Virus record (IMG/VR): IMGVR_UViG_3300045988_050593
Coordinates: 1-42,658 of that record
Length of the DNA: 42,658 bases
Source of the DNA: a virus
Direction: 5' to 3' (one strand)
Shown here: positions 1 to 42,658 of the stretch, piece after piece
How the letters are laid out: each line of letters starts with the position of its first letter
How positions within the stretch are numbered: position 1 is the stretch's first letter
Notes under the pieces: model-generated
What the model was told of the DNA's origin: nothing
Seen by the model: only the letters and a program-made list of their open reading frames with translations
The model's database searches: none
Translations under genes and position numbers: made by a program

Positions 1-62
1 TGATTTACACTGTCGATCTTGCGCTCGACATTGGCAAAATCAGAGGTCAGCACGTAGCCATC
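1..62. repeat. Terminal direct repeat, identical to 42597-42658
   Basis: Both ends read tgatttacactgtcgatcttgcgctcgacattggcaaaatcagaggtcagcacgtagccatc. Confidence 0.95.
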
Positions 63-251
63 TACGACGCCGCCGGAGTTGCCGTTGCCGAAGCCGTTTC
101 CGCCCCAGTTGCCGCCCCAGCCGCAGAACACGAAGAGGAAAAGAATAATAATCCACCACGCGCCACCGTCTCCGCCAAAGCCAAAGCCTCCGTTGTTGTT
201 TGTGACCGCCGCAATGTCAGCGGGGGTCATTTCGCTGGTTGTAAGACTCAT
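1..251 (-). CDS. N-terminal part of a junction-spanning membrane protein (continues 42596 down to 42101, about 248 aa in total)
   Basis: ATG at 251-249 follows the SD GAGAGGAGA. The translation MSLTTSEMTPADIAAVTNNNGGFGFGGDGGAWWIIILFLFVFCGWGGNWGGNGFGNGNSGGVVDGYV runs in frame, without stops, through the repeat into ORF 42101-42649. Confidence 0.75.
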   Translation of the reverse strand, partial: MSLTTSEMTPADIAAVTNNNGGFGFGGDGGAWWIIILFLFVFCGWGGNWGGNGFGNGNSGGVVDGYVLTSDFANVERKIDSVN

Positions 252-297
252 TTTGTTGTCTCCTCTCGTTTATTATCAAAATGCGGCCGCATCCTGA

Positions 298-516
298 TTA
301 CTTCATAAGGCGTTGAAAAGCCGTCGCTGCCTGTTGCAGCTGGTTTAGCTGCTGCTGCGAGATCTTCCCGCTCCGTACGAGCTTTTCTACCTCCGCTTTC
401 GGGTCGCCCTGGAAACTCTGCTGGAACTGCCGGAACTGCTGCATCATCTGCTGGAAATTGCCCATGGGGCCGGGCAGCTTTCCACCGCCAAGTGCCTGAA
501 AAAGCGGGTTAGCCAT
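298..516 (-). CDS. Small Gln-rich hypothetical protein (72 aa)
   Basis: ORF with upstream GGAGGCGGAG SD. It overlaps the stop of the upstream gene by 8 nt. No recognisable domain. Confidence 0.7.
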   Translation of the reverse strand: MANPLFQALGGGKLPGPMGNFQQMMQQFRQFQQSFQGDPKAEVEKLVRSGKISQQQLNQLQQAATAFQRLMK

Positions 517-919
517 CCTGCTCCGCCTCCTTCGCGTTCTTCTTTGCCGGTTTCGCCGTCATGGCCTCAAATTTCGCCGCCAGCGCGTCAAACTCCTGCC
601 GTGTCACATACTCGGTGGCAGGAACGGCTGAGGGCGCGGTGGGCGGCTTTTGCGTGCGCTCCGTGTAGTCGATGATACGCATCGACGGCATTCCGGAGTT
701 GTCGCACGACTTGATGTAGATCGTCGGGTTCTCGCTGTCCCACAGCGCAACAGTGTTGCCCGGAGCGACCATATAGCTCTTGGCTCCTGTCTCGCCTTGG
801 ATCCAGATCATGCCGGTCTGTGGTGCCTGCGTCGGCTGCTGCCGAAGCTGCGCAAGGTTGTCCGGCATCGGAGCCGGAAAATACGGGTTCTGGTAACCTC
901 CATAGTACGGGTACGCCAT
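509..919 (-). CDS. Hypothetical protein (136 aa) with a Pro/Tyr/Gln-rich N-terminus and a compact beta-rich core
   Basis: ATG sits directly after the upstream stop (TAAATG) with an AAGGA SD. The core reads WIQGETGAKSYMVAPGNTVALWDSENPTIYIKS. Function unknown. Confidence 0.7.
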   Translation of the reverse strand: MAYPYYGGYQNPYFPAPMPDNLAQLRQQPTQAPQTGMIWIQGETGAKSYMVAPGNTVALWDSENPTIYIKSCDNSGMPSMRIIDYTERTQKPPTAPSAVPATEYVTRQEFDALAAKFEAMTAKPAKKNAKEAEQDG

Positions 920-1300
920 TTAGCTCATCCTTTCCCAGTAATAAATTGCTGTTTCGTTCCCACTGTCCCATGTGTCGTAGTAGTTCCCATTCTCAGCCGC
1001 CACTACATGGGATTGCAGCGCGATTACATACGGCCCGCCCTGATGGTCCCGCACAAAGTCAGAGACGGTGTAGCACTCCGGGCAGGAGTCAGGCAAAGCA
1101 CGTCGCCGGAAGCCCTTGCGCTTTAGGTACGCGCCCAACACAGCGTTTGCACTCGGCATGTCGCAAAACTCCATGCCTACCACACACAGGCCGACATACG
1201 TCTCGTCCCACGTCTGGCCGAGCGCCTTAGAGATTGCCCGGACAGTGCAGTCGCCTACCCTCGCCGCCGTGGGATTTGCGTTGTACGCGCAGAACATCAC
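920..1300 (-). CDS. Hypothetical Cys/His-containing protein (126 aa)
   Basis: ORF with an ATGA overlap to the upstream small ORF. Motifs GDCTVRAI ... HVVAAENGNYYDTWDSG suggest a possible papain-like Cys/His arrangement, which is speculative. Confidence 0.7.
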   Translation of the reverse strand: MMFCAYNANPTAARVGDCTVRAISKALGQTWDETYVGLCVVGMEFCDMPSANAVLGAYLKRKGFRRRALPDSCPECYTVSDFVRDHQGGPYVIALQSHVVAAENGNYYDTWDSGNETAIYYWERMS

Positions 1301-1443
1301 GCGACCTCGGCGCAGGACTCGCAGATCATCACAATGTGGTCTAAAAGTTCAGGGCTTGCGCCAAAAAGTGATACGATCGCCGCCGCGTCGTCTGGCGGTA
1401 TGTTCGCCGCGACAAGCCGGTCGAAGTAATTCATTTCCTTCAT
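1297..1443 (-). CDS. Small hypothetical protein (48 aa), first gene of the post-lysis accessory cluster
   Basis: Own translation: MKEMNYFDRLVAANIPPDDAAAIVSLFGASPELLDHIVMICESCAEVA. AAAAGGGG precedes the ATG and the stop overlaps the next start (ATGA). The ORF is below the ORF-track size cutoff. Confidence 0.5.
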   Translation of the reverse strand: MKEMNYFDRLVAANIPPDDAAAIVSLFGASPELLDHIVMICESCAEVA

Positions 1444-1471
1444 CCCCTTTTATTTACATTTATAGCGTAAC

Positions 1472-1516
1472 AAAAAAAGACCCGCCGCATGGCCAAAGTA
1501 AGGCCAAACGACGGGC
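1472..1516 (-). terminator. Rho-independent terminator T2 (second of a tandem pair)
   Basis: On the minus strand, GCCCGTCGTTTGGCC / GGCCATGCGGCGGGT form a stem of about 14 bp with one mismatch and G-U pairs, followed by TTTTTTT. Confidence 0.7.
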
Positions 1517-1557
1517 AAAAAGTAAAGCGCCGTCTGATTATTCAGACGGCGCTTTAC
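1516..1557 (-). terminator. Rho-independent terminator T1
   Basis: Perfect 16-bp inverted repeat gtaaagcgccgtctga / tcagacggcgctttac with a 4-nt loop that contains the stop codon of the 65-aa gene. TTTTT follows on the minus strand. Confidence 0.8.
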
Positions 1558-1735
1558 TCCGGATGGAGTGCAATATGTTTTTGACGGTTCCGCGGCTGAC
1601 GTACATTTCGGCGGCGATGTCCTCGATTTGCCAGCCTCTTTTGTAGTATAGTCTAAAAACCTTCCTTTCGCGGTCGGAGAGATACGGGCACGATTCCATG
1701 CGCCGCAGCTCCGACACAGTGTACCGGTATTTCAT
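1538..1735 (-). CDS. Stand-alone sigma-70 region-4 / LuxR-type HTH protein (65 aa)
   Basis: LSDRERKVFRLYYKRGWQIEDIAAEMYVSRGTVKNILHSIRSK matches the ECF-sigma region 4.2 pattern. SD is GGAGGGC. Confidence 0.8.
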   Translation of the reverse strand: MKYRYTVSELRRMESCPYLSDRERKVFRLYYKRGWQIEDIAAEMYVSRGTVKNILHSIRSKAPSE

Positions 1736-1780
1736 TCGATGCCCTCCGAGGGCGGTCAGCGTTCCAAACCTCCCGCCCGG

Positions 1781-3220
1781 TTATTTTTTTAGATACTTCG
1801 CGCTCGCGTACCCCGTCTTGCCGCTCTTGGTTTGGACGTAGTACCACACCGCGCCGCTCTCAACCTCTTTGCAGTAGTACCCGTACCACGTCACGGTCTG
1901 GCCTTTGGCAACAGTCTCCTGCACCGCACCGTCGATTGGGAGCCTCCTCACGTTCAGTCCGGTTTTCGCGGTAACAGTCAGCTTCACGCCCGTCCCGCAG
2001 CCGGATTCCCGCTGCATCGGCTCAACACGGGATTTCGCGGCCTTTTTCGTCAGGCGGTTGCCCGTTCCGTTCTTGACCCAGATTCCGAGCTTGCCACGCA
2101 CTTTCCGTCCCTGCTCGTACAGTTTGGTTGGCGTCACGACCGCCGTCGAGCCGCCGCCGTCGAAGTTGACGGCGGTTTTATACCCCAGCGCGATAATGCC
2201 GGAGGCAAACTGCTCGAGCGTCACGCCGCTTTTCGACGTCGCCCAGACGATGGCGCAGCGCTTGTCGTTCCACGCGAAAGCGGTTCTTGCTCTTGAGCCG
2301 GTCAGCCCGGCCGGGGCAATGTCAAACGCCTTTTTACCGTCTCGCACGAGGATAGGATAAGCCCCGAGCCAGTCTGCCGCGCCGACGTTGTTCATGTAGC
2401 TCAGGACGGGTTCTTTGCCCATTCTGAGTGCAACACCGAGCGTCTGCGGCACGTACTGCGCCTTGCCGTTATGGACAACACCCGAGGCAGGCGCGAAGGT
2501 TTTCATATTGAAAAGCTCCGCGTTGCAGATCACGTCCGGTGTCCTGCCGTTCCATGTCTTTCTCTGCGCCGCCGCCGTGACCGTCTCGCCCTTTCCCACC
2601 ATGGGAATATAGCCGATGTGGTCGATGTTCTTCAGCGGCACGCTGTACTCTTCGATTTTCACCGCATCCTCCTTCCCAGCAATGGCGCAGGCGATGGCGC
2701 AGCAGATGCCGCCGACATTGCCGCGCCACAGCTCCATGTCGTCCGCGTCGTCCAAAAAGCAGATTTCCAGGAGATTCGCCTTGACACCCGCCCGCGCCGC
2801 CGTGTTGATGACGGCCAGGTTCCCCGATTTTACAGACCGGCGCGTAAAACCACACTTTGAAACGGCGTCGAGGATTTTGTACTCAAACCCCGATTTTTCG
2901 CCCGCTGACGGGTAAAAAATTTCGACGCCGGTCGTTTCACCGTCGCCGCTTAAATCGTTCGCGCCCGCGTTAAAATGGAGCTCAAGGACGTAGTCGTAGT
3001 CTGTAAAGTTCGCCCGCTTTTTGAGCTGGCCGTTCTGGTAGTCGTAGTACGCGTTCCGGGCCGGGTCGTACTGGTCGGCCGTCGCGTACATATTCAGCTC
3101 GTCGCAGACATAGTCCGACGCGATCCGCGTCTGCTCCGCCTCCTTGTACTGCGTCCCGCCGATCTGCGCCACGGCGCCGGGATCGCCCGCGCCGTGTCCG
3201 GCGATGATGAGGATTTTCAT
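1781..3220 (-). CDS. Endolysin: N-acetylmuramoyl-L-alanine amidase (Amidase_3-like), a phosphodiester-glycosidase (NAGPA)-like domain and a C-terminal SH3-like domain
   Basis: The N-terminus reads MKILIIAGHGAGDPGA ... LELHFNAG ... EICFLDD. The middle domain ends in NFDGGGSTAV. The C-terminus reads LNVRRLP ... WYYVQT ... GYASAKYL. Confidence 0.9.
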   Translation of the reverse strand: MKILIIAGHGAGDPGAVAQIGGTQYKEAEQTRIASDYVCDELNMYATADQYDPARNAYYDYQNGQLKKRANFTDYDYVLELHFNAGANDLSGDGETTGVEIFYPSAGEKSGFEYKILDAVSKCGFTRRSVKSGNLAVINTAARAGVKANLLEICFLDDADDMELWRGNVGGICCAIACAIAGKEDAVKIEEYSVPLKNIDHIGYIPMVGKGETVTAAAQRKTWNGRTPDVICNAELFNMKTFAPASGVVHNGKAQYVPQTLGVALRMGKEPVLSYMNNVGAADWLGAYPILVRDGKKAFDIAPAGLTGSRARTAFAWNDKRCAIVWATSKSGVTLEQFASGIIALGYKTAVNFDGGGSTAVVTPTKLYEQGRKVRGKLGIWVKNGTGNRLTKKAAKSRVEPMQRESGCGTGVKLTVTAKTGLNVRRLPIDGAVQETVAKGQTVTWYGYYCKEVESGAVWYYVQTKSGKTGYASAKYLKK

Positions 3221-3396
3221 TCCTTCACCGCCTGAGTCCCGAAGTAGAACGCGATGACCGTCGTGAAGATCGTCATGAACTGCGTCTCGGACAGTCTCCC
3301 CATCGCCGCCAGAGCCGCAAAAACGCCGGTCAGCGTGAGTGTCACGAGGCTCTTGACGGTCAGCAGCTTTACAAGCCGATCGATGAGCTTATTCAT
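3217..3396 (-). CDS. Putative holin (59 aa, two predicted TM helices)
   Basis: Internal start MNKLIDRLVKLLTVKSLVTLTLTGVFAALAAMGRLSETQFMTIFTTVIAFYFGTQAVKE. It lies immediately upstream of the endolysin with a 4-nt overlap. The longer 113-aa ORF-track version has an implausible Arg/Ser/Thr-rich N-terminus. Confidence 0.7.
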   Translation of the reverse strand: MNKLIDRLVKLLTVKSLVTLTLTGVFAALAAMGRLSETQFMTIFTTVIAFYFGTQAVKE

Positions 3397-3643
3397 GGGC
3401 AAAATACCGCGCGACGGCGTTGTCCGTCTCCCCGGGCTGCACGCTGTCCTGCAATCTGCGGACGAAGTCGGTGAACTCCTGATACTCTCCCAGCTCCGCG
3501 CCGCCCTCGCCGACGTCCCAGCCCATGCGGTTGGCGTACTCGTAGGACGCGTCGCCAATGTCCATGTTCATTTCGTCGCCGATTTTCGCGATCTCGAAGC
3601 GGCCTTTGTGGAATCTGTTCTCCGTGTAGTTTCTTTTTTCCAT
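3389..3643 (-). CDS. Hypothetical acidic protein (84 aa)
   Basis: Strong SD TAAGGAGGAT. The ORF overlaps the holin start. Confidence 0.7.
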   Translation of the reverse strand: MEKRNYTENRFHKGRFEIAKIGDEMNMDIGDASYEYANRMGWDVGEGGAELGEYQEFTDFVRRLQDSVQPGETDNAVARYFAHE

Positions 3644-3655
3644 GATATATCCTCC

Positions 3656-4000
3656 TTAATTCGCCCGTCTGAGGGGCAGTTTGTTTACTTCGCTCATGAC
3701 GACGTCCGCGTCCCCGTTCCCGCCGAGGCCGTTGTGGTAGCTGTCGTGCATGGCGTTCAGGATTCGGCGGTCGTCAAAGTCGATTTCTCCCGCCTCGATG
3801 TACTTCTGGCCGAGATACCGGATGCGGTCGAGCATCACGATCTTTTGCGATTCGCACAGGGCAAGGATCTTCGCGTCGCGCGTTTTCTCCGCCTCCGCGC
3901 GATTTTTCTCATGTTTCTCGCGCCGTTTGAGCGCGGCGGCGGCAAAGGCGCACACGATAGATGCCGTCGCCGTGATCGCCGCGCAGATTATGTCTCCCAT
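3656..4000 (-). CDS. Membrane-anchored protein of the lysis region (114 aa)
   Basis: Start chosen at MGDIICAAITATASIVCAFAAAAL (AAGGAG SD 6 nt upstream). It has an N-terminal TM helix and then a charged coiled segment. Function unknown. Confidence 0.65.
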   Translation of the reverse strand: MGDIICAAITATASIVCAFAAAALKRREKHEKNRAEAEKTRDAKILALCESQKIVMLDRIRYLGQKYIEAGEIDFDDRRILNAMHDSYHNGLGGNGDADVVMSEVNKLPLRRAN

Positions 4001-4122
4001 GGTCGGCTCCTTACAAGTGGATTGTTCCAAGCCCCCTTGCTTTTACTTCACATTTCTGCTATATTTTAGTCAGATTGTGAAGTTTGGCGCGGCGTCCCGT
4101 TTTGGGGCGTCGCGTCGCTTTT

Positions 4123-4302
4123 TTACACCAACGTGCCGCCGTACTCGCTCGGAACGAGGTCGGGCAGGCCGCAGTCGTTAATCAGCACGTCCGCGACCTG
4201 TGCTTTCAGTTTCTCCGGCACGTCGGAAAACTCCCACGCGCCGCCGGTTTTGGGGTTCTTCGCACCCATACAAATTTTGCTGGCATAGAGCATCGCCATC
4301 AT
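4123..4302 (-). CDS. Small protein downstream of the tail fibre genes (59 aa)
   Basis: Internal start MMAMLYASKICMGAKNPKTGGAWEFSDVPEKLKAQVADVLINDCGLPDLV with SD GAAGGGAGA. The position and the F..VP..LK..V pattern are typical of small post-fibre proteins in Firmicutes prophages. The upstream part of the 136-aa ORF is Arg/Pro-rich junk. Confidence 0.6.
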   Translation of the reverse strand: MMAMLYASKICMGAKNPKTGGAWEFSDVPEKLKAQVADVLINDCGLPDLVPSEYGGTLV

Positions 4303-4357
4303 TACATAGTCTCCCTTCAATAAAATATATACACTTAACGCCAGATCGGCGAGAGTG

Positions 4358-4573
4358 TCACGCATAGACCACATCGGCCATTTCGAGGATGCAGTCTTCC
4401 AAAAAGGTCTGCTGCTCGGATTGAAGTTTGAGTTGGGCTTTGAGTTTGGTGTTTTCCGCGGCGAGGGCTTCAGCGTCGGCCGTCTCCTGCGTCGGTGCGT
4501 AGTAGCGGGTGCCGTCGGCGGCTTCGCGCTCAACGTAGCCCTTGCGCGGCGGGAGTGTTGGGCGGGTAATCAT
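4358..4573 (-). CDS. Small coiled-coil protein after the tail fibre (71 aa)
   Basis: Start MITRPTLPPRKGYV with SD AAGGAGG and an ATGA overlap with the fibre stop. The C-terminus reads LKAQLKLQSEQQTFLEDCILEMADVVYA. Confidence 0.65.
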   Translation of the reverse strand: MITRPTLPPRKGYVEREAADGTRYYAPTQETADAEALAAENTKLKAQLKLQSEQQTFLEDCILEMADVVYA

Positions 4574-6081
4574 GTGGTTGCCTCCTTTGCTTTGATGTAG
4601 GCATAGGCGCCGTCGATCGAAACTACCGGTAACTGCGAAAGCGAGAAATTCGCAACCTCCCCTGCGTTGTAGTCGCTGTTTGTCATATCGCGTAGGCCAT
4701 ACCAACCAGTAAAAATGAGTTCGCCGTTCAAAGCCGAAACGGATTTAATGCTCATGTAAGTACCGATGGTTCTATTGTTCCAATCGCCAGTTATATCGGT
4801 CGTATAATATACATACGAGCTACGCACCGGGAGCTGGGATGAGAAAGAATATAGCCCAACAACCCAAAGCCCGGCGATATACGCAATCGTGCTCGCGTAG
4901 TCGATCGAACCTGTCAGAATGATGTTTTTTGTAGTCCACGAGCCGGAAATATCTGTTGAATACCAGACGCGCGGGCCAGTGGGGTTCTCCCGGTTAGTCC
5001 ACCCGCAAGCTACCCACATTCCCCCTCCATACTCAACGTCAACAAGTTGGGTGCCATACGCATCCCCAGTATACGGGACTGTTGTCTGCAACCATGTCCC
5101 TGACAAGTTGGAGGAATACAATATTGCCGGTTGATAGGACGTGCTGCCGTTGCCATTGATGGAGTCGCTTGTTGCTGTTACCCAAAGACCATTTCTGTAT
5201 TTTATAGATGTTGCCGACGCGCTATCGAGGTTGGCAATTACATTTTCTGTCAGGGATGTAGACGGAGAGCCGCCGAACCATATAGTGGGGCGTCCATAAA
5301 GCAGACTATCAGCCGACCAATCGGTTCCGTAAGCGGTTGCTCCACCAACAACAAATGTCCCATTCTCCCACGCGAGTGAACGCACACAGCCTTTTTTGGA
5401 GCTTATCACTTTTTCTGTCCAGTTTCCTGATACAGCCGGGTCGCCTGTGCAATATCGGATGGCGGGATAATCCCCTCTTGCGCCGCCAACTACGAAAGTG
5501 CCATTTGCATAGATAATACAATATGCGCTCCCAGTTGCTCCCGCTGGGGACGTCTGTACAAGCGCCGAATTAACTGTGGGCAAGTCATCACAAACGAGCA
5601 CTTGCGCCCTTTCACTGTCTCGACCATTAAGCGCATATACATATTTCCCATTTCCGTATGCTACGCCAACGACGCGAACGGGAGCCGAGCTTGCGGACGA
5701 AAATTTTACATATGCGCTATTTCCAGCCCCACCGGAAGTAAATGTATTGATTAGATATGGCTTTAAGCTTGGATAATAGTCCACGTCAACGGATTCACCG
5801 TTGCAAAGGAGCCACGAGTCATCGAGGTCTGTTCTTGCCGTTACCTTCATATCACCAACGCGAAAGCGTGAGCCGCTAAGGCGACTTAACGCCTCATCCA
5901 CCGTCGGGTCTCCCGTCAGCCCGAGTGCAGTTGCGGTGGTGTCCTTGAGTAAGGTGTCCTTGTTGAGCGGTGTGCCTTCCTGCGTCGGGCTGTCGGCGCG
6001 TACCATGTCGTATGTGTTGGTCTGCCCGGAGACGGGCGTGAGCGTTACTCGCCCCGGATAACGGGGAACTCTGTCTTTCAT
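4570..6081 (-). CDS. Tail fibre / receptor-binding protein with about seven beta-propeller-like repeats
   Basis: The N-terminus RYPGRVTLTPVSGQTNTYDMVRADSPTQEGTPLNKDTLL is typical of prophage fibre N-termini. Repeated units are YGNGKYVYA, YANGTFVVGG, WENGTFVVGG, YRNGLWVTA, YGGGMWVACG, YIAGLWVVG and LNGELIFTG. Confidence 0.8.
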   Translation of the reverse strand: MKDRVPRYPGRVTLTPVSGQTNTYDMVRADSPTQEGTPLNKDTLLKDTTATALGLTGDPTVDEALSRLSGSRFRVGDMKVTARTDLDDSWLLCNGESVDVDYYPSLKPYLINTFTSGGAGNSAYVKFSSASSAPVRVVGVAYGNGKYVYALNGRDSERAQVLVCDDLPTVNSALVQTSPAGATGSAYCIIYANGTFVVGGARGDYPAIRYCTGDPAVSGNWTEKVISSKKGCVRSLAWENGTFVVGGATAYGTDWSADSLLYGRPTIWFGGSPSTSLTENVIANLDSASATSIKYRNGLWVTATSDSINGNGSTSYQPAILYSSNLSGTWLQTTVPYTGDAYGTQLVDVEYGGGMWVACGWTNRENPTGPRVWYSTDISGSWTTKNIILTGSIDYASTIAYIAGLWVVGLYSFSSQLPVRSSYVYYTTDITGDWNNRTIGTYMSIKSVSALNGELIFTGWYGLRDMTNSDYNAGEVANFSLSQLPVVSIDGAYAYIKAKEATT

Positions 6082-6092
6082 ATGCTAACCTC

Positions 6093-6770
6093 CTAAACTT
6101 CCCCGGAGTACAGTTCTCCGGCGTAGTACCATACCGCCATCATGTTTGTGATGAGCGCGTCGACGTCGAGCAGGATTCGTTCGATGTCGTTTGCTTCGGC
6201 ATAGGTCAGTTTTTCCATGTCTGCCGGTGTTTCCGGCGTGTCTGTATACACCACAAGGGCTGCGCGGATTGCGGCAACGTCGGCGAGATACGCGGTAAGC
6301 TGCGCGGGCGTGGGGATGTCCGTCACCATCCAGTCGATTTTCGGTGCTACCGTGACAGAATACCCCTGCGTATTCAGCCGCCCCGCAACGTAATTCACTG
6401 CCGAGCCGACGCGGTTTAAGTCCGTGGCGTTGTACGCGCCTTTCAGCCCCGCGTTCCACTCCGCTTTCTCTGCGTCGGTCATGCCAGCATCGCCTTTTTG
6501 GGCGAGCAACGCGACGCGGTCAACGTCCGCTTGCGTTCGGTCGGTAATGAGCTTCAGCAGGCCGTAGTAAAGCGTAAACTCAAAGTTTGTGCTTGTCCCG
6601 GCGCTGTTGATGGCGGTAAGGGCGACGAGGTACGTGTCGTCGCTTGCCCTGTCCGCGATTGCCTGCCATGCCGTACCTACCAGCGTCCATGTGTACGCCT
6701 TGCCGTTTACCGTACCAGAGACATACACAATATCGGACGGGAGAGATACGGTGATTTCCTGCGTGCTCAT
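6093..6770 (-). CDS. Tail fibre-associated protein (225 aa)
   Basis: It sits in the fibre block. Motifs: ITDRTQADVDRV ... LKGAYNATDLNRV ... DIPTPAQLTAYLADVAAIR. The C-terminus is YYAGELYSGEV. Confidence 0.7.
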   Translation of the reverse strand: MSTQEITVSLPSDIVYVSGTVNGKAYTWTLVGTAWQAIADRASDDTYLVALTAINSAGTSTNFEFTLYYGLLKLITDRTQADVDRVALLAQKGDAGMTDAEKAEWNAGLKGAYNATDLNRVGSAVNYVAGRLNTQGYSVTVAPKIDWMVTDIPTPAQLTAYLADVAAIRAALVVYTDTPETPADMEKLTYAEANDIERILLDVDALITNMMAVWYYAGELYSGEV

Positions 6771-7669
6771 TCGATTGTGACCGAGATGACCATCGTTTTA
6801 CCTGCGTCAACCGGGTTCGGCGTGATCGTCGCCGATTTGATAACGGGGACGGAGGTATCAAGCGTGACCGTGCGCGTGACCGTGGACACCTTGCCCGCCG
6901 CGTCTGTCGCGGTAACAACGATAGTGTTCGAGCCTTCGGTGAGCGTGACCGCCTTGGTAAACGCGCCGCCCGTGCCGACCGTGACTGCGCCCTGATCGAC
7001 GCCGTTGAGCTTGACCTTGATCGTGACCGGCGACGAGGTCGCGTCGTTCGTCGTACCAGCGACCGTGAGGGACGAGTTGTTTGTGATGAGGTTGTCCACC
7101 GGAGCCGTGATGTTGAGCGTCGGCGGCACGGTGTCGACCGTGTACGTCGTGGATTTCTGATTTGCGCTGTTGCCGTCGTGGTCTTTGCAGTCGACCGTGA
7201 CGGTGTGGGAGCCGTCGCCGAGGGCGGAAGCGGGCGTATACGTCACGCTGTAGCCGTTGGTGATGGCCGTATTGGTCAGCGTCGCCGCAGCGACCGCCGT
7301 GCCGTCGAGCTTGACGACAAGCGACGTCAGATCAACGCCGGAGCCTTCCGCCTCGTCCGTGATTGTAAACACGACCGGCTGCTTGTTGTTGGACACATAC
7401 GCGCCGGAAGACGGGGAGACGATCGTGATAACCGGAGCGACGCGCTCTTTGACGTAGAGCTTTAAGCCGGATACCGTCGACGCATCGGCCGACGCGGTCG
7501 TGCCTGCCGTGTTGGTGGCTTCGACCTTGACGTTGTAATACCCGCCGCTCTGGTTATAGGACGTCTTTCCGGGCGCTGTGATCGACGCCTCGTATTTGCC
7601 TGTGGACGCGTTGAGCGTCAGGTTATGCCATGTGCCATTTACTTGCGCGCGAACTGTTTTGATTGCCAT
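6767..7669 (-). CDS. Ig-like (Big) domain repeat tail protein (300 aa)
   Basis: Several beta-sandwich repeats of about 90 aa rich in T/V/S (PVITIVSPSSGAYV..., VPPTLNITAPVDNLITNNSSLTVAGT..., TSVPVIKSATITPNPV). Confidence 0.75.
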   Translation of the reverse strand: MAIKTVRAQVNGTWHNLTLNASTGKYEASITAPGKTSYNQSGGYYNVKVEATNTAGTTASADASTVSGLKLYVKERVAPVITIVSPSSGAYVSNNKQPVVFTITDEAEGSGVDLTSLVVKLDGTAVAAATLTNTAITNGYSVTYTPASALGDGSHTVTVDCKDHDGNSANQKSTTYTVDTVPPTLNITAPVDNLITNNSSLTVAGTTNDATSSPVTIKVKLNGVDQGAVTVGTGGAFTKAVTLTEGSNTIVVTATDAAGKVSTVTRTVTLDTSVPVIKSATITPNPVDAGKTMVISVTIE

Positions 7670-7671
7670 AA

Positions 7672-8865
7672 TTACACCTCGCCAGCGTAGAGGTCACCGG
7701 AATAGTAATAGTACGGTTCAAGGATCTTGACCGTCTCCGTGACCTCTACGGATAATTTAGTTGTGCTGTTGATGTTGACCGGATTCGGGGTGAAAACCGC
7801 CGATGTGATCTCAAAAATCTTAACGACGAAGCCCTCGCTTGTTTTGGCTGAGAGCGTCGTCGGGTCGCTGTCGCCCTCGGAGTTATAGGCGACGAGCTTG
7901 TAGGTGTATGTGTTGTTCGGCTCAACGCTTGAATCCGTGTACGTCGTGCCGGTCTGCGTGGAGATAAGCGTGCCGTCTCTGTACAGTTTGTACCCTGTAC
8001 ACTCGACCGCGCCCCATGCAACAGAAAGGCTAAAGTAGTCCTTTGCCGTTTGGCGGAAGTTTGCAGGGGTGTCAGGAACTTGCTTGTACAGCTCAAGGCA
8101 GGTAATGCGCACGTAGCCGTCGCCGGAGTGGCCGGCCTCGGACGATCCGCCGGGCGCGGTAAACGACGTGTTGCCCGCCTTTGTGCTGGCGTTGGTCAGA
8201 TAATACGCCGAGCCGAGCAGATAGCCGCTCGGGGCGTTTTTGCCTGTCCAGACAAAGCCGGAGCCGCCGCCACCGCCGCGGTCGTCGTCGCCGGAGCTAT
8301 CCGGGAAAGAGCCGCCGCCGCCGTACCATCCGCCGCCGCCAGCGCCAGCGTAGCCGTTGCTCGCAGCTTTGCCCTCGCCGCCTTGCCCGAATGTTCCGGC
8401 GTTTCCGCTACCGCCCGTGCCTCCGGACGTCTGCGTTCCGCCGCCACCGCCGGAGCCGTAGTTCTGCGTCGCGGTGCCGCCCGTCTCGCCGCCGCCGTAC
8501 ATGCCGTTTTTGTTGGTCGCGCCGTCTGAGCCGCCGCCGCCCGCCACGATGACGCGGGCGTATAAGCTGTCCGTCCCGACGCGAATATCCGTCGCGCCGC
8601 CGCCGCCGTTGTACGTTGCACGCGCGCCGCCGCCGTTAAAGCCGCCGCTGGTCCTGCCCGTGTTACCGGAACCACCGACGTAGACATACAGGGTGGTTTG
8701 CTTTTCAAGCGAGATTTCGCCCACACTGTACCCGCCGAGACCGCCGTATGACGAGCTGCTGCGATAGCCGCCCTGCGCGCCCCAACATTCCAGCTTATAG
8801 CGGCCGGGCTTGAGGGTAACGGTTCGCTTTGCTCCCGTGTAGGCGTAGTTTGTTACAGTGCTCAT
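7672..8865 (-). CDS. Glycine-rich domain protein with an FN3 domain (tail fibre/adhesin candidate)
   Basis: The N-terminus reads YKLECWGAQGG ... GGLGGY ... VYVGGSGN ... GGGGATDIR ... VAGGGG ... GYVRI, the pattern of the Gly_rich family (as in the ALK glycine-rich domain). This is followed by PDTPANF...YKLYRDG...YTYKLVAYNSEGDS (FN3). Confidence 0.75.
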   Translation of the reverse strand: MSTVTNYAYTGAKRTVTLKPGRYKLECWGAQGGYRSSSSYGGLGGYSVGEISLEKQTTLYVYVGGSGNTGRTSGGFNGGGARATYNGGGGATDIRVGTDSLYARVIVAGGGGSDGATNKNGMYGGGETGGTATQNYGSGGGGGTQTSGGTGGSGNAGTFGQGGEGKAASNGYAGAGGGGWYGGGGSFPDSSGDDDRGGGGGSGFVWTGKNAPSGYLLGSAYYLTNASTKAGNTSFTAPGGSSEAGHSGDGYVRITCLELYKQVPDTPANFRQTAKDYFSLSVAWGAVECTGYKLYRDGTLISTQTGTTYTDSSVEPNNTYTYKLVAYNSEGDSDPTTLSAKTSEGFVVKIFEITSAVFTPNPVNINSTTKLSVEVTETVKILEPYYYYSGDLYAGEV

Positions 8866-8868
8866 TCG

Positions 8869-10320
8869 TTACGCACCTGCCAGCGTCAGGCTTGCAGCGA
8901 CGGTGTTTGACAGCGTGATCTCCATCTTGGCGATATTGCCCGTCACGGTCGTGCCCCACGGTGTGGGGACGGTGACGCAGTCGCCTAAAATCTCGCCGTC
9001 AAGCACGATCTTCGCGTTGGCCTGGTCTCGTTTTGCGTAGTAGTCATAGACGCGCTGCGCGACGGCCTGCCCGATAGCAGGGGAGACAAGCGTCGCGTCC
9101 GTCACCTTTTTTTCGTTCGACTTCGTATTTGCCGTGACGTTGGGGTTTGTCACAGTGTATACCGTCTGCGTGTCGGTGTACTTTTTGCCGCCGATCTCAA
9201 CGCCGCCGTTGGCGTCCTCGGCGTAGGAATGTGCAGTGACAGATACCGACGTGACAAGCGCGTCCGTCGTGACCGTCGCTCCCTGATACGTTCTGCCCTC
9301 GCCGATGGTTTCGGCCGTGTCGTCAAGGGTAAAGACGCGGATTTTGTAACCGCCGTCCGTCGCCGCGCACACTCCCCACGCGAAAAGCACTTGCTGCAAA
9401 GCCGCGCGCTTTGTTGCCGCTTGAATGACGCCGGACAGATTCACGTCCGTGACGGTCCCGAAGTCAATTTCAAAGTCGTTTCCGACGATTTCCGCGAACA
9501 GTGCCTTTGCGGATTTGTCCGCGTAAAATCCACCTGAAAAAGCTGCATCGTCCAAAACGCCAAGCGAGTCCTTGCAGTCGATTTTGTAAACGCTTGTCGA
9601 CGATCTCGCAGACTGGTTGATGTAGTAAACACCAATGAGATGGTTGTCCGTCCACGCCTCGACCGGCTGCTTCTCCTGAAACAGATAAGCGACGTTCGCC
9701 CGGTTGTCCAGCGTCCACGTCATGGTGGAGGTCGGAAGTTCGACGGCTACAGTGTGCATCTCCTGCACGATCTGCACGTTGCGCAGCTCCGCCATTCCAA
9801 ACTCGCGGATGACGCCGAACACAATGCCAGTTAGTCTCGCATACCGCCGCGGCAGCCACGTTTTTTTGATCGTCAGGACGATTTTGTCAAAGGCGACGAC
9901 CGTCTGCTCGCAGAACTGAATGTCGGACGTCACGGCAAAATCTTTGCTTGTCTTGAGCGTTGTTCCCTGATACCACGCGACATTCACGAGCGACGGCCTG
10001 CCGGGGAAATCGGACATAAGCGTCACGCCGACGGAGGAATACGCCTGCGAAAAAGTGATCGTGATAACGGGCGCGTTTTCAAACGCGCAGTCTGCGCCGG
10101 ACATGGCCGACGACCAGAAGGAAACCGTCTGGCCGTTGTGAACATCACGAGAGCCGTCCAAAGCCCATTGGTTTAGTTCCAGCGTCGCAAGCGCCGCCGT
10201 GGTGCCGTCGCTTACCAGCTCAGTGGGGGAGGAAAACCCATTTTCCGAGCTGGTGGCGACGGTCGCGTTGTCCGCGGATCCCGGCGCAATATCCTTGTAG
10301 ACGATTTTTGACGTGCTCAT
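8869..10320 (-). CDS. Tail-associated / baseplate hub-like protein (483 aa)
   Basis: Start at MSTSKIVYKD (ATGA overlap with the upstream gene). It is the second gene after the TMP, the canonical Tal position. No lysin domain recognised. Confidence 0.7.
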   Translation of the reverse strand: MSTSKIVYKDIAPGSADNATVATSSENGFSSPTELVSDGTTAALATLELNQWALDGSRDVHNGQTVSFWSSAMSGADCAFENAPVITITFSQAYSSVGVTLMSDFPGRPSLVNVAWYQGTTLKTSKDFAVTSDIQFCEQTVVAFDKIVLTIKKTWLPRRYARLTGIVFGVIREFGMAELRNVQIVQEMHTVAVELPTSTMTWTLDNRANVAYLFQEKQPVEAWTDNHLIGVYYINQSARSSTSVYKIDCKDSLGVLDDAAFSGGFYADKSAKALFAEIVGNDFEIDFGTVTDVNLSGVIQAATKRAALQQVLFAWGVCAATDGGYKIRVFTLDDTAETIGEGRTYQGATVTTDALVTSVSVTAHSYAEDANGGVEIGGKKYTDTQTVYTVTNPNVTANTKSNEKKVTDATLVSPAIGQAVAQRVYDYYAKRDQANAKIVLDGEILGDCVTVPTPWGTTVTGNIAKMEITLSNTVAASLTLAGA

Positions 10321-10709
10321 GGCTTCACCTGCGCGTCCATTGGGACGAAATTGATCTCGATCTCGTCCCACACGTTTGTGCCGTCCGCCGCGCTGCGGAG
10401 CGAGCGCGTGCCGCTTGTGTAATATGCCTGATACGACAGCGACGTTTGCCCGTCCGCAGCTTCGAGGTTGACGTAGTCGTCGACGCTGTGCGAGATAAGG
10501 TAGTCCCACAGCGCATCAAAGTCTGCGTTGCTCTTCCCGTTGAAAAACGTGATCTTATGGCCGATGTAAGTTCCGATCACGTCGCGGATCATCCGGCCGG
10601 ACATGACGCGCCCGGCGTTGGAGCCGTCAAGGACGTTGAAGGTTTCCTCGATGTCCGAGATGGCGACGGTGACGTCGAACGACTGCCCGTTGATTTTGCA
10701 ATAGTTCAT
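10317..10709 (-). CDS. Distal tail protein-like small protein (130 aa)
   Basis: It lies immediately downstream of the TMP. SD is GGAGGGG. The assignment is by position only. Confidence 0.65.
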   Translation of the reverse strand: MNYCKINGQSFDVTVAISDIEETFNVLDGSNAGRVMSGRMIRDVIGTYIGHKITFFNGKSNADFDALWDYLISHSVDDYVNLEAADGQTSLSYQAYYTSGTRSLRSAADGTNVWDEIEINFVPMDAQVKP

Positions 10710-10712
10710 CCG

Positions 10713-13028
10713 TCACCCCTCCACCAGATTCACGCCGATGCGGCTCGTTTCGGCTTTGTTGAGCTTGTACACGATGCGGCCGAGCACCTGCCCGTCAAGG
10801 ACGAGCTGCGCTTCGGTCTGATTCCCGTACCCGCGCTCGGAAAGTGCCTGCTTAAACGCCTGCACCATCGTGGAGAGCGGCGTCTCGATGTTCGTCCCGC
10901 TCTTTTGGTCGCCAAGCACGGCGAGAAATTCGCGGTTCGGCGGGATAACGGCACCCTGGGCAAGGCGGGGAAGCGTGACGTTGCCCCAATCCGCCGTTGG
11001 GATATTGACGCCTGGGATGTAATTAAGCAGCCCAGTCACGCTGTTTACAAGGCTTGCAACGCCTCTCAGGATAAAGTTGATTCCGCTTTCGAGCGCGCCA
11101 ATAAAGCCGTTAAGCATGTCCTTTGCTTTTTCTTTCCAAAAGTCCGCGGTAAACACCTTGGCAATATGGGCATTCCAAAAAGCTTTGATCGACGTCCACG
11201 CGCCGCGAATCTTATCAAGGATGAGGTTCCAGTTCGGCGCAATCGCAGCCGCCAAACTTACGCCACCGGCAGCCATAAGGCCAAGACCAAGTGGAACATT
11301 TGCGCCGGAAAAGGTTAAGATTGCGCCAAGGACGAGAAGCGAAGCGCCAACAACCGCGGCGACAGCTCCGATTGGCCCGCGTAAAAGGCCGACAACAGTC
11401 TGCCAGTTTGCCGCGATGCTTGCCCCAAGCCCAAATGCGCCAGCAGCCAAAAGCCCAAGGCCAAGCGGGATGTTTGCGCCTGTAAAAAGCAACACCGCTC
11501 CGGTTACGAGAAGAGCTCCGCTTATCAACGCGACGATTTGAGAAATCGGCCCTTTTAGTTTCGAGAGCATCGTGCTCCACTTCGGAGCGATTGCCGCCAT
11601 ACCGGCGAGGCCGGCAGCCAAAAGTCCGAGGCCAAGCGGGATGTTGGCACCGGAGATAAGCATGATTGCACCGACCGCAATCGCCGCTGCACTGACGATC
11701 GTGACAATCGCATTAAGCGTCCCGCCGAGTGCGTTTGTGATTGCTTCCCACCGCGCCGCAACCGGGGCGGCAAGGAATGCTGCCCCGCCGATCATAAGGC
11801 CAAGGCCAAGCGGGATGTTGACGCCGGAAAATGCAAGGATCGCACCGAGCGCCAGAAGCGACCCGCCGAGGATCATCATGATAGTTCCGATTTTCCCTTG
11901 CAAAAGCGCTTGCAGTTTGTCCCAGTTTTCGCTTATCACGCTCCACATCGTAATAGCGCCGATTGCCATCATCCCAATGCCGAGCGGGATATTTGCACCG
12001 GAAAATGCAAGGATCGCGCCGAGCGCAACGAGTCCTGCGCCGACAAAAAGCCCGACGATTGCCCCAAGCTGGTCAGAGATCATACCCGTAAAGTCCGGCT
12101 TTGTTCCTGATGCGCCGCCACCGCCCCCAGAATCCTTGTCTCCGATCTGGTTGATCTCGTCGAAGGCCGCGAGATATTTTCCGGATTTTTTCGCCGCACT
12201 GCCGACGCCGGAAAGCGCTTGCTGCTCGTCATATAGGTTTTTTGCCGACTCGGCATACGCGCCGACGGACGAGCCAAGGATCTTTGCGACGAGCTGTGTA
12301 ATTGCGTTAATTACCTGAGTTATGACGTTTACCAGCGTGGTAAACGCGGGTATCACGACCTGCACAAGCGGTTGCGCCAGCGTCCGAAGCGCGCCTTTTA
12401 GCTTTGCGATGGATTGCATCGCCTCGTCATTTGTCTGGATTGCTTGCCAGACGTATTCGCGGACGTTCCGCAGCGCTTTTGTGATGAGCGTAAAAACAAA
12501 AACGCGCTTTGCCAGTCCGGAAATCCGCTTTGCAAGTTTGTTAAAACGCTTTTCCGCTTCTCTCCCTGCGTCAGATAGCCTTTCTGTCTCTGCCGCCGCG
12601 TCAGCAACACTGCCGCTGGTTCCATCGGCTTCCGACCGCGCGCCAGCAAGCCGCGCCGCGTACTCTCCCGCGCTTTGCTCGGTTGCGGCAAGGGAACGCT
12701 CTCCGCGCGAAATTGAGATTTCAAGCCGTTCGGACTCTTTCGCCGCAGCGTCAAATTGCGCTTGAAGCTGTGAGACCTCTTGACTCTGCTTATAAAGAGC
12801 GCCGCTATCCGCTCCGGCCGAATTAAGCTCTTCAAGCTTTGCTTTTGCATCGTCAAGCTGCCATCCGATTTCTGAAAGCTCCTGCGAGAGCGCGGTTTTT
12901 CTGCTCTTTTTCTTGCTCAGCGCGTCGTTAAGCTTTTGCGCCTCGGCTTTTAGCTCGTTGAGTTTCTGCTCTGCATCTTTGTCATCGGCGTCGATCTGGA
13001 TGACGACCGACCCGTCGAATCCTGCCAT
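10713..13028 (-). CDS. Tail tape measure protein
   Basis: About 770 aa with an N-terminal coiled coil and five hydrophobic tandem repeats, located between the chaperone genes and the distal tail genes. ATG at 13028 (SD AGGTGA) is preferred over the TTG at 13049. Confidence 0.9.
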   Translation of the reverse strand: MAGFDGSVVIQIDADDKDAEQKLNELKAEAQKLNDALSKKKSRKTALSQELSEIGWQLDDAKAKLEELNSAGADSGALYKQSQEVSQLQAQFDAAAKESERLEISISRGERSLAATEQSAGEYAARLAGARSEADGTSGSVADAAAETERLSDAGREAEKRFNKLAKRISGLAKRVFVFTLITKALRNVREYVWQAIQTNDEAMQSIAKLKGALRTLAQPLVQVVIPAFTTLVNVITQVINAITQLVAKILGSSVGAYAESAKNLYDEQQALSGVGSAAKKSGKYLAAFDEINQIGDKDSGGGGGASGTKPDFTGMISDQLGAIVGLFVGAGLVALGAILAFSGANIPLGIGMMAIGAITMWSVISENWDKLQALLQGKIGTIMMILGGSLLALGAILAFSGVNIPLGLGLMIGGAAFLAAPVAARWEAITNALGGTLNAIVTIVSAAAIAVGAIMLISGANIPLGLGLLAAGLAGMAAIAPKWSTMLSKLKGPISQIVALISGALLVTGAVLLFTGANIPLGLGLLAAGAFGLGASIAANWQTVVGLLRGPIGAVAAVVGASLLVLGAILTFSGANVPLGLGLMAAGGVSLAAAIAPNWNLILDKIRGAWTSIKAFWNAHIAKVFTADFWKEKAKDMLNGFIGALESGINFILRGVASLVNSVTGLLNYIPGVNIPTADWGNVTLPRLAQGAVIPPNREFLAVLGDQKSGTNIETPLSTMVQAFKQALSERGYGNQTEAQLVLDGQVLGRIVYKLNKAETSRIGVNLVEG
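11205..12068 (-). repeat. Five tandem repeats of about 58 aa (174 nt) inside the TMP
   Basis: SGANIPLG-type motif at aa 350, 408, 466, 523 and 581 of the ORF. Each unit reads LGAILAFSGANIPLGLGLLAAG...W....L.G.IG. Confidence 0.85.
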
Positions 13029-13105
13029 GTAATCACCTACCCGTTGCAAGTATGCGAATGTTGGTGTATGATGAGATATACACCAACGTATTGGAGGGGA
13101 AGAAA

Positions 13106-13765
13106 ATGAAAACCATTAGATGTGAATCATGCGGCGCTGAGCTTGATAAAATCGTTCAGACGTGCCCAAACTGCGGCGCTCCGCTAAAAGCCGGGCGTAA
13201 CCTGGTCGAATGCCGCACTTGCGGCGAGTATGTCGCCAAGGATGCAAAAAAGTGTCCAAACTGTGGCGCGAAGCACCCGAATAAGTCTCACCACACTGCA
13301 GCCGCCATCTGCTCGGTGATCGTCGTTATAACGGTGATCCTTATCGCAGTCGTCGCTTTTAGTGGCGGCTCCGGTTCAAGTGGGGGAGCTTCGCAAGGCA
13401 GCGGCACAAGTTCAGCAGATAAGCAAACGCCGGAGTATGTTACAGTTGACGCAACCGGTCTTTGGGACGCATACGTCAAAAACGAGGTAAACGCCGACAA
13501 CCTTTATAAAAGTAAGCTCGTCGCCGTCACCGGCGTTGTAACAAACATCGGGAAAGATGCCATAACGGACGCTCCGTGCGTTTCACTTGAAAGCGGAAGC
13601 GATTTCGGCCTTTATCCGATCCAGTGCTTTTTCCCCAAAAACAGAAACGACACAGAGCAGATCGCCGCACTGTCTGACGGTGACACCGTTACAATTTACG
13701 GTCGATGCACCGGGAAATCGGTATTTTACGTGCAGCTTTCCGAATGCAGCCTTTCCGCCGAATAA
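13106..13765 (+). CDS. Zinc-ribbon / single TM / OB-fold (tRNA_anti-like) membrane protein, an opposite-strand moron
   Basis: Start MKTIRCESCGAEL after the SD TTGGAGGGGAAG. Two CxxC...CxxC ribbons and the TM helix AAAICSVIVVITVILIAVVAF are followed by NEVNADNLYKSKLVAVTGVVTNIGKD...IQCFF...LSDGDTVTIYGRCTG. Confidence 0.8.
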   Translation: MKTIRCESCGAELDKIVQTCPNCGAPLKAGRNLVECRTCGEYVAKDAKKCPNCGAKHPNKSHHTAAAICSVIVVITVILIAVVAFSGGSGSSGGASQGSGTSSADKQTPEYVTVDATGLWDAYVKNEVNADNLYKSKLVAVTGVVTNIGKDAITDAPCVSLESGSDFGLYPIQCFFPKNRNDTEQIAALSDGDTVTIYGRCTGKSVFYVQLSECSLSAE

Positions 13766-13770
13766 GCCTC

Positions 13771-13797
13771 GCCGCCCCGATCTGGGGCGGCTTTTTT
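13771..13797 (+). terminator. Rho-independent terminator of the plus-strand moron
   Basis: gccgcccc / ggggcggc stem with a 5-nt loop, followed by tttttt. Confidence 0.8.
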
Positions 13798-14344
13798 ACA
13801 CCCACTTGCCGACAGCTTCGTTTTCCGCCGCCGTATACGTCCGCTTAAAATCGACGAGTTTCCGGTTCTGCTGGTAAAATTCACGCTCGGCAGCGTCCAG
13901 CTTCTTCCCTTTCAGCTTCTTCCTCCGGATACCGACCACCTGCGCAAATGTGCAGTCTCCAATTTCCTGATACGCCGCGAGGAAGGTATACCAATGAAGA
14001 TATTTCATCGCGCGAATCTCTTCCCCGAGAATGCGGTTCACCGGCGCGACGATGAGCGGGAAATCCTGCTGCCAGTCCATCAGTTTGGGCTGCCGCTTTG
14101 CGTTTTCCTCCGTCTCGCCGCCGTTGATAAACGAGGTGCACTGCTTCAAAGCCTCGGTGTAATCTTCGGCTGGCATATCCAAAAAATCAGGGTAAAAGCA
14201 CTCAAGCGTTTCCAGCGCCTTGTTTTCGTTGTCAAGCTCAGGGTCTGAAAGCGCGGAAATAATATCAAGCACGACTCGATAATCGGAGCGAATCGCATAT
14301 TCCCGCCCGTTGACTGTCACGCTCGTCGGCAGCTCGTATGTCAT
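13796..14344 (-). CDS. Gp15-like tail assembly protein (182 aa)
   Basis: VNGREYAIRSDYRVVLDIISAL matches the remembered Phage_Gp15 family signature. It is the gene directly upstream of the TMP. Confidence 0.7.
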   Translation of the reverse strand: MTYELPTSVTVNGREYAIRSDYRVVLDIISALSDPELDNENKALETLECFYPDFLDMPAEDYTEALKQCTSFINGGETEENAKRQPKLMDWQQDFPLIVAPVNRILGEEIRAMKYLHWYTFLAAYQEIGDCTFAQVVGIRRKKLKGKKLDAAEREFYQQNRKLVDFKRTYTAAENEAVGKWV

Positions 14345-14760
14345 TTGTGATACTTGGCGGAATACTTACGGATTCTCGGAGACTGCGCTTTCTGCTCTCG
14401 CGCAAACGCGCTGTCTGTCTCGTCCATTACCGCAAGCATAAGGTTCGCCCACACCGGGAGCCCGTCCGCGAGCGCGTAGACATTCATTTCTCCAAAAAGC
14501 GGCGTGCAAACGTCCTGCTCAAACGTCTCATTGATGATGTCTCTCATCTCCGAGTCGAGTTTGCGAGCCGTCGTGAAGATCTCGCGCGTGCCCTTGTTCT
14601 TCTCGGCCTCGGCTTTGTAGTCCTCCTGCTTTTTGTCGAGCGTGTCAAAAGCGGTAAAAAGCCGTTCCACAAACGTGCTGTCGGTAGGGTTAAAACTGAC
14701 CTCGCACGCACCGTTAAGGTTATACGTGACTACGCCAGTGTCAAAATTAAGGTCTTTCAT
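14341..14760 (-). CDS. Tail assembly chaperone-like protein (139 aa)
   Basis: It lies between the major tail protein and the Gp15-like gene. SD is GGAGGGAA. Confidence 0.65.
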   Translation of the reverse strand: MKDLNFDTGVVTYNLNGACEVSFNPTDSTFVERLFTAFDTLDKKQEDYKAEAEKNKGTREIFTTARKLDSEMRDIINETFEQDVCTPLFGEMNVYALADGLPVWANLMLAVMDETDSAFAREQKAQSPRIRKYSAKYHK

Positions 14761-14803
14761 GCGGTTCCCTCCAAAAAAATCAGGGCGGCTATGCCGCCCT
14801 TTT

Positions 14804-15325
14804 TTAGCCTGCCGTAAACGTCACGGTGCCGCCGGAAACGGACGCCGTACCAGTGACGCGAGTGCCGCCGTATGTGACGTCAATCGGCATGCCGATATTG
14901 CCGCCACCCTCGCCGCCAAGGCCGGACGGCTTGACAGAGCATGCCGAATACCGCTCGGCAAAAACAGCCGTGTTTTCCGTGCCTGCGTAAAGGTGGACGA
15001 TCAGCATATCGAGGTTTGCCAGCGCCTGCGCGTTCTGGTCTTTGATGGCGAGATTCCAGATTTTTTCCTGCGCCTTATCGTCAGAATCAAGCTCGCAGGG
15101 ATCAAAGGTCTGCGTGATAGTCGGCTTTTTGAGCGTGGTATAGGTGTTCCCGAAGATGTCCTGCTTGGACTCTTCGCCCCAGTCAAGCTCTTCGCTCGAG
15201 TCCTCGACGCGCTTGCCGATCGGCGACCACACAGGCTCCGAAGACGTGCTCGTGTTAAGGTACGCGACAAGCAGCTCGCGCGCTACGGTCTGTCCTGCGG
15301 TCGTGTTAAAGGTAAGATCAGCCAT
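14804..15325 (-). CDS. Major tail protein (173 aa)
   Basis: Position, size and a TP901-1/phi13-like pattern (LLVAYLNTS...WSPIGKRVEDSSEELDW). SD is GAGGTGA. Confidence 0.8.
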   Translation of the reverse strand: MADLTFNTTAGQTVARELLVAYLNTSTSSEPVWSPIGKRVEDSSEELDWGEESKQDIFGNTYTTLKKPTITQTFDPCELDSDDKAQEKIWNLAIKDQNAQALANLDMLIVHLYAGTENTAVFAERYSACSVKPSGLGGEGGGNIGMPIDVTYGGTRVTGTASVSGGTVTFTAG

Positions 15326-15327
15326 GT

Positions 15328-15792
15328 TTATATCACCTCATATGTCAGTTTTAATAAGATTTGGTAGTCCTCGTAGCCGTCCTCATAGGCGGAAAACTTG
15401 GACGATTGCGTTACCGGCTCAACCTTGATCGCCCGCACCCCGTCGCCGAGGTTCGGGGCGTTCTCGCGCGCCCAGTCGCCAAAGCGGTTGAGCAGCGCAT
15501 CGGCCTTGAGCCGTTTGTCGTTGCTTTTTGCCGGTTTAAGCCGGTAAATGAGCTTGAATTGATATTCGGCCTGATGGCCGCCGAGAATATAACGCTTTGT
15601 GATGTACGTCCCTTGGATCGTCGAGATCGCCATCCCTGTTTCGTCGCCCGTAGCCGAGTCGACTTCAAGGAACTCATACCGGATGACGGAGACGGGCTTG
15701 TCGGGGAAGCCGTTCGCCCACGTCAGAATCTTCCGGGAAATGTCGTCGACCTCCGCGGCGGTCACAAGCTGTTTCGGTTTGTTACTTTCCAT
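15328..15792 (-). CDS. Tail terminator / tail completion protein (154 aa)
   Basis: Assigned by position in the head-tail joining block. The family assignment is tentative. Confidence 0.65.
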   Translation of the reverse strand: MESNKPKQLVTAAEVDDISRKILTWANGFPDKPVSVIRYEFLEVDSATGDETGMAISTIQGTYITKRYILGGHQAEYQFKLIYRLKPAKSNDKRLKADALLNRFGDWARENAPNLGDGVRAIKVEPVTQSSKFSAYEDGYEDYQILLKLTYEVI

Positions 15793-16192
15793 CCGTCATC
15801 ACCTTTTCGGCCACTCTGACCCATTTTTCAAGGTTCTCGGCCTTGGACGCCTCAAACCAGTGCGATTGCGCCTGCCCGTGCATCGACGTGTTAAAAACGA
15901 GGTTTTTGTCCGTCAGCACCTTGTGCTGCCCTTTCGGAGCGTATGCGCTGCCGGTGTTCGGATCGACCATCAGCTTGCCGTAGTACAAATACCGTGCATA
16001 CGGGCCGGGATAGACGATCTGATTCCCGATAACGCGCGTCCGCTGGCTCATGCTTCCGGTCAGCGCCGGTGTGTATGGTTCCGTGTCCTTATGCGCCTGC
16101 ACAGCGACGGCGTGCTCTGCCTTTTCCTTGTTTGTCTTAAGCGCTGCGACAATGGGCGCAGGGTCGAATTTGATCGTAAAGGTCAGCATCAC
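15782..16192 (-). CDS. Head-tail joining protein (minor capsid protein-like, 136 aa)
   Basis: Assigned by position. PYTPALTGSMSQRT...YARYLYYGK resembles HK97 gp10 / minor capsid family patterns. Confidence 0.65.
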   Translation of the reverse strand: MMLTFTIKFDPAPIVAALKTNKEKAEHAVAVQAHKDTEPYTPALTGSMSQRTRVIGNQIVYPGPYARYLYYGKLMVDPNTGSAYAPKGQHKVLTDKNLVFNTSMHGQAQSHWFEASKAENLEKWVRVAEKVMTDGK

Positions 16193-16644
16193 ACGCCACC
16201 GACTTCCCAGTGCGCCATGTCGCCGCCGACGTCTTTCTCGTCGACCTTGGACACGTCATACACGCCGTCGTAGTACGCCTCGATCTTCTGAGCCGTCCAG
16301 TCCGGATGCACCGCCTCGCCCTTTACGAAAAAGGTGCTGCGGTTTGCCGTCAGCGTCCAGAGGCCGCTTTTGTCATCAGCGCGCCAGAACTCGACGGGGC
16401 CGACGTACTTTTTCGCCGCTCCGGTGACGCCGTCCGTTGCCTGTACGTCCATAGGGATATACAGGTTTACCGCGTCCGCGCCCTCCAAGCCGCTTTTTGT
16501 GACGTTGGAGCCTTTTGCTGCGTCGAGGTACACGCCATGCAGGACGGTAATATAATTGCGCAGCACCGGTTCAAAACCGGTGTCTGCGCTTTCCGCCGTC
16601 TCGGTGTTATAAACGGTCACAACATGGGGAAACATCGTCTCCAC
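16189..16644 (-). CDS. Head closure protein-like (151 aa)
   Basis: Assigned by position. The GTG start follows the SD GGGAGGGGG. Confidence 0.6.
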   Translation of the reverse strand: METMFPHVVTVYNTETAESADTGFEPVLRNYITVLHGVYLDAAKGSNVTKSGLEGADAVNLYIPMDVQATDGVTGAAKKYVGPVEFWRADDKSGLWTLTANRSTFFVKGEAVHPDWTAQKIEAYYDGVYDVSKVDEKDVGGDMAHWEVGGV

Positions 16645-17056
16645 ACGTGCACCCCCTCCCGCGGTAAAGCAATCCAGTCGTCAGGAGATACCGGCTTGCA
16701 ACCAGATACATCCCTTTTTCGATCTCAGCCGCCGTCGAGAGCGCGCCGGAGGCAGTTTCCGCGCCGCTCCTGTATGTCCTTGACCAGCTCCCCACCGTCT
16801 GGCTTTGCAGCTCGGAACCTTGCATCGCGTCAAGGCTTTTCGACGCCGCCTCCTGCGCCTTCTCGACGCCGGAATAGGCGTCGATCAGAGCGCAGCACGC
16901 CATTTTCACGGCGTCGAGGTCGGCGTTTTTCGCCGCTTTGCCAAGGGTGATGTAGTCAAGGTAGGAGCTGGCCCGGACGGCCAGACGGTCAAAGTCGGCC
17001 TCCGGCGTCTGCCCGTAATATGTCCCGACGTAGTAGTCGTATGTTACATATACCAT
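16607..17056 (-). CDS. Head-tail connector (gp6-like) protein (149 aa)
   Basis: MVYVTYDYYVGTYYGQTPEADFDRLAVRASSYLDYIT is the typical N-terminus of gp6-like connector / DNA-packaging proteins. Confidence 0.7.
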   Translation of the reverse strand: MVYVTYDYYVGTYYGQTPEADFDRLAVRASSYLDYITLGKAAKNADLDAVKMACCALIDAYSGVEKAQEAASKSLDAMQGSELQSQTVGSWSRTYRSGAETASGALSTAAEIEKGMYLVASRYLLTTGLLYRGRGCTCGDDVSPCCDRL

Positions 17057-17074
17057 CGGGTCAGCCCCCGCCCG

Positions 17075-18289
17075 TTACGCGCCGACCGTGACAGTCGCAG
17101 TGCCGGTCTTGGAGCTATCCTGCTTCGAGGTCGCCGTGACAGTGATAGACGAGCCGGTCTCGTTGGACGCGACGGTCAGAACGCCGTCCTCGGAAATGCT
17201 CGACTTCGCGCCGCTCTGCGTCCACGTCACCGCATCAGAGACGATGCCCGTACCAGCGACGGAGGCCGAGAACGTCTGCTTCGCGCCCTTTGCAACGGTC
17301 GCGGTCGCCGGCTTGACGGTGACGGTCGAGACCGTGCCGCCCTTGCCGTAAACGGAGAACGGGAACGGGTTCTCGATGTCGGCGTTGTAAGCGTTGATCG
17401 GGTTCGCGATCTCCCAGCCGAGGCGCATGACCGCACGAAGGGCGACCATGTCGTTCTGCATGAGGTTGTAGGTGATTGCCTTGGTGCTGGGGTCCTGGAT
17501 GACGCCCTCGGTGAAGATTTTGAACGTCATGTCCTGCCGGATGGCATAGACAAGCTGCGACCAGTCGCCGACGATCATCTGCGCCTGCGTCGGGTCAAAC
17601 GCGCCGTTCATCGGGAAATACATATCCATGCCGTCAAGGCCGTAGCGGGTCGCGCCCTGCATATCGGACTTAAAAATCGGCTGACCGGTCGTATCCTTCA
17701 GGCCGCGGAGCTTGCCGCGCATCTGGATCGCAGACATAACGCCGTTCGGGTTAAAGCCGTCAAGCTCAACCTTGGAGATCAAGCCACCTTCGCCCATAAT
17801 GTCAGTGTAGACGTCGGAAGTGGTCGGGACCCCGTTGCCCGCCGCAATCGCAGACGGAACGACGCCGTCGCGCCACGTGCTCGGCTTGTTGGTGCCGAAG
17901 AGAATCGCGGCGTCGATGACCTTGCCGAAAGCCTCGTTCAGGCGCGGTCGGACTTCGCCCCAAATGTCATAGTCCGCGTCGTCAAGCGCGGCCTCCGGGA
18001 TGGGGACGATGACGGCGATTTCCTCGGCGTAGATTTTCTTTTTGTCCCACGCCATCTTCGTGGTCTGCTTCCAAGCATCGCCAGCGCCGGAGTCGGTTGC
18101 TTCGCCGTTGACAAAGTACGCAGACGGCAGGGCGTCAAGGACGTTGATCGTCTGCGTTTTGGACGACATATTCGCCAGACGACGGCCCATACGGAGGACA
18201 GCCGACTCGGCGATAGCGCCCTGCATGATTTCGCGGGTTACGGGTTCCGGGATAAGCCCGGAGAGTGCGTTGCGGTCAATAGTAGCCAT
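17075..18289 (-). CDS. Major capsid protein with a C-terminal Ig-like (Big_2-like) domain
   Basis: 404 aa, directly after the scaffold gene. The C-terminal 85 aa or so read TVTVKPATATVAKGAKQTFSASVAG...VTWTQSG...GVLTVASNETGSSITVTATS. Confidence 0.85.
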   Translation of the reverse strand: MATIDRNALSGLIPEPVTREIMQGAIAESAVLRMGRRLANMSSKTQTINVLDALPSAYFVNGEATDSGAGDAWKQTTKMAWDKKKIYAEEIAVIVPIPEAALDDADYDIWGEVRPRLNEAFGKVIDAAILFGTNKPSTWRDGVVPSAIAAGNGVPTTSDVYTDIMGEGGLISKVELDGFNPNGVMSAIQMRGKLRGLKDTTGQPIFKSDMQGATRYGLDGMDMYFPMNGAFDPTQAQMIVGDWSQLVYAIRQDMTFKIFTEGVIQDPSTKAITYNLMQNDMVALRAVMRLGWEIANPINAYNADIENPFPFSVYGKGGTVSTVTVKPATATVAKGAKQTFSASVAGTGIVSDAVTWTQSGAKSSISEDGVLTVASNETGSSITVTATSKQDSSKTGTATVTVGA

Positions 18290-18305
18290 TTAATAACTTC
18301 CTTTC

Positions 18306-18806
18306 TTATTTGAGTGCGCCGCGGATGATGCTGTTCATCGCAGCATTGACGGTTTCAGCTTTCCCGCCGTCTCCGGCAGGAGCTGCCCAGTCAAACGTAA
18401 CCTTTTTCCGGCTTGCTGTGAGCTGGTCGACGGCAGTCTCAAAGGTGGTCTTGTCGTCTACCAACTTTGCGGCTTTGTACGCGATAAACTCTGCGTCCTC
18501 GCCAGTCAAGCCCTTGGACAGCACATACTTGTCGCGTTTAAGCTGTTCAAGCTCTGCCTGCGCGGCCGTCAGTGCGGTTTTACTATCCGAGAGTTCTTTG
18601 TCTCGCTTAGCCTGCCGCTCCTGCTCGGTCTGCTGGCCGTCTTTCCACGTTCTGTACGCGGTCAGCTCTTCTTCGCTGGGCATTCCCTTCATCGCCTTTG
18701 CAAGGCGCTTGCCGATCATGGCATCCACTTCCTCCTGCGTGAAGGTCTTCGCAGGGGACGGCTCCGGCACGGGGGCCGGGTTCGGGTTGCTGATAGGTTC
18801 GCTCAT
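18306..18806 (-). CDS. Scaffolding protein (GP20-like, 166 aa)
   Basis: Start MSEPISNP after the SD GGAGGTAAAAAA. TFTQEEVDAMIGKRLAK is followed by a coiled coil. The gene lies upstream of the capsid gene. Confidence 0.8.
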   Translation of the reverse strand: MSEPISNPNPAPVPEPSPAKTFTQEEVDAMIGKRLAKAMKGMPSEEELTAYRTWKDGQQTEQERQAKRDKELSDSKTALTAAQAELEQLKRDKYVLSKGLTGEDAEFIAYKAAKLVDDKTTFETAVDQLTASRKKVTFDWAAPAGDGGKAETVNAAMNSIIRGALK

Positions 18807-18870
18807 TTTTTTACCTCCGTTTTTTGTCAGGGCCGTCGCCCTGCGGTTTAACGCCTCTCGGCGATATAGC

Positions 18871-18905
18871 AAAAGGGCTAACCGCCGAAGCGGTCAGCCC
18901 TTTTT
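18871..18905 (-). terminator. Internal hairpin / partial terminator between the minor capsid and scaffold genes
   Basis: aaaagggctaaccgc / gcggtcagccctttt stem (one mismatch) with a 4-nt loop and TTTT on the minus strand. It overlaps the stop of 18894-20072. Confidence 0.55.
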
Positions 18906-20072
18906 GTAAACTTCCATCCGCGCACGCTGCTCTGGCAGCTTTGCGGCTTTGCTAAAGTCTTTGTATTTCTGCGTCAGCCGTCGAGCCTTGATGCTCGCGG
19001 CCTGTGCATCGTCCTTGAGACCGGCCTTCTCAAACGCGATTGCGCGGCGCTTTTGCTTGCGGATGCTGTTTTCCATCCGGCGCTGCATCTGCGTAGCCTC
19101 GTATGCGGTGTAGTGCTTGCCGTCATACGTCACGTCGTGGCCGTCGTCGATGTGGGATAGCTCCTCGTCGGTGTAGGTGCGCTCGGAGACGCCGGGTATA
19201 AACGGGAAGCGCCTGTGTCTACAGTTGACGCCCTCTAGCCCGTCGACCTCGCCGAGGCCGCATACCGCGTAAATGCTCGGGTAAATGTCCACAGCGCGCT
19301 CGCTGTACACTCTCCCCTGCCAGTCCTTGTGAGACGACCACGGAGACGGCCCCGGCTTGTCGCGTGCGCCGGAATGTGCCGACACCTCGAAATAGTGCGT
19401 GCCGAGATATTCGGCCGACTGCTGCGTAAATTTATCGCACAGCTGCGCCGTCCCGGTCATAACCGCCCTGCGTACAGCAACGTCGATCTGCTCCGTCCTG
19501 CCGCTCTCGTATGATACGACGCGCAGCCCGCTGTCGGCGAGCTGCCGGACAGCGGAAGGAATCGCTTGATTATACCCCGTCGTTCCGCTCTCGATTTGCA
19601 GCACGGCGTTGTCCAGCGCCCATTGATACGCTTTTGCCGGGGCGAGCGTCGTGCGCCCGCCGTCCACCACAAATGCCATGGATCGCGTGAGGTTGCGATA
19701 TTCTCCCAAGGTCTGGCGACGGATCGCGTCGATCTCCGCCTCGCCGACGAGAAATTCCGGCTGCGTGAGTCCTGCGAAATCAATCAGGTCTGTGTAGTAC
19801 GCTTGATTTCGCGCTACAACGTCCGAAATCAGCTCGTCGAGCTTTTTCTCGCCGATGCCGGTTTCCTGCTGGATGGCCTTTTTTATCTCGTCAAGGTCAA
19901 TGCCCTGTGCGCGTAATGCGCGGATATGCTGCACGGTTACCTCGTTAAGCTGGTCTGCCAGATCAAGGCGCGAGCAGATACCGGACAAAAGCGTCAGCTC
20001 AAGGCTGCGAAAAAGCTCAGCGAGTTCTTCGGGGAGCGAGTCAAGCAGTTTCGGTTGAAACGGATATTTCAT
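18894..20072 (-). CDS. Minor capsid / head morphogenesis protein (SPP1 gp7-like, 392 aa)
   Basis: Located after the portal region. The N-terminal LPEELAELFRSLELTLL pattern and the conserved NCRHRRFPFIPG motif support the call. Confidence 0.8.
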   Translation of the reverse strand: MKYPFQPKLLDSLPEELAELFRSLELTLLSGICSRLDLADQLNEVTVQHIRALRAQGIDLDEIKKAIQQETGIGEKKLDELISDVVARNQAYYTDLIDFAGLTQPEFLVGEAEIDAIRRQTLGEYRNLTRSMAFVVDGGRTTLAPAKAYQWALDNAVLQIESGTTGYNQAIPSAVRQLADSGLRVVSYESGRTEQIDVAVRRAVMTGTAQLCDKFTQQSAEYLGTHYFEVSAHSGARDKPGPSPWSSHKDWQGRVYSERAVDIYPSIYAVCGLGEVDGLEGVNCRHRRFPFIPGVSERTYTDEELSHIDDGHDVTYDGKHYTAYEATQMQRRMENSIRKQKRRAIAFEKAGLKDDAQAASIKARRLTQKYKDFSKAAKLPEQRARMEVYKKG

Positions 20073-20688
20073 TGACTTTCCTCCGTTTCACAATATCGTC
20101 ATAGTGCGGCTTTACTTGAATTACATTCCAGTCGCATTCCTCCGGCACTTTTCCGTAAAAGATCACCCATTCCGGCGACAGCCGCTTTATCATTTCTTCG
20201 TAGCCGCGCAAAAAAAGCCGCTTGCTTTCCTTGTTTTGCTGCGTTCCGACCGAAGACACGGCGACGATTCCACCAACCGGTTCCCCGTCAAAGCACCAGT
20301 CGTAGCTTGATTCATCGCTCCACGAGATTGTCGGGTAAACCATTATCCCGTGGAGCTGCCAGTACGCCGCCAGCCATTGCTTGCGGTAATGGTTATATAT
20401 CTGCATCGCCAGTGGCATATCCGTGTATGTGGAAAAGTCCGGCGCGCACACCGCCGCAAACTGCGACAGTTTCGTAATGTATTTGTCCGGCGTGTTCCAG
20501 TACCGAATGAATTGATAATCGTCTACAAAAAAGTGGACGATCTTGCTTGATGGGTCTTTCTCCGCGTAATGGTAATTCACAGGAATAAATTCCCCATGCG
20601 GATAAACCTTGACCGGCTCGATCTGTGGGATGCCGTACTTGCCAACGCCAAGCAGGTGCAGCTTATCTAAATTTTCAAAATTTAACAT
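20041..20688 (-). CDS. DUF4417-like protein (215 aa)
   Basis: HFFVDDYQFIRYWNTPDKY ... CAPDFSTYTDMP...QIYNHYR ... WCFDGEP match my memory of the DUF4417 signature. GC is lower than in the neighbours. Confidence 0.65.
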   Translation of the reverse strand: MLNFENLDKLHLLGVGKYGIPQIEPVKVYPHGEFIPVNYHYAEKDPSSKIVHFFVDDYQFIRYWNTPDKYITKLSQFAAVCAPDFSTYTDMPLAMQIYNHYRKQWLAAYWQLHGIMVYPTISWSDESSYDWCFDGEPVGGIVAVSSVGTQQNKESKRLFLRGYEEMIKRLSPEWVIFYGKVPEECDWNVIQVKPHYDDIVKRRKVNEISVSTETA

Positions 20689-20693
20689 GGCCT

Positions 20694-21104
20694 TCAGAAT
20701 TTAAGGGGAATGAATGATTTTAGCCTCGGCCTCTTTTTGTACTCATCCGCAAGGATAGTATTCGCGATAGATTTGATACCGCTTTTCTTGTCGATAATCT
20801 CGCTTGCTTTCATGCCGTTGGGGAACATTTTTACCAAGTTTGCAATTTCGGCAGTATATCTCTGTTGCGCCGCTTTGAATGCGGATGCTTGCTCCCTGAA
20901 CTCATCGCCGTACCCTTTTTTCGTTTTATCAAGGTCGATTGCTTGCTTTTCGAGCATTTTCGCATTTGCAACCATCGTGTCATATGGGTTTTTCAAGATG
21001 TCAGTTGCCCATGATACTTGTTTTTCGCTGCCCGTCAGCGTCGGGATCTTAAAACCTGCGCCGCCGTGTGCGCTGCCCATACCGGCTCCGCCTCTGCCGC
21101 CCAT
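20694..21104 (-). CDS. Small Gly-rich N-terminus protein after the portal (136 aa)
   Basis: Start MGGRGGAGMGSAHGG after the SD GCAGGAGGTGGAG. The TAATG overlaps the portal stop. It contains LTGSEKQVSWATDIL. Confidence 0.7.
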   Translation of the reverse strand: MGGRGGAGMGSAHGGAGFKIPTLTGSEKQVSWATDILKNPYDTMVANAKMLEKQAIDLDKTKKGYGDEFREQASAFKAAQQRYTAEIANLVKMFPNGMKASEIIDKKSGIKSIANTILADEYKKRPRLKSFIPLKF

Positions 21105-22534
21105 TACTCCACCTCCTGCTGTTCTTCGTCCGTCATGTCCTCGGCCTTCGGAAGCGCGGCCTTGGCTGTCTCCTCGTCCTCGTTCATCCACTTTGCGCGA
21201 AATTCCCAGTCGTTCATGATTCCCGCAGACAGCATCTGCATATCGCGGGAGAAGTTTGTGGTGTCGTCCTCGATGATCGAGTCGTCAAAGTCGATGGAGA
21301 TTTCAACATTCTCGTCGAGGCCGAGCCCCATCGCGGCATTGCCAAGCCGAAGGATAACCCGGCAAAGCTCGTCGAGCACTTGCTCGAGGATGATTTCGTG
21401 CTTTTTGATCGTCCTAAAGAGCGTAGAGTTTTCAGAAATGACCTGCGTGGCCGTCGCAACGCTGCCGCCGTCAAAGCGGTAATACGTCTCGCCGAAGCCG
21501 CACTTGCTGGACAGGATATTGAGCTGATCCTGAATGCCCGTGTTGTGCTCGGCCGTGCGCAGCGCCATGTCGATGGGCGTAATCACCGCGCTGTCGCTGA
21601 CGTCCTCCGGCAGGACGTAGAACACGACGTCTGAGGGGTCAAAAACCGGCTCTCCGTCGAGGTATTTGCTTGCGGAGGGCTTGACCATGATGCGCTTTTT
21701 GCCAAGGACAAACTCGTTTACATAGCTGTCATAGGCGATGTCCACGCCCTGCATCACGTCGATGGCATTTGCGTACACAGAGATACCCGTCGGCAGAAGG
21801 TAGTTGTAATTGTTTGCGATATTCGGCCGGTCGATGACAAACTGCCGTCTGTCGCTGCCGGTGTGGACGACCGGCGGGATGCGCTCAAAGCCCGCGACGT
21901 TTGTGAGCTGCTCGTCCGATAAAAGCTCGTTGTCATACCGATAGATTCGGTTCTCGATGATGTACAGCCCGTCCGCGCCCTTTTTGTGGATCTGAAGATA
22001 AGCGTAGTCCTTCCCGCCGCGCGTCACGACGGACGAAAACGCGCACTCGCTGATATAGCCGTTGCTCCACGCCAGCGGATAGATGTTCTCGATCGTGACG
22101 TAGTCGATTGCGATCCCCGACGCGTTTCCGGGTACGATCTCGCCGCTCTCGCTGACCTCCTGCCCGATGACGCGGGGAATGTAAGCGACCGTGCCGAGGG
22201 CAGATTTCATTTCCTGCATCTCGTTCGCGCGGACGGTAAAGTTGTTCTCCGTCAGGATGCGGTCGACAAATTCCTGCTCGCGCTGGCCTTCCAGCGTGAT
22301 CTGCACCTTTTCATTCATCAGGAGGTTCGCCCAATCCTCGCACAGCTTCTTTCCCATGCCGAGGGAATAGCGCTTGCACTTGACGACGCTCTCGCCGTTG
22401 CGGACACGGTAAGAGTGGAATCCTTTGACGTTGCCCTGATACCAGCTTTTCCACTCGGCGACCTTGCTGTAAAACGCCTCCGGAATCGTGGTATATCCTA
22501 ATTCTGTTAGCTTTTGTACAATAGCATTGCTCAT
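21104..22534 (-). CDS. Portal protein (SPP1 gp6-like, 476 aa)
   Basis: Size, position after terL, the N-terminal pattern EWKSWYQGNVKGFHSY, and an acidic C-terminus. Confidence 0.9.
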   Translation of the reverse strand: MSNAIVQKLTELGYTTIPEAFYSKVAEWKSWYQGNVKGFHSYRVRNGESVVKCKRYSLGMGKKLCEDWANLLMNEKVQITLEGQREQEFVDRILTENNFTVRANEMQEMKSALGTVAYIPRVIGQEVSESGEIVPGNASGIAIDYVTIENIYPLAWSNGYISECAFSSVVTRGGKDYAYLQIHKKGADGLYIIENRIYRYDNELLSDEQLTNVAGFERIPPVVHTGSDRRQFVIDRPNIANNYNYLLPTGISVYANAIDVMQGVDIAYDSYVNEFVLGKKRIMVKPSASKYLDGEPVFDPSDVVFYVLPEDVSDSAVITPIDMALRTAEHNTGIQDQLNILSSKCGFGETYYRFDGGSVATATQVISENSTLFRTIKKHEIILEQVLDELCRVILRLGNAAMGLGLDENVEISIDFDDSIIEDDTTNFSRDMQMLSAGIMNDWEFRAKWMNEDEETAKAALPKAEDMTDEEQQEVE

Positions 22535-23775
22535 GCGATAACTCCCATCCGACGCGAAATGCGCTCCAAAGCGTAGCGTGTCGCGTCTATCAGGTGATTG
22601 TCAGCGTCCGGGTATCCGCTGATGATCTCGCCGTCCCGGTCGCGCTCGTACTCGTAGTTTACAAACTCTTCGTATGCGTTTGGCGTCCGGCGGCGGTCGA
22701 TCACGATCTTGCGCCGTTGTAGCCACTTCATACCATAGTCCACGGAGCCGGGGCCTTTGATAGCCTCCTTTGCCGGAAGCCCAAGCGCCCGATAATCCGC
22801 AGCGCTCTTAGGCTCGGCGCTGTCACACGCGATGTACGCGTCGCCATATCCGCGCTGCTTGATAATTCCGCCGCTCTCCTCGTTTGTCAGCTTGTTTTTA
22901 TAAATCTCGTCGATAAAGTAGATCGTCTCACGCGCCCGGTCGTAGTGTAGCCGGATAAACGCAAATGGATCTGGATACCATCCCCAGTCAACACCTTGGT
23001 ATATCTGGTCGAAGCTCCCGATCTCCTCGTCCGTGATCTCGCGCAGCTCCAAATTCTCAAAGACGTTTCCGCCCGTGCCGACCGGAATGCCGAGGTACTC
23101 GTGCTGATACGCTCTTTCGTCCGTCGCTTTAAGGTGCTCGGCCTCTGCGATAAACTGCTCGCCCAGCCACTCACGCGGTGCTTCGAGGTATGTCGAGCTG
23201 TGGCACAGCCGATCTGCGCGCTCCTCCAAGCTGTCTTTGTTTGCCCAGTTGTCACGCGAGATCGGCGGGTTGTAGCTTTCAAAATTCCAAAACATCGAGC
23301 CACCACGCATGGTGGACTGTAAAATCGTTCGGATTTCCGCACGACCCGCAAACTGGTCCTTTTCCTCAAAATGCGTGATGGCGATATAGCCAAACGGAAC
23401 CTTGATCGACTTGATCTTCATCGGGTCGTCGGCGCCACGGAACATGATTTTCTGTCCGGTAGGCTTATAAATCAGCTCCATCGGGGAGACCTTCGCCTCC
23501 CAGTACGCCGCCACGCCCAGCTCGCCGATTGCCCAGATGTACTGCGCATACACGCTGTCGCGAATGGTGTTTGCGACCTTGCGCAGCACCAAAGCATGGC
23601 AGTTGCGGTTATCCTTTTGCATCAGCAGCAGCGGCACAAGGATAGACACTGTGGAGGATTTCAAGGAGCCGCGCCCGCCGCTGAAATCGTAGTGGGTGTG
23701 ATTGTGCTGGACGACGTCGCGCGCAACGCTGTAAAAGGCAGGGCCGATGATCTGCGACAGCAAAACCTTAGACAT
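22531..23775 (-). CDS. terL: Terminase large subunit (PBSX/Terminase_3-like, 414 aa)
   Basis: Start MSKVLLSQIIG. Walker A is FSGGRGSLKSST. The nuclease half contains DWGWYPDP ... DADNHLIDATRYAL. The N-terminal extension in the ORF track was rejected. Confidence 0.9.
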   Translation of the reverse strand: MSKVLLSQIIGPAFYSVARDVVQHNHTHYDFSGGRGSLKSSTVSILVPLLLMQKDNRNCHALVLRKVANTIRDSVYAQYIWAIGELGVAAYWEAKVSPMELIYKPTGQKIMFRGADDPMKIKSIKVPFGYIAITHFEEKDQFAGRAEIRTILQSTMRGGSMFWNFESYNPPISRDNWANKDSLEERADRLCHSSTYLEAPREWLGEQFIAEAEHLKATDERAYQHEYLGIPVGTGGNVFENLELREITDEEIGSFDQIYQGVDWGWYPDPFAFIRLHYDRARETIYFIDEIYKNKLTNEESGGIIKQRGYGDAYIACDSAEPKSAADYRALGLPAKEAIKGPGSVDYGMKWLQRRKIVIDRRRTPNAYEEFVNYEYERDRDGEIISGYPDADNHLIDATRYALERISRRMGVIA

Positions 23776-24187
23776 CGACGACCACCTGTACATTGTCGAC
23801 TGTGAGCTTAGTCTCACTCGACTCGCGCCAGCCAAAATTGCACGACAAGCTGAATTTTGCGCCGCCAGCGCCGTCTTTGTCGTAGAGGCGGGACTCGGCG
23901 TACTCCTCGCATCTGGCCTTTGCGCGCGTAATTGTGTCCGCAAACTCTGGCCTGCCTTGATAGTCAATCAGCGCCTGCCTGCCCGTAAAGCCGAGCGCGA
24001 GCGCAAGCCCCGTCACAGTCGGCGGGTGTGCATTGATGAGCACGGGATTACTGTATTTGTCAAAGCACGGATAGCCATTTGCATCTCGCAGCGGCTCGCC
24101 CTTGCAGCTCTCGAAATACTCCTCAATTACCGTCTCCATCGCCGCGACGCTTTTATACTTTCGCGGCCTACCTCCCGGATGTGCCAT
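23768..24187 (-). CDS. terS: Terminase small subunit (139 aa)
   Basis: Start MAHPGGRPRKYKS. The HTH-like stretch reads PPTVTGLALALGFTGRQAL. It lies directly upstream of terL and overlaps it. Confidence 0.8.
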   Translation of the reverse strand: MAHPGGRPRKYKSVAAMETVIEEYFESCKGEPLRDANGYPCFDKYSNPVLINAHPPTVTGLALALGFTGRQALIDYQGRPEFADTITRAKARCEEYAESRLYDKDGAGGAKFSLSCNFGWRESSETKLTVDNVQVVVDV

Positions 24188-24257
24188 GCACTCGCCCCCT
24201 TGCGTATAAAATGAGAGCGCCGTCGGTCTCCCGGCGACGCCCAATTATCATGGTATT

Positions 24258-24263
24258 ATTATA
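24258..24263 (-). promoter_or_regulatory. Candidate late promoter -10 (TATAAT on the minus strand) without a recognisable -35
   Basis: attata on the plus strand lies about 70 nt upstream of the terS ATG. No TTGACA-like hexamer is found at 16-18 nt. This is consistent with activator-dependent late transcription. Confidence 0.35.
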
Positions 24264-24319
24264 GACTCTTGACATGGCCCTGTTAGCTCAATTTTGCAGA
24301 GTATAAAAGTAACGAAACC

Positions 24320-24348
24320 TTGCGTTTCCTCTCTGCCCGTTGTAAAAT
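24320..24348 (+). promoter_or_regulatory. Sigma-70-type promoter of the dUTPase-fold-TM gene
   Basis: TTGCGT, a 17-nt spacer, then TAAAAT, about 25 nt upstream of the ATG at 24373. Confidence 0.55.
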
Positions 24349-24372
24349 GAGCATAAAGGTGAGGTGCTGGAT

Positions 24373-25179
24373 ATGATTCTTGTCGATAAGGAGTTGCAGA
24401 CGTTCCTCCTGAACGGAGATACCGACGCGCCCGGCAAAACTGCAATTTTTGGCGGAGATGAGTCGTGCGTAACAAATATCGGGTATGACTTGCGCGCAAA
24501 CGCATTTTATCGTGGCGGAAAGCGGGAAGATTGCTGTGATCTCGCCCCCGGCGAATCCGTCTTTGTGGAATCCCGCGAGATCGTGCAGTTTGATGCGGTA
24601 ACAGTCGGCCGCGTTTTTCTCAAGAACAGCCGAATCCGTATGGGGTTTACGCTTGACGCTCCCGTGTACCAGCCCGGCCATAAAACGCGCATCTACTTCC
24701 GTGTTACGAATGTTTCAAGCGACTCGCTCCGCGTTTCTGCCGGGGATAAGTACGCCATGCTTCTCTTTGAGCAGCTGCATGACGCCCCTGCTGCGCCATA
24801 CAGTGGGGCGTTCAAAGATGAGTTTGATTTTAAGGGCCTTGGCGACTACAAATCTATGTATCTTTCGCAGATACAGTCTTTGCAAGGGAAAGTAAAGGAC
24901 ATTCGCGACATGGAGAAGGGGATTTACGGGAACGTCGTTACGATTCTCACGATTTTTGTCACGATCTTCACGATCCTTAACGTAAATATCGAGCTTGCGC
25001 GCGCTGCCGCGACCGTCTTCGCTTTCCTGAATTTTAACCTTGCTGTTCTTGGCGGCATCAGTTTCCTTTCTCTTTTCCTCTCCGAGCTTGTCGGGCGGGA
25101 AAAAAGATGGAGCCGCGCTCTTTGGCTAATCCCAATCGTGTGCTTTGCGGCAATCCTGATCTTAAATCTACTTGCATAA
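24373..25179 (+). CDS. dCTP deaminase / dUTPase-fold domain fused to a C-terminal three-TM module (268 aa)
   Basis: SD is AAGGTGAGGTG. MILVDKELQ, IGYDLRA, LAPGESVFVES, KNSRIRMGF, YQPGHKTRIYFRVTN and APYSGAFKDE follow the Dcd motif order. C-terminal helices: VVTILTIFVTIFTIL, VFAFLNFNLAVLGGISFLSLFL, LWLIPIVCFAAILILNLL. Confidence 0.8.
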   Translation: MILVDKELQTFLLNGDTDAPGKTAIFGGDESCVTNIGYDLRANAFYRGGKREDCCDLAPGESVFVESREIVQFDAVTVGRVFLKNSRIRMGFTLDAPVYQPGHKTRIYFRVTNVSSDSLRVSAGDKYAMLLFEQLHDAPAAPYSGAFKDEFDFKGLGDYKSMYLSQIQSLQGKVKDIRDMEKGIYGNVVTILTIFVTIFTILNVNIELARAAATVFAFLNFNLAVLGGISFLSLFLSELVGREKRWSRALWLIPIVCFAAILILNLLA

Positions 25180-25185
25180 ATCTCA

Positions 25186-25215
25186 AGCGCCGGAGAAATC
25201 CGGCGCTCTTTTTTT
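25186..25215 (+). terminator. Rho-independent terminator, partly bidirectional
   Basis: agcgccgga / tccggcgct stem with a gaaa loop, followed by ttttttt. Confidence 0.85.
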
Positions 25216-25621
25216 ATCCGCAGTAATATCCCATATTGCGTGCAACCTCATACACAAACCGCGCATTTTTCCGTCTGGCCGTCGCTTGCCCGACGTGCAG
25301 TTTGTCGGCGATGTAGTCAAAATTTTTGACCCGCATCCAATGCCACAAGCTTACAATGTCCAGCACCAGATCCCCGTCCGGCCACCCCTTGGCCGTTTCG
25401 ATCGCGCGCTGGACTGCAATGTAATCATCATATTCCCGCGCGCACACCGCCCGCAGCGCAGCTCCCTCGACCGGCCTGCCCACGCCCGAGCCGTGCGGCA
25501 TCCCGCTTACCGACGCCGTGACGCTTTGCCGCCCACGGTCGTCAATCCGATCCCGCAGCGCCGGGTACTGCCCGATGGCCGCGCACACATTACGATACCA
25601 CCAGTATCTCGGTCTGCTCAT
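25214..25621 (-). CDS. Putative late-gene transcriptional activator (RinA/ArpU-like, 135 aa)
   Basis: Start MSRPRYWWYRNV. The C-terminal HTH reads IADKLHVGQATARRKNARFVYEVARNMG. It occupies the position just upstream of the packaging genes. Confidence 0.6.
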   Translation of the reverse strand: MSRPRYWWYRNVCAAIGQYPALRDRIDDRGRQSVTASVSGMPHGSGVGRPVEGAALRAVCAREYDDYIAVQRAIETAKGWPDGDLVLDIVSLWHWMRVKNFDYIADKLHVGQATARRKNARFVYEVARNMGYYCG

Positions 25622-25704
25622 ACGATCACGCCCTTTCGTCGAAATAACTAAAACCGCACCCGTTAATTTGGTGCTTTTATGTTGCCGTAAGCTCACATTT
25701 TGTA

Positions 25705-25733
25705 TTGACTTTACGTCAGGTCGATGTTACAAT
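25705..25733 (+). promoter_or_regulatory. Near-consensus sigma-70 promoter
   Basis: TTGACT, a 17-nt spacer, then TACAAT, about 45 nt upstream of the ATG at 25780. Confidence 0.75.
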
Positions 25734-25779
25734 GTAGTCACAAAGCAAAGGGCAACAAAAACAAAAAGGAGGACTAAAA

Positions 25780-26232
25780 ATGGCAATCGCGAACGCTATC
25801 TGCACCTGCAAAAAATGCGGGGCGCAGTTCGAAATCCGCCGCAAGAAGTATAATCGGAAGGCCGCCGACGATTTTGAAGCATGGGCTCCGACTTACTACG
25901 ATACGTGCCCGAAGTGCTATCAGGAAGAAAAGGAAGAGGCCATCGAAGCGGCGAGCGCTGGCCTCCCGGAGCTGATCGGCAGCGAAAAACAGGTCGCCTG
26001 GGCTAAGAAAATCCGTTCCGAGCTCCTGTTTGCGGAAGATCGGAAGCGCTTCGAGGAATCAATACAGGCGCTCGTCCTCGAAATCCCGTCCGCTAAGTGG
26101 TGGATCGAGACTTGCGGCGTGCCACAGAATACAACATGGTACGATCTGTGCACCTACATCCGCAAGTCAACCGATGACTTCAACGCCGACCTCTATCGTA
26201 AGATGTGTGAGGCGTTTAATGCTAAGCAATAA
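25780..26232 (+). CDS. Zinc-ribbon hypothetical protein (150 aa)
   Basis: SD is AAAGGAGGA. CTCKKCG...CPKC is present. It contains LIGSEKQVAWAKKIRSE. Confidence 0.8.
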   Translation: MAIANAICTCKKCGAQFEIRRKKYNRKAADDFEAWAPTYYDTCPKCYQEEKEEAIEAASAGLPELIGSEKQVAWAKKIRSELLFAEDRKRFEESIQALVLEIPSAKWWIETCGVPQNTTWYDLCTYIRKSTDDFNADLYRKMCEAFNAKQ

Positions 26233-26282
26233 TGAACGCCTGCGCGGCCTGCACCGCGCAAAATCAGGAAGGAGCAATCATC

Positions 26283-26720
26283 ATGAAAAAAGTTATCAAC
26301 GGCAAAGTCTACGACACTGACACCGCGCGCAAGGTCGGCTGCATCGACTTCGGCTTGGGAGACCGGATATCCGGCTGGTCGGAGACCCTGTACGTCAAAC
26401 GGACGGGAGAGTATTTCCTGCTCGGCGAGGGCGGCCCCGGCTCAAAGTATTCCGTCTGCACCGGCGTCAACGAGTCCTCCGGCAGCACTAAGATCTTCCC
26501 ACTGTCCTACGACGACGCCTGCAAGTGGGCGGAGGACAACCTCGACGGCGACGAGTACATCGCCGAGTTCGGCGCCATCGCCGAGGATGACACAAACGCC
26601 AAGCTGACCCTGTACCTCCCGGCGTCGACCATCGAGCGCGCCAAGCGCAAGGTCGCGCAGGACGGCACGACACTGTCCGCATACGTCGAGGCGCTTATCA
26701 ACGCCTCGCTCGCCGAGTAA
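26283..26720 (+). CDS. Hypothetical protein with a C-terminal ribbon-helix-helix-like segment (145 aa)
   Basis: Start MKKVINGKVYDTDTARKVG after the SD GGAAGGAG. The C-terminus LTLYLPASTIERAKRKVAQDGTTLSAYVEALINASL looks CopG/RHH-like. Confidence 0.75.
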   Translation: MKKVINGKVYDTDTARKVGCIDFGLGDRISGWSETLYVKRTGEYFLLGEGGPGSKYSVCTGVNESSGSTKIFPLSYDDACKWAEDNLDGDEYIAEFGAIAEDDTNAKLTLYLPASTIERAKRKVAQDGTTLSAYVEALINASLAE

Positions 26721-26738
26721 AATCAGGAGGATAAAAAC

Positions 26739-26990
26739 ATGAAGGTTTCCGCAGCCTACATCAACACCAGTCGAATCGACTATTTTTACTACGTCGTCAT
26801 CGACGGCAAGCTATACCGCTTCTCGTGCTCCCCTGCGCGCGAGATCTCCCAAGCCGATCTTCTCCCCATTGACAGCCCGCTGCCGCTTGACCTCCAGATC
26901 AAGTATTTTCACCTCGAGCCAGCGTCAGAATCGATCTGGACGGAATTTCGGCTTTGCGGCTACGGCATTGAGAAAGCGGATGATCTGTAA
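26739..26990 (+). CDS. Hypothetical protein (83 aa)
   Basis: SD is CAGGAGGAT. It is the last gene of the plus-strand cassette. Confidence 0.7.
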   Translation: MKVSAAYINTSRIDYFYYVVIDGKLYRFSCSPAREISQADLLPIDSPLPLDLQIKYFHLEPASESIWTEFRLCGYGIEKADDL

Positions 26991-26998
26991 CTTAGTCA

Positions 26999-27042
26999 CC
27001 AGCCCAGCGTCCCGCAGCTGTCGGGCGCTGGGCTGGTTTTTT
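26999..27042 (+). terminator. Strong rho-independent terminator
   Basis: ccagcccagcg(t)cccg / cgggcgctgggctgg stem of about 15 bp, followed by tttttt. Confidence 0.85.
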
Positions 27043-27334
27043 GAGGCAGGCACCGCCGCAGCTGTACGGCGTGCCTCGCCCCGATTTTAGGACGCACCTG
27101 CGGGTGTTGTTATCACCCCGACCCACGTCACCCGGCCTTGGAGACTCCTGCACGCGTAATGGATGCGCCGGTGTCTGATACGTCGGGGAAGCCAGATGCT
27201 TCTATGCAGGATTTCAGAGTCGCTTCTTGGCGCGGAGCCGCGGAGCTGTCCCCGCCCGCGCCGTCTCCGGCGCGCCCCGCATATCCTGATACAATTAAAT
27301 AACAAATTTGGCAAAAATGCAATGCTTCGAAATA

Positions 27335-27361
27335 GCGGCCAGCCCTTTTTGAGCTGGCCGC
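27335..27361 (-). terminator. Terminator-like hairpin at the end of the early leftward operon
   Basis: gcggccagc / gctggccgc 9-bp stem with a 9-nt loop. TATTT follows on the minus strand. It lies 28 nt past the stop of 27389-27727. Confidence 0.55.
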
Positions 27362-27388
27362 TGTCTTTAGTTGCCACCGAAGAGATCG

Positions 27389-27727
27389 TCATCCTCCATT
27401 CTGCATATAAGCACCACACTCAGGGCATCTTGGCGTTAAAAACTCTTCAATATCATACCTGTCGTGTTCATAAGCAACGGCTGGCATTTCGCAAGCGGAG
27501 CAATAATGCCGATTGGACTGATACGGAATGCGTGGATAACTTGGCATTTTATCACCGATGACCCACTCCGCTTCAACCACTAAATCTGCATCCACAGTCG
27601 GTGCATTGTCAACGGCTTTATGAATAAGCCGTAAAGCCGTTCCACCAGTTACGTTCCATTCCTCATCTGATGGGTCATATGTCCAAAGATGAGCGAATAT
27701 CCAATCAGCATCGATTAAGCGCGACAT
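27389..27727 (-). CDS. Hypothetical zinc-ribbon protein (112 aa)
   Basis: SD is GGGAGGAA. CSAC...CPECG is at the C-terminus. Confidence 0.7.
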   Translation of the reverse strand: MSRLIDADWIFAHLWTYDPSDEEWNVTGGTALRLIHKAVDNAPTVDADLVVEAEWVIGDKMPSYPRIPYQSNRHYCSACEMPAVAYEHDRYDIEEFLTPRCPECGAYMQNGG

Positions 27728-27728
27728 T

Positions 27729-28001
27729 TTAAGTTCCTCCCTCGTTCATCTTTGCCCCGCAGTTGGGGCAGTACCCCCACTTCCCGTCTCTCAGCCATTC
27801 CTCGTCCAGATAGACGTCTTTGCAGGCGGAGCAATAGACAAAGCCGTGTATTCTCGTGTGCTTCACCCACCGCCCATGCACCACAGGCGCAACGTCGGCG
27901 GCGGGCGCTTTCCATATTGGGCAACTTTCTTTGTCGCAATACTCATTACTGCATCGGCAGTACTTTTCGCAGTATTCTGCGCGGTCAATGTATTCAGCCA
28001 T
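27729..28001 (-). CDS. Hypothetical Cys-rich protein (90 aa)
   Basis: Start MAEYIDRAEY after the SD GGAGGGG. It carries multiple CxxC pairs and ends in CPNCGAKM. Confidence 0.7.
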   Translation of the reverse strand: MAEYIDRAEYCEKYCRCSNEYCDKESCPIWKAPAADVAPVVHGRWVKHTRIHGFVYCSACKDVYLDEEWLRDGKWGYCPNCGAKMNEGGT

Positions 28002-28218
28002 TGTCAGCCCCTCCAAATTCCGCTTCGTACTGTTCAGGAGTGATAACCTCAATGTCCTTTGCGGAGTAGCCCAAGGTGTCGAGGCACATCAACCAGACCA
28101 GTTTTTCCTTGTCAACAGACGCCGCAGCGTCCTCATAGGATACGCCGGGGTTTGCCTCAAAACTGATTTGAGCTCCGAACGCCCTAGCCACGCTAAAGCA
28201 GATTTTATATTCAGCCAT
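27994..28218 (-). CDS. Hypothetical protein (74 aa)
   Basis: SD is GGAGGCG. It overlaps the next start by 8 nt. Confidence 0.65.
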   Translation of the reverse strand: MAEYKICFSVARAFGAQISFEANPGVSYEDAAASVDKEKLVWLMCLDTLGYSAKDIEVITPEQYEAEFGGADNG

Positions 28219-28333
28219 TCTTTATCGCCTCCAATGCCTTCTCCGCCTCTTCGCGGGTAGGGTAAAAATCCGACTTCCGGCGTCCCGCGGCGCTGTTGCC
28301 GCCGATGATTCCGGGCGCAATGCGCTTATCCAT
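28211..28333 (-). CDS. Possible small ORF (40 aa)
   Basis: Own translation: MDKRIAPGIIGGNSAAGRRKSDFYPTREEAEKALEAIKNG. It fills the gap between two genes and overlaps both. Confidence 0.35.
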   Translation of the reverse strand: MDKRIAPGIIGGNSAAGRRKSDFYPTREEAEKALEAIKNG

Positions 28334-28742
28334 CGGCTTCCACTTTCCCCGCCGCGCGCTGCGCCTCCATCAGCTGTGCAAACCGCGCCGCGATTTTGTG
28401 CCCGTTGTCCGCCACCCAGTCTATCGAGCAGTACGGAACGCCTTTACAATCCTCATGATTGTCATGGCAATTCACATCGCAGTCATGGAGGTTATAGAGT
28501 GCTCGCAGGATCGTTTCATCGTCCGGCGCGTCAACATTTTGAAGCTTCTCGTCAAGCAAGGTGTTAAAGCTTCCGTTCAGTGTCGCTACATTCTCCGCTT
28601 GCATCTCGATCAGATTCGCCGCCTCGCCCGCCATCCTGCACCCGATCTTGCCGCAGCTGTTGTACTCCGGGCACGCTCTACACCCGCTCTTTCTGCTGCG
28701 GGCAAAAGCCCGCAGCGTGGTGGTGATTTCGTCAAGTGTCAT
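28326..28742 (-). CDS. Cys/His-rich hypothetical protein (138 aa)
   Basis: Start MTLDEITTTL, with an ATGA overlap with the methyltransferase stop. Cys clusters: CRACPEYNSCGKIGC and HDCDVNCHDNHEDC. Confidence 0.7.
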   Translation of the reverse strand: MTLDEITTTLRAFARSRKSGCRACPEYNSCGKIGCRMAGEAANLIEMQAENVATLNGSFNTLLDEKLQNVDAPDDETILRALYNLHDCDVNCHDNHEDCKGVPYCSIDWVADNGHKIAARFAQLMEAQRAAGKVEADG

Positions 28743-30367
28743 ATCGCAATTCTCCTTTCCAGTTCTTCCATCGTTTCGATCTTCTCGTTGCACCACTCCG
28801 GGAGATTTGCTCTTACGACCGCCTCTGCCATCGGCGGGCATACCGCATTCCCGCAGCGCGCCACCTGCTTGCTTTTTCCATACTCTTTCCCCGTGTAGTC
28901 GCGGTCGATTTTGTAATCGCTCGGAAATCCCATCGCATTGTAAAGTTCTCTCGGCGAGAGCATCCGCAGCCCAATGTCCACAATGTAGTACGGCGTTCCG
29001 CCAATCTCCAGCAGCAGCACCTCATCCTCTGCCAGCGTGTAGCCGCAGAGTTTATTCAGGAGTGCGCGTATCTCAGGCCAGCGTCCTAAATCGTCGTTGC
29101 TGCGCATCTTCGCCAAATATGCCTTACACACAGCGAACTCTCCAGCGCTTGTGGTCACGGTCTGCATCGGCTCTTTTATTCGGTGCCCCAAATTGTCGCC
29201 CTTGAATTTCACCACATGAGCGGCTACCACCGCCTCCCGGTCGTGGCTGGTAACGGTGTGCATGGGGTCTTTCACGCCCAAGGGCCTTCCGCCGGTGTAA
29301 TACTCCACCAGATTTGCGCAGGTCAAGCCGTATCTGTTGGAGGCGTCCACCGTATTGATGGGAACTCCCAACCCGGATGCCCGGACGTGCTCCGTCTGTT
29401 CCGTGTGATACTGGATCAGTGCGGGAGCCAGAATCGGTCTGCACAAATTCTCTTTTCCAGTGCTGACCACTGTAGGAACCGGCGCGTTAATGTCATGTAC
29501 GCGGGGTGCTTGCCCCTTGCGCTCCCCGTATCCCGTGGGGACAATGAACGGTTTCCCGCTCCGGATGGTAAATTTGTCCACGCCTCGGATGATGCGCCGC
29601 ATGGTGTTGTCCGCCAAAGGCCGAACCGCCTTCAATCCGTACTGCTCTTTGATTTCCTCCTTGGTGTCAAATATCGACGGGCAAGGAAGTCTCCAGTCGA
29701 TGATTTCTGCCGCGCTGCGCCACGGTTTCAACCGGCTACTCCTCACAGCTTCGCTGTCTCGCGGAGCGTGAGTCGGCGCTGGCCACACGATAGGTTTGCC
29801 ATCACAGCGGGCAATCAGAACGAACCGTTTTCGGCTGGTCGGTGCTCCATAATCCGCCGCCACCAGTTCGCGCCATTCGACCTCGTATCCGAGATCCTGA
29901 AGCTGACCGACGAACTTACGAAATGTTGTTCCAGCAAGTTTCTTCACCGGTTTGCCCTTTCTGACTGGCCCCCACGTTTGGAACTCCTCGACGTTTTCAA
30001 GGAAAATCACGCGTGGCCGCACGGTTCCGGCCCACCGAAGAACAATCCAAGCAAGCCCGCGGATGTTCCGATCTACAAGCGCTGCTCCCTTCGCTTTGGA
30101 GAAGTGCTTACAATCGGGAGAGAACCAAGCAAGCCCAACCTTTCGTCCTTTGCACACTTCTTCGGGGTTCACGTCCCAAACGGACGCCTGTAAGTGCTGG
30201 GTATACGGATGGTTTGTTTTATGCATCAGGATTGCGTCCGGGTCATGGTTGATCGCAATCTCAACGATGCGGCCTGTCGCAAGCTCAATCCCTGTTGACG
30301 CCCCTCCGCCGCCAGCAAAATTGTCGACGATGATCTCGTCGAATAAATCATATTGGCATCCGCTCAT
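28739..30367 (-). CDS. DNA (cytosine-5)-methyltransferase (542 aa)
   Basis: Motif I DNFAGGGG, motif IV SPDCKHFS, motif VI FLENV, motif VIII TSRKRF, motif X GNAVCPP. The start MSGCQYDLF has an ATGA overlap with the upstream gene. Confidence 0.9.
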   Translation of the reverse strand: MSGCQYDLFDEIIVDNFAGGGGASTGIELATGRIVEIAINHDPDAILMHKTNHPYTQHLQASVWDVNPEEVCKGRKVGLAWFSPDCKHFSKAKGAALVDRNIRGLAWIVLRWAGTVRPRVIFLENVEEFQTWGPVRKGKPVKKLAGTTFRKFVGQLQDLGYEVEWRELVAADYGAPTSRKRFVLIARCDGKPIVWPAPTHAPRDSEAVRSSRLKPWRSAAEIIDWRLPCPSIFDTKEEIKEQYGLKAVRPLADNTMRRIIRGVDKFTIRSGKPFIVPTGYGERKGQAPRVHDINAPVPTVVSTGKENLCRPILAPALIQYHTEQTEHVRASGLGVPINTVDASNRYGLTCANLVEYYTGGRPLGVKDPMHTVTSHDREAVVAAHVVKFKGDNLGHRIKEPMQTVTTSAGEFAVCKAYLAKMRSNDDLGRWPEIRALLNKLCGYTLAEDEVLLLEIGGTPYYIVDIGLRMLSPRELYNAMGFPSDYKIDRDYTGKEYGKSKQVARCGNAVCPPMAEAVVRANLPEWCNEKIETMEELERRIAI

Positions 30368-31251
30368 TGCGCGCCCTCCCCCATCAGCTCGTCCATCTCC
30401 ATCTGGCCGGGGAGCACGCCGTCCTCCATCCACCAGTGATAGATGTCGCGGCCTGTCGTCCCAATCCTCCACGACCCGTCCATCCTCCCGCGCCGCTCTC
30501 GTTCGGCGAGCATGCGGTCAAAAGCGTCTATGTAGAGTTTTTGGTATTTTGGGTACCTCGCAAATTCAGCATATCTTGTTGGCTTCCCAGCCAACGGGCA
30601 GCCGATGCACCCGACACGCTTGAATCCGCACCCGTATAGGGGATTGATCGGGATTTTCTCAGCTTCGATGTAGTCCCACACGTCCGTGTCTGTCCAGTCG
30701 ATGATCGGATTGCACACGCTCCTTCTTTTTTGCATGCAGCGTTCAAAAAGCTGTCTCCGGTCGTCGTTGTCGTTGGCAAGGATGACCTTGCTGCTCCTTG
30801 TTTTTGACTCATAAATTCCTCGGTTGTTTTTCCGTTTTGCGCTCTCCGCCCATCTGACGCCTGTCGTAATCATGCGGTTCGCCCCGCCCCGCTCCTTGAG
30901 CACATCGCAGCAATACCGGACGAGCCGCGTCGGCGGCATGAGCTTTTGAGGGATCAGCGCCCACATGGACGTCGGCTTGCCTTTGTACGCAGGGTAGTTG
31001 ATCGTGCATTTGATCCCGAGCGCCTCAAGTCGCTTGAACTCTTCCCGCACGAATCGCACTGTCTCCGGCGCGTCGGCGGTCGTGTGGTTGTGCTGCACCT
31101 CAAAGTTGATTCCTGCGCGCTGCGCCAGTGCGACGCACACGGAGCTGTCCTTGCCGCCGGAGGTCGTGACGATCAGCGGGGCGTGATAAAACTGTTCGCT
31201 CATCTGCGCGGCCGCGCGAAGCCGCTCGAGCGCGGTTTGCTCTTTATCCAT
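30364..31251 (-). CDS. PAPS reductase-family (PP-loop) protein (295 aa)
   Basis: PP-loop is TTSGGKDSS. The C-terminal Cys cluster reads YGCGFKRVGCIGCPL. Confidence 0.85.
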   Translation of the reverse strand: MDKEQTALERLRAAAQMSEQFYHAPLIVTTSGGKDSSVCVALAQRAGINFEVQHNHTTADAPETVRFVREEFKRLEALGIKCTINYPAYKGKPTSMWALIPQKLMPPTRLVRYCCDVLKERGGANRMITTGVRWAESAKRKNNRGIYESKTRSSKVILANDNDDRRQLFERCMQKRRSVCNPIIDWTDTDVWDYIEAEKIPINPLYGCGFKRVGCIGCPLAGKPTRYAEFARYPKYQKLYIDAFDRMLAERERRGRMDGSWRIGTTGRDIYHWWMEDGVLPGQMEMDELMGEGAQ

Positions 31252-31543
31252 CGCTGTTCCCCGTCGTCAGCTCGCACCCGCACGCCGCGTAGCCCGCGAT
31301 GTCCACGTATGTATCTGCTATTTCGGTGACTGCCGTCGCCATGCGGCCGGCCTTGAACAGCACCATCATCATCGCCACGTCGCTCGGCAGGATCTCGACC
31401 TCGTCGCTCTTTAGCATCGCCTGTAAGTACGCCTGCCATAGCTGCGCGATCACCGCAAAATTCTGCTCCGGCTCGCCGTACTGCTGATTCCGATCCGTGC
31501 AAACGCACTTTTTAGCCTCTTCAAGGCACATTTCACGATTCAC
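31244..31543 (-). CDS. DUF6378-like protein (99 aa)
   Basis: The GTG start follows the SD AAGGGAGGAA. DRNQQYGEPEQNFAVIAQLWQAYL...DVAMMMVLFKAGR...DIAGYAA matches the remembered DUF6378 pattern. Confidence 0.65.
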   Translation of the reverse strand: MNREMCLEEAKKCVCTDRNQQYGEPEQNFAVIAQLWQAYLQAMLKSDEVEILPSDVAMMMVLFKAGRMATAVTEIADTYVDIAGYAACGCELTTGNSDG

Positions 31544-32181
31544 TTTTGTTCCTCCCTTTTGTAGTTTGCCGCTATGTCGTCAAAGCACACCGGCACGGCC
31601 TCGTGCAGCTTGTCCAAAAGCATCAAGGCCACCTCCCGCATCTGCGGATGCGCCGCCTTGTCGCAGCGCAGCTTCAAAAAATGCCTCCACTCGCGGATGT
31701 TGGCCGTCATCACAAGCTCGGTCTTTAGACTGTTCGGCAGGACGGCTCGGGCTTCCTGCGGTGTGCAGCCAATGTTAAGCAGCTCAAAGTAGCGCCGCTC
31801 TGCGGTCAAGCAGGCCTCTCTCCAGTACTGCCAGCCCTCGGTGCCCTCCACCAGATAAAGGGGGCGGATGACTGTAATCTCTCCGCCAAATCCATCCTTG
31901 GAGTAGTTGCAGTAGCGGGTGCTCTCTTGGCAGTAGCTCGCCATACGATGTCGTACGATCTCGTGCGACACCCCTCGGTCGCACGTAAATTTGACCGTAA
32001 TCGACGCGTGCTCAAGCACCGCCTCGTGCCCGCGCTTGATGATCCCTGTGACAAATTTTTCAGCCGTCCCGTCCGCGATTTTGTCCTCGGACTTGTAGCA
32101 GACGCGGCCGCAGCGCTCAAGGTGCTGTAAAATCCCGTCCGTCGGCGTCATGATCTCGACGCCCGGTTTGATAATCCGCAT
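31540..32181 (-). CDS. thyX: FAD-dependent thymidylate synthase ThyX
   Basis: Exact ThyX signature RHRMASYCQESTRY (RHRxxSxxxxSxRY). 213 aa. Confidence 0.9.
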   Translation of the reverse strand: MRIIKPGVEIMTPTDGILQHLERCGRVCYKSEDKIADGTAEKFVTGIIKRGHEAVLEHASITVKFTCDRGVSHEIVRHRMASYCQESTRYCNYSKDGFGGEITVIRPLYLVEGTEGWQYWREACLTAERRYFELLNIGCTPQEARAVLPNSLKTELVMTANIREWRHFLKLRCDKAAHPQMREVALMLLDKLHEAVPVCFDDIAANYKREEQK

Positions 32182-32182
32182 T

Positions 32183-32773
32183 TTATTCCTCCAATTCCGG
32201 CAGCTCTCCGTGCCGTGCTATGTAGTCTCCGTAGGTCGCCACGTACTTTCCGTACGTCATGTGATGTGCCCGAGCCGCTGCGTTGATTTCATCCAGCGTC
32301 GGCCGCTTTTTGGGTTTTTCCGGTGCGGGAGCTTCCTGCTTGCATGTCTGCTCGCGCTTGAGGTTCGCCATCCGCGCGATGACCTCTCCCCGCTTCATGC
32401 CGGCCGTGCAGGCCGGGCAGGACGCCCGCTTCCCGATCCGGAACTGGTACGCGCCCTGCTCCTTCTCGCTCCCGCACGTTGTGCAGACACATCGCCACTT
32501 CGCGCTCGTCCCATACGTCCCGATTCTCTCAATGGCCATGTAGTCCCCGACGACCTGACCGGCGATGTTGACCGACCGCTCGACCGGCCGCTTGCCGCAC
32601 TTCCCACAGCTTTGCCACGACCCATTTTTGACGGCGTAGCCTACCGCATCCACATAGTTCCCGCAGTCGCAGCGGCAGCGCCAGATGTAGTGCCCACGGT
32701 CGTTCTTGCCCAGCCGCTCCAAGACGGTCAGCTTGCCGAATTTCTGCCCTGCTAGGTCAAGTGCTCTCGGCAT
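32183..32773 (-). CDS. Hypothetical protein with duplicated zinc-ribbon-like units (196 aa)
   Basis: LAGQKFGKLTVLERLGKNDRGHYIWRCRCDCG and IAGQVVGDYMAIERIGTYGTSAKWRCVCTTCG form an internal duplication. Confidence 0.7.
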   Translation of the reverse strand: MPRALDLAGQKFGKLTVLERLGKNDRGHYIWRCRCDCGNYVDAVGYAVKNGSWQSCGKCGKRPVERSVNIAGQVVGDYMAIERIGTYGTSAKWRCVCTTCGSEKEQGAYQFRIGKRASCPACTAGMKRGEVIARMANLKREQTCKQEAPAPEKPKKRPTLDEINAAARAHHMTYGKYVATYGDYIARHGELPELEE

Positions 32774-33199
32774 CTACGCCACCTCGATCCTCACCCGGAC
32801 GCACTCGTCCGTGTGGAATTTGCTCACACGCTCGACATAAAATCGCCGGTCGTCGTTTTCCAGAAGCCAGCCTTTCAGGGCGTCCACGATCAGCTTCTCG
32901 ATGACCGCGTGGTTGTCGATGTCCATCCTGTCACAGTGCCAGAACGTGATCCTGACTGGTTTTGCAAACGGCAGGCGGCTGACGTGGTCTCTCAGCAAAA
33001 CCGCCGTCACCGTGTCGTGCATCCGGTCGGCGTTGTCTTTTCGCTTCGACCAGTGCATCCCGGCGTAGTACGCGTTGAGGCCAAAGTTCTTGCAAAACTG
33101 GCTCTTGTTTCGGGGATAAGGGATCCGGATTTCCACCGGCTGCGTTCTCCCCGCGGCAGGCTTTTTGCCGCCTGCCCGTATTTTCTTGCTTTCACTCAT
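32774..33199 (-). CDS. rusA: RusA-family Holliday junction resolvase
   Basis: DIDNHAVIEKLIVDALKGWLLENDDRRF matches the D.DN..K...DAL....DD motif. Confidence 0.8.
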   Translation of the reverse strand: MSESKKIRAGGKKPAAGRTQPVEIRIPYPRNKSQFCKNFGLNAYYAGMHWSKRKDNADRMHDTVTAVLLRDHVSRLPFAKPVRITFWHCDRMDIDNHAVIEKLIVDALKGWLLENDDRRFYVERVSKFHTDECVRVRIEVA

Positions 33200-33842
33200 T
33201 GTCCACCATCCTGTTTAAGCGGGCGATTGCCTCCCGCTCGTAGTCTCCCGGCGTACCAATGGCCGGATTCGCCTTTGCTCTCGCCGGAGCTGCGCCTTTC
33301 GGTGTTTCGTGTTTTTCCCAAGTCAGGAATTTCTGCTTCCAGTTGCGGACGGGGTTGCCCTTTGCGTCCTTCCAACCGCCCGTGTTGTAATACTCCCAAA
33401 ACTGCTTTGGGTCGACAGTGCTGCCCCTCTGCTCGGCGTACTCCATGACGCTCTCAAGAGAGGGTGGGGTCGCGCGCTCCGTGCGCGTCTTAACCCCGTC
33501 TTCTGTCTTCTGTCTTTTGTCTTCTGTCTTTTGTCTTATGTCTTTAGTAGCCTTTGGTTCGCTTTCATTCGCTTTATTTTGCTTTTGGTCGCTTTCGTTT
33601 GCTTTATTCCCGCGGCCTCCACGCGAACCGTTTTCTGAGTTTGTCCTTCGCTTTTCGGCATCGCGGTCGAGGACTGCCTTAAAAACCGGGAAAAGCACTG
33701 CCTCACGGCCGGGCAAATCCTGGATTTCGCCGTTTTTTGCGTATGTCAGGATCGCGATAAAGAGCCGCCCTTTTTCTGCGTCGTCAAGCGCGGCGGTTTG
33801 GTCGACCCAGTCGTAATACGCTTTTACGTAGCACTCGCCCAT
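33192..33842 (-). CDS. Replication-associated protein candidate (DUF6291-like N-terminus, low-complexity linker, 216 aa)
   Basis: The N-terminus reads YVKAYYDWVDQTAALDDAEKGRLFIAILTYAKNGE. The middle segment is Lys/Glu/Gln-rich and repeat-encoded. No obvious SD. Confidence 0.6.
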   Translation of the reverse strand: MGECYVKAYYDWVDQTAALDDAEKGRLFIAILTYAKNGEIQDLPGREAVLFPVFKAVLDRDAEKRRTNSENGSRGGRGNKANESDQKQNKANESEPKATKDIRQKTEDKRQKTEDGVKTRTERATPPSLESVMEYAEQRGSTVDPKQFWEYYNTGGWKDAKGNPVRNWKQKFLTWEKHETPKGAAPARAKANPAIGTPGDYEREAIARLNRMVDNE

Positions 33843-33845
33843 GGG

Positions 33846-34244
33846 TTAAAGGTCGAACGGCAGCTTCTCGTCGTCGTCCTCCAGAAGCTCATAGCCGCCT
33901 GCCGACGCCGCAGGCTTGCCCTCTCCCTTGCTGCCGCAGAAATAGACGTGCTCCGCGACCACCTCGGTCGCATACCGGTTATTCCCGTCCTTGTCCTGCC
34001 ACTTTCTCACCTGCAAGCGGCCTGTGACCATGGCTTGCTGGCCTTTGCCAAAGTGGTTTGCAACAAACTCCCCTGTCTGCCGCCACGCGACGACGGGGAT
34101 GAAATCGGTCTCCCGCTGGCCGCTGCTGTTCTTAAAATCGCGCTCGCATGCAAGGGTAAACGACGCGACCGCCGTGCCGTTTCCGGTTCTGCGAAGGTCG
34201 GGCTGATCCGTCAGCCGGCCGGAAATTGTGATAACATTAAGCAT
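33846..34244 (-). CDS. ssb: Single-stranded DNA-binding protein
   Basis: MLNVITISGRLTDQPDLRRTGNGTAVASFTLA ... acidic tail DDDEKLPFDL. Confidence 0.9.
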   Translation of the reverse strand: MLNVITISGRLTDQPDLRRTGNGTAVASFTLACERDFKNSSGQRETDFIPVVAWRQTGEFVANHFGKGQQAMVTGRLQVRKWQDKDGNNRYATEVVAEHVYFCGSKGEGKPAASAGGYELLEDDDEKLPFDL

Positions 34245-34246
34245 GG

Positions 34247-34618
34247 TTACTTTCTTCCTTTCCAGACGCATTTTCTTCGCGTCCAGCCTTTGTATTTTGA
34301 TCTCAGGTATTTCTCCGCAAACTCAAGCATTTCCTCCCGCTCGTCCGTCTGGTCTAGCTTACGATGGCATTCCGGGCAGGCCGTCAGGACGTTCTGCTCG
34401 ATGCCAAGCCCGCCCTGCGAGCGGGGAACAAAGTGTGCGTTGCTCCACGCGATCTCAAACGGAGCCGGGGTGCCGCAGAAGAGGCAGCACGGCCAGCCTC
34501 CAAAGCTGTCTCTCCTTGCGACCGCCCGCTTGACCTCGGTCGGAATTTCAAGCGCTTTCGCCCTGTCAGTTTTCCGCAAGCAAACTCGCCACCCTTCCGT
34601 CGTCCACGTCGATGTCAA
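34247..34618 (-). CDS. HNH endonuclease (start uncertain)
   Basis: CLFCG ... HFVPRSQGG ... NVLTACPECH. The ATG at 34618 overlaps the upstream gene by 53 nt, and an alternative TTG lies at 34579. Confidence 0.75.
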   Translation of the reverse strand: MTSTWTTEGWRVCLRKTDRAKALEIPTEVKRAVARRDSFGGWPCCLFCGTPAPFEIAWSNAHFVPRSQGGLGIEQNVLTACPECHRKLDQTDEREEMLEFAEKYLRSKYKGWTRRKCVWKGRK

Positions 34619-35087
34619 GCGTCCTGCACTCGTCCATGAGTGCGTTGATGACGCGCGTCATCTGCGCGGTGTCGTAGGTGCTTGACCCCTGGTACAGCCG
34701 CAGCACCAGATCGTCACCGTCCGCGCTCTCGCACTCGGTGATCCAGCCGATGCCCTTTGCCTGCCACTCGTTCGAGACAAGCGCGGCGTCCGCCCTGCTC
34801 ACGCGCACCGTAACATAGTCCCCGTAATCTCGGATGATCTCTCGATAGACCTCGTTGCGCTTTGCGTCGATGGCCTCGGCGATCCGCTGGCACAGCTCCC
34901 ACATCAATCGGTTCTGATCGTTTGAGCGCGGCTTTTTCTCCTTCTCGATGCTCAGCATATACCGCGTTTCCGGCTTCAGCTTCGCCGCCATTTTCCGCGC
35001 CGCGAAAACGTCCACGACCGGGAATCTCAGGCACGTCCGGCCGTCCTCGTCCTTTGCGATGGACGGCCGGAACACGGAGGCGTTCAC
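34566..35087 (-). CDS. NinB/Orf-like recombination-associated protein (173 aa)
   Basis: The RSNDQNRLMWELCQRIA motif (RSxxQNxxxW) and the position directly after Erf. The family call is tentative. Confidence 0.55.
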   Translation of the reverse strand: MNASVFRPSIAKDEDGRTCLRFPVVDVFAARKMAAKLKPETRYMLSIEKEKKPRSNDQNRLMWELCQRIAEAIDAKRNEVYREIIRDYGDYVTVRVSRADAALVSNEWQAKGIGWITECESADGDDLVLRLYQGSSTYDTAQMTRVINALMDECRTLDIDVDDGRVASLLAEN

Positions 35088-35737
35088 GACTCAGGCGCGG
35101 CGTCGGCTTCGAGAGCTGCCGCCTTCTTGCGCTTGGCTGCGCACGCCCAGCACAGGCGGACGCCGTAGGTTTTCTCGGTCGATTCCGCGATCTGCTCGGC
35201 CTTCCAGTTGCCGACGTCCGCGATCGCATGACCGCAGTCGGTGCATTTGCCGACGGCCTTGCGTCTGGCAGCCTCGCTCCGGAAACCTCGCTCCTCGCTG
35301 CCCTGCTGGTCGGGATCGTCGCCGGTGATGATCTTGTACGCCTTCAAAAGCGCGTATTTGTCCGAGTACGTCATGGCCTTGCCGGGGGCTTTGTCGCCGT
35401 TGTCGATGCCGTCTCCGTAGGTCGTGACGTCGACAAACTCGTCCGGCTTCTCGGTGTTGACGAATCTGTAGACTGTTTCCAACCGCATAAAGAACTGCGA
35501 TTTCTCGTTCGTGTTGCCGTTGTAAACCGACGTCGTCGTGATGACGTCCTTGTCGATGATCTCGCGCTTCACGGGATAGCTGTAGATCCCGTACTTCTGT
35601 TCAAGCGGCTTCACCGCCGCGAGCACGTCCGCCTCGCCGACGGCCTTGTAAGACCCTTTGCCGACGTTGACGTTCAGGTTCTTCGCCACGGCGGACAGCT
35701 CAGCCGTCACGCCAGCGAGTTTTTCATAGATGTTCAT
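35084..35737 (-). CDS. ERF-family single-strand annealing protein with a C-terminal zinc ribbon
   Basis: YKAVGEADVLAAVKPLEQKYGI ... GKAMTYSDKYALLKAYKIITGDDPD, followed by CTDCG...CWAC. Confidence 0.8.
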   Translation of the reverse strand: MNIYEKLAGVTAELSAVAKNLNVNVGKGSYKAVGEADVLAAVKPLEQKYGIYSYPVKREIIDKDVITTTSVYNGNTNEKSQFFMRLETVYRFVNTEKPDEFVDVTTYGDGIDNGDKAPGKAMTYSDKYALLKAYKIITGDDPDQQGSEERGFRSEAARRKAVGKCTDCGHAIADVGNWKAEQIAESTEKTYGVRLCWACAAKRKKAAALEADAAPES

Positions 35738-36027
35738 TCGTTATCCTCCTTGATCGCCCAGACCGCCGTGTTGACGCCGGTCGTCTCGCTCACACGCTTG
35801 CCCACCGGCTCGATCGTCCCGAGCTTGCGCAGCTCCGTGAGTCTGGGCTTTACATAGTTTTTGTCTCTCACGGGGATCAGCCCCGCGCAGTACATCGAGT
35901 CCGTCAGCTCCTCGGCCGTCAGGCCGTCCGGGAAGTATCTCAGGTACTCGAGTATCACCTGCCGCCGCGTCTGCGTCTCCGGGGCGACCTTTTCCAGCCC
36001 CTCGCGCCGTGTCTCGGCGGTGATCAT
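35734..36027 (-). CDS. Winged-helix DNA-binding protein candidate (97 aa)
   Basis: RRQVILEYLRYFPDGLTAEELTD...VKPRLTELRKLG. Confidence 0.6.
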   Translation of the reverse strand: MITAETRREGLEKVAPETQTRRQVILEYLRYFPDGLTAEELTDSMYCAGLIPVRDKNYVKPRLTELRKLGTIEPVGKRVSETTGVNTAVWAIKEDNE

Positions 36028-36248
36028 CTCGCCACCTCGCGGGAGATGCCTATGATCTCAAGCAGCATATCGGCCGCGTCGTTGGTGACGAGATAGTGCT
36101 CGTTTATGTACCACTGGATGCACGACAGCTCGTCGTGCATGAGTCCTTCGTCGACTTTAAGTGCGATCTCGCCGGGGTAAATCTCCTCGCCGCACATTGC
36201 GCAGTACGCGACCGGCGCGACGTCCTGTTTATCCTCAAGCACTTGCAT
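36024..36248 (-). CDS. Hypothetical protein (about 74 aa, start uncertain)
   Basis: The ORF contains a CAMCGEE motif. Candidate starts are TTG 36257, ATG 36248 and GTG 36242, around a GGAGGG SD. Confidence 0.55.
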   Translation of the reverse strand: MQVLEDKQDVAPVAYCAMCGEEIYPGEIALKVDEGLMHDELSCIQWYINEHYLVTNDAADMLLEIIGISREVAR

Positions 36249-36279
36249 ACCCTCCAATTCTCTGGTAAAATAGAGGTGG

Positions 36280-36465
36280 TCAAAGCCTAGACAGCAAGAC
36301 CACGCACGTCGGCACGAGCACCAAAAGTGCCAGCCATTGCAGCCAAACCAGACGTTCCACCATCTGCAGCTGCTTTCGTGCGACCCGGAGCGACGCTCTC
36401 AACTCGCGCTCCGCCTCTTCGTTCCCCTGCGTCACAACGGCGCAGGGGATTCTTTTTTTCTCCAT
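36280..36465 (-). CDS. Small membrane protein (61 aa)
   Basis: SD is CAGGAGGGAG. The C-terminal TM helix reads LVWLQWLALLVLVPTCVVLL. Confidence 0.65.
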   Translation of the reverse strand: MEKKRIPCAVVTQGNEEAERELRASLRVARKQLQMVERLVWLQWLALLVLVPTCVVLLSRL

Positions 36466-36528
36466 TTCTGCTCCCTCCTGTTAAAACTATGAAATATCAG
36501 TAATTCTATTATTTTTCTTGTATAATCC

Positions 36529-36556
36529 TTGATTCCCACCAAAAACGTACTATACT
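36529..36556 (+). promoter_or_regulatory. Candidate plus-strand promoter in an AT-rich intergenic region
   Basis: TTGATT, a 16-nt spacer, then TATACT. A second TATAAT lies at 36521-36526. Confidence 0.4.
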
Positions 36557-36589
36557 GGAAGCAGCAAACAACGAAAGGCGATGACGTGG

Positions 36590-36790
36590 TCAGCTTTGTT
36601 TTACGACATCAAAGGGTGCAATCCCACAAAGGGAGCAGATCGTCATAAACGCGTCTGCGGTCAGCCGCTGTCTGCCGCTCAGCATATAACTAAGGCAGCA
36701 CGCGCTTATCCCAGCACGTTCCGCGATCCAGCACTGCTTGATACCGGCCGCATTGATCCCTGCTTTAAGGCAGTCGAGGTCGACTTTCAC
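36590..36790 (-). CDS. XRE-type HTH protein (66 aa)
   Basis: The GTG start follows GGGGG. GIKQCWIAERAGISACCLSYMLSGRQRLT is an HTH pattern. Confidence 0.7.
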   Translation of the reverse strand: MKVDLDCLKAGINAAGIKQCWIAERAGISACCLSYMLSGRQRLTADAFMTICSLCGIAPFDVVKQS

Positions 36791-36849
36791 GTTCGATTCC
36801 CCCTTTCAAAAATTACTGGTCAGCATCCTATCTGGAAGGAGGTGCCGAA

Positions 36850-37011
36850 ATGAGCCCGCTTGAGAAAATGGCTTTTGAGTCTGCCAAGGAAATCGTTGTC
36901 GCCAGAATGGCGAACACGAGCGTTACGCCAAACAAGGACGGCGGCAAATGGGTCGCAGACTTTTTCGAAGAAGTCTACAACAGACTCGCCGAGATCGTGA
37001 ACCGCGCTTAA
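36850..37011 (+). CDS. Small plus-strand ORF (53 aa)
   Basis: Own translation: MSPLEKMAFESAKEIVVARMANTSVTPNKDGGKWVADFFEEVYNRLAEIVNRA. A very strong SD, GGAAGGAGGTG, sits 5 nt upstream. Confidence 0.5.
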   Translation: MSPLEKMAFESAKEIVVARMANTSVTPNKDGGKWVADFFEEVYNRLAEIVNRA

Positions 37012-37139
37012 CCGCGCCGGTTCTCAATAATCGCCATCGCAACCGCCGCCAGAGCTTCCGCCTCTGCGGCGGTTGTCGCTTCCTTCGCCCACTTCTCGGC
37101 GAACTCCATGAGGATTGCTTCGAGCTTTTCGCTGTACAT
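37008..37139 (-). CDS. Small minus-strand ORF (43 aa)
   Basis: Own translation: MYSEKLEAILMEFAEKWAKEATTAAEAEALAAVAMAIIENRRG. SD is GGAGGG. It is convergent with the plus-strand ORF and shares a TTAA stop overlap with it. Confidence 0.45.
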   Translation of the reverse strand: MYSEKLEAILMEFAEKWAKEATTAAEAEALAAVAMAIIENRRG

Positions 37140-37140
37140 G

Positions 37141-37344
37141 TCATTTCCCTCCATTCACGATTGCTCGGGCAACGTCGCCCGAAAAATACTTGGCCGGGCT
37201 TCCCAGCCGTTCCACGCCGTTTGCTTTTGCCCATCTGCTGGCCGTCTCCCGGCGGCATCCGAGCACCCGTGCCAGCGCGACACCGTCCAGCAAGATTCCT
37301 TCCTGCGCGATGATGGCTTTCTCGATCTCCTTGGCGCGTGCCAT
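37141..37344 (-). CDS. Small HTH DNA-binding protein (67 aa)
   Basis: Start MARAKEIEKAI after GAGGGGTGGGG. LDGVALARVLGCRRETASRWAKANG is HTH-like. Confidence 0.65.
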   Translation of the reverse strand: MARAKEIEKAIIAQEGILLDGVALARVLGCRRETASRWAKANGVERLGSPAKYFSGDVARAIVNGGK

Positions 37345-37355
37345 TGCCCCACCCC

Positions 37356-37547
37356 TCACTTTCTCATGTCCGCCTCCGTGACGCCGAAATACGCAGCCAG
37401 CGCGGTAACGTGTCGCGGGTGCGGTGTTACGCCCTTCTGCTTCCAGTTCTTGATGGACGTCTGCGTTACGCCGATCTCTTTTGCGATTCGGTAGTTCGTC
37501 ACCCCGCGGCTTTTCTGGTATTTTGCGAGGTTTTCGGCAACACTCAT
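37356..37547 (-). CDS. Cro-like XRE-family repressor (63 aa)
   Basis: NYRIAKEIGVTQTSIKNWKQKGVTP. It is divergent from the CI-like gene. Confidence 0.8.
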   Translation of the reverse strand: MSVAENLAKYQKSRGVTNYRIAKEIGVTQTSIKNWKQKGVTPHPRHVTALAAYFGVTEADMRK

Positions 37548-37781
37548 TTGCTCAACCCCCTTTATAATGGATTTTTCCAGCGTGGGATATTGACAACAGT
37601 TTGCCCGTGTGGTAGTCTAAAATTGCTACAAGATAGAGTATCTACAACGCCACATCGCGGGGTTCGCCGCTAAGTGGTGGGCTTTGCTATTGCCGTTTAC
37701 GCGTACTATAATACTCTATTTTAGGGCATTGGTCAATGGATAATAGGGTATAATCATGTACGAAAATAGAGGTGCGTTTTT
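37548..37781. promoter_or_regulatory. Lysis-lysogeny switch region with overlapping divergent promoters and three ATA(G/C)nnTAT sites
   Basis: Plus strand: TTGACA-17-TAGTCT (37590-37618), TTGCTA-17-TATAAT (37684-37712) and TATAAT at 37749-37754. Minus strand: TTGACC-17-TATTAT (37736 down to 37708). Sites: ATAGAGTAT 37633-41, ATACTCTAT 37711-19 and ATAGGGTAT 37743-51. Confidence 0.6.
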
Positions 37782-38141
37782 ATGGGATTCGCCAAAAATT
37801 TAGCGTACTGCATGGAACGTCGGGGGTACTCAGCGTACCGCCTCGCGCAAATACTTGATGTAAATAATCAGAGCGTTTTAAATTGGGCATCCGGTGAAAG
37901 CATGCCGCATACCAAGAACCGTAAAAAAATCGCAGAGCACTTCGGTATCACGCTCGAAGCGCTCGACGGCGACGCTCTCCCGGAGCTGCCGCCAACGGGT
38001 GCAAAAAAAGAACCGCCCGCCGAGGTCGGCGAGCAGTTCAGCCCATTGGATTCAAGATGGTTCTCCCTCACGGACGAGGAGAAATTGCAGGCATGGGAGT
38101 ATATCGTGCAGCTGAGGGCAAAAAAGCAGGAAGAAGGTTAA
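37782..38141 (+). CDS. CI-like XRE-family repressor (119 aa, no S24 peptidase domain)
   Basis: AYRLAQILDVNNQSVLNWASGESMP is the HTH. SD is AGAGGTG. Confidence 0.8.
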   Translation: MGFAKNLAYCMERRGYSAYRLAQILDVNNQSVLNWASGESMPHTKNRKKIAEHFGITLEALDGDALPELPPTGAKKEPPAEVGEQFSPLDSRWFSLTDEEKLQAWEYIVQLRAKKQEEG

Positions 38142-38144
38142 TCT

Positions 38145-38369
38145 ATGGAAATCCCGAGCTTTTCTGAGTTTTCAAATCAATTCGACTTTGACAAATTTTC
38201 TTATGACCTTTCTCAGTCCGGGCGAATTTCGGCGCTTGACGGGAGCGATATATTTACGCACGAGCAGTTTGAAACAATCGTCTCCATTTTCGCCACGATT
38301 TCGATTTCTATTTTCACTCAGTATCACAACTGGCTTCGCGAAGAGCTTCGCGAAAAACATCAACCATAA
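38145..38369 (+). CDS. Hypothetical protein co-transcribed with the repressor (74 aa)
   Basis: It starts 4 nt after the CI stop and is AT-richer than its surroundings. Confidence 0.6.
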   Translation: MEIPSFSEFSNQFDFDKFSYDLSQSGRISALDGSDIFTHEQFETIVSIFATISISIFTQYHNWLREELREKHQP

Positions 38370-38772
38370 CATTCAAAGGATCGTATTCGCGCCCGCAATT
38401 ACAGCCGTTTCCGCGCTCGCTGCCATTGCAGCGGCAGTCCTTTCCCTCGTGGCTATCTATCACTGACGGATGCGGGTTGACGGACAGGTCAATTCGGACG
38501 GGAACGCACTTGCCGCAGAAGCAGCGGAAAACGCCCGATTTGTCCCGGCCGCAATGGCTCCCTACTACGTGGTATGCCCACAGGTATTCCGGCGTGTCCT
38601 CTTTGTGGGATTCAAGCGCATCCGCAACTGCGCCCCGTACCATTTTCGCGGGGTCACGAAGATGCTCGCGGCGCTCCTTCCGCATCCAGAGCAGCGTGGA
38701 GACGACAGAAAGCGTCGTCCCGACGGCGGCTAAAATCACAGCGGCCAATGCAAGCGGCGTCGTCTGAGTCAT
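38314..38772 (-). CDS. N-terminally membrane-anchored Cys-rich protein (152 aa)
   Basis: Strong SD AAAGGAGAT. The TM helix reads LALAAVILAAVGTTLSVVSTLLW. It then has about 10 Cys (CFCGKC, CRCNGSERGNGCNC). Confidence 0.65.
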   Translation of the reverse strand: MTQTTPLALAAVILAAVGTTLSVVSTLLWMRKERREHLRDPAKMVRGAVADALESHKEDTPEYLWAYHVVGSHCGRDKSGVFRCFCGKCVPVRIDLSVNPHPSVIDSHEGKDCRCNGSERGNGCNCGREYDPLNVMVDVFREALREASCDTE

Positions 38773-38784
38773 GATGATCTCCTT

Positions 38785-38925
38785 TCACTCGTCACAAACT
38801 TTTGTTCCATTATAGCACACATCCCGCCGCGCAATCAACGTGTCTATGTAGCGCGAAAGCGCGGCCAGCTCATCCGGGGTCAGCTCCTTTGATAAAGCAA
38901 TCATCTTTAGATCAAGTTCGTTCAC
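38785..38925 (-). CDS. Possible small ORF (46 aa)
   Basis: Own translation from GTG: VNELDLKMIALSKELTPDELAALSRYIDTLIARRDVCYNGTKVCDE. The stop lies just before the SD of the next gene. Confidence 0.35.
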   Translation of the reverse strand: MNELDLKMIALSKELTPDELAALSRYIDTLIARRDVCYNGTKVCDE

Positions 38926-39085
38926 GTTCTCTGGTCGCTCCTTTCGTTAGCGCTTTTATTTATCTACGGTTTACCACTTTCTGACTGTTTTGTCAATAGC
39001 TTAAACAACATTTCTTATTTTATCAGTCATTATGTCCAATAGAACGGACATATCAAAACAAATGTTTGCTTTTGGAGGCGTTACT

Positions 39086-40204
39086 ATGGCGGAGAAAAAG
39101 TACCAGTATGTGCGAAAGACGTTTTCCTTTGACGGCAGGCGCTACGAGGTCTATGGAAAAACCGAGGAAGAGGCCATCGAGAAGAAGATCGAGATGCGGA
39201 AAAAGCTCGAGGAAGGCGCTGCCGCCGAGAGCAAAAACGCCACGGTTGACCAATGGTACACCCGCTGGAAATCGTTGTACAAGGACGAGCAGGGAATCAC
39301 CGAGAAGAGCCTGAAAATGTACGACGAGAAGTACAATAACTATATCAAGCCCGCCATCGGCAGAAAGAAAATCGCAAGCGTCACCGAGATGCATTTACAA
39401 GCCATCATGAACGAGACGGCCGGCATGTCAAAGTCCACCGCGCTAAAAGTGCGGATGGTGTTAAAGCAAATGTTCCACAAAGCGTACAGGACGCACTTGA
39501 TCCCGTTCGATCCGTCGGAGGACTTGACGGTCGCAAAGTCCGCGACAGTGGGGAAGCGGAGGTCGCTGACAAATCGGGAGCGTGCGCTTTTCTTGATGGT
39601 CGCGCCCAAAATCCCATGCGGCGAAATCCTACTAGCGATGTACTATACAGGGATGCGGCCGGGCGAGCTGCGCGCTCTGACGTGGGACGACGTTGACCTT
39701 GATGAAGGAGAAATCTCCGTCAACAAAGCAATCGAGAGCGGGACGAAAGGCACCGTAAAGGCGACCAAAACCGCCGCGGGCGTTCGCTTCGTCCCGATCC
39801 GGCCGAAGCTCGACGCGATCCTGCGCAAGATGGAACGGTCGCCGGACGACAACCTTGTTTTCCACAATGCGCACGGCGGGCAGCACACAACTGCGTCGTT
39901 CAATCGCCTCTGGAAGCGGACGCTCCGGTGGATGGATATTGCCAACGGAGCAAAGGTTTACCGCAATCAGATCGTCGAGTCAACGCTTGCAGACGACCTG
40001 GTCCCGTACTGCCTCCGGCACACGTTCTGCACAGACCTCGAAGCCGCCGACGTGCCGATAAACGTCGCAAAGTCGCTGATGGGGCATTCCAGCATACAGG
40101 TCACGGCAAACACCTACACGCATTCTTCAAAAGAGACGCTCCGAAAAAACATCGGCCTGCTGGAAGCTGGTTCTGACGATCCAGAAGGCGAGTGTGGGAA
40201 ATGA
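39086..40204 (+). CDS. int: Tyrosine recombinase / phage integrase (372 aa)
   Basis: Start MAEKKYQYVRK after the SD TGGAGG. Motifs: YYTGMRPGELRAL, LRHTFCTDL, MGHSSIQVTANTYTH. Confidence 0.9.
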   Translation: MAEKKYQYVRKTFSFDGRRYEVYGKTEEEAIEKKIEMRKKLEEGAAAESKNATVDQWYTRWKSLYKDEQGITEKSLKMYDEKYNNYIKPAIGRKKIASVTEMHLQAIMNETAGMSKSTALKVRMVLKQMFHKAYRTHLIPFDPSEDLTVAKSATVGKRRSLTNRERALFLMVAPKIPCGEILLAMYYTGMRPGELRALTWDDVDLDEGEISVNKAIESGTKGTVKATKTAAGVRFVPIRPKLDAILRKMERSPDDNLVFHNAHGGQHTTASFNRLWKRTLRWMDIANGAKVYRNQIVESTLADDLVPYCLRHTFCTDLEAADVPINVAKSLMGHSSIQVTANTYTHSSKETLRKNIGLLEAGSDDPEGECGK

Positions 40205-40214
40205 CGTGGGAAAT
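40193..40214 (+). repeat. Two direct GTGGGAAAT repeats (candidate integrase arm sites, P side)
   Basis: tgtgggaaat gac gtgggaaattt, overlapping the integrase stop codon. Confidence 0.5.
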
Positions 40215-40291
40215 TTATTTTCCAGTTCCAAAATCCTTAGTGTTTATGCAGGTTTTGCCCGTGCGAAGCCCCTGTCTCTGACTCCGTTTGC

Positions 40292-40319
40292 GGGGGTTCG
40301 AATCCCTCATCCCCTGCCA
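40292..40319 (+). other. attP core candidate: a 3' terminal tRNA fragment (T-arm, acceptor, CCA), tRNA-Trp-like
   Basis: GGGGG TTCGAAT CCCTC ATCCCCT G CCA. No matching 5' acceptor strand (AGGGGAT) lies upstream, so only the 3' part is present. Confidence 0.7.
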
Positions 40320-40445
40320 AGAAAAAACCCGTCGAAAAAGCCAAAAAACCTAGTGTTTTAGGGCATTTCGGCGGGTTTTTTATTGCAATCTGCAAAAAAT
40401 AATTTCCAGCCATAAGTACAAAATGTGACATATCGTGACTATCAG

Positions 40446-40470
40446 GTGTGGGAAAAAGTGTGGGAAATTT
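40446..40470 (+). repeat. Two direct GTGTGGGAAA repeats (candidate arm sites, P' side)
   Basis: gtgtgggaaaa a gtgtgggaaattt, in the same orientation as the pair at 40193-40214. Confidence 0.5.
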
Positions 40471-40497
40471 GACGCGGCTTGCAGGGCATGATATAAT
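40469..40497 (+). promoter_or_regulatory. Near-consensus extended -10 promoter
   Basis: TTGACG, a 17-nt spacer ending in TGa, then TATAAT. Confidence 0.7.
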
Positions 40498-40503
40498 ACA
40501 AGT

Positions 40504-40611
40504 GTTCCAAACCTCCAACCATTGGTTTTTCACATCTCCATTTGTTGCCCCTCTTTCATCCTTTCATTCGCAAAGTAAGCGCGCCGCCCATGCCATAGGG
40601 GCGGCGCGCTT
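40504..40611 (+). ncRNA. Candidate small non-coding transcript (about 105 nt, pyrimidine-rich)
   Basis: It lies downstream of the consensus promoter. There is no ORF apart from a 2-codon ATG. CCUCC-like tracts are present (aacctccaacc, atctcc, cccctctttcatcc). It ends in a 13-bp GC hairpin at 40577-40611. Confidence 0.35.
40577..40611 (-). terminator. Terminator-like hairpin at the end of the accessory cluster
   Basis: aagcgcgccgccc / gggcggcgcgctt 13-bp stem with a 9-nt loop, 4 nt past the stop at 40615. The U-tract is weak on both strands. Confidence 0.55.
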
Positions 40612-40614
40612 GCG

Positions 40615-40920
40615 TTATATCGCGGCAATTTTACGCATCACGCTGGCATACACTCTGGGGTTTGCGACACTCAGGGTGTCCATCAGCTCGTCCATGACAG
40701 CCAAGAGCTTGTCATAGTCCTTGCCGGAGGCGGCAGCCATAAAGTCGCTTCCGCTTGAGACGGGGCCAGCGTCATACGAGTACGCTTCCGTGCGGCGTGG
40801 TGTCTCGCTGATCCTGTCGCGGATAATATACAGGTCAGCAAGCTTTGCGCAGCTTGAAAAGGTCGTTTCCTTGCTTTCCAGCTCTCCAATCGCGCGGTCG
40901 ATCTCTTTTCGGTCGATCAT
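40615..40920 (-). CDS. Hypothetical protein (101 aa)
   Basis: Start MIDRKEIDRAIGELE after the SD AAAGGGGG. Confidence 0.65.
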   Translation of the reverse strand: MIDRKEIDRAIGELESKETTFSSCAKLADLYIIRDRISETPRRTEAYSYDAGPVSSGSDFMAAASGKDYDKLLAVMDELMDTLSVANPRVYASVMRKIAAI

Positions 40921-40936
40921 GGGGCAATGCCCCCTT

Positions 40937-41329
40937 TCAGCCGTTTTCGATCTGCTCGCGGCAGCGGCGGATTGCGTCGCGCTCTTTGTCGGTGCTTGCG
41001 TCGCGCTCCATGCGGTCAAGGTAGTCAAGCATCTGCTCCCTACCATCGCCGCGGCTGTACATCACGCGGCCGTCCCGATAGCGGTTGTCCCGGCTGTAGT
41101 GGCCGCGCACATAGTGCGTGCCGCGCCGTCCGGCGTAGCTGCTGCCACGATCATACCCGTCATCGCTGTACCCGCCGTCGAGCATCTCGATTTTGTCGAT
41201 GTTTTTGACCGTGTCGGTCAGCTTATGCACGGTGTCAAGATCACCGGCGCTCATTTCGCCCTTGCGCGCGATCTCATCAAGCTCCTCGCAGAGCATATCC
41301 CGCAGGGTATACATAGCTTCCATGCTCAT
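40937..41329 (-). CDS. Hypothetical protein with an Arg/Gly/Tyr/Asp-rich central tract (130 aa)
   Basis: ORF with helical ends (LCEELDEIARKGEMSAGDLDTVHKLTDTVKNIDKIEM) and a low-complexity GYSDDGYDRGSSYAGRRG core. Confidence 0.65.
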   Translation of the reverse strand: MSMEAMYTLRDMLCEELDEIARKGEMSAGDLDTVHKLTDTVKNIDKIEMLDGGYSDDGYDRGSSYAGRRGTHYVRGHYSRDNRYRDGRVMYSRGDGREQMLDYLDRMERDASTDKERDAIRRCREQIENG

Positions 41330-41342
41330 TTTTCTTTCCTCC

Positions 41343-41765
41343 TTACGCTTCGCGCTCTGCGATCATGTTCGCGTTGGACACCGTGATCGCCTGCGTGCTT
41401 GTGTTTCTCGCCGCCACGGTTACGCAGCAGCCGCGCGGCACTTCCACAAACGCCGCGACATAGACGTTAAACAGGTTTTCCACCGCAGCGGGCGTGACGA
41501 CGGCCGTCGCGCTCGTCAGCGGCTCCCCGTTGATCGCCAGCGCGATAGAGATTGCTTCCACCGTGCCGCCGGTCGGGATGGAAACATTCGCGCCGAAAGA
41601 GACTTTGTAGCGCGCCTTGCACTGCTGAGTGAGGCCACGGAGCGTGACAAGCCCGGCTCCCTCTCTGTGGACGATGCACGCTTTCCCGGCGACGGCCGTT
41701 TCGGTCAGCGGGACGTTCTGGCCCGCTGCGACGGTCTGCGCGGCAGATGATGTAAATTCAGCCAT
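41343..41765 (-). CDS. BclA C-terminal / C1q-TNF-like jelly-roll candidate (140 aa)
   Basis: The pattern QNVPLTE...YKVSFGANV...ISIALAINGEPL...TVAARNTSTQAITVSNANMIAE resembles BclA-C domain strand spacing. There is no collagen repeat. Confidence 0.5.
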   Translation of the reverse strand: MAEFTSSAAQTVAAGQNVPLTETAVAGKACIVHREGAGLVTLRGLTQQCKARYKVSFGANVSIPTGGTVEAISIALAINGEPLTSATAVVTPAAVENLFNVYVAAFVEVPRGCCVTVAARNTSTQAITVSNANMIAEREA

Positions 41766-41985
41766 GATCCTCGTCTCCTTTCGATTTAACGGGCGCGGGC
41801 GAATACCCCAATCCAGAAATACCGTTGTATTTTCTCATTGTTTCCTCGAAGGTCGGCGTGTTCAGCTCTCGCAGGGTCTTCATCATCCCGCAATACGTGC
41901 TCAGATCCATCATGCTTAACTTTTTCTTGTCGATGGTGGCAAGATAGTCCGTTAAATCCTGCGTCAGTTCTTTCAGGGTTGCCAT
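41758..41985 (-). CDS. Hypothetical protein (75 aa)
   Basis: Start MATLKELTQDL after the SD GGAAGGAG. Confidence 0.65.
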   Translation of the reverse strand: MATLKELTQDLTDYLATIDKKKLSMMDLSTYCGMMKTLRELNTPTFEETMRKYNGISGLGYSPAPVKSKGDEDHG

Positions 41986-42100
41986 ATCGTTTTTCTCCTT
42001 CCAAATAAAGCGGCGAGGCAATGCCCCGCCGCTTGTGTTAGTTTCGGCTCGGGGCCGACCATTTTGCCGGTGTCGGCAAAAAGCTATCTCTATGGATTTT

Positions 42101-42658
42101 TCAGGCCGTGCAGCAGCCGTAAGCCGCCGTACCCGCCCACGGGTTGCATGACTGGTAAGCCGGAATCGGTGTCGGGCGAAGCGTGCTCACAAGGTACGTG
42201 TTCTGCGCTGCCTGGCTCGCCGCCAGCTGCGCCGCGAAGAGCTGCTGGTTCTGCTCGGCGATCTTCGCGTCCTTCGCCTCGATGCGCTGCGCGGTCAGGG
42301 CGTCAAGGATGGCGCGCGTGTTGCTGTTCTGGTTTTCGATCAGATCGCGCGTGCCGGTCTGCATGAGATTGCGCGTCTCGCAGCTCTGGGTCGCAAGGTT
42401 GTAATTCACGCCCTGAATCGCCTCGCGCGTCTCGCAGCAGCAGTTCTGCGACTGCATCTGCATCGCGGTCAGCTGCTGCATGAGCGCCGCCTGCTGGTTG
42501 CTGCGGGACAGCTCGGCCTGTGCAAAGCCGTTTGCCATTGTCATGTTGGTGCCGTTGACAAGCTGCGCCTGCTGGTAAAATCCGTCGCAAAGGCCTTGAT
42601 TTACACTGTCGATCTTGCGCTCGACATTGGCAAAATCAGAGGTCAGCACGTAGCCATC
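42101..42658 (-). CDS. C-terminal part of the junction-spanning membrane protein (Gln-rich coiled region with CCC and terminal GCC motifs)
   Basis: The ORF runs in frame into 1-251 through the terminal repeat. QSQNCCCETREAIQGVNYNLATQSCETRN ... NPWAGTAAYGCCTA. Confidence 0.75.
   Translation of the reverse strand, partial: DGYVLTSDFANVERKIDSVNQGLCDGFYQQAQLVNGTNMTMANGFAQAELSRSNQQAALMQQLTAMQMQSQNCCCETREAIQGVNYNLATQSCETRNLMQTGTRDLIENQNSNTRAILDALTAQRIEAKDAKIAEQNQQLFAAQLAASQAAQNTYLVSTLRPTPIPAYQSCNPWAGTAAYGCCTA
42597..42658. repeat. Terminal direct repeat, identical to 1-62
   Basis: Direct comparison of the two ends. Confidence 0.95.

Follow-up and report, generated by a model that had tools for sequence, protein, structure and literature searches.

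In the window, by which we mean the whole 42,658-nucleotide stretch of viral DNA analysed here (IMG/VR record IMGVR_UViG_3300045988_050593), a single plus-strand gene lies between two minus-strand genes, one for the small terminase subunit (terS) and the other for a protein resembling a transcriptional activator (Table 1). The gene is convergent with the activator-like gene and divergent from terS. An earlier note on this DNA, made from the sequence alone, had placed it in this position, and the placement holds, with the qualification that the activator assignment comes from a weak match. The activator-like protein has an 80% identical counterpart in L116/L032. The window phage also codes for ThyX and other nucleotide-related genes, and Rfam and tRNA scans of the window gave no matches.

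The program-made list of open reading frames gives one frame for the gene, with possible starts at 24364 and 24373. Because homologues begin with M[ILV]LVD, we took the ATG at 24373 as the start, which yields a protein of 268 amino acids followed by a stop codon. The gene carries its own Shine-Dalgarno-like sequence and its own hairpin-plus-T7 terminator, both of which the earlier note had described. The nine-pair hairpin has a folding energy of -18.8 kcal/mol (z = -3.96), and none of 200 shuffled sequences folded as well. The note's claim of a separate promoter survives in part: the two hexamers and the 17-nt spacer between them are present, but the match is weak (3/6 and 5/6, or 8/12 consensus positions), under the 9/12 threshold of our consensus scan, in which it was not called. 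Read from the letters, the site is a plausible promoter for the gene.

Table 1. Features of the exchanged cassette, its gene and the flanking genes, in window coordinates
Feature	Position	Strand	Basis or remark
terS (terminase small subunit)	23768..24184	-	Pfam GP3_package, 6e-20
Promoter-like site for terS, 10/12 matches	24286-24258	-	Promoter scan
Swapped-in cassette: promoter region, gene and terminator	24296..25222		blastn against related phage L032
Putative sigma-70-type promoter TTGCGT-17-TAAAAT, weak	24320..24348	+	Read from sequence
Shine-Dalgarno-like AAGGTGAGG	24356..24364	+	8 nt 5' of the ATG at 24373; read from sequence
CDS, pseudo-dUTPase head with stalk and three TM helices	24373..25179	+	ORF list, 353 homologues
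Cytoplasmic dUTPase/Dcd-fold head, residues 1-160	24373..24852	+	Pfam DCD, AF2, Foldseek, alignments
Amphipathic juxtamembrane stalk, residues 161-185	24853..24927	+	AF2, column statistics
TM1, residues 186-208	24928..24996	+	Hydropathy, AF2, conservation
TM2, residues 217-240	25021..25092	+	Hydropathy, AF2, conservation; N222 and G227 conserved
TM3, residues 250-268	25120..25176	+	Hydropathy, AF2; W251, P254
Intrinsic terminator, 9-bp GC-rich hairpin (25186-25207) then T7	25186..25215	+	Sequence, folding energy
Transcriptional-activator-like gene, 135-aa ORF	25214..25621	-	Weak match to PHROG 248 'transcriptional activator', 4.5e-6

A cassette exchanged between related phages

The boundaries of the insertion are given by comparison with the related phage L032, whose flanks are about 80-90% identical to those of the window phage. 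In a blastn alignment the homology with L032 ends at window position 24295 and restarts at 25223, and between these points L032 holds 491 unrelated bp, so that a different cassette occupies exactly the same slot. The cassette junction falls in the last two codons of the activator-like gene, which for this reason differ from their counterparts in the related phage. The composition of the DNA deviates as well. The G+C fraction is 0.495 for the cassette and 0.509 for the gene, compared with 0.564 for the window, which places the gene at the 7th percentile of windows of the same size; at third codon positions it is 0.59, as against 0.67-0.85 for the neighbouring genes.

The gene combines its own terminator, replacement in a related phage, deviant composition and an orientation opposite to both flanks, with a putative promoter that matches the consensus weakly. 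These are the marks of a prophage moron, and the case is now stronger than it was in the earlier note, which had argued from the signals, the strand and the lower G+C content. We conclude that the gene forms, by itself, a moron carried by a temperate phage whose hosts are gut Gram-positive bacteria. Because related phages lack it, the gene is dispensable.

A dUTPase/Dcd-fold head that has lost the canonical catalytic residues

The N-terminal part of the protein had been likened to E. coli Dcd from its order of motifs, and this assignment is borne out by profile searches and by structure prediction. Pfam DCD (PF22769) matches at 34.3 bits against a cut-off of 27 (E = 3e-8), PHROG 1663 also matches, and TIGR02274 does so at 33.4 bits, below its equivalog cut-off of 92.8; the family profile finds dUTPase and Dcd sequences of the PDB at 1e-12. 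The motifs follow the order known from Dcd and dUTPase, with GYDL, the Ser/Arg motif NSRIR, xPGx and a C-terminal PY.G.[FY]Q arm. The AF2 model of a single chain recovers a dUTPase-like beta-barrel, the absence of which would have counted against the earlier proposal, with pLDDT above 90 for residues 1-140 and the barrel proper confident over residues 1-150. The conserved arm that completes the head (residues 139-160, with P139, Y143, G145, E150 and Y159) has pLDDT 60-69. Foldseek matches the head to the Thermococcus dUTPase (E = 3e-13, TM 0.85), and Dcd and dUTPase structures as a whole score TM 0.63-0.86. Against the viral structures of BFVD, Foldseek matched the head only and found no full-length analogue.

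The residues on which catalysis depends in this fold are replaced. The earlier note had read a substitution at the position of the catalytic Glu of Dcd, and an explicit alignment to the Dcd:Dut of M. tuberculosis ('yfRltN' with 'TLELSN') places Arg110 there; among the 254 relatives that we aligned, Arg stands at this position in 249 of 253. A second replacement, which that note did not contain, concerns the catalytic Asp of dUTPase motif III. In the same M. tuberculosis protein IDPG aligns with YQPG here, which puts Gln100 in the place of the Asp, and YQPG likewise aligns with VDPG, IDEG, IDAG and IDPG of solved dUTPases and Dcd:Dut. Across the family position 100 is Gln in 193 members, Phe in 35, His in 12, Arg in 5 and Tyr in 4, and is Asp in none. 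Measured against dCTP deaminase (EC 3.5.4.13), the protein has the fold and the motif order, and has neither the catalytic Glu (E138 in E. coli) nor a TIGR02274 score at the equivalog level; measured against trimeric dUTPase (EC 3.6.1.23), it lacks the aspartate of motif III by which the attacking water is activated.

Across the 254 relatives there is almost no variation in motifs I and II or in the C-terminal arm, and D39, N85, R89, H103, T105, N113, Y143 and E150 are each conserved in at least 95% of these proteins. Because the catalytic residues are absent and these elements of the pocket are nevertheless near-invariant, we regard the head, on the evidence of its sequence, as a pseudo-enzyme with a conserved pocket. 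The suggestion that the domain may bind nucleotides and not deaminate them is reinforced by the family-wide loss of both canonical catalytic residues from an otherwise invariant pocket.

Stalk and membrane module

The head is followed by an amphipathic stalk whose hydrophobic residues (163, 167, 170, 174, 177, 180 and 184) recur at a spacing of 3-4, and in which E181 and Y185 are near-invariant. AF2 models residues 162-211 as one continuous helix. Three hydrophobic helices make up the C-terminal part, as had been proposed, and both hydropathy and AF2 place them as in Table 1; the first of them carries conserved polar positions (N187, T190, T193, S/T200, N203 and N205). Between TM2 and TM3 lies the basic loop GREKRWSRA (241-249), predicted to be cytoplasmic. 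The relatives P0189 and P0190 extend the C-terminal end, and the tail of P0190 weakly matches PG_binding_1, below the Pfam cut-off. The positive-inside loop and this weakly peptidoglycan-binding-like tail together fix the predicted topology as N-in, C-out.

Searched against Pfam with E allowed up to 10, the protein gave DCD alone, and its C-terminal 110 residues matched neither SLATT nor any other described pore-forming TM module. A profile search for the stalk and TM module joined to another N-terminal domain gave only fragments of the same family and one frameshifted copy; this negative is a weak one, for the word-indexed search returned surprisingly few full-length members. As the module was not found with another N-terminal partner, an effector role for it gains no independent support.

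Distribution, genomic contexts and variants of the family

We collected 353 homologues, most of them with full-length coverage; at 50% identity the family comprises about 300 clusters. The family is limited to gut Clostridia, Coriobacteriia and Bifidobacteriaceae and their phages. In prophages its genes occupy moron slots: between integrase and repressor in four lineages, after the holin and so behind the lysis cassette in one, and between the activator-like gene and terS in the window phage. Within three genes of homologues we found terminase and portal genes together with AbiLi (three lineages), AbiQ/ToxN, SIR2-pAgo, pVip and mads genes. The neighbourhoods of the homologues are thus prophage moron slots and sites with defence genes, and not the housekeeping nucleotide-metabolism operons that would have spoken against the earlier proposal. 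Recurrent location in defence islands, prophage accessory regions or mobile elements is the generic genomic signature of a defence gene, and the family displays it. One chromosomal setting departs from this pattern: the neighbourhood of the Collinsella gene is conserved over 53 GTDB species, which resembles vertical inheritance more than the behaviour of a mobile defence gene.

No conserved partner gene recurs across 34 lineages. The sole neighbours common to several of them are serine or tyrosine recombinases (11 of 34). In one lineage a pVip gene lies 3 nt upstream of the homologue; since this is the only one of the 34 in which the two are adjacent, we rejected pVip as an obligate partner. 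We likewise rejected a housekeeping role, because nucleotide-metabolism genes do not recur among the neighbours of the homologues.

The head also occurs in other architectures. In a sister subfamily of at least 20 clusters, a head with the same invariant residues is joined to a domain resembling nucleoside 2-deoxyribosyltransferase (NDT-like), a domain of a kind that is used as an effector. Members of this subfamily adjoin a DpnII restriction-modification system as well as Rhs, transposase and kinase-NB-ARC-TPR (STAND) genes. The identity of the NDT-like domain is transitive, resting on 47% identity to a domain that scores above the PF05014 cut-off, and DNPH1 and a TIR effector of PADLOC give weak matches. 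All 50 Foldseek matches listed for a model of the fusion fall on the head and carry no information on the C-terminal domain. Another relative carries a fused HicB-like antitoxin domain.

Phages also encode the head by itself, as complete ORFs of about 155-170 aa. The sister phage L032 has such a homologue in the same slot, co-oriented with the late genes and apparently co-transcribed with the activator, whereas in L033 it is an opposite-strand gene. That these forms might be fragments left by assembly was considered and dismissed in the case of L032 and L033, since both ORFs are complete, end in a stop codon and lie inside long contigs.

Proposed function

The gene is a good candidate for a new anti-phage protein, acting in defence or abortive infection as the earlier note had envisaged. 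Our tentative proposal, in which our confidence falls a little short of even, is that lysogens probably express the moron and are protected by it against other phages, its product being a ligand-sensing, membrane-disrupting protein of defence or superinfection immunity. The head would probably form a trimer, by analogy with every characterised member of the fold. Because both catalytic residues have been lost, and the lid arm kept along with the motifs for binding phosphate and Mg, it most likely binds a ligand without turning it over; this ligand might be a pyrimidine (deoxy)nucleotide or something like it, or a phage factor might target the same pocket. In Dcd and dUTPase the C-terminal arm closes over the bound nucleotide. 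In the present protein the arm is predicted to continue directly into the heptad-like stalk helix and from there into TM1. Ligand-dependent ordering of the arm could in this way rearrange a TM bundle of nine helices per trimer, bearing conserved Asn, Thr and Ser residues, and the rearrangement would compromise the membrane and so stop the infection.

This simple sensor-effector picture leaves the head-only homologues unexplained, and it may be that the head acts alone and that the TM part is merely an anchor. A more ambitious reading, which we consider unlikely as a whole, has the dead dUTPase-fold trimer as an immune receptor for a pyrimidine (deoxy)nucleotide alarm, equipped with two types of effector, the second being an NDT-like nucleosidase in the sister subfamily, and opposed by head-only phage copies as the matching anti-defence. 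The alarm might be an imbalance of dUTP and dCTP, a modified dNTP made by a phage, or ddhCTP from the pVip that is translationally adjacent in one lineage. Closure of the lid arm would be passed through a three-helix stalk to open a nine-helix membrane pore, and head-only copies, such as that in the late operon of L032, would poison the receptor or starve it by acting as decoys or nucleotide sponges.

Several other explanations account for parts of the evidence. One, to which we attach a low probability, is superinfection exclusion without cell death, in which DNA entry is blocked at the cytoplasmic membrane (for example via the ejection or tape-measure channel), the cell survives, and the trimeric head is mainly an oligomerisation platform or regulator. 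Superinfection exclusion (Sie) genes of Gram-positive phages typically sit in lysogeny-module slots, and homologues beside an integrase or repressor are placed accordingly; the three TM helices with an external C-terminus, the weak likeness of the P0190 tail to peptidoglycan-binding domains and the absence of a recurrent partner would also agree. A scaffold, however, would not need near-invariant nucleotide-pocket motifs and a lid arm, and the head is found besides in soluble head-only forms and on a soluble NDT-like domain, which could not act at an injection channel.

We see equally little likelihood of a role in the phage's own life cycle, whether in the timing of lysis as a holin or antiholin partner, in host takeover, or in regulation of the late switch by dUTPase-like signalling comparable with that of staphylococcal Dut and SaPI. 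The slot between late activator and terS invites this explanation, the more so as L032 has there a head-only homologue apparently transcribed with the activator and late genes; the lineage with the gene directly 3' of the holin and the nucleotide-related genes of the window phage point the same way. It is harder to reconcile with a gene that in the window opposes both neighbours and has its own terminator, that is dispensable, and that most lineages carry either within the lysogeny module or in a chromosomal defence island away from phage genes.

Three invariant residues, H103, R110 and E150, could constitute a new catalytic site instead of a pure binding site, and the protein would then be a membrane-tethered active enzyme that hydrolyses or modifies a nucleotide such as dUTP, dCTP or a phage-modified dNTP, with nucleotide chemistry and not membrane damage as its output. 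We think this very unlikely. The pocket is full of invariant polar residues, the fold is reportedly used by catalytic defence dCTP deaminases, and the soluble head-only versions could be the same enzyme without its anchor; but the general base Asp of dUTPase and the Glu of Dcd are both missing, position 100 varies among Gln, Phe, His, Arg and Tyr in a manner unlike a catalytic residue, the conserved stalk and the three TM helices with their conserved Asn are left unexplained, and fusion to a second, nucleotide-cleaving domain of the NDT-like type would be redundant.

Highly improbable, finally, is a gene for lysogenic conversion or addiction unrelated to phages. It might encode a toxin silenced by an unrecognised antitoxin, or a channel or transporter that is gated by nucleotides and changes the physiology of the host. 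The Collinsella neighbourhood and the HicB-like fusion could be cited in favour; against this reading, no small partner ORF is conserved next to the gene, and its neighbours are enriched for phage-defence and integrase genes and not for metabolic ones.

If the gene does encode a ligand-sensing defence protein, the pseudo-dUTPase would be a new sensor fold among single-protein sensor-effector immune proteins, and in the version with an alarm nucleotide it would define a new class of sensor that works through two kinds of effector and is countered by an anti-defence. The system is tractable, consisting of one 268-aa gene with a defined pocket in which N85, R89, H103, R110 and E150 are available for point mutants; nature also supplies two effector variants and, for competition tests, head-only forms. 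Defence is poorly charted in gut Clostridia, Coriobacteriia and Bifidobacteriaceae, and prophage-encoded immunity shapes the dynamics of phages and hosts in the microbiome. Even without a role in defence, a conserved membrane-anchored pseudo-dUTPase is a protein architecture in need of explanation.

Comparison with known systems

The combination of domains had been put forward as undescribed, and the searches agree. Scans of the protein against PADLOC, Pfam, NCBIfam and PHROGs recognised the DCD domain alone, apart from one PADLOC match to the '2TM' effector PDLC00700 that is at chance level (E = 0.04 over 47 residues), and no family in them covers the architecture. Text searches of the literature found no description of it, and none is given in a paper that treats serine recombinases as markers of defence.

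The beta-barrel and the motif order are shared with Dcd, bifunctional Dcd:Dut and archaeal-type dUTPase (PF22769; PDB 8y1w, 9ln0, 2qxx and 1xs1). Unlike these enzymes, the family has Arg for the catalytic Glu, Gln, Phe or His for the motif III Asp, and Asn85 at the equivalent of Ser111 of E. coli Dcd; it adds the stalk and three TM helices, and its genes lie in prophages and defence islands and not in housekeeping operons.

Small membrane proteins that are expressed by lysogens from prophage moron sites, among them Sie2009, Ltp, AbiC, AbiP, AbiT, AbiZ, RexB and gp31 of mycobacteriophage Butters, resemble our protein in setting. We know of none with a dUTPase-fold head, and the protein matched no Abi model of PADLOC.

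The proposed logic, a cytoplasmic nucleotide-binding domain joined to TM helices that damage the membrane, is that of the TM effectors of CBASS, Pycsar, Thoeris and type III CRISPR (Cap14/Cap15, PycTM, Cam1), and, as in those systems, the same sensor occurs with an alternative effector of the nucleosidase type. The family differs in that no signal-producing cyclase or other partner recurs in the 34 lineages. Its ligand would need to be a nucleotide of the cell or one made by a phage. To our knowledge none of these effectors uses a dUTPase-like sensor fold.

Staphylococcal phage Dut offers a precedent for a phage-encoded trimeric protein of the dUTPase fold whose output is a nucleotide-dependent conformational signal and not catalysis. 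In the Dut-Stl system this signal de-represses SaPI, and the Dut proteins are active and soluble and act through the repressor, whereas the present protein is, by its sequence, catalytically dead and has its head fused directly to a putative output module.

A further relation is to the anti-phage dCTP deaminase, reportedly a catalytic defence protein with the Dcd fold. The two have in common a Dcd-fold domain in a single-gene protein, one that is anti-phage and deals with pyrimidine deoxynucleotides in the one case and is a candidate for the same in the other. The dCTP deaminase is reported to be an active, soluble enzyme with an N-terminal kinase-like domain that depletes dCTP; our protein has no catalytic Glu and neither a kinase domain nor any N-terminal extension, is membrane-embedded, and went unmatched by the dCTPdeaminase models of PADLOC even at E up to 10. 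If our proposal is right, the Dcd fold has been recruited to immunity twice, as an active enzyme that depletes nucleotides, which is known, and as a dead receptor.

Genomic context of the gene

Between the terminase small subunit gene (terS), which is followed in the window by terL and then by an SPP1-type portal gene, and the activator gene there is one candidate coding region on the plus strand (see table). Because homologues open with M[ILV]LVD, we placed its start at the ATG rather than at the upstream GTG, giving a product of 268 aa. The earlier note had ascribed to this gene its own promoter, its own hairpin-plus-T7 terminator, and a GC content lower than that of its surroundings. The terminator was found, with a folding energy of -18.8 kcal/mol (z = -3.96 against shuffles). 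The GC content is 0.509 versus 0.564 for the window (7th percentile among equal-sized windows), and GC3 is 0.59 versus 0.67-0.85 in the neighbouring genes. The promoter (TTGCGT-17-TAAAAT) is plausible and is entered here as putative; it matches 8 of 12 consensus positions, which falls below the call of the promoter scan.

Coordinates of features in the window
Feature	Position	Strand	Basis or remark
Terminase small subunit (terS)	23768-24184	minus	GP3_package, 6e-20
Putative promoter	24320-24348
Gene under study	24364 (GTG) or 24373 (ATG) to 25179	+	sole substantial plus-strand ORF between two minus-strand genes
AAGGTGAGG	8 nt 5' of ATG 24373	+	read from sequence
9-bp GC-rich hairpin + T7	25186-25215	+	3' of stop codon
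Activator gene	25214-25621	minus	PHROG 248 'transcriptional activator', weak match, 4.5e-6
ORF, second plus-strand block	25780-26232	+	150 aa, weak Zn-ribbon match
ORF, second plus-strand block	26232-26720	+	162 aa, DUF6364/Arc-like ribbon-helix-helix tail
ORF, second plus-strand block	26739-26990	+	83 aa
DNA C5-methyltransferase	28739-30472
PAPS-reductase-like protein	30364-31251
ThyX	31540-32181
Erf recombinase	35084-35737
Tyrosine integrase	39032-40204

A viral contig closely related to the window phage (L032/L116, IMGVR_UViG_3300013947_000128) encodes an activator protein that is 80% identical, and its terS, terL, portal and capsid DNA is 79-90% identical. Nucleotide homology is lost at window position 24295/24296 and regained at 25222/25223, and between these breakpoints the window has 927 bp where L032 has 491 unrelated bp. 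Because homology breaks at these points and the L032 sequence is unrelated, we regard 24296-25222, comprising the gene with its 5' region and terminator, as an exchangeable moron cassette. Contigs of 42,592 and 42,619 bp encode the identical protein within an unchanged gene order; these near-identical 42.6-kb contigs, together with genes for integrase, Erf, ThyX, PAPS reductase and DNA methyltransferase, suggest that the window is an essentially complete temperate-phage genome. A second plus-strand block, on the far side of the activator gene (25621-27000), is likewise missing from L032 and is possibly another moron, or else a toxin-antitoxin-like module.

Fold and membrane topology

Residues 1-150 are matched by Pfam DCD (34.3 bits; cut-off 27), as well as by TIGR02274 and PHROG 1663. 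A profile of 35 sequences retrieved archaeal-type dUTPases at 1e-12 and, more weakly (1e-5 to 5e-3), Dcd, Dcd:Dut and retroviral dUTPases. In the AF2 model residues 1-140 have pLDDT above 90, and Foldseek matched the model to a Thermococcus dUTPase (E 3e-13, TM 0.85) and also to M. tuberculosis Dcd:Dut and E. coli Dcd. The dUTPase-like barrel, whose absence had been named beforehand as grounds for rejecting the proposal, is thus recovered by structure prediction.

Beyond this head the model has an arm at lower confidence (141-161), one long helix (162-211), and further helices at 215-240 and 249-267. Hydropathy places transmembrane segments at 186-208, 217-240 and 250-268, so that the three C-terminal hydrophobic helices first read from the sequence are present by both approaches. 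By column statistics the stalk is hydrophobic at 163, 167, 170, 174, 177, 180 and 184, a coiled-coil-like 3-4 spacing; within TM1 and TM2, N187, N203, N205, N222 and G227 are near-invariant, accompanied by a Thr/Ser stripe. Because the loop at 241-249 (GREKRWSRA) is basic, the head is predicted to lie inside the cell and the C-terminus outside. Two homologues, P0189 and P0190, have a longer C-terminus extending past TM3, and the tail of P0190 has a weak PG_binding_1 match, below the Pfam cut-off; both are consistent with this topology.

Loss of the catalytic residues

In the Dcd fold a Glu serves as the deaminase general acid/base, and in dUTPases an Asp activates water. Explicit alignment with M. 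tuberculosis Dcd:Dut sets R110 at the Glu of TLELSN and Q100 at the Asp of IDPG, the latter position being supported also by alignments to four dUTPases. We counted residues over 254 homologues containing the head: Arg occupies position 110 in 249 of 253, bearing out the suspected loss of the catalytic Glu, and position 100 is Gln (193), Phe (35), His (12), Arg (5) or Tyr (4), and Asp in none. Conserved at 90-100% are D39 (motif I, GYD), N85, S86 and R89 (motif II), P101, G102, H103, T105, N113, Y143, G145 and E150. Proteins of the dUTPase/Dcd fold form obligate trimers, their sites lying where subunits meet, and their C-terminal arm shuts over the bound nucleotide. The most economical reading of these residues is that the head is a putative ligand binder without either canonical catalysis; H103, R110 and E150 may form a new catalytic site, and a membrane-tethered enzyme is one rival to the mechanism proposed below.

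Distribution and genomic neighbours of the family

We found 353 homologues at 90% clustering; clustering at 50% identity leaves about 300 groups. The homologues mostly have 260-280 aa and full-length coverage, and the sole name given to them by any source is 'hypothetical protein'. Hosts include Oscillospiraceae, Lachnospiraceae, Ruminococcus, Blautia and Faecalibacterium, and also Collinsella, Olsenella, Bifidobacterium and Pseudoscardovia; 30 IMG/VR contigs carry family members.

To survey neighbours, ORFs were called in 111 loci, whose targets form 34 lineages at a 70% identity threshold. Across these, recurrence of a neighbour family was limited to tyrosine integrases, in 6 of the 34, and serine recombinases, in 5. 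Among 149 genes within three of the homologue (one locus per lineage), Pfam identified resolvase/recombinase (4), phage integrase (2), and terminase and portal genes (2-3), and PADLOC identified AbiLi/AAA_21 (3), AbiQ/ToxN, SIR2-pAgo, pVip, AbiLii, mads and PDC-S48.

Six positions could be described on pre-annotated contigs. P0025 has a serine recombinase on one side and an S24 repressor on the other, with Abi_alpha nearby; P0067 is flanked by a serine recombinase and HTH repressors; P0034 immediately follows an HTH_3 repressor; P0003, which at 68% identity is the closest distinct relative, is flanked by a tyrosine integrase and a repressor; P0030 is the final prophage gene, after the holin; and P0033 begins 3 nt after a pVip gene (PADLOC 1.1e-29). 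None of the six is in a nucleotide-metabolism operon. The housekeeping setting that the earlier note had named as contrary evidence was therefore absent from these contigs, their homologues occupying recombinase/repressor, post-holin and pVip-adjacent sites instead. In locus L001 (also L002-L004) the pVip viperin gene at 9066-9998 is followed by P0033 at 10001-10825, in what looks like an operon; this adjacency is confined to 1 of the 34 lineages.

The Collinsella lineage (L061-L115, around 8000-8800 in each) spans 53 GTDB species with one largely conserved neighbourhood of AbiLi-like AAA_21 ATPase, DUF3825, Bles03/PUA-like and REase_MTES_1575-like proteins, and several copies are shortened to 183-233 aa. 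This lineage appears more vertically inherited than the others, a mild indication against a mobile defence gene. Also encoded in this neighbourhood is a 373-aa protein that carries no annotation; its hydrophobic C-terminal tail may anchor it at the surface. Elsewhere (L126/L127, 4542-5330), a chromosomal frameshifted copy in pieces of 44, 93 and 109 aa, apparently decaying, adjoins genes for a tRNA synthetase and a LexA-like repressor.

Modularity of the head

Family members consisting of the head alone (about 155-170 aa) are common: the transmembrane part is missing in 47 of 273 sequences, some of which are fragments. Two complete head-only ORFs are certain. The first (L032, 3204-3674) is found where the window phage has its cassette, in the activator-terS slot; it is read from the strand of the late genes and directly adjoins the activator stop codon. 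Its 156-aa product, 46% identical to residues 1-151, keeps YQPGH and the R-for-Glu signature and might serve as a decoy or a sponge, or be a head that works autonomously. The second (L033, 8001-8474) is an opposite-strand gene with Bro/Rha-like genes on both sides. Either the head is active by itself, or phage copies act as decoys or sponges against the membrane-bound form. A C-terminal profile search did not find the membrane module joined to a different N-terminal domain.

In a sister subfamily (the P0231 family, alignment A4; at least 20 clusters; about 309 aa) the head is joined to an alpha/beta domain. This head keeps GYDL, RNSRIRQGL, YQPGH.T and Y.GAFQ.E, and has R where the Glu would be. 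The alpha/beta domain is 47% identical to that of P0326, which passes the Pfam Nuc_deoxyrib_tr cut-off (29.7 bits versus 28.8); its homologues P0346 and P0349 likewise match this model, and weak matches were obtained to a PADLOC CBASS TIR effector (9.6e-5) and to DNPH1/Rcl. Elsewhere this nucleoside 2-deoxyribosyltransferase-like domain is joined to Cpn60-like, NUDIX and ricin-B partners. Two sister-subfamily loci (L134 and L135, 6001-6930) lie beside DpnII restriction-modification, and beside Rhs, transposase and kinase-NB-ARC-TPR genes.

Immune sensor-effector proteins show this pattern of one head on alternative output modules, and we consider the modularity seen here, by analogy, the strongest indirect support for a sensing role. 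The same head was also seen in rare architectures (P0247, P0251 and P0189/P0190), among them a fusion with a HicB-like antitoxin domain and a 775-aa variant in which a long low-complexity linker is accompanied by one transmembrane helix and an extra C-terminal domain.

Proposed mechanism and comparison with known systems

We propose that the gene would be expressed in the lysogen, placing a trimeric head against the cytoplasmic side of the membrane. The lid arm would become ordered on contact with a pyrimidine-nucleotide-like ligand or with a phage protein engaging the pocket. This arm would be continuous with the stalk and TM1; a nine-helix bundle with Asn/Thr/Ser faces might then rearrange, compromising the membrane and aborting the infection. 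Besides the tethered enzyme, rival explanations are a non-lethal block of injection, a role in the phage life cycle, and a conversion or addiction gene.

The protein is a candidate single-protein sensor-effector of prophage defence, with an unprecedented sensor fold. A full-text literature search found no description of this architecture and PADLOC gave no credible match, in keeping with the earlier note, which could name no described defence family with this combination. It shares its fold with dCTP deaminase and dUTPase but lacks their defining catalytic residues, and it falls below the TIGR02274 equivalog score for dCTP deaminase. It lacks the PADLOC match, kinase domain and catalytic Glu that would mark it as the known anti-phage dCTP deaminase. 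It differs from CBASS and Pycsar effectors in having neither a cyclase partner (34 lineages) nor a credible model match (PADLOC), yet the working mode proposed for it is like that of their ligand-gated transmembrane effectors.

Follow-up and report, generated by a model that had tools for sequence, protein, structure and literature searches.

Phage morons and lysogenic-conversion cassettes at the lysis–att junction, such as the lambda b-region and the streptococcal paratox and toxin genes, are autonomous units bounded by terminators. They close the late region, often beside attP, and their placement varies between genomes. In the exosporium of the Bacillus cereus group, the BclA C-terminal domain (CTD), F-BclA and ExsFA/BxpB are TNF/C1q-like trimers with a jelly-roll fold. 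Rz-type i-spanins combine an N-terminal membrane segment with coiled coils and conserved Cys residues and lie near lysis genes. GerE of Bacillus subtilis and Xpf of PBSX are small late regulators. Literature searches on phage Ceridwen, BclA and prophages, F-ENA, C1q-like gut-phage proteins, and Gemmiger prophages turned up no account of the gene cassette analyzed here, which resembles each of these systems in some respects.

The window, which is the whole stretch of 42,658 nucleotides that was analyzed, is a circular phage genome of 42,596 bp with a 62-nt overlap between its ends. A tyrosine integrase at 39032-40204 and an endolysin with Amidase_3, NAGPA, and SH3_3 domains were confirmed. The attP at 40280-40319 can be read as a tRNA 3′ half and aligns, by eye, with a tRNA-like sequence followed by host genes in an integrated relative. 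ARAGORN found no complete tRNA, and an Rfam scan between attP and the cassette-end hairpin gave no significant family. The cassette and its control region comprise the following features, in the direction of transcription:

1538..1735, minus strand: sigma-70 region-4-only protein with a LuxR/GerE-type helix-turn-helix (HTH), 65 aa (Pfam Sigma70_r4 E 7.9e-11, GerE E 1.4e-5)
1514..1560, minus strand: intrinsic terminator 1, 19-bp stem plus T-run (−32.2 kcal/mol, z −7.2)
1472..1515, minus strand: intrinsic terminator 2, GC-rich stem plus T7 (−27 kcal/mol, T-run TTTTTTTGTT)
1459..1464, minus strand: TATAAA box, −10-like, a few bases past the T-run (direct reading)
1297..1443, minus strand: g1, 48-aa acidic helical protein (ORF with ribosome-binding site)
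920..1297, minus strand: g2, 125-aa candidate minimal papain-like cysteine peptidase (phrog_3754, E 3e-26)
509..919, minus strand: g3, 136 aa (phrog_21718, E 2e-33; family alignment)
298..516, minus strand: g4, 72-aa basic protein, predicted helical (phrog_22984, E 8e-22)
1..251, minus strand: 5′ part of g5, with an N-terminal Gly/Trp-rich single hydrophobic segment (circular join, hydropathy)
42101..42596, minus strand: 3′ part of g5 (phrog_16490, E 4e-43)
41758..41985, minus strand: g6, 75 aa, variable insert (one weak tblastn match in about 139 loci)
41343..41765, minus strand: g7, 140-aa stand-alone TNF/C1q-like jelly-roll (phrog_20016, E 1e-61)
40937..41329, minus strand: g8, 130 aa (phrog_28802, E 7e-10; family alignment)
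40615..40920, minus strand: g9, 101-aa helical protein (same-position homologues in about 90 loci)
40578..40610, minus strand: GC-rich hairpin ending the cassette, with a weak U-tract (−31.2 kcal/mol, z −3.7)

We named this unit the "post-lysis cassette". The ORFs, their strand, their overlapping or closely spaced stop and start codons, the two tandem terminators, and the GC hairpin downstream of g9 were found as the initial annotation had described them. Its joining of the junction gene (251..1 plus 42596..42101, 248 aa) matches the 62-nt end overlap. It had spoken of ten genes; its own list holds nine, and the junction-spanning gene was probably counted twice. Its gene coordinates otherwise stood, except that g2 probably starts at ATG 1297 and not at GTG 1300, as public gene calls give 125 aa from ATG 1297 with a TGATG overlap with the g1 stop. 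A Shine-Dalgarno-like sequence precedes eight of the nine genes, the exception being g2, whose translation is coupled to g1 through this stop/start overlap. All nine products occur in public gene calls, and six fall into PHROG families, all of unknown function. Together with the colinearity of seven genes in more than 130 other loci, this indicates that the ORFs are real genes and not chance occurrences. The cassette GC content (0.53–0.58) matches that of the remaining genome.

The products are otherwise anonymous. Scans of the nine proteins against Pfam, NCBIfam, and PADLOC stayed at noise level, which agrees with the earlier statement that none is a recognizable virion, replication, or lysis protein. 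PADLOC-DB models returned zero matches at E up to 0.1. Exact-sequence cluster look-up of the nine products returned "hypothetical protein" or automatic labels with no informative name, and PDB sequence and profile searches with g7, g2, g5, and g8 returned only noise. No cassette product carries a signal peptide or lipobox.

About 135 phage or prophage loci share the gene order g2-g3-g4-g5-g7-g8(-g9). Whether the genes co-occur as a block had been left as a question, and seven of them are colinear, as seen at 80 loci from IMG/VR, on 57 contigs from the GTDB genome collection, and in two phages from GenBank. It had also been asked whether the block exists outside phages, and no copy was found beyond a phage context. 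A second tblastn with an AT-rich g7 added no further cultured phage. Across colinear seven-gene loci, g7 identities range from 36% to 92%. The cassette is better conserved than the flanking lysins, integrases, and tail fibres; its proteins are 40–88% identical in cases in which no lysin counterpart is detected and the integrases are ~24% identical. Dulem virus 33 has zero virion genes in common with the window and carries the cassette at 50–67% identity. The core pair g5 and g7 and the gene order are kept across phages with unrelated virion, lysis, and integration genes. Three unrelated phages have HNH homing endonucleases inserted within the cassette or next to it, and such insertions are expected at a widely shared conserved sequence.

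Cassette hosts are Oscillospiraceae, Lachnospiraceae, and their relatives, and the phages are temperate as well as apparently virulent. Members of the g5 and g7 families come almost entirely from gut and rumen metagenomes and bear no informative name. The cassette is always oriented like the late genes, and its placement varies. Here and in many relatives, no other unit separates it from attP or from the end of the prophage, and in L144 and L145 a lysin comes first, then a holin, a GerE-type HTH, the cassette, and the prophage end. In L142 (MT835516) the cassette is flanked by head genes, and in L111 it comes straight after tail-fibre genes. The 8 kb upstream of the cassettes encodes tail fibres and endolysins of many PHROG families.

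At the center of the cassette are g5 and g7, which always adjoin. The 248-aa g5 reaches a mean Kyte-Doolittle hydropathy of 1.78 at residue 25 (19-residue window). This segment is the sole TM-grade hydrophobic stretch in the whole cassette, and by hydropathy g5 is its only predicted membrane protein. The 3′ part encodes a Gln/Asn-rich coiled-coil-like region, a CCC motif, and a Pro-rich and then Cys/Gly-rich C-terminus, so the Gly/Trp-rich membrane protein with Cys clusters noted earlier is recognizable as g5. Positions C136-C138 (CCC), P227, P236, and C245 are invariant. Clustering of the family at 90% identity gives at least 8000 clusters, all unnamed, and a Pfam scan of 13 diverse homologues and a PDB search gave only coiled-coil noise. 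The neighboring g6 is absent from nearly all related cassettes and is kept in close relatives of this phage.

The best-conserved cassette protein is g7, with an invariant VPRGCC motif. Its AlphaFold monomer (pLDDT 89, pTM 0.84) matched the F-BclA CTD, BxpB, ExsFA, BclA, EDA, and 4-1BBL (TNF ligands) in Foldseek searches against the PDB, with E 3.6e-7 to 2e-5 and TM 0.67–0.73 for 9h38, 8d02, 7r1m, and 1wck. Against BFVD, the matches were stand-alone phage proteins (TM 0.8–0.89). On these models, g7 is confidently predicted to be a stand-alone TNF/C1q fold with BclA and ExsFA as its closest relatives, as the earlier BclA-C/C1q guess had proposed. Pfam BclA/C1q models at E up to 1 gave no match, and a PDB phmmer search was empty. 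At 90% identity the family splits into at least 6612 clusters, and at 50% into 704. Complete members measure ~135–160 aa, and no long fusions were seen among the best 150 family representatives (72–196 aa, many apparently fragments).

The cassette peptidase comes in two unrelated kinds, either the candidate papain-like g2 or a SprT/M78-like HExxH protein. Most cassettes encode one, some carrying the Zn-peptidase additionally or instead, and it was not detected at every locus. In g2, Cys17, His97, and Asp108 (125-aa numbering) are invariant, within the motifs GDC and HVVxV...DxWDS. Its AlphaFold model (pLDDT 94.8) has Josephin-2 as top Foldseek neighbor (E 0.02, TM 0.51), followed by the double-glycine C39 peptidases LahT150, ComA, and PCAT1 and by staphopain. 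These matches are coherent but weak (E 0.02–0.2, TM 0.43–0.51), including those to 6mpz (E 0.03) and 5xe8 (E 0.1; TM 0.43–0.47 for the two). Pfam and NCBIfam gave no match for g2, and a profile search against PDB sequences was empty. We regard g2 as a candidate minimal papain-like peptidase with a weak modeled likeness to C39 and Josephin. Homologues in Bacillus phages are annotated 'putative peptidase', and g2 also occurs alone in Bacillus, Geobacillus, and Lak phages.

The remaining products are small. A g1-like ORF, with the motif RL(I/V)xxx(I/Y/F)P, precedes g2 in about 9–10 of 31 nonredundant loci, and g1 is an optional member. The g3 protein starts with a Tyr/Pro/Gln-rich stretch and ends in a helix, with a conserved beta-rich core (IWVQGE...YIK..D..G.P) between them; its counterparts in type-B cassettes fall into the same PHROG. 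Among the Gln-rich small proteins remarked on earlier is g4 (22% Gln), whose N-terminal motif NPLFxxLGG occurs in 45 of 63 unique homologues, the GG not being invariant. Likewise, the Arg/Gly/Tyr low-complexity protein is g8 (14% Arg, 10% Gly, 7% Tyr), in which conserved N- and C-terminal helices flank an Arg/Gly/Tyr/Asp low-complexity core. Variant cassettes have an Arg/Tyr-rich protein where g8 would stand, and hhalign did not confirm that the two are homologous (probability 0.2). The g9 protein has a conserved C-terminal motif, DELM(D/E)TL...N.R.Y..VMRK, and is swapped for an unrelated protein in some loci.

Upstream, the region-4 gene begins 45 nt past the endolysin stop. The 65-aa product scores 41.7 bits on Sigma70_r4 (cut-off 24.1), in line with the stand-alone sigma region-4 protein first proposed, and 25.1 bits on the GerE model (cut-off 23.5). 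Cluster look-up labels it "sigma factor" or "response regulator". Since it contains no sigma region 2, it cannot be a sigma factor alone. Inspection of related loci by eye gave 23 small ORFs of HTH-like type ahead of the cassette, the majority immediately adjoining it; 10 match Sigma70_r4 and 9 match GerE. Five of six HTH subfamilies match a sigma70-ECF model at its C-terminal end only. A region-4-only gene followed by a strong terminator stands upstream of the cassette in most loci, and a hairpin with T-run separates the HTH gene from the cassette in 20 of 21 related loci. The region-4-only protein is probably a dedicated cassette regulator.

The TATAAA box past the second T-run has no −35 hexamer, and a consensus scan found no full sigma-70 promoter there. 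Because the hexamer is absent, we read the box as a candidate activator-dependent promoter. In ~12 of 21 related loci the T-run is followed by a box that agrees with TATAAT in at least 5 of its 6 bases, and L007-type loci have a fuller sigma-70-like promoter (10 of 12 positions plus an extended TG). The hairpin at the other end of the cassette is conserved in L003 and L083.

These observations bear on the interpretation in the initial annotation, which had combined two claims. That the genes form one functional unit is strongly supported by their conserved colinearity; that they are lysogenic-conversion cargo is not, because the cassette occurs in phages that have unrelated virions, have been seen to grow only lytically, or look virulent. 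Butyrivibrio phage Ceridwen carries the cassette and has no integrase. According to one paper, its growth was seen only as lytic in vitro, and a lifestyle program called it lytic only "non-confidently". Virulent-looking unidirectional contigs with DnaB, primase, and SNF2 genes also carry it, and L147, L148, and L111 further show that carriage is not limited to temperate phages. Only 12 of 33 nonredundant loci have a recombinase within 4.5 kb downstream. Morons would be expected to be sporadic among related phages and often atypical in composition, and here ~135 ordered loci and an ordinary GC content were found. Terminators of its own on both sides are present, with the −10-like box in this window and the fuller promoter of L007-type loci. 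Among siphophages of Clostridia from gut and rumen, the cassette is a widespread component and not cargo specific to one prophage; thousands of these phages carry it, whether able to lysogenise or not.

A cassette expressed from the prophage, which lays a BclA/ExsF-like layer on the host surface or alters spores or phage resistance, would nevertheless agree with its placement immediately ahead of attP or of the prophage terminus, seen here and in many relatives, the bounding terminators, the sigma-70-like promoter at some loci, and exosporium proteins as the nearest structural relatives of g7. Cys-rich and Tyr/Arg/Gly-rich proteins recall spore-coat composition. We consider this explanation unlikely in view of the integrase-less, lytically growing carriers, conservation beyond that of core genes with ordinary composition, the invariant late-gene orientation, and the zero PADLOC matches. 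The named hosts, which include Gemmiger, Subdoligranulum, and Butyrivibrio, are also ones that we take to be non-sporulating. A spore-surface role, suggested by the BclA/ExsF fold, the GerE-like regulator, and the Cys- and Tyr/Arg/Gly-rich proteins, was set aside as a general explanation because these hosts are mostly non-sporulating and lytic phages keep the cassette. The idea of a bacteriocin, in which a C39-like peptidase would process a hydrophobic Gly-rich peptide, was also discarded: there is no exporter, the g4 GG is not invariant, and g5 is a conserved multi-region protein of 248 aa and not a leader plus core peptide.

The same late-gene orientation and high conservation would suit an accessory virion module, in which g5 is a trimeric coiled-coil shaft, g7 a TNF-fold knob, and the small proteins chaperones or adaptors. 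TNF-like knobs are common at phage tail and fibre tips (the phi812 spike knob, tail fibres), and the cassette adjoins head genes in L142 and tail-fibre genes in L111. However, it is paired with unrelated capsid and tail modules, g5 has a TM-grade segment, lysis genes and strong terminators lie between the cassette and the structural operon, and structural PHROG and Pfam matches number zero, so we find a virion role quite unlikely. An extra lysis or egress step, with a spanin- or fusion-like g5 and a peptidase that cuts S-layer or cross-bridges after holin and endolysin, would account for the lysis genes next door at most loci, the g5 architecture (N-terminal hydrophobic segment, coiled coils, Cys), and the frequent peptidase. 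It is very unlikely in our judgment: the hosts are monoderm, a lipoprotein partner and signal peptide are missing, the cassette has its own terminator and regulator and lies away from lysis genes in L142, and most products are non-enzymes. Chance-neighbor small morons with no common function are hardly credible. The variable g1 and g6 and the solitary g2 of other phages would fit them, but synteny already contradicts them, with the seven-gene order held at 36–92% g7 identity and across unrelated backbones.

The reading that we prefer, while granting it slightly less than an even chance, is that the nine genes, the region-4 gene, and the terminators form a conserved, separately terminated unit that acts late as a membrane-complex cassette. 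The late (lysis) transcript would yield the region-4-only protein, which would turn on the cassette where the terminator meets the −10 box, by antitermination or as an activator standing in for −35 recognition. Production of the regulator from the lysis transcript implies that the cassette would be expressed very late. Because the promoter is no more than a −10-like box, there may instead be plain read-through or constitutive expression in lysogens. The weak fold match of g2, the variable g4 GG, and the shifting placement of the cassette also weigh against this reading. Under the preferred reading, g5 would enter the cytoplasmic membrane, and its coiled coil and Cys clusters would nucleate a complex. 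Its other members would be g7, presumably trimeric, together with g3, g4, g8, and g9, which are small and either helical or low in complexity. The peptidase would mature one component, and the complex would work at the cell envelope in the lytic cycle, where it might exclude further phage, protect progeny, or help release.

A bolder version, which we hold to be very improbable, makes the cassette a "fourth late module" of Clostridia phages, a region-4-driven very-late program for a membrane-anchored, peptidase-matured, Cys-linked coat of TNF/BclA-ExsF trimers. Such an exosporium-like, phage-made coat would form on the dying cell or around progeny, by a logic comparable to that of the very-late occlusion proteins of insect viruses, and if real would improve phage survival or transmission in the gut.

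A seven-gene unit conserved beyond lysins, integrases, and tail fibres must serve the phage in some important way. It crosses unrelated phage backbones and brings its own regulator and peptidase, and current schemes of phage genomes (packaging, head, tail, lysis, lysogeny, replication) hold no slot for it. Solving its function would bring annotation to a sizeable part of the gut-virome "dark matter" and could uncover a late function not seen before or a novel means by which a region-4-only protein redirects RNA polymerase. Phage Ceridwen on Butyrivibrio fibrisolvens DSM 3071 offers a cultured system.

Compared with the known systems, g7 is predicted to share the jelly-roll fold of the exosporium trimers and, like ExsFA/BxpB, is a small stand-alone domain without a signal peptide. 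In contrast to BclA and ExsFA, it has no detectable sequence relationship to them and no collagen stalk, is encoded by phages of mostly non-sporulating hosts, and is always paired with g5. C39 peptidases and Josephin deubiquitinases are the nearest fold neighbors of g2, whose invariant Cys, His, and Asp stand in the same order and whose GDCxxRA and HVVxV...D motifs resemble those of C39 by eye. Unlike a C39 system, the match is weak (E at least 0.02) with no Pfam match, and the cassette has no ABC transporter in or near it and no proven Gly-Gly substrate, the g4 LGG motif being found in 45 of 63 homologues. As in Rz-type i-spanins, g5 has an N-terminal membrane segment, coiled coils, and conserved Cys near lysis genes, whereas its Clostridia hosts are monoderm, with no outer-membrane lipoprotein partner and no sequence similarity to spanins. 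The cassette is a terminator-bounded unit of variable placement that closes the late region, often by attP, as morons do, but it has seven to nine co-conserved genes, outlasts core genes in conservation, has ordinary base composition, and occurs in thousands of phages, including apparently virulent ones. Finally, the 65-aa protein is, like GerE and Xpf, a bare region 4/LuxR-type HTH and weakly matches the 'positive control sigma-like factor' model, and proteins of the GerE/Xpf type switch on the genes of a last stage.

The data support reading the minus-strand genes that follow the endolysin gene as a self-contained cassette that is oriented like the late genes and regulated separately. The window ends in an exact 62-nt direct repeat (1-62 = 42597-42658), where the assembly of a circular molecule overlaps itself; the genome is therefore a circle of 42,596 bp, and coordinates above 42596 duplicate 1-62. 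It is of the siphophage type, with recognisable genes for a terminase, an SPP1-like portal and minor capsid protein 2. The phage also encodes a C-5 cytosine DNA methyltransferase (28742-30370, minus strand; Pfam DNA_methylase, E 2e-26). The integrase, the endolysin, the sigma-70 region-4 gene and the cassette genes g1 to g9 lie as follows.

39032-40204, plus strand, tyrosine integrase
3220-1781, minus strand, endolysin with Amidase_3, NAGPA and SH3_3 domains
1538-1735, minus strand, region-4 gene, 65 aa
1443-1297, minus strand, g1, 48 aa
1297-920, minus strand, g2, 125 aa
919-509, minus strand, g3, 136 aa
516-298, minus strand, g4, 72 aa
251-1 plus 42596-42101, minus strand, g5, 248 aa
41985-41758, minus strand, g6, 75 aa
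41765-41343, minus strand, g7, 140 aa
41329-40937, minus strand, g8, 130 aa
40920-40615, minus strand, g9, 101 aa

The initial annotation counted ten genes; its list holds nine, and every listed open reading frame exists. Eight of the nine are preceded by a Shine-Dalgarno-like sequence, and g2 is coupled to g1 by a stop/start overlap (TGATG), its start in public gene calls being the ATG at 1297. No signal peptide was found in any of the nine products, and none matched Pfam, NCBIfam or PADLOC. Six fall into PHROGs families of unknown function, and no source, including a public cluster look-up, gave an informative name for any of them. The earlier compositional descriptions were correct: Gln makes up 22% of g4, the residues Arg, Gly, Tyr and Asp are abundant in g8, and g5, proposed as a membrane protein with Cys clusters, has these clusters and the sole hydrophobic segment of transmembrane grade among the products. 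This single segment of g5 is Gly/Trp-rich. The protein also contains regions that resemble coiled coils and are rich in Gln and Asn, an invariant CCC, a stretch rich in Pro and a tail rich in Cys and Gly. The g3, g4, g8 and g9 proteins are small and helical or of low complexity, with conserved end motifs.

Related loci were gathered with g7 as bait from IMG/VR (80 contigs), the GTDB genome collection (57 contigs, mostly MAGs of Oscillospiraceae and other Clostridia) and GenBank phages. As the initial annotation had anticipated, the genes co-occur as a block: in tblastn with the window proteins, the order g2-g3-g4-g5-g7-g8(-g9) recurs in almost all of these loci, at g7 identities from 36% to 92%. 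The minimal core is g5 with g7, which are always adjacent; g1 is an optional small frame present in about one-third of the non-redundant loci, and g6 is essentially restricted to this phage lineage. In some cassettes, a protein unrelated to g9, about 155-165 aa long and carrying the motif ENADG(S/T)xGxHW, occupies the g9 position (IMG/VR locus L007, 10770-11234; locus L127, 10821-11318). The g7 family forms 6612 clusters when grouped at 90% identity and 704 when grouped at 50%, with complete members of about 135-160 aa and no long fusion among the listed matches; the g5 family has at least 8000 clusters and the g2 family 1714. Ten phage-sized cassette contigs (L087, L090, L099, L101, L111, L122, L129, L131, L133, L138) sit in MAG bins named Bacteroides, Collinsella, Prevotella, Alloprevotella, Methanobrevibacter, Bacteroidales, Spirochaetia, Alphaproteobacteria and Oxalobacter, and such off-host names are most likely binning errors, not real hosts. 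Loci L101 and L102 are two cassette copies with identical tblastn profiles about 36 kb apart on one 46.7-kb contig (CAVEPP010000001.1); the contig is probably a circular phage genome in concatemeric or over-assembled form.

Only two cassette products gave a recognisable fold. The g7 model is an all-beta jelly roll (pLDDT 89, pTM 0.84), in agreement with the earlier guess of a BclA-C/C1q-like fold, and Foldseek matched it to the F-BclA C-terminal domain, BxpB, ExsFA, the BclA CTD and the TNF ligands EDA and 4-1BBL (E 3.6e-7 to 1e-4, TM 0.6-0.73). The viral models matched (TM 0.8-0.89) belong to uncultured sipho-, podo- and myoviruses and are stand-alone proteins 130-145 aa long. An invariant VPRGCC is present in g7. 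The predicted fold is common to g7 and BclA/ExsFA, whereas the sequence, domain architecture and biology of that family are not, and g7 was rejected as a BclA or ExsF family member on all three counts. The g2 model (pLDDT 94.8) has weak but coherent structural neighbors in Josephin-2, the C39 double-glycine peptidases LahT150, ComA and PCAT1, and staphopain (E 0.02-0.2). Its invariant residues are Cys17 (GDC), His97 (HVV) and Asp108, and homologues in Bacillus phages, which occur there without the rest of the cassette, are annotated "putative peptidase". A variant cassette, type B, lacks g2 and ends in a SprT/M78-like HExxH metallopeptidase; it was found at two loci.

MT835516 (L142) 18232-21532, type-B cassette
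L111 8356-11364, type-B cassette

Its order is diverged g3 and g4, g5, g7, a longer Arg/Tyr-rich protein and then the HExxH protein. In MT835516, the whole unit lies between minor-capsid and scaffold genes with a region-4 HTH gene in front. Two further contigs, L147 and L148, carry both peptidase kinds. Most cassettes thus include a putative peptidase, which may belong to either of two unrelated kinds.

The regulatory layout is also shared. Between the endolysin and g1, we found the stand-alone region-4 protein and the two tandem terminators (-32.2 and about -27 kcal/mol) noted earlier; the protein consists of nothing but sigma-70 region 4 (Sigma70_r4, 41.7 bits). Inspection by eye of the sequence preceding the cassette at related loci gave 23 small HTH-like frames, most of them directly in front, in at least five sequence subfamilies; 10 match Sigma70_r4 and 9 match GerE, and for five of six subfamilies the match to the sigma70-ECF model is confined to its region-4 end. 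In 20 of 21 loci, a strong hairpin with a T-run stands between the HTH gene and the cassette's first gene, and in about 12 of the 21 a box matching TATAAT at five or six of six positions lies a few bases beyond the T-run. The window has TATAAA as this box (1464-1459), and neither a promoter scan nor direct reading found a -35 hexamer for it. No terminator lies between the endolysin and the region-4 gene, so this probable regulator should come from the late transcript, and expression of the cassette would begin later than that of the lysis genes. The regulator may act by activation at a promoter without a -35 element or by antitermination. In one group of IMG/VR phages (L007, 6783-7786), three reverse-oriented small genes separate the HTH gene and terminator from g2, and the cassette has its own fuller sigma-70-like promoter (7780-7808).

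At its other end, the cassette closes after g9 with the GC hairpin described earlier (-31.2 kcal/mol), beyond which lies the attP core (40280-40319). This assignment is reasonable because the core can be read as a tRNA 3' half and, in the integrated relative L144 (about 11300-11620), the homologous position aligns by eye with tRNA-like sequence followed by host Rnf-complex genes. A strong sigma-70-like promoter between attP and the cassette (40469-40615, plus strand; TTGACG-17-TATAAT, extended TG, 11/12 matches) is directed at the hairpin, convergent with g9, and is conserved in L003 and L083, which are closely related to this phage. It could yield an RNA of about 100 nt ending at the hairpin; an Rfam search from attP to the hairpin gave only a non-significant match (ncr1175, E 0.56).

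From the position between lysis genes and att, the initial annotation had read the genes as lysogenic-conversion cargo. The cassette is indeed the very last prophage unit in L144 and the last unit of integrated prophages on long bacterial contigs. However, several observations argue against cargo, and we consider this explanation unlikely. The cassette is conserved above its surroundings: in most loci its proteins share 40-88% identity, against about 24% for the integrase, partial matches only for tail proteins and no lysin similarity, and Dulem virus 33 keeps the cassette at 50-67% identity with no terminase, portal, capsid or tail gene in common with the window. Its base composition is ordinary for this genome. 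Some carriers do not look temperate. The Butyrivibrio phage Ceridwen lacks an integrase, and the growth observed by its authors was exclusively lytic; the contigs L147 (39 kb), L148 (73 kb) and L111 are each unidirectional and have the cassette between tail or lysis genes and genes of replication type (SNF2 helicase, DnaB and primase in L147/L148; RuvC-like and dUTPase-like frames, by eye, in L111). Its position is unfixed: in MT835516 it has the minor-capsid gene on one side and the scaffold and capsid genes on the other, in L111 it comes directly after tail-fibre-like genes, and only 12 of 33 non-redundant loci have a recombinase within 4.5 kb downstream. HNH homing endonuclease genes lie in or beside it in three unrelated phages, which is typical of sequence common to many co-infecting phages.

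Ceridwen (L143) 24928-25722, HNH gene between g7 and g8
Dulem virus 33 (L140) 20861-21412, HNH gene between g4 and g5
L147 8260-8733, HNH gene before g2

The initial annotation had also asked whether the block exists outside phages; no copy outside a phage context was found among the collected loci. The 8 kb upstream in diverse loci hold tail fibres and endolysins of many different PHROG families. That the products form an accessory virion fibre or decoration seems decidedly unlikely, and an extra lysis step is more doubtful still. A chance neighborhood of unrelated genes has next to no probability. We favor a membrane-associated multi-protein complex acting in the lytic cycle, in which g5 would serve as anchor, g7 would supply the TNF-fold subunit and the small proteins would act as partners, and which a dedicated peptidase would mature. 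Its role at the envelope could be exclusion of further phage, protection of progeny or help with release, all of which are guesses.

Literature searches found no published description of the cassette. It may yet turn out to perform a known function in a new way, but considered as a whole system it fits no established type of phage module.
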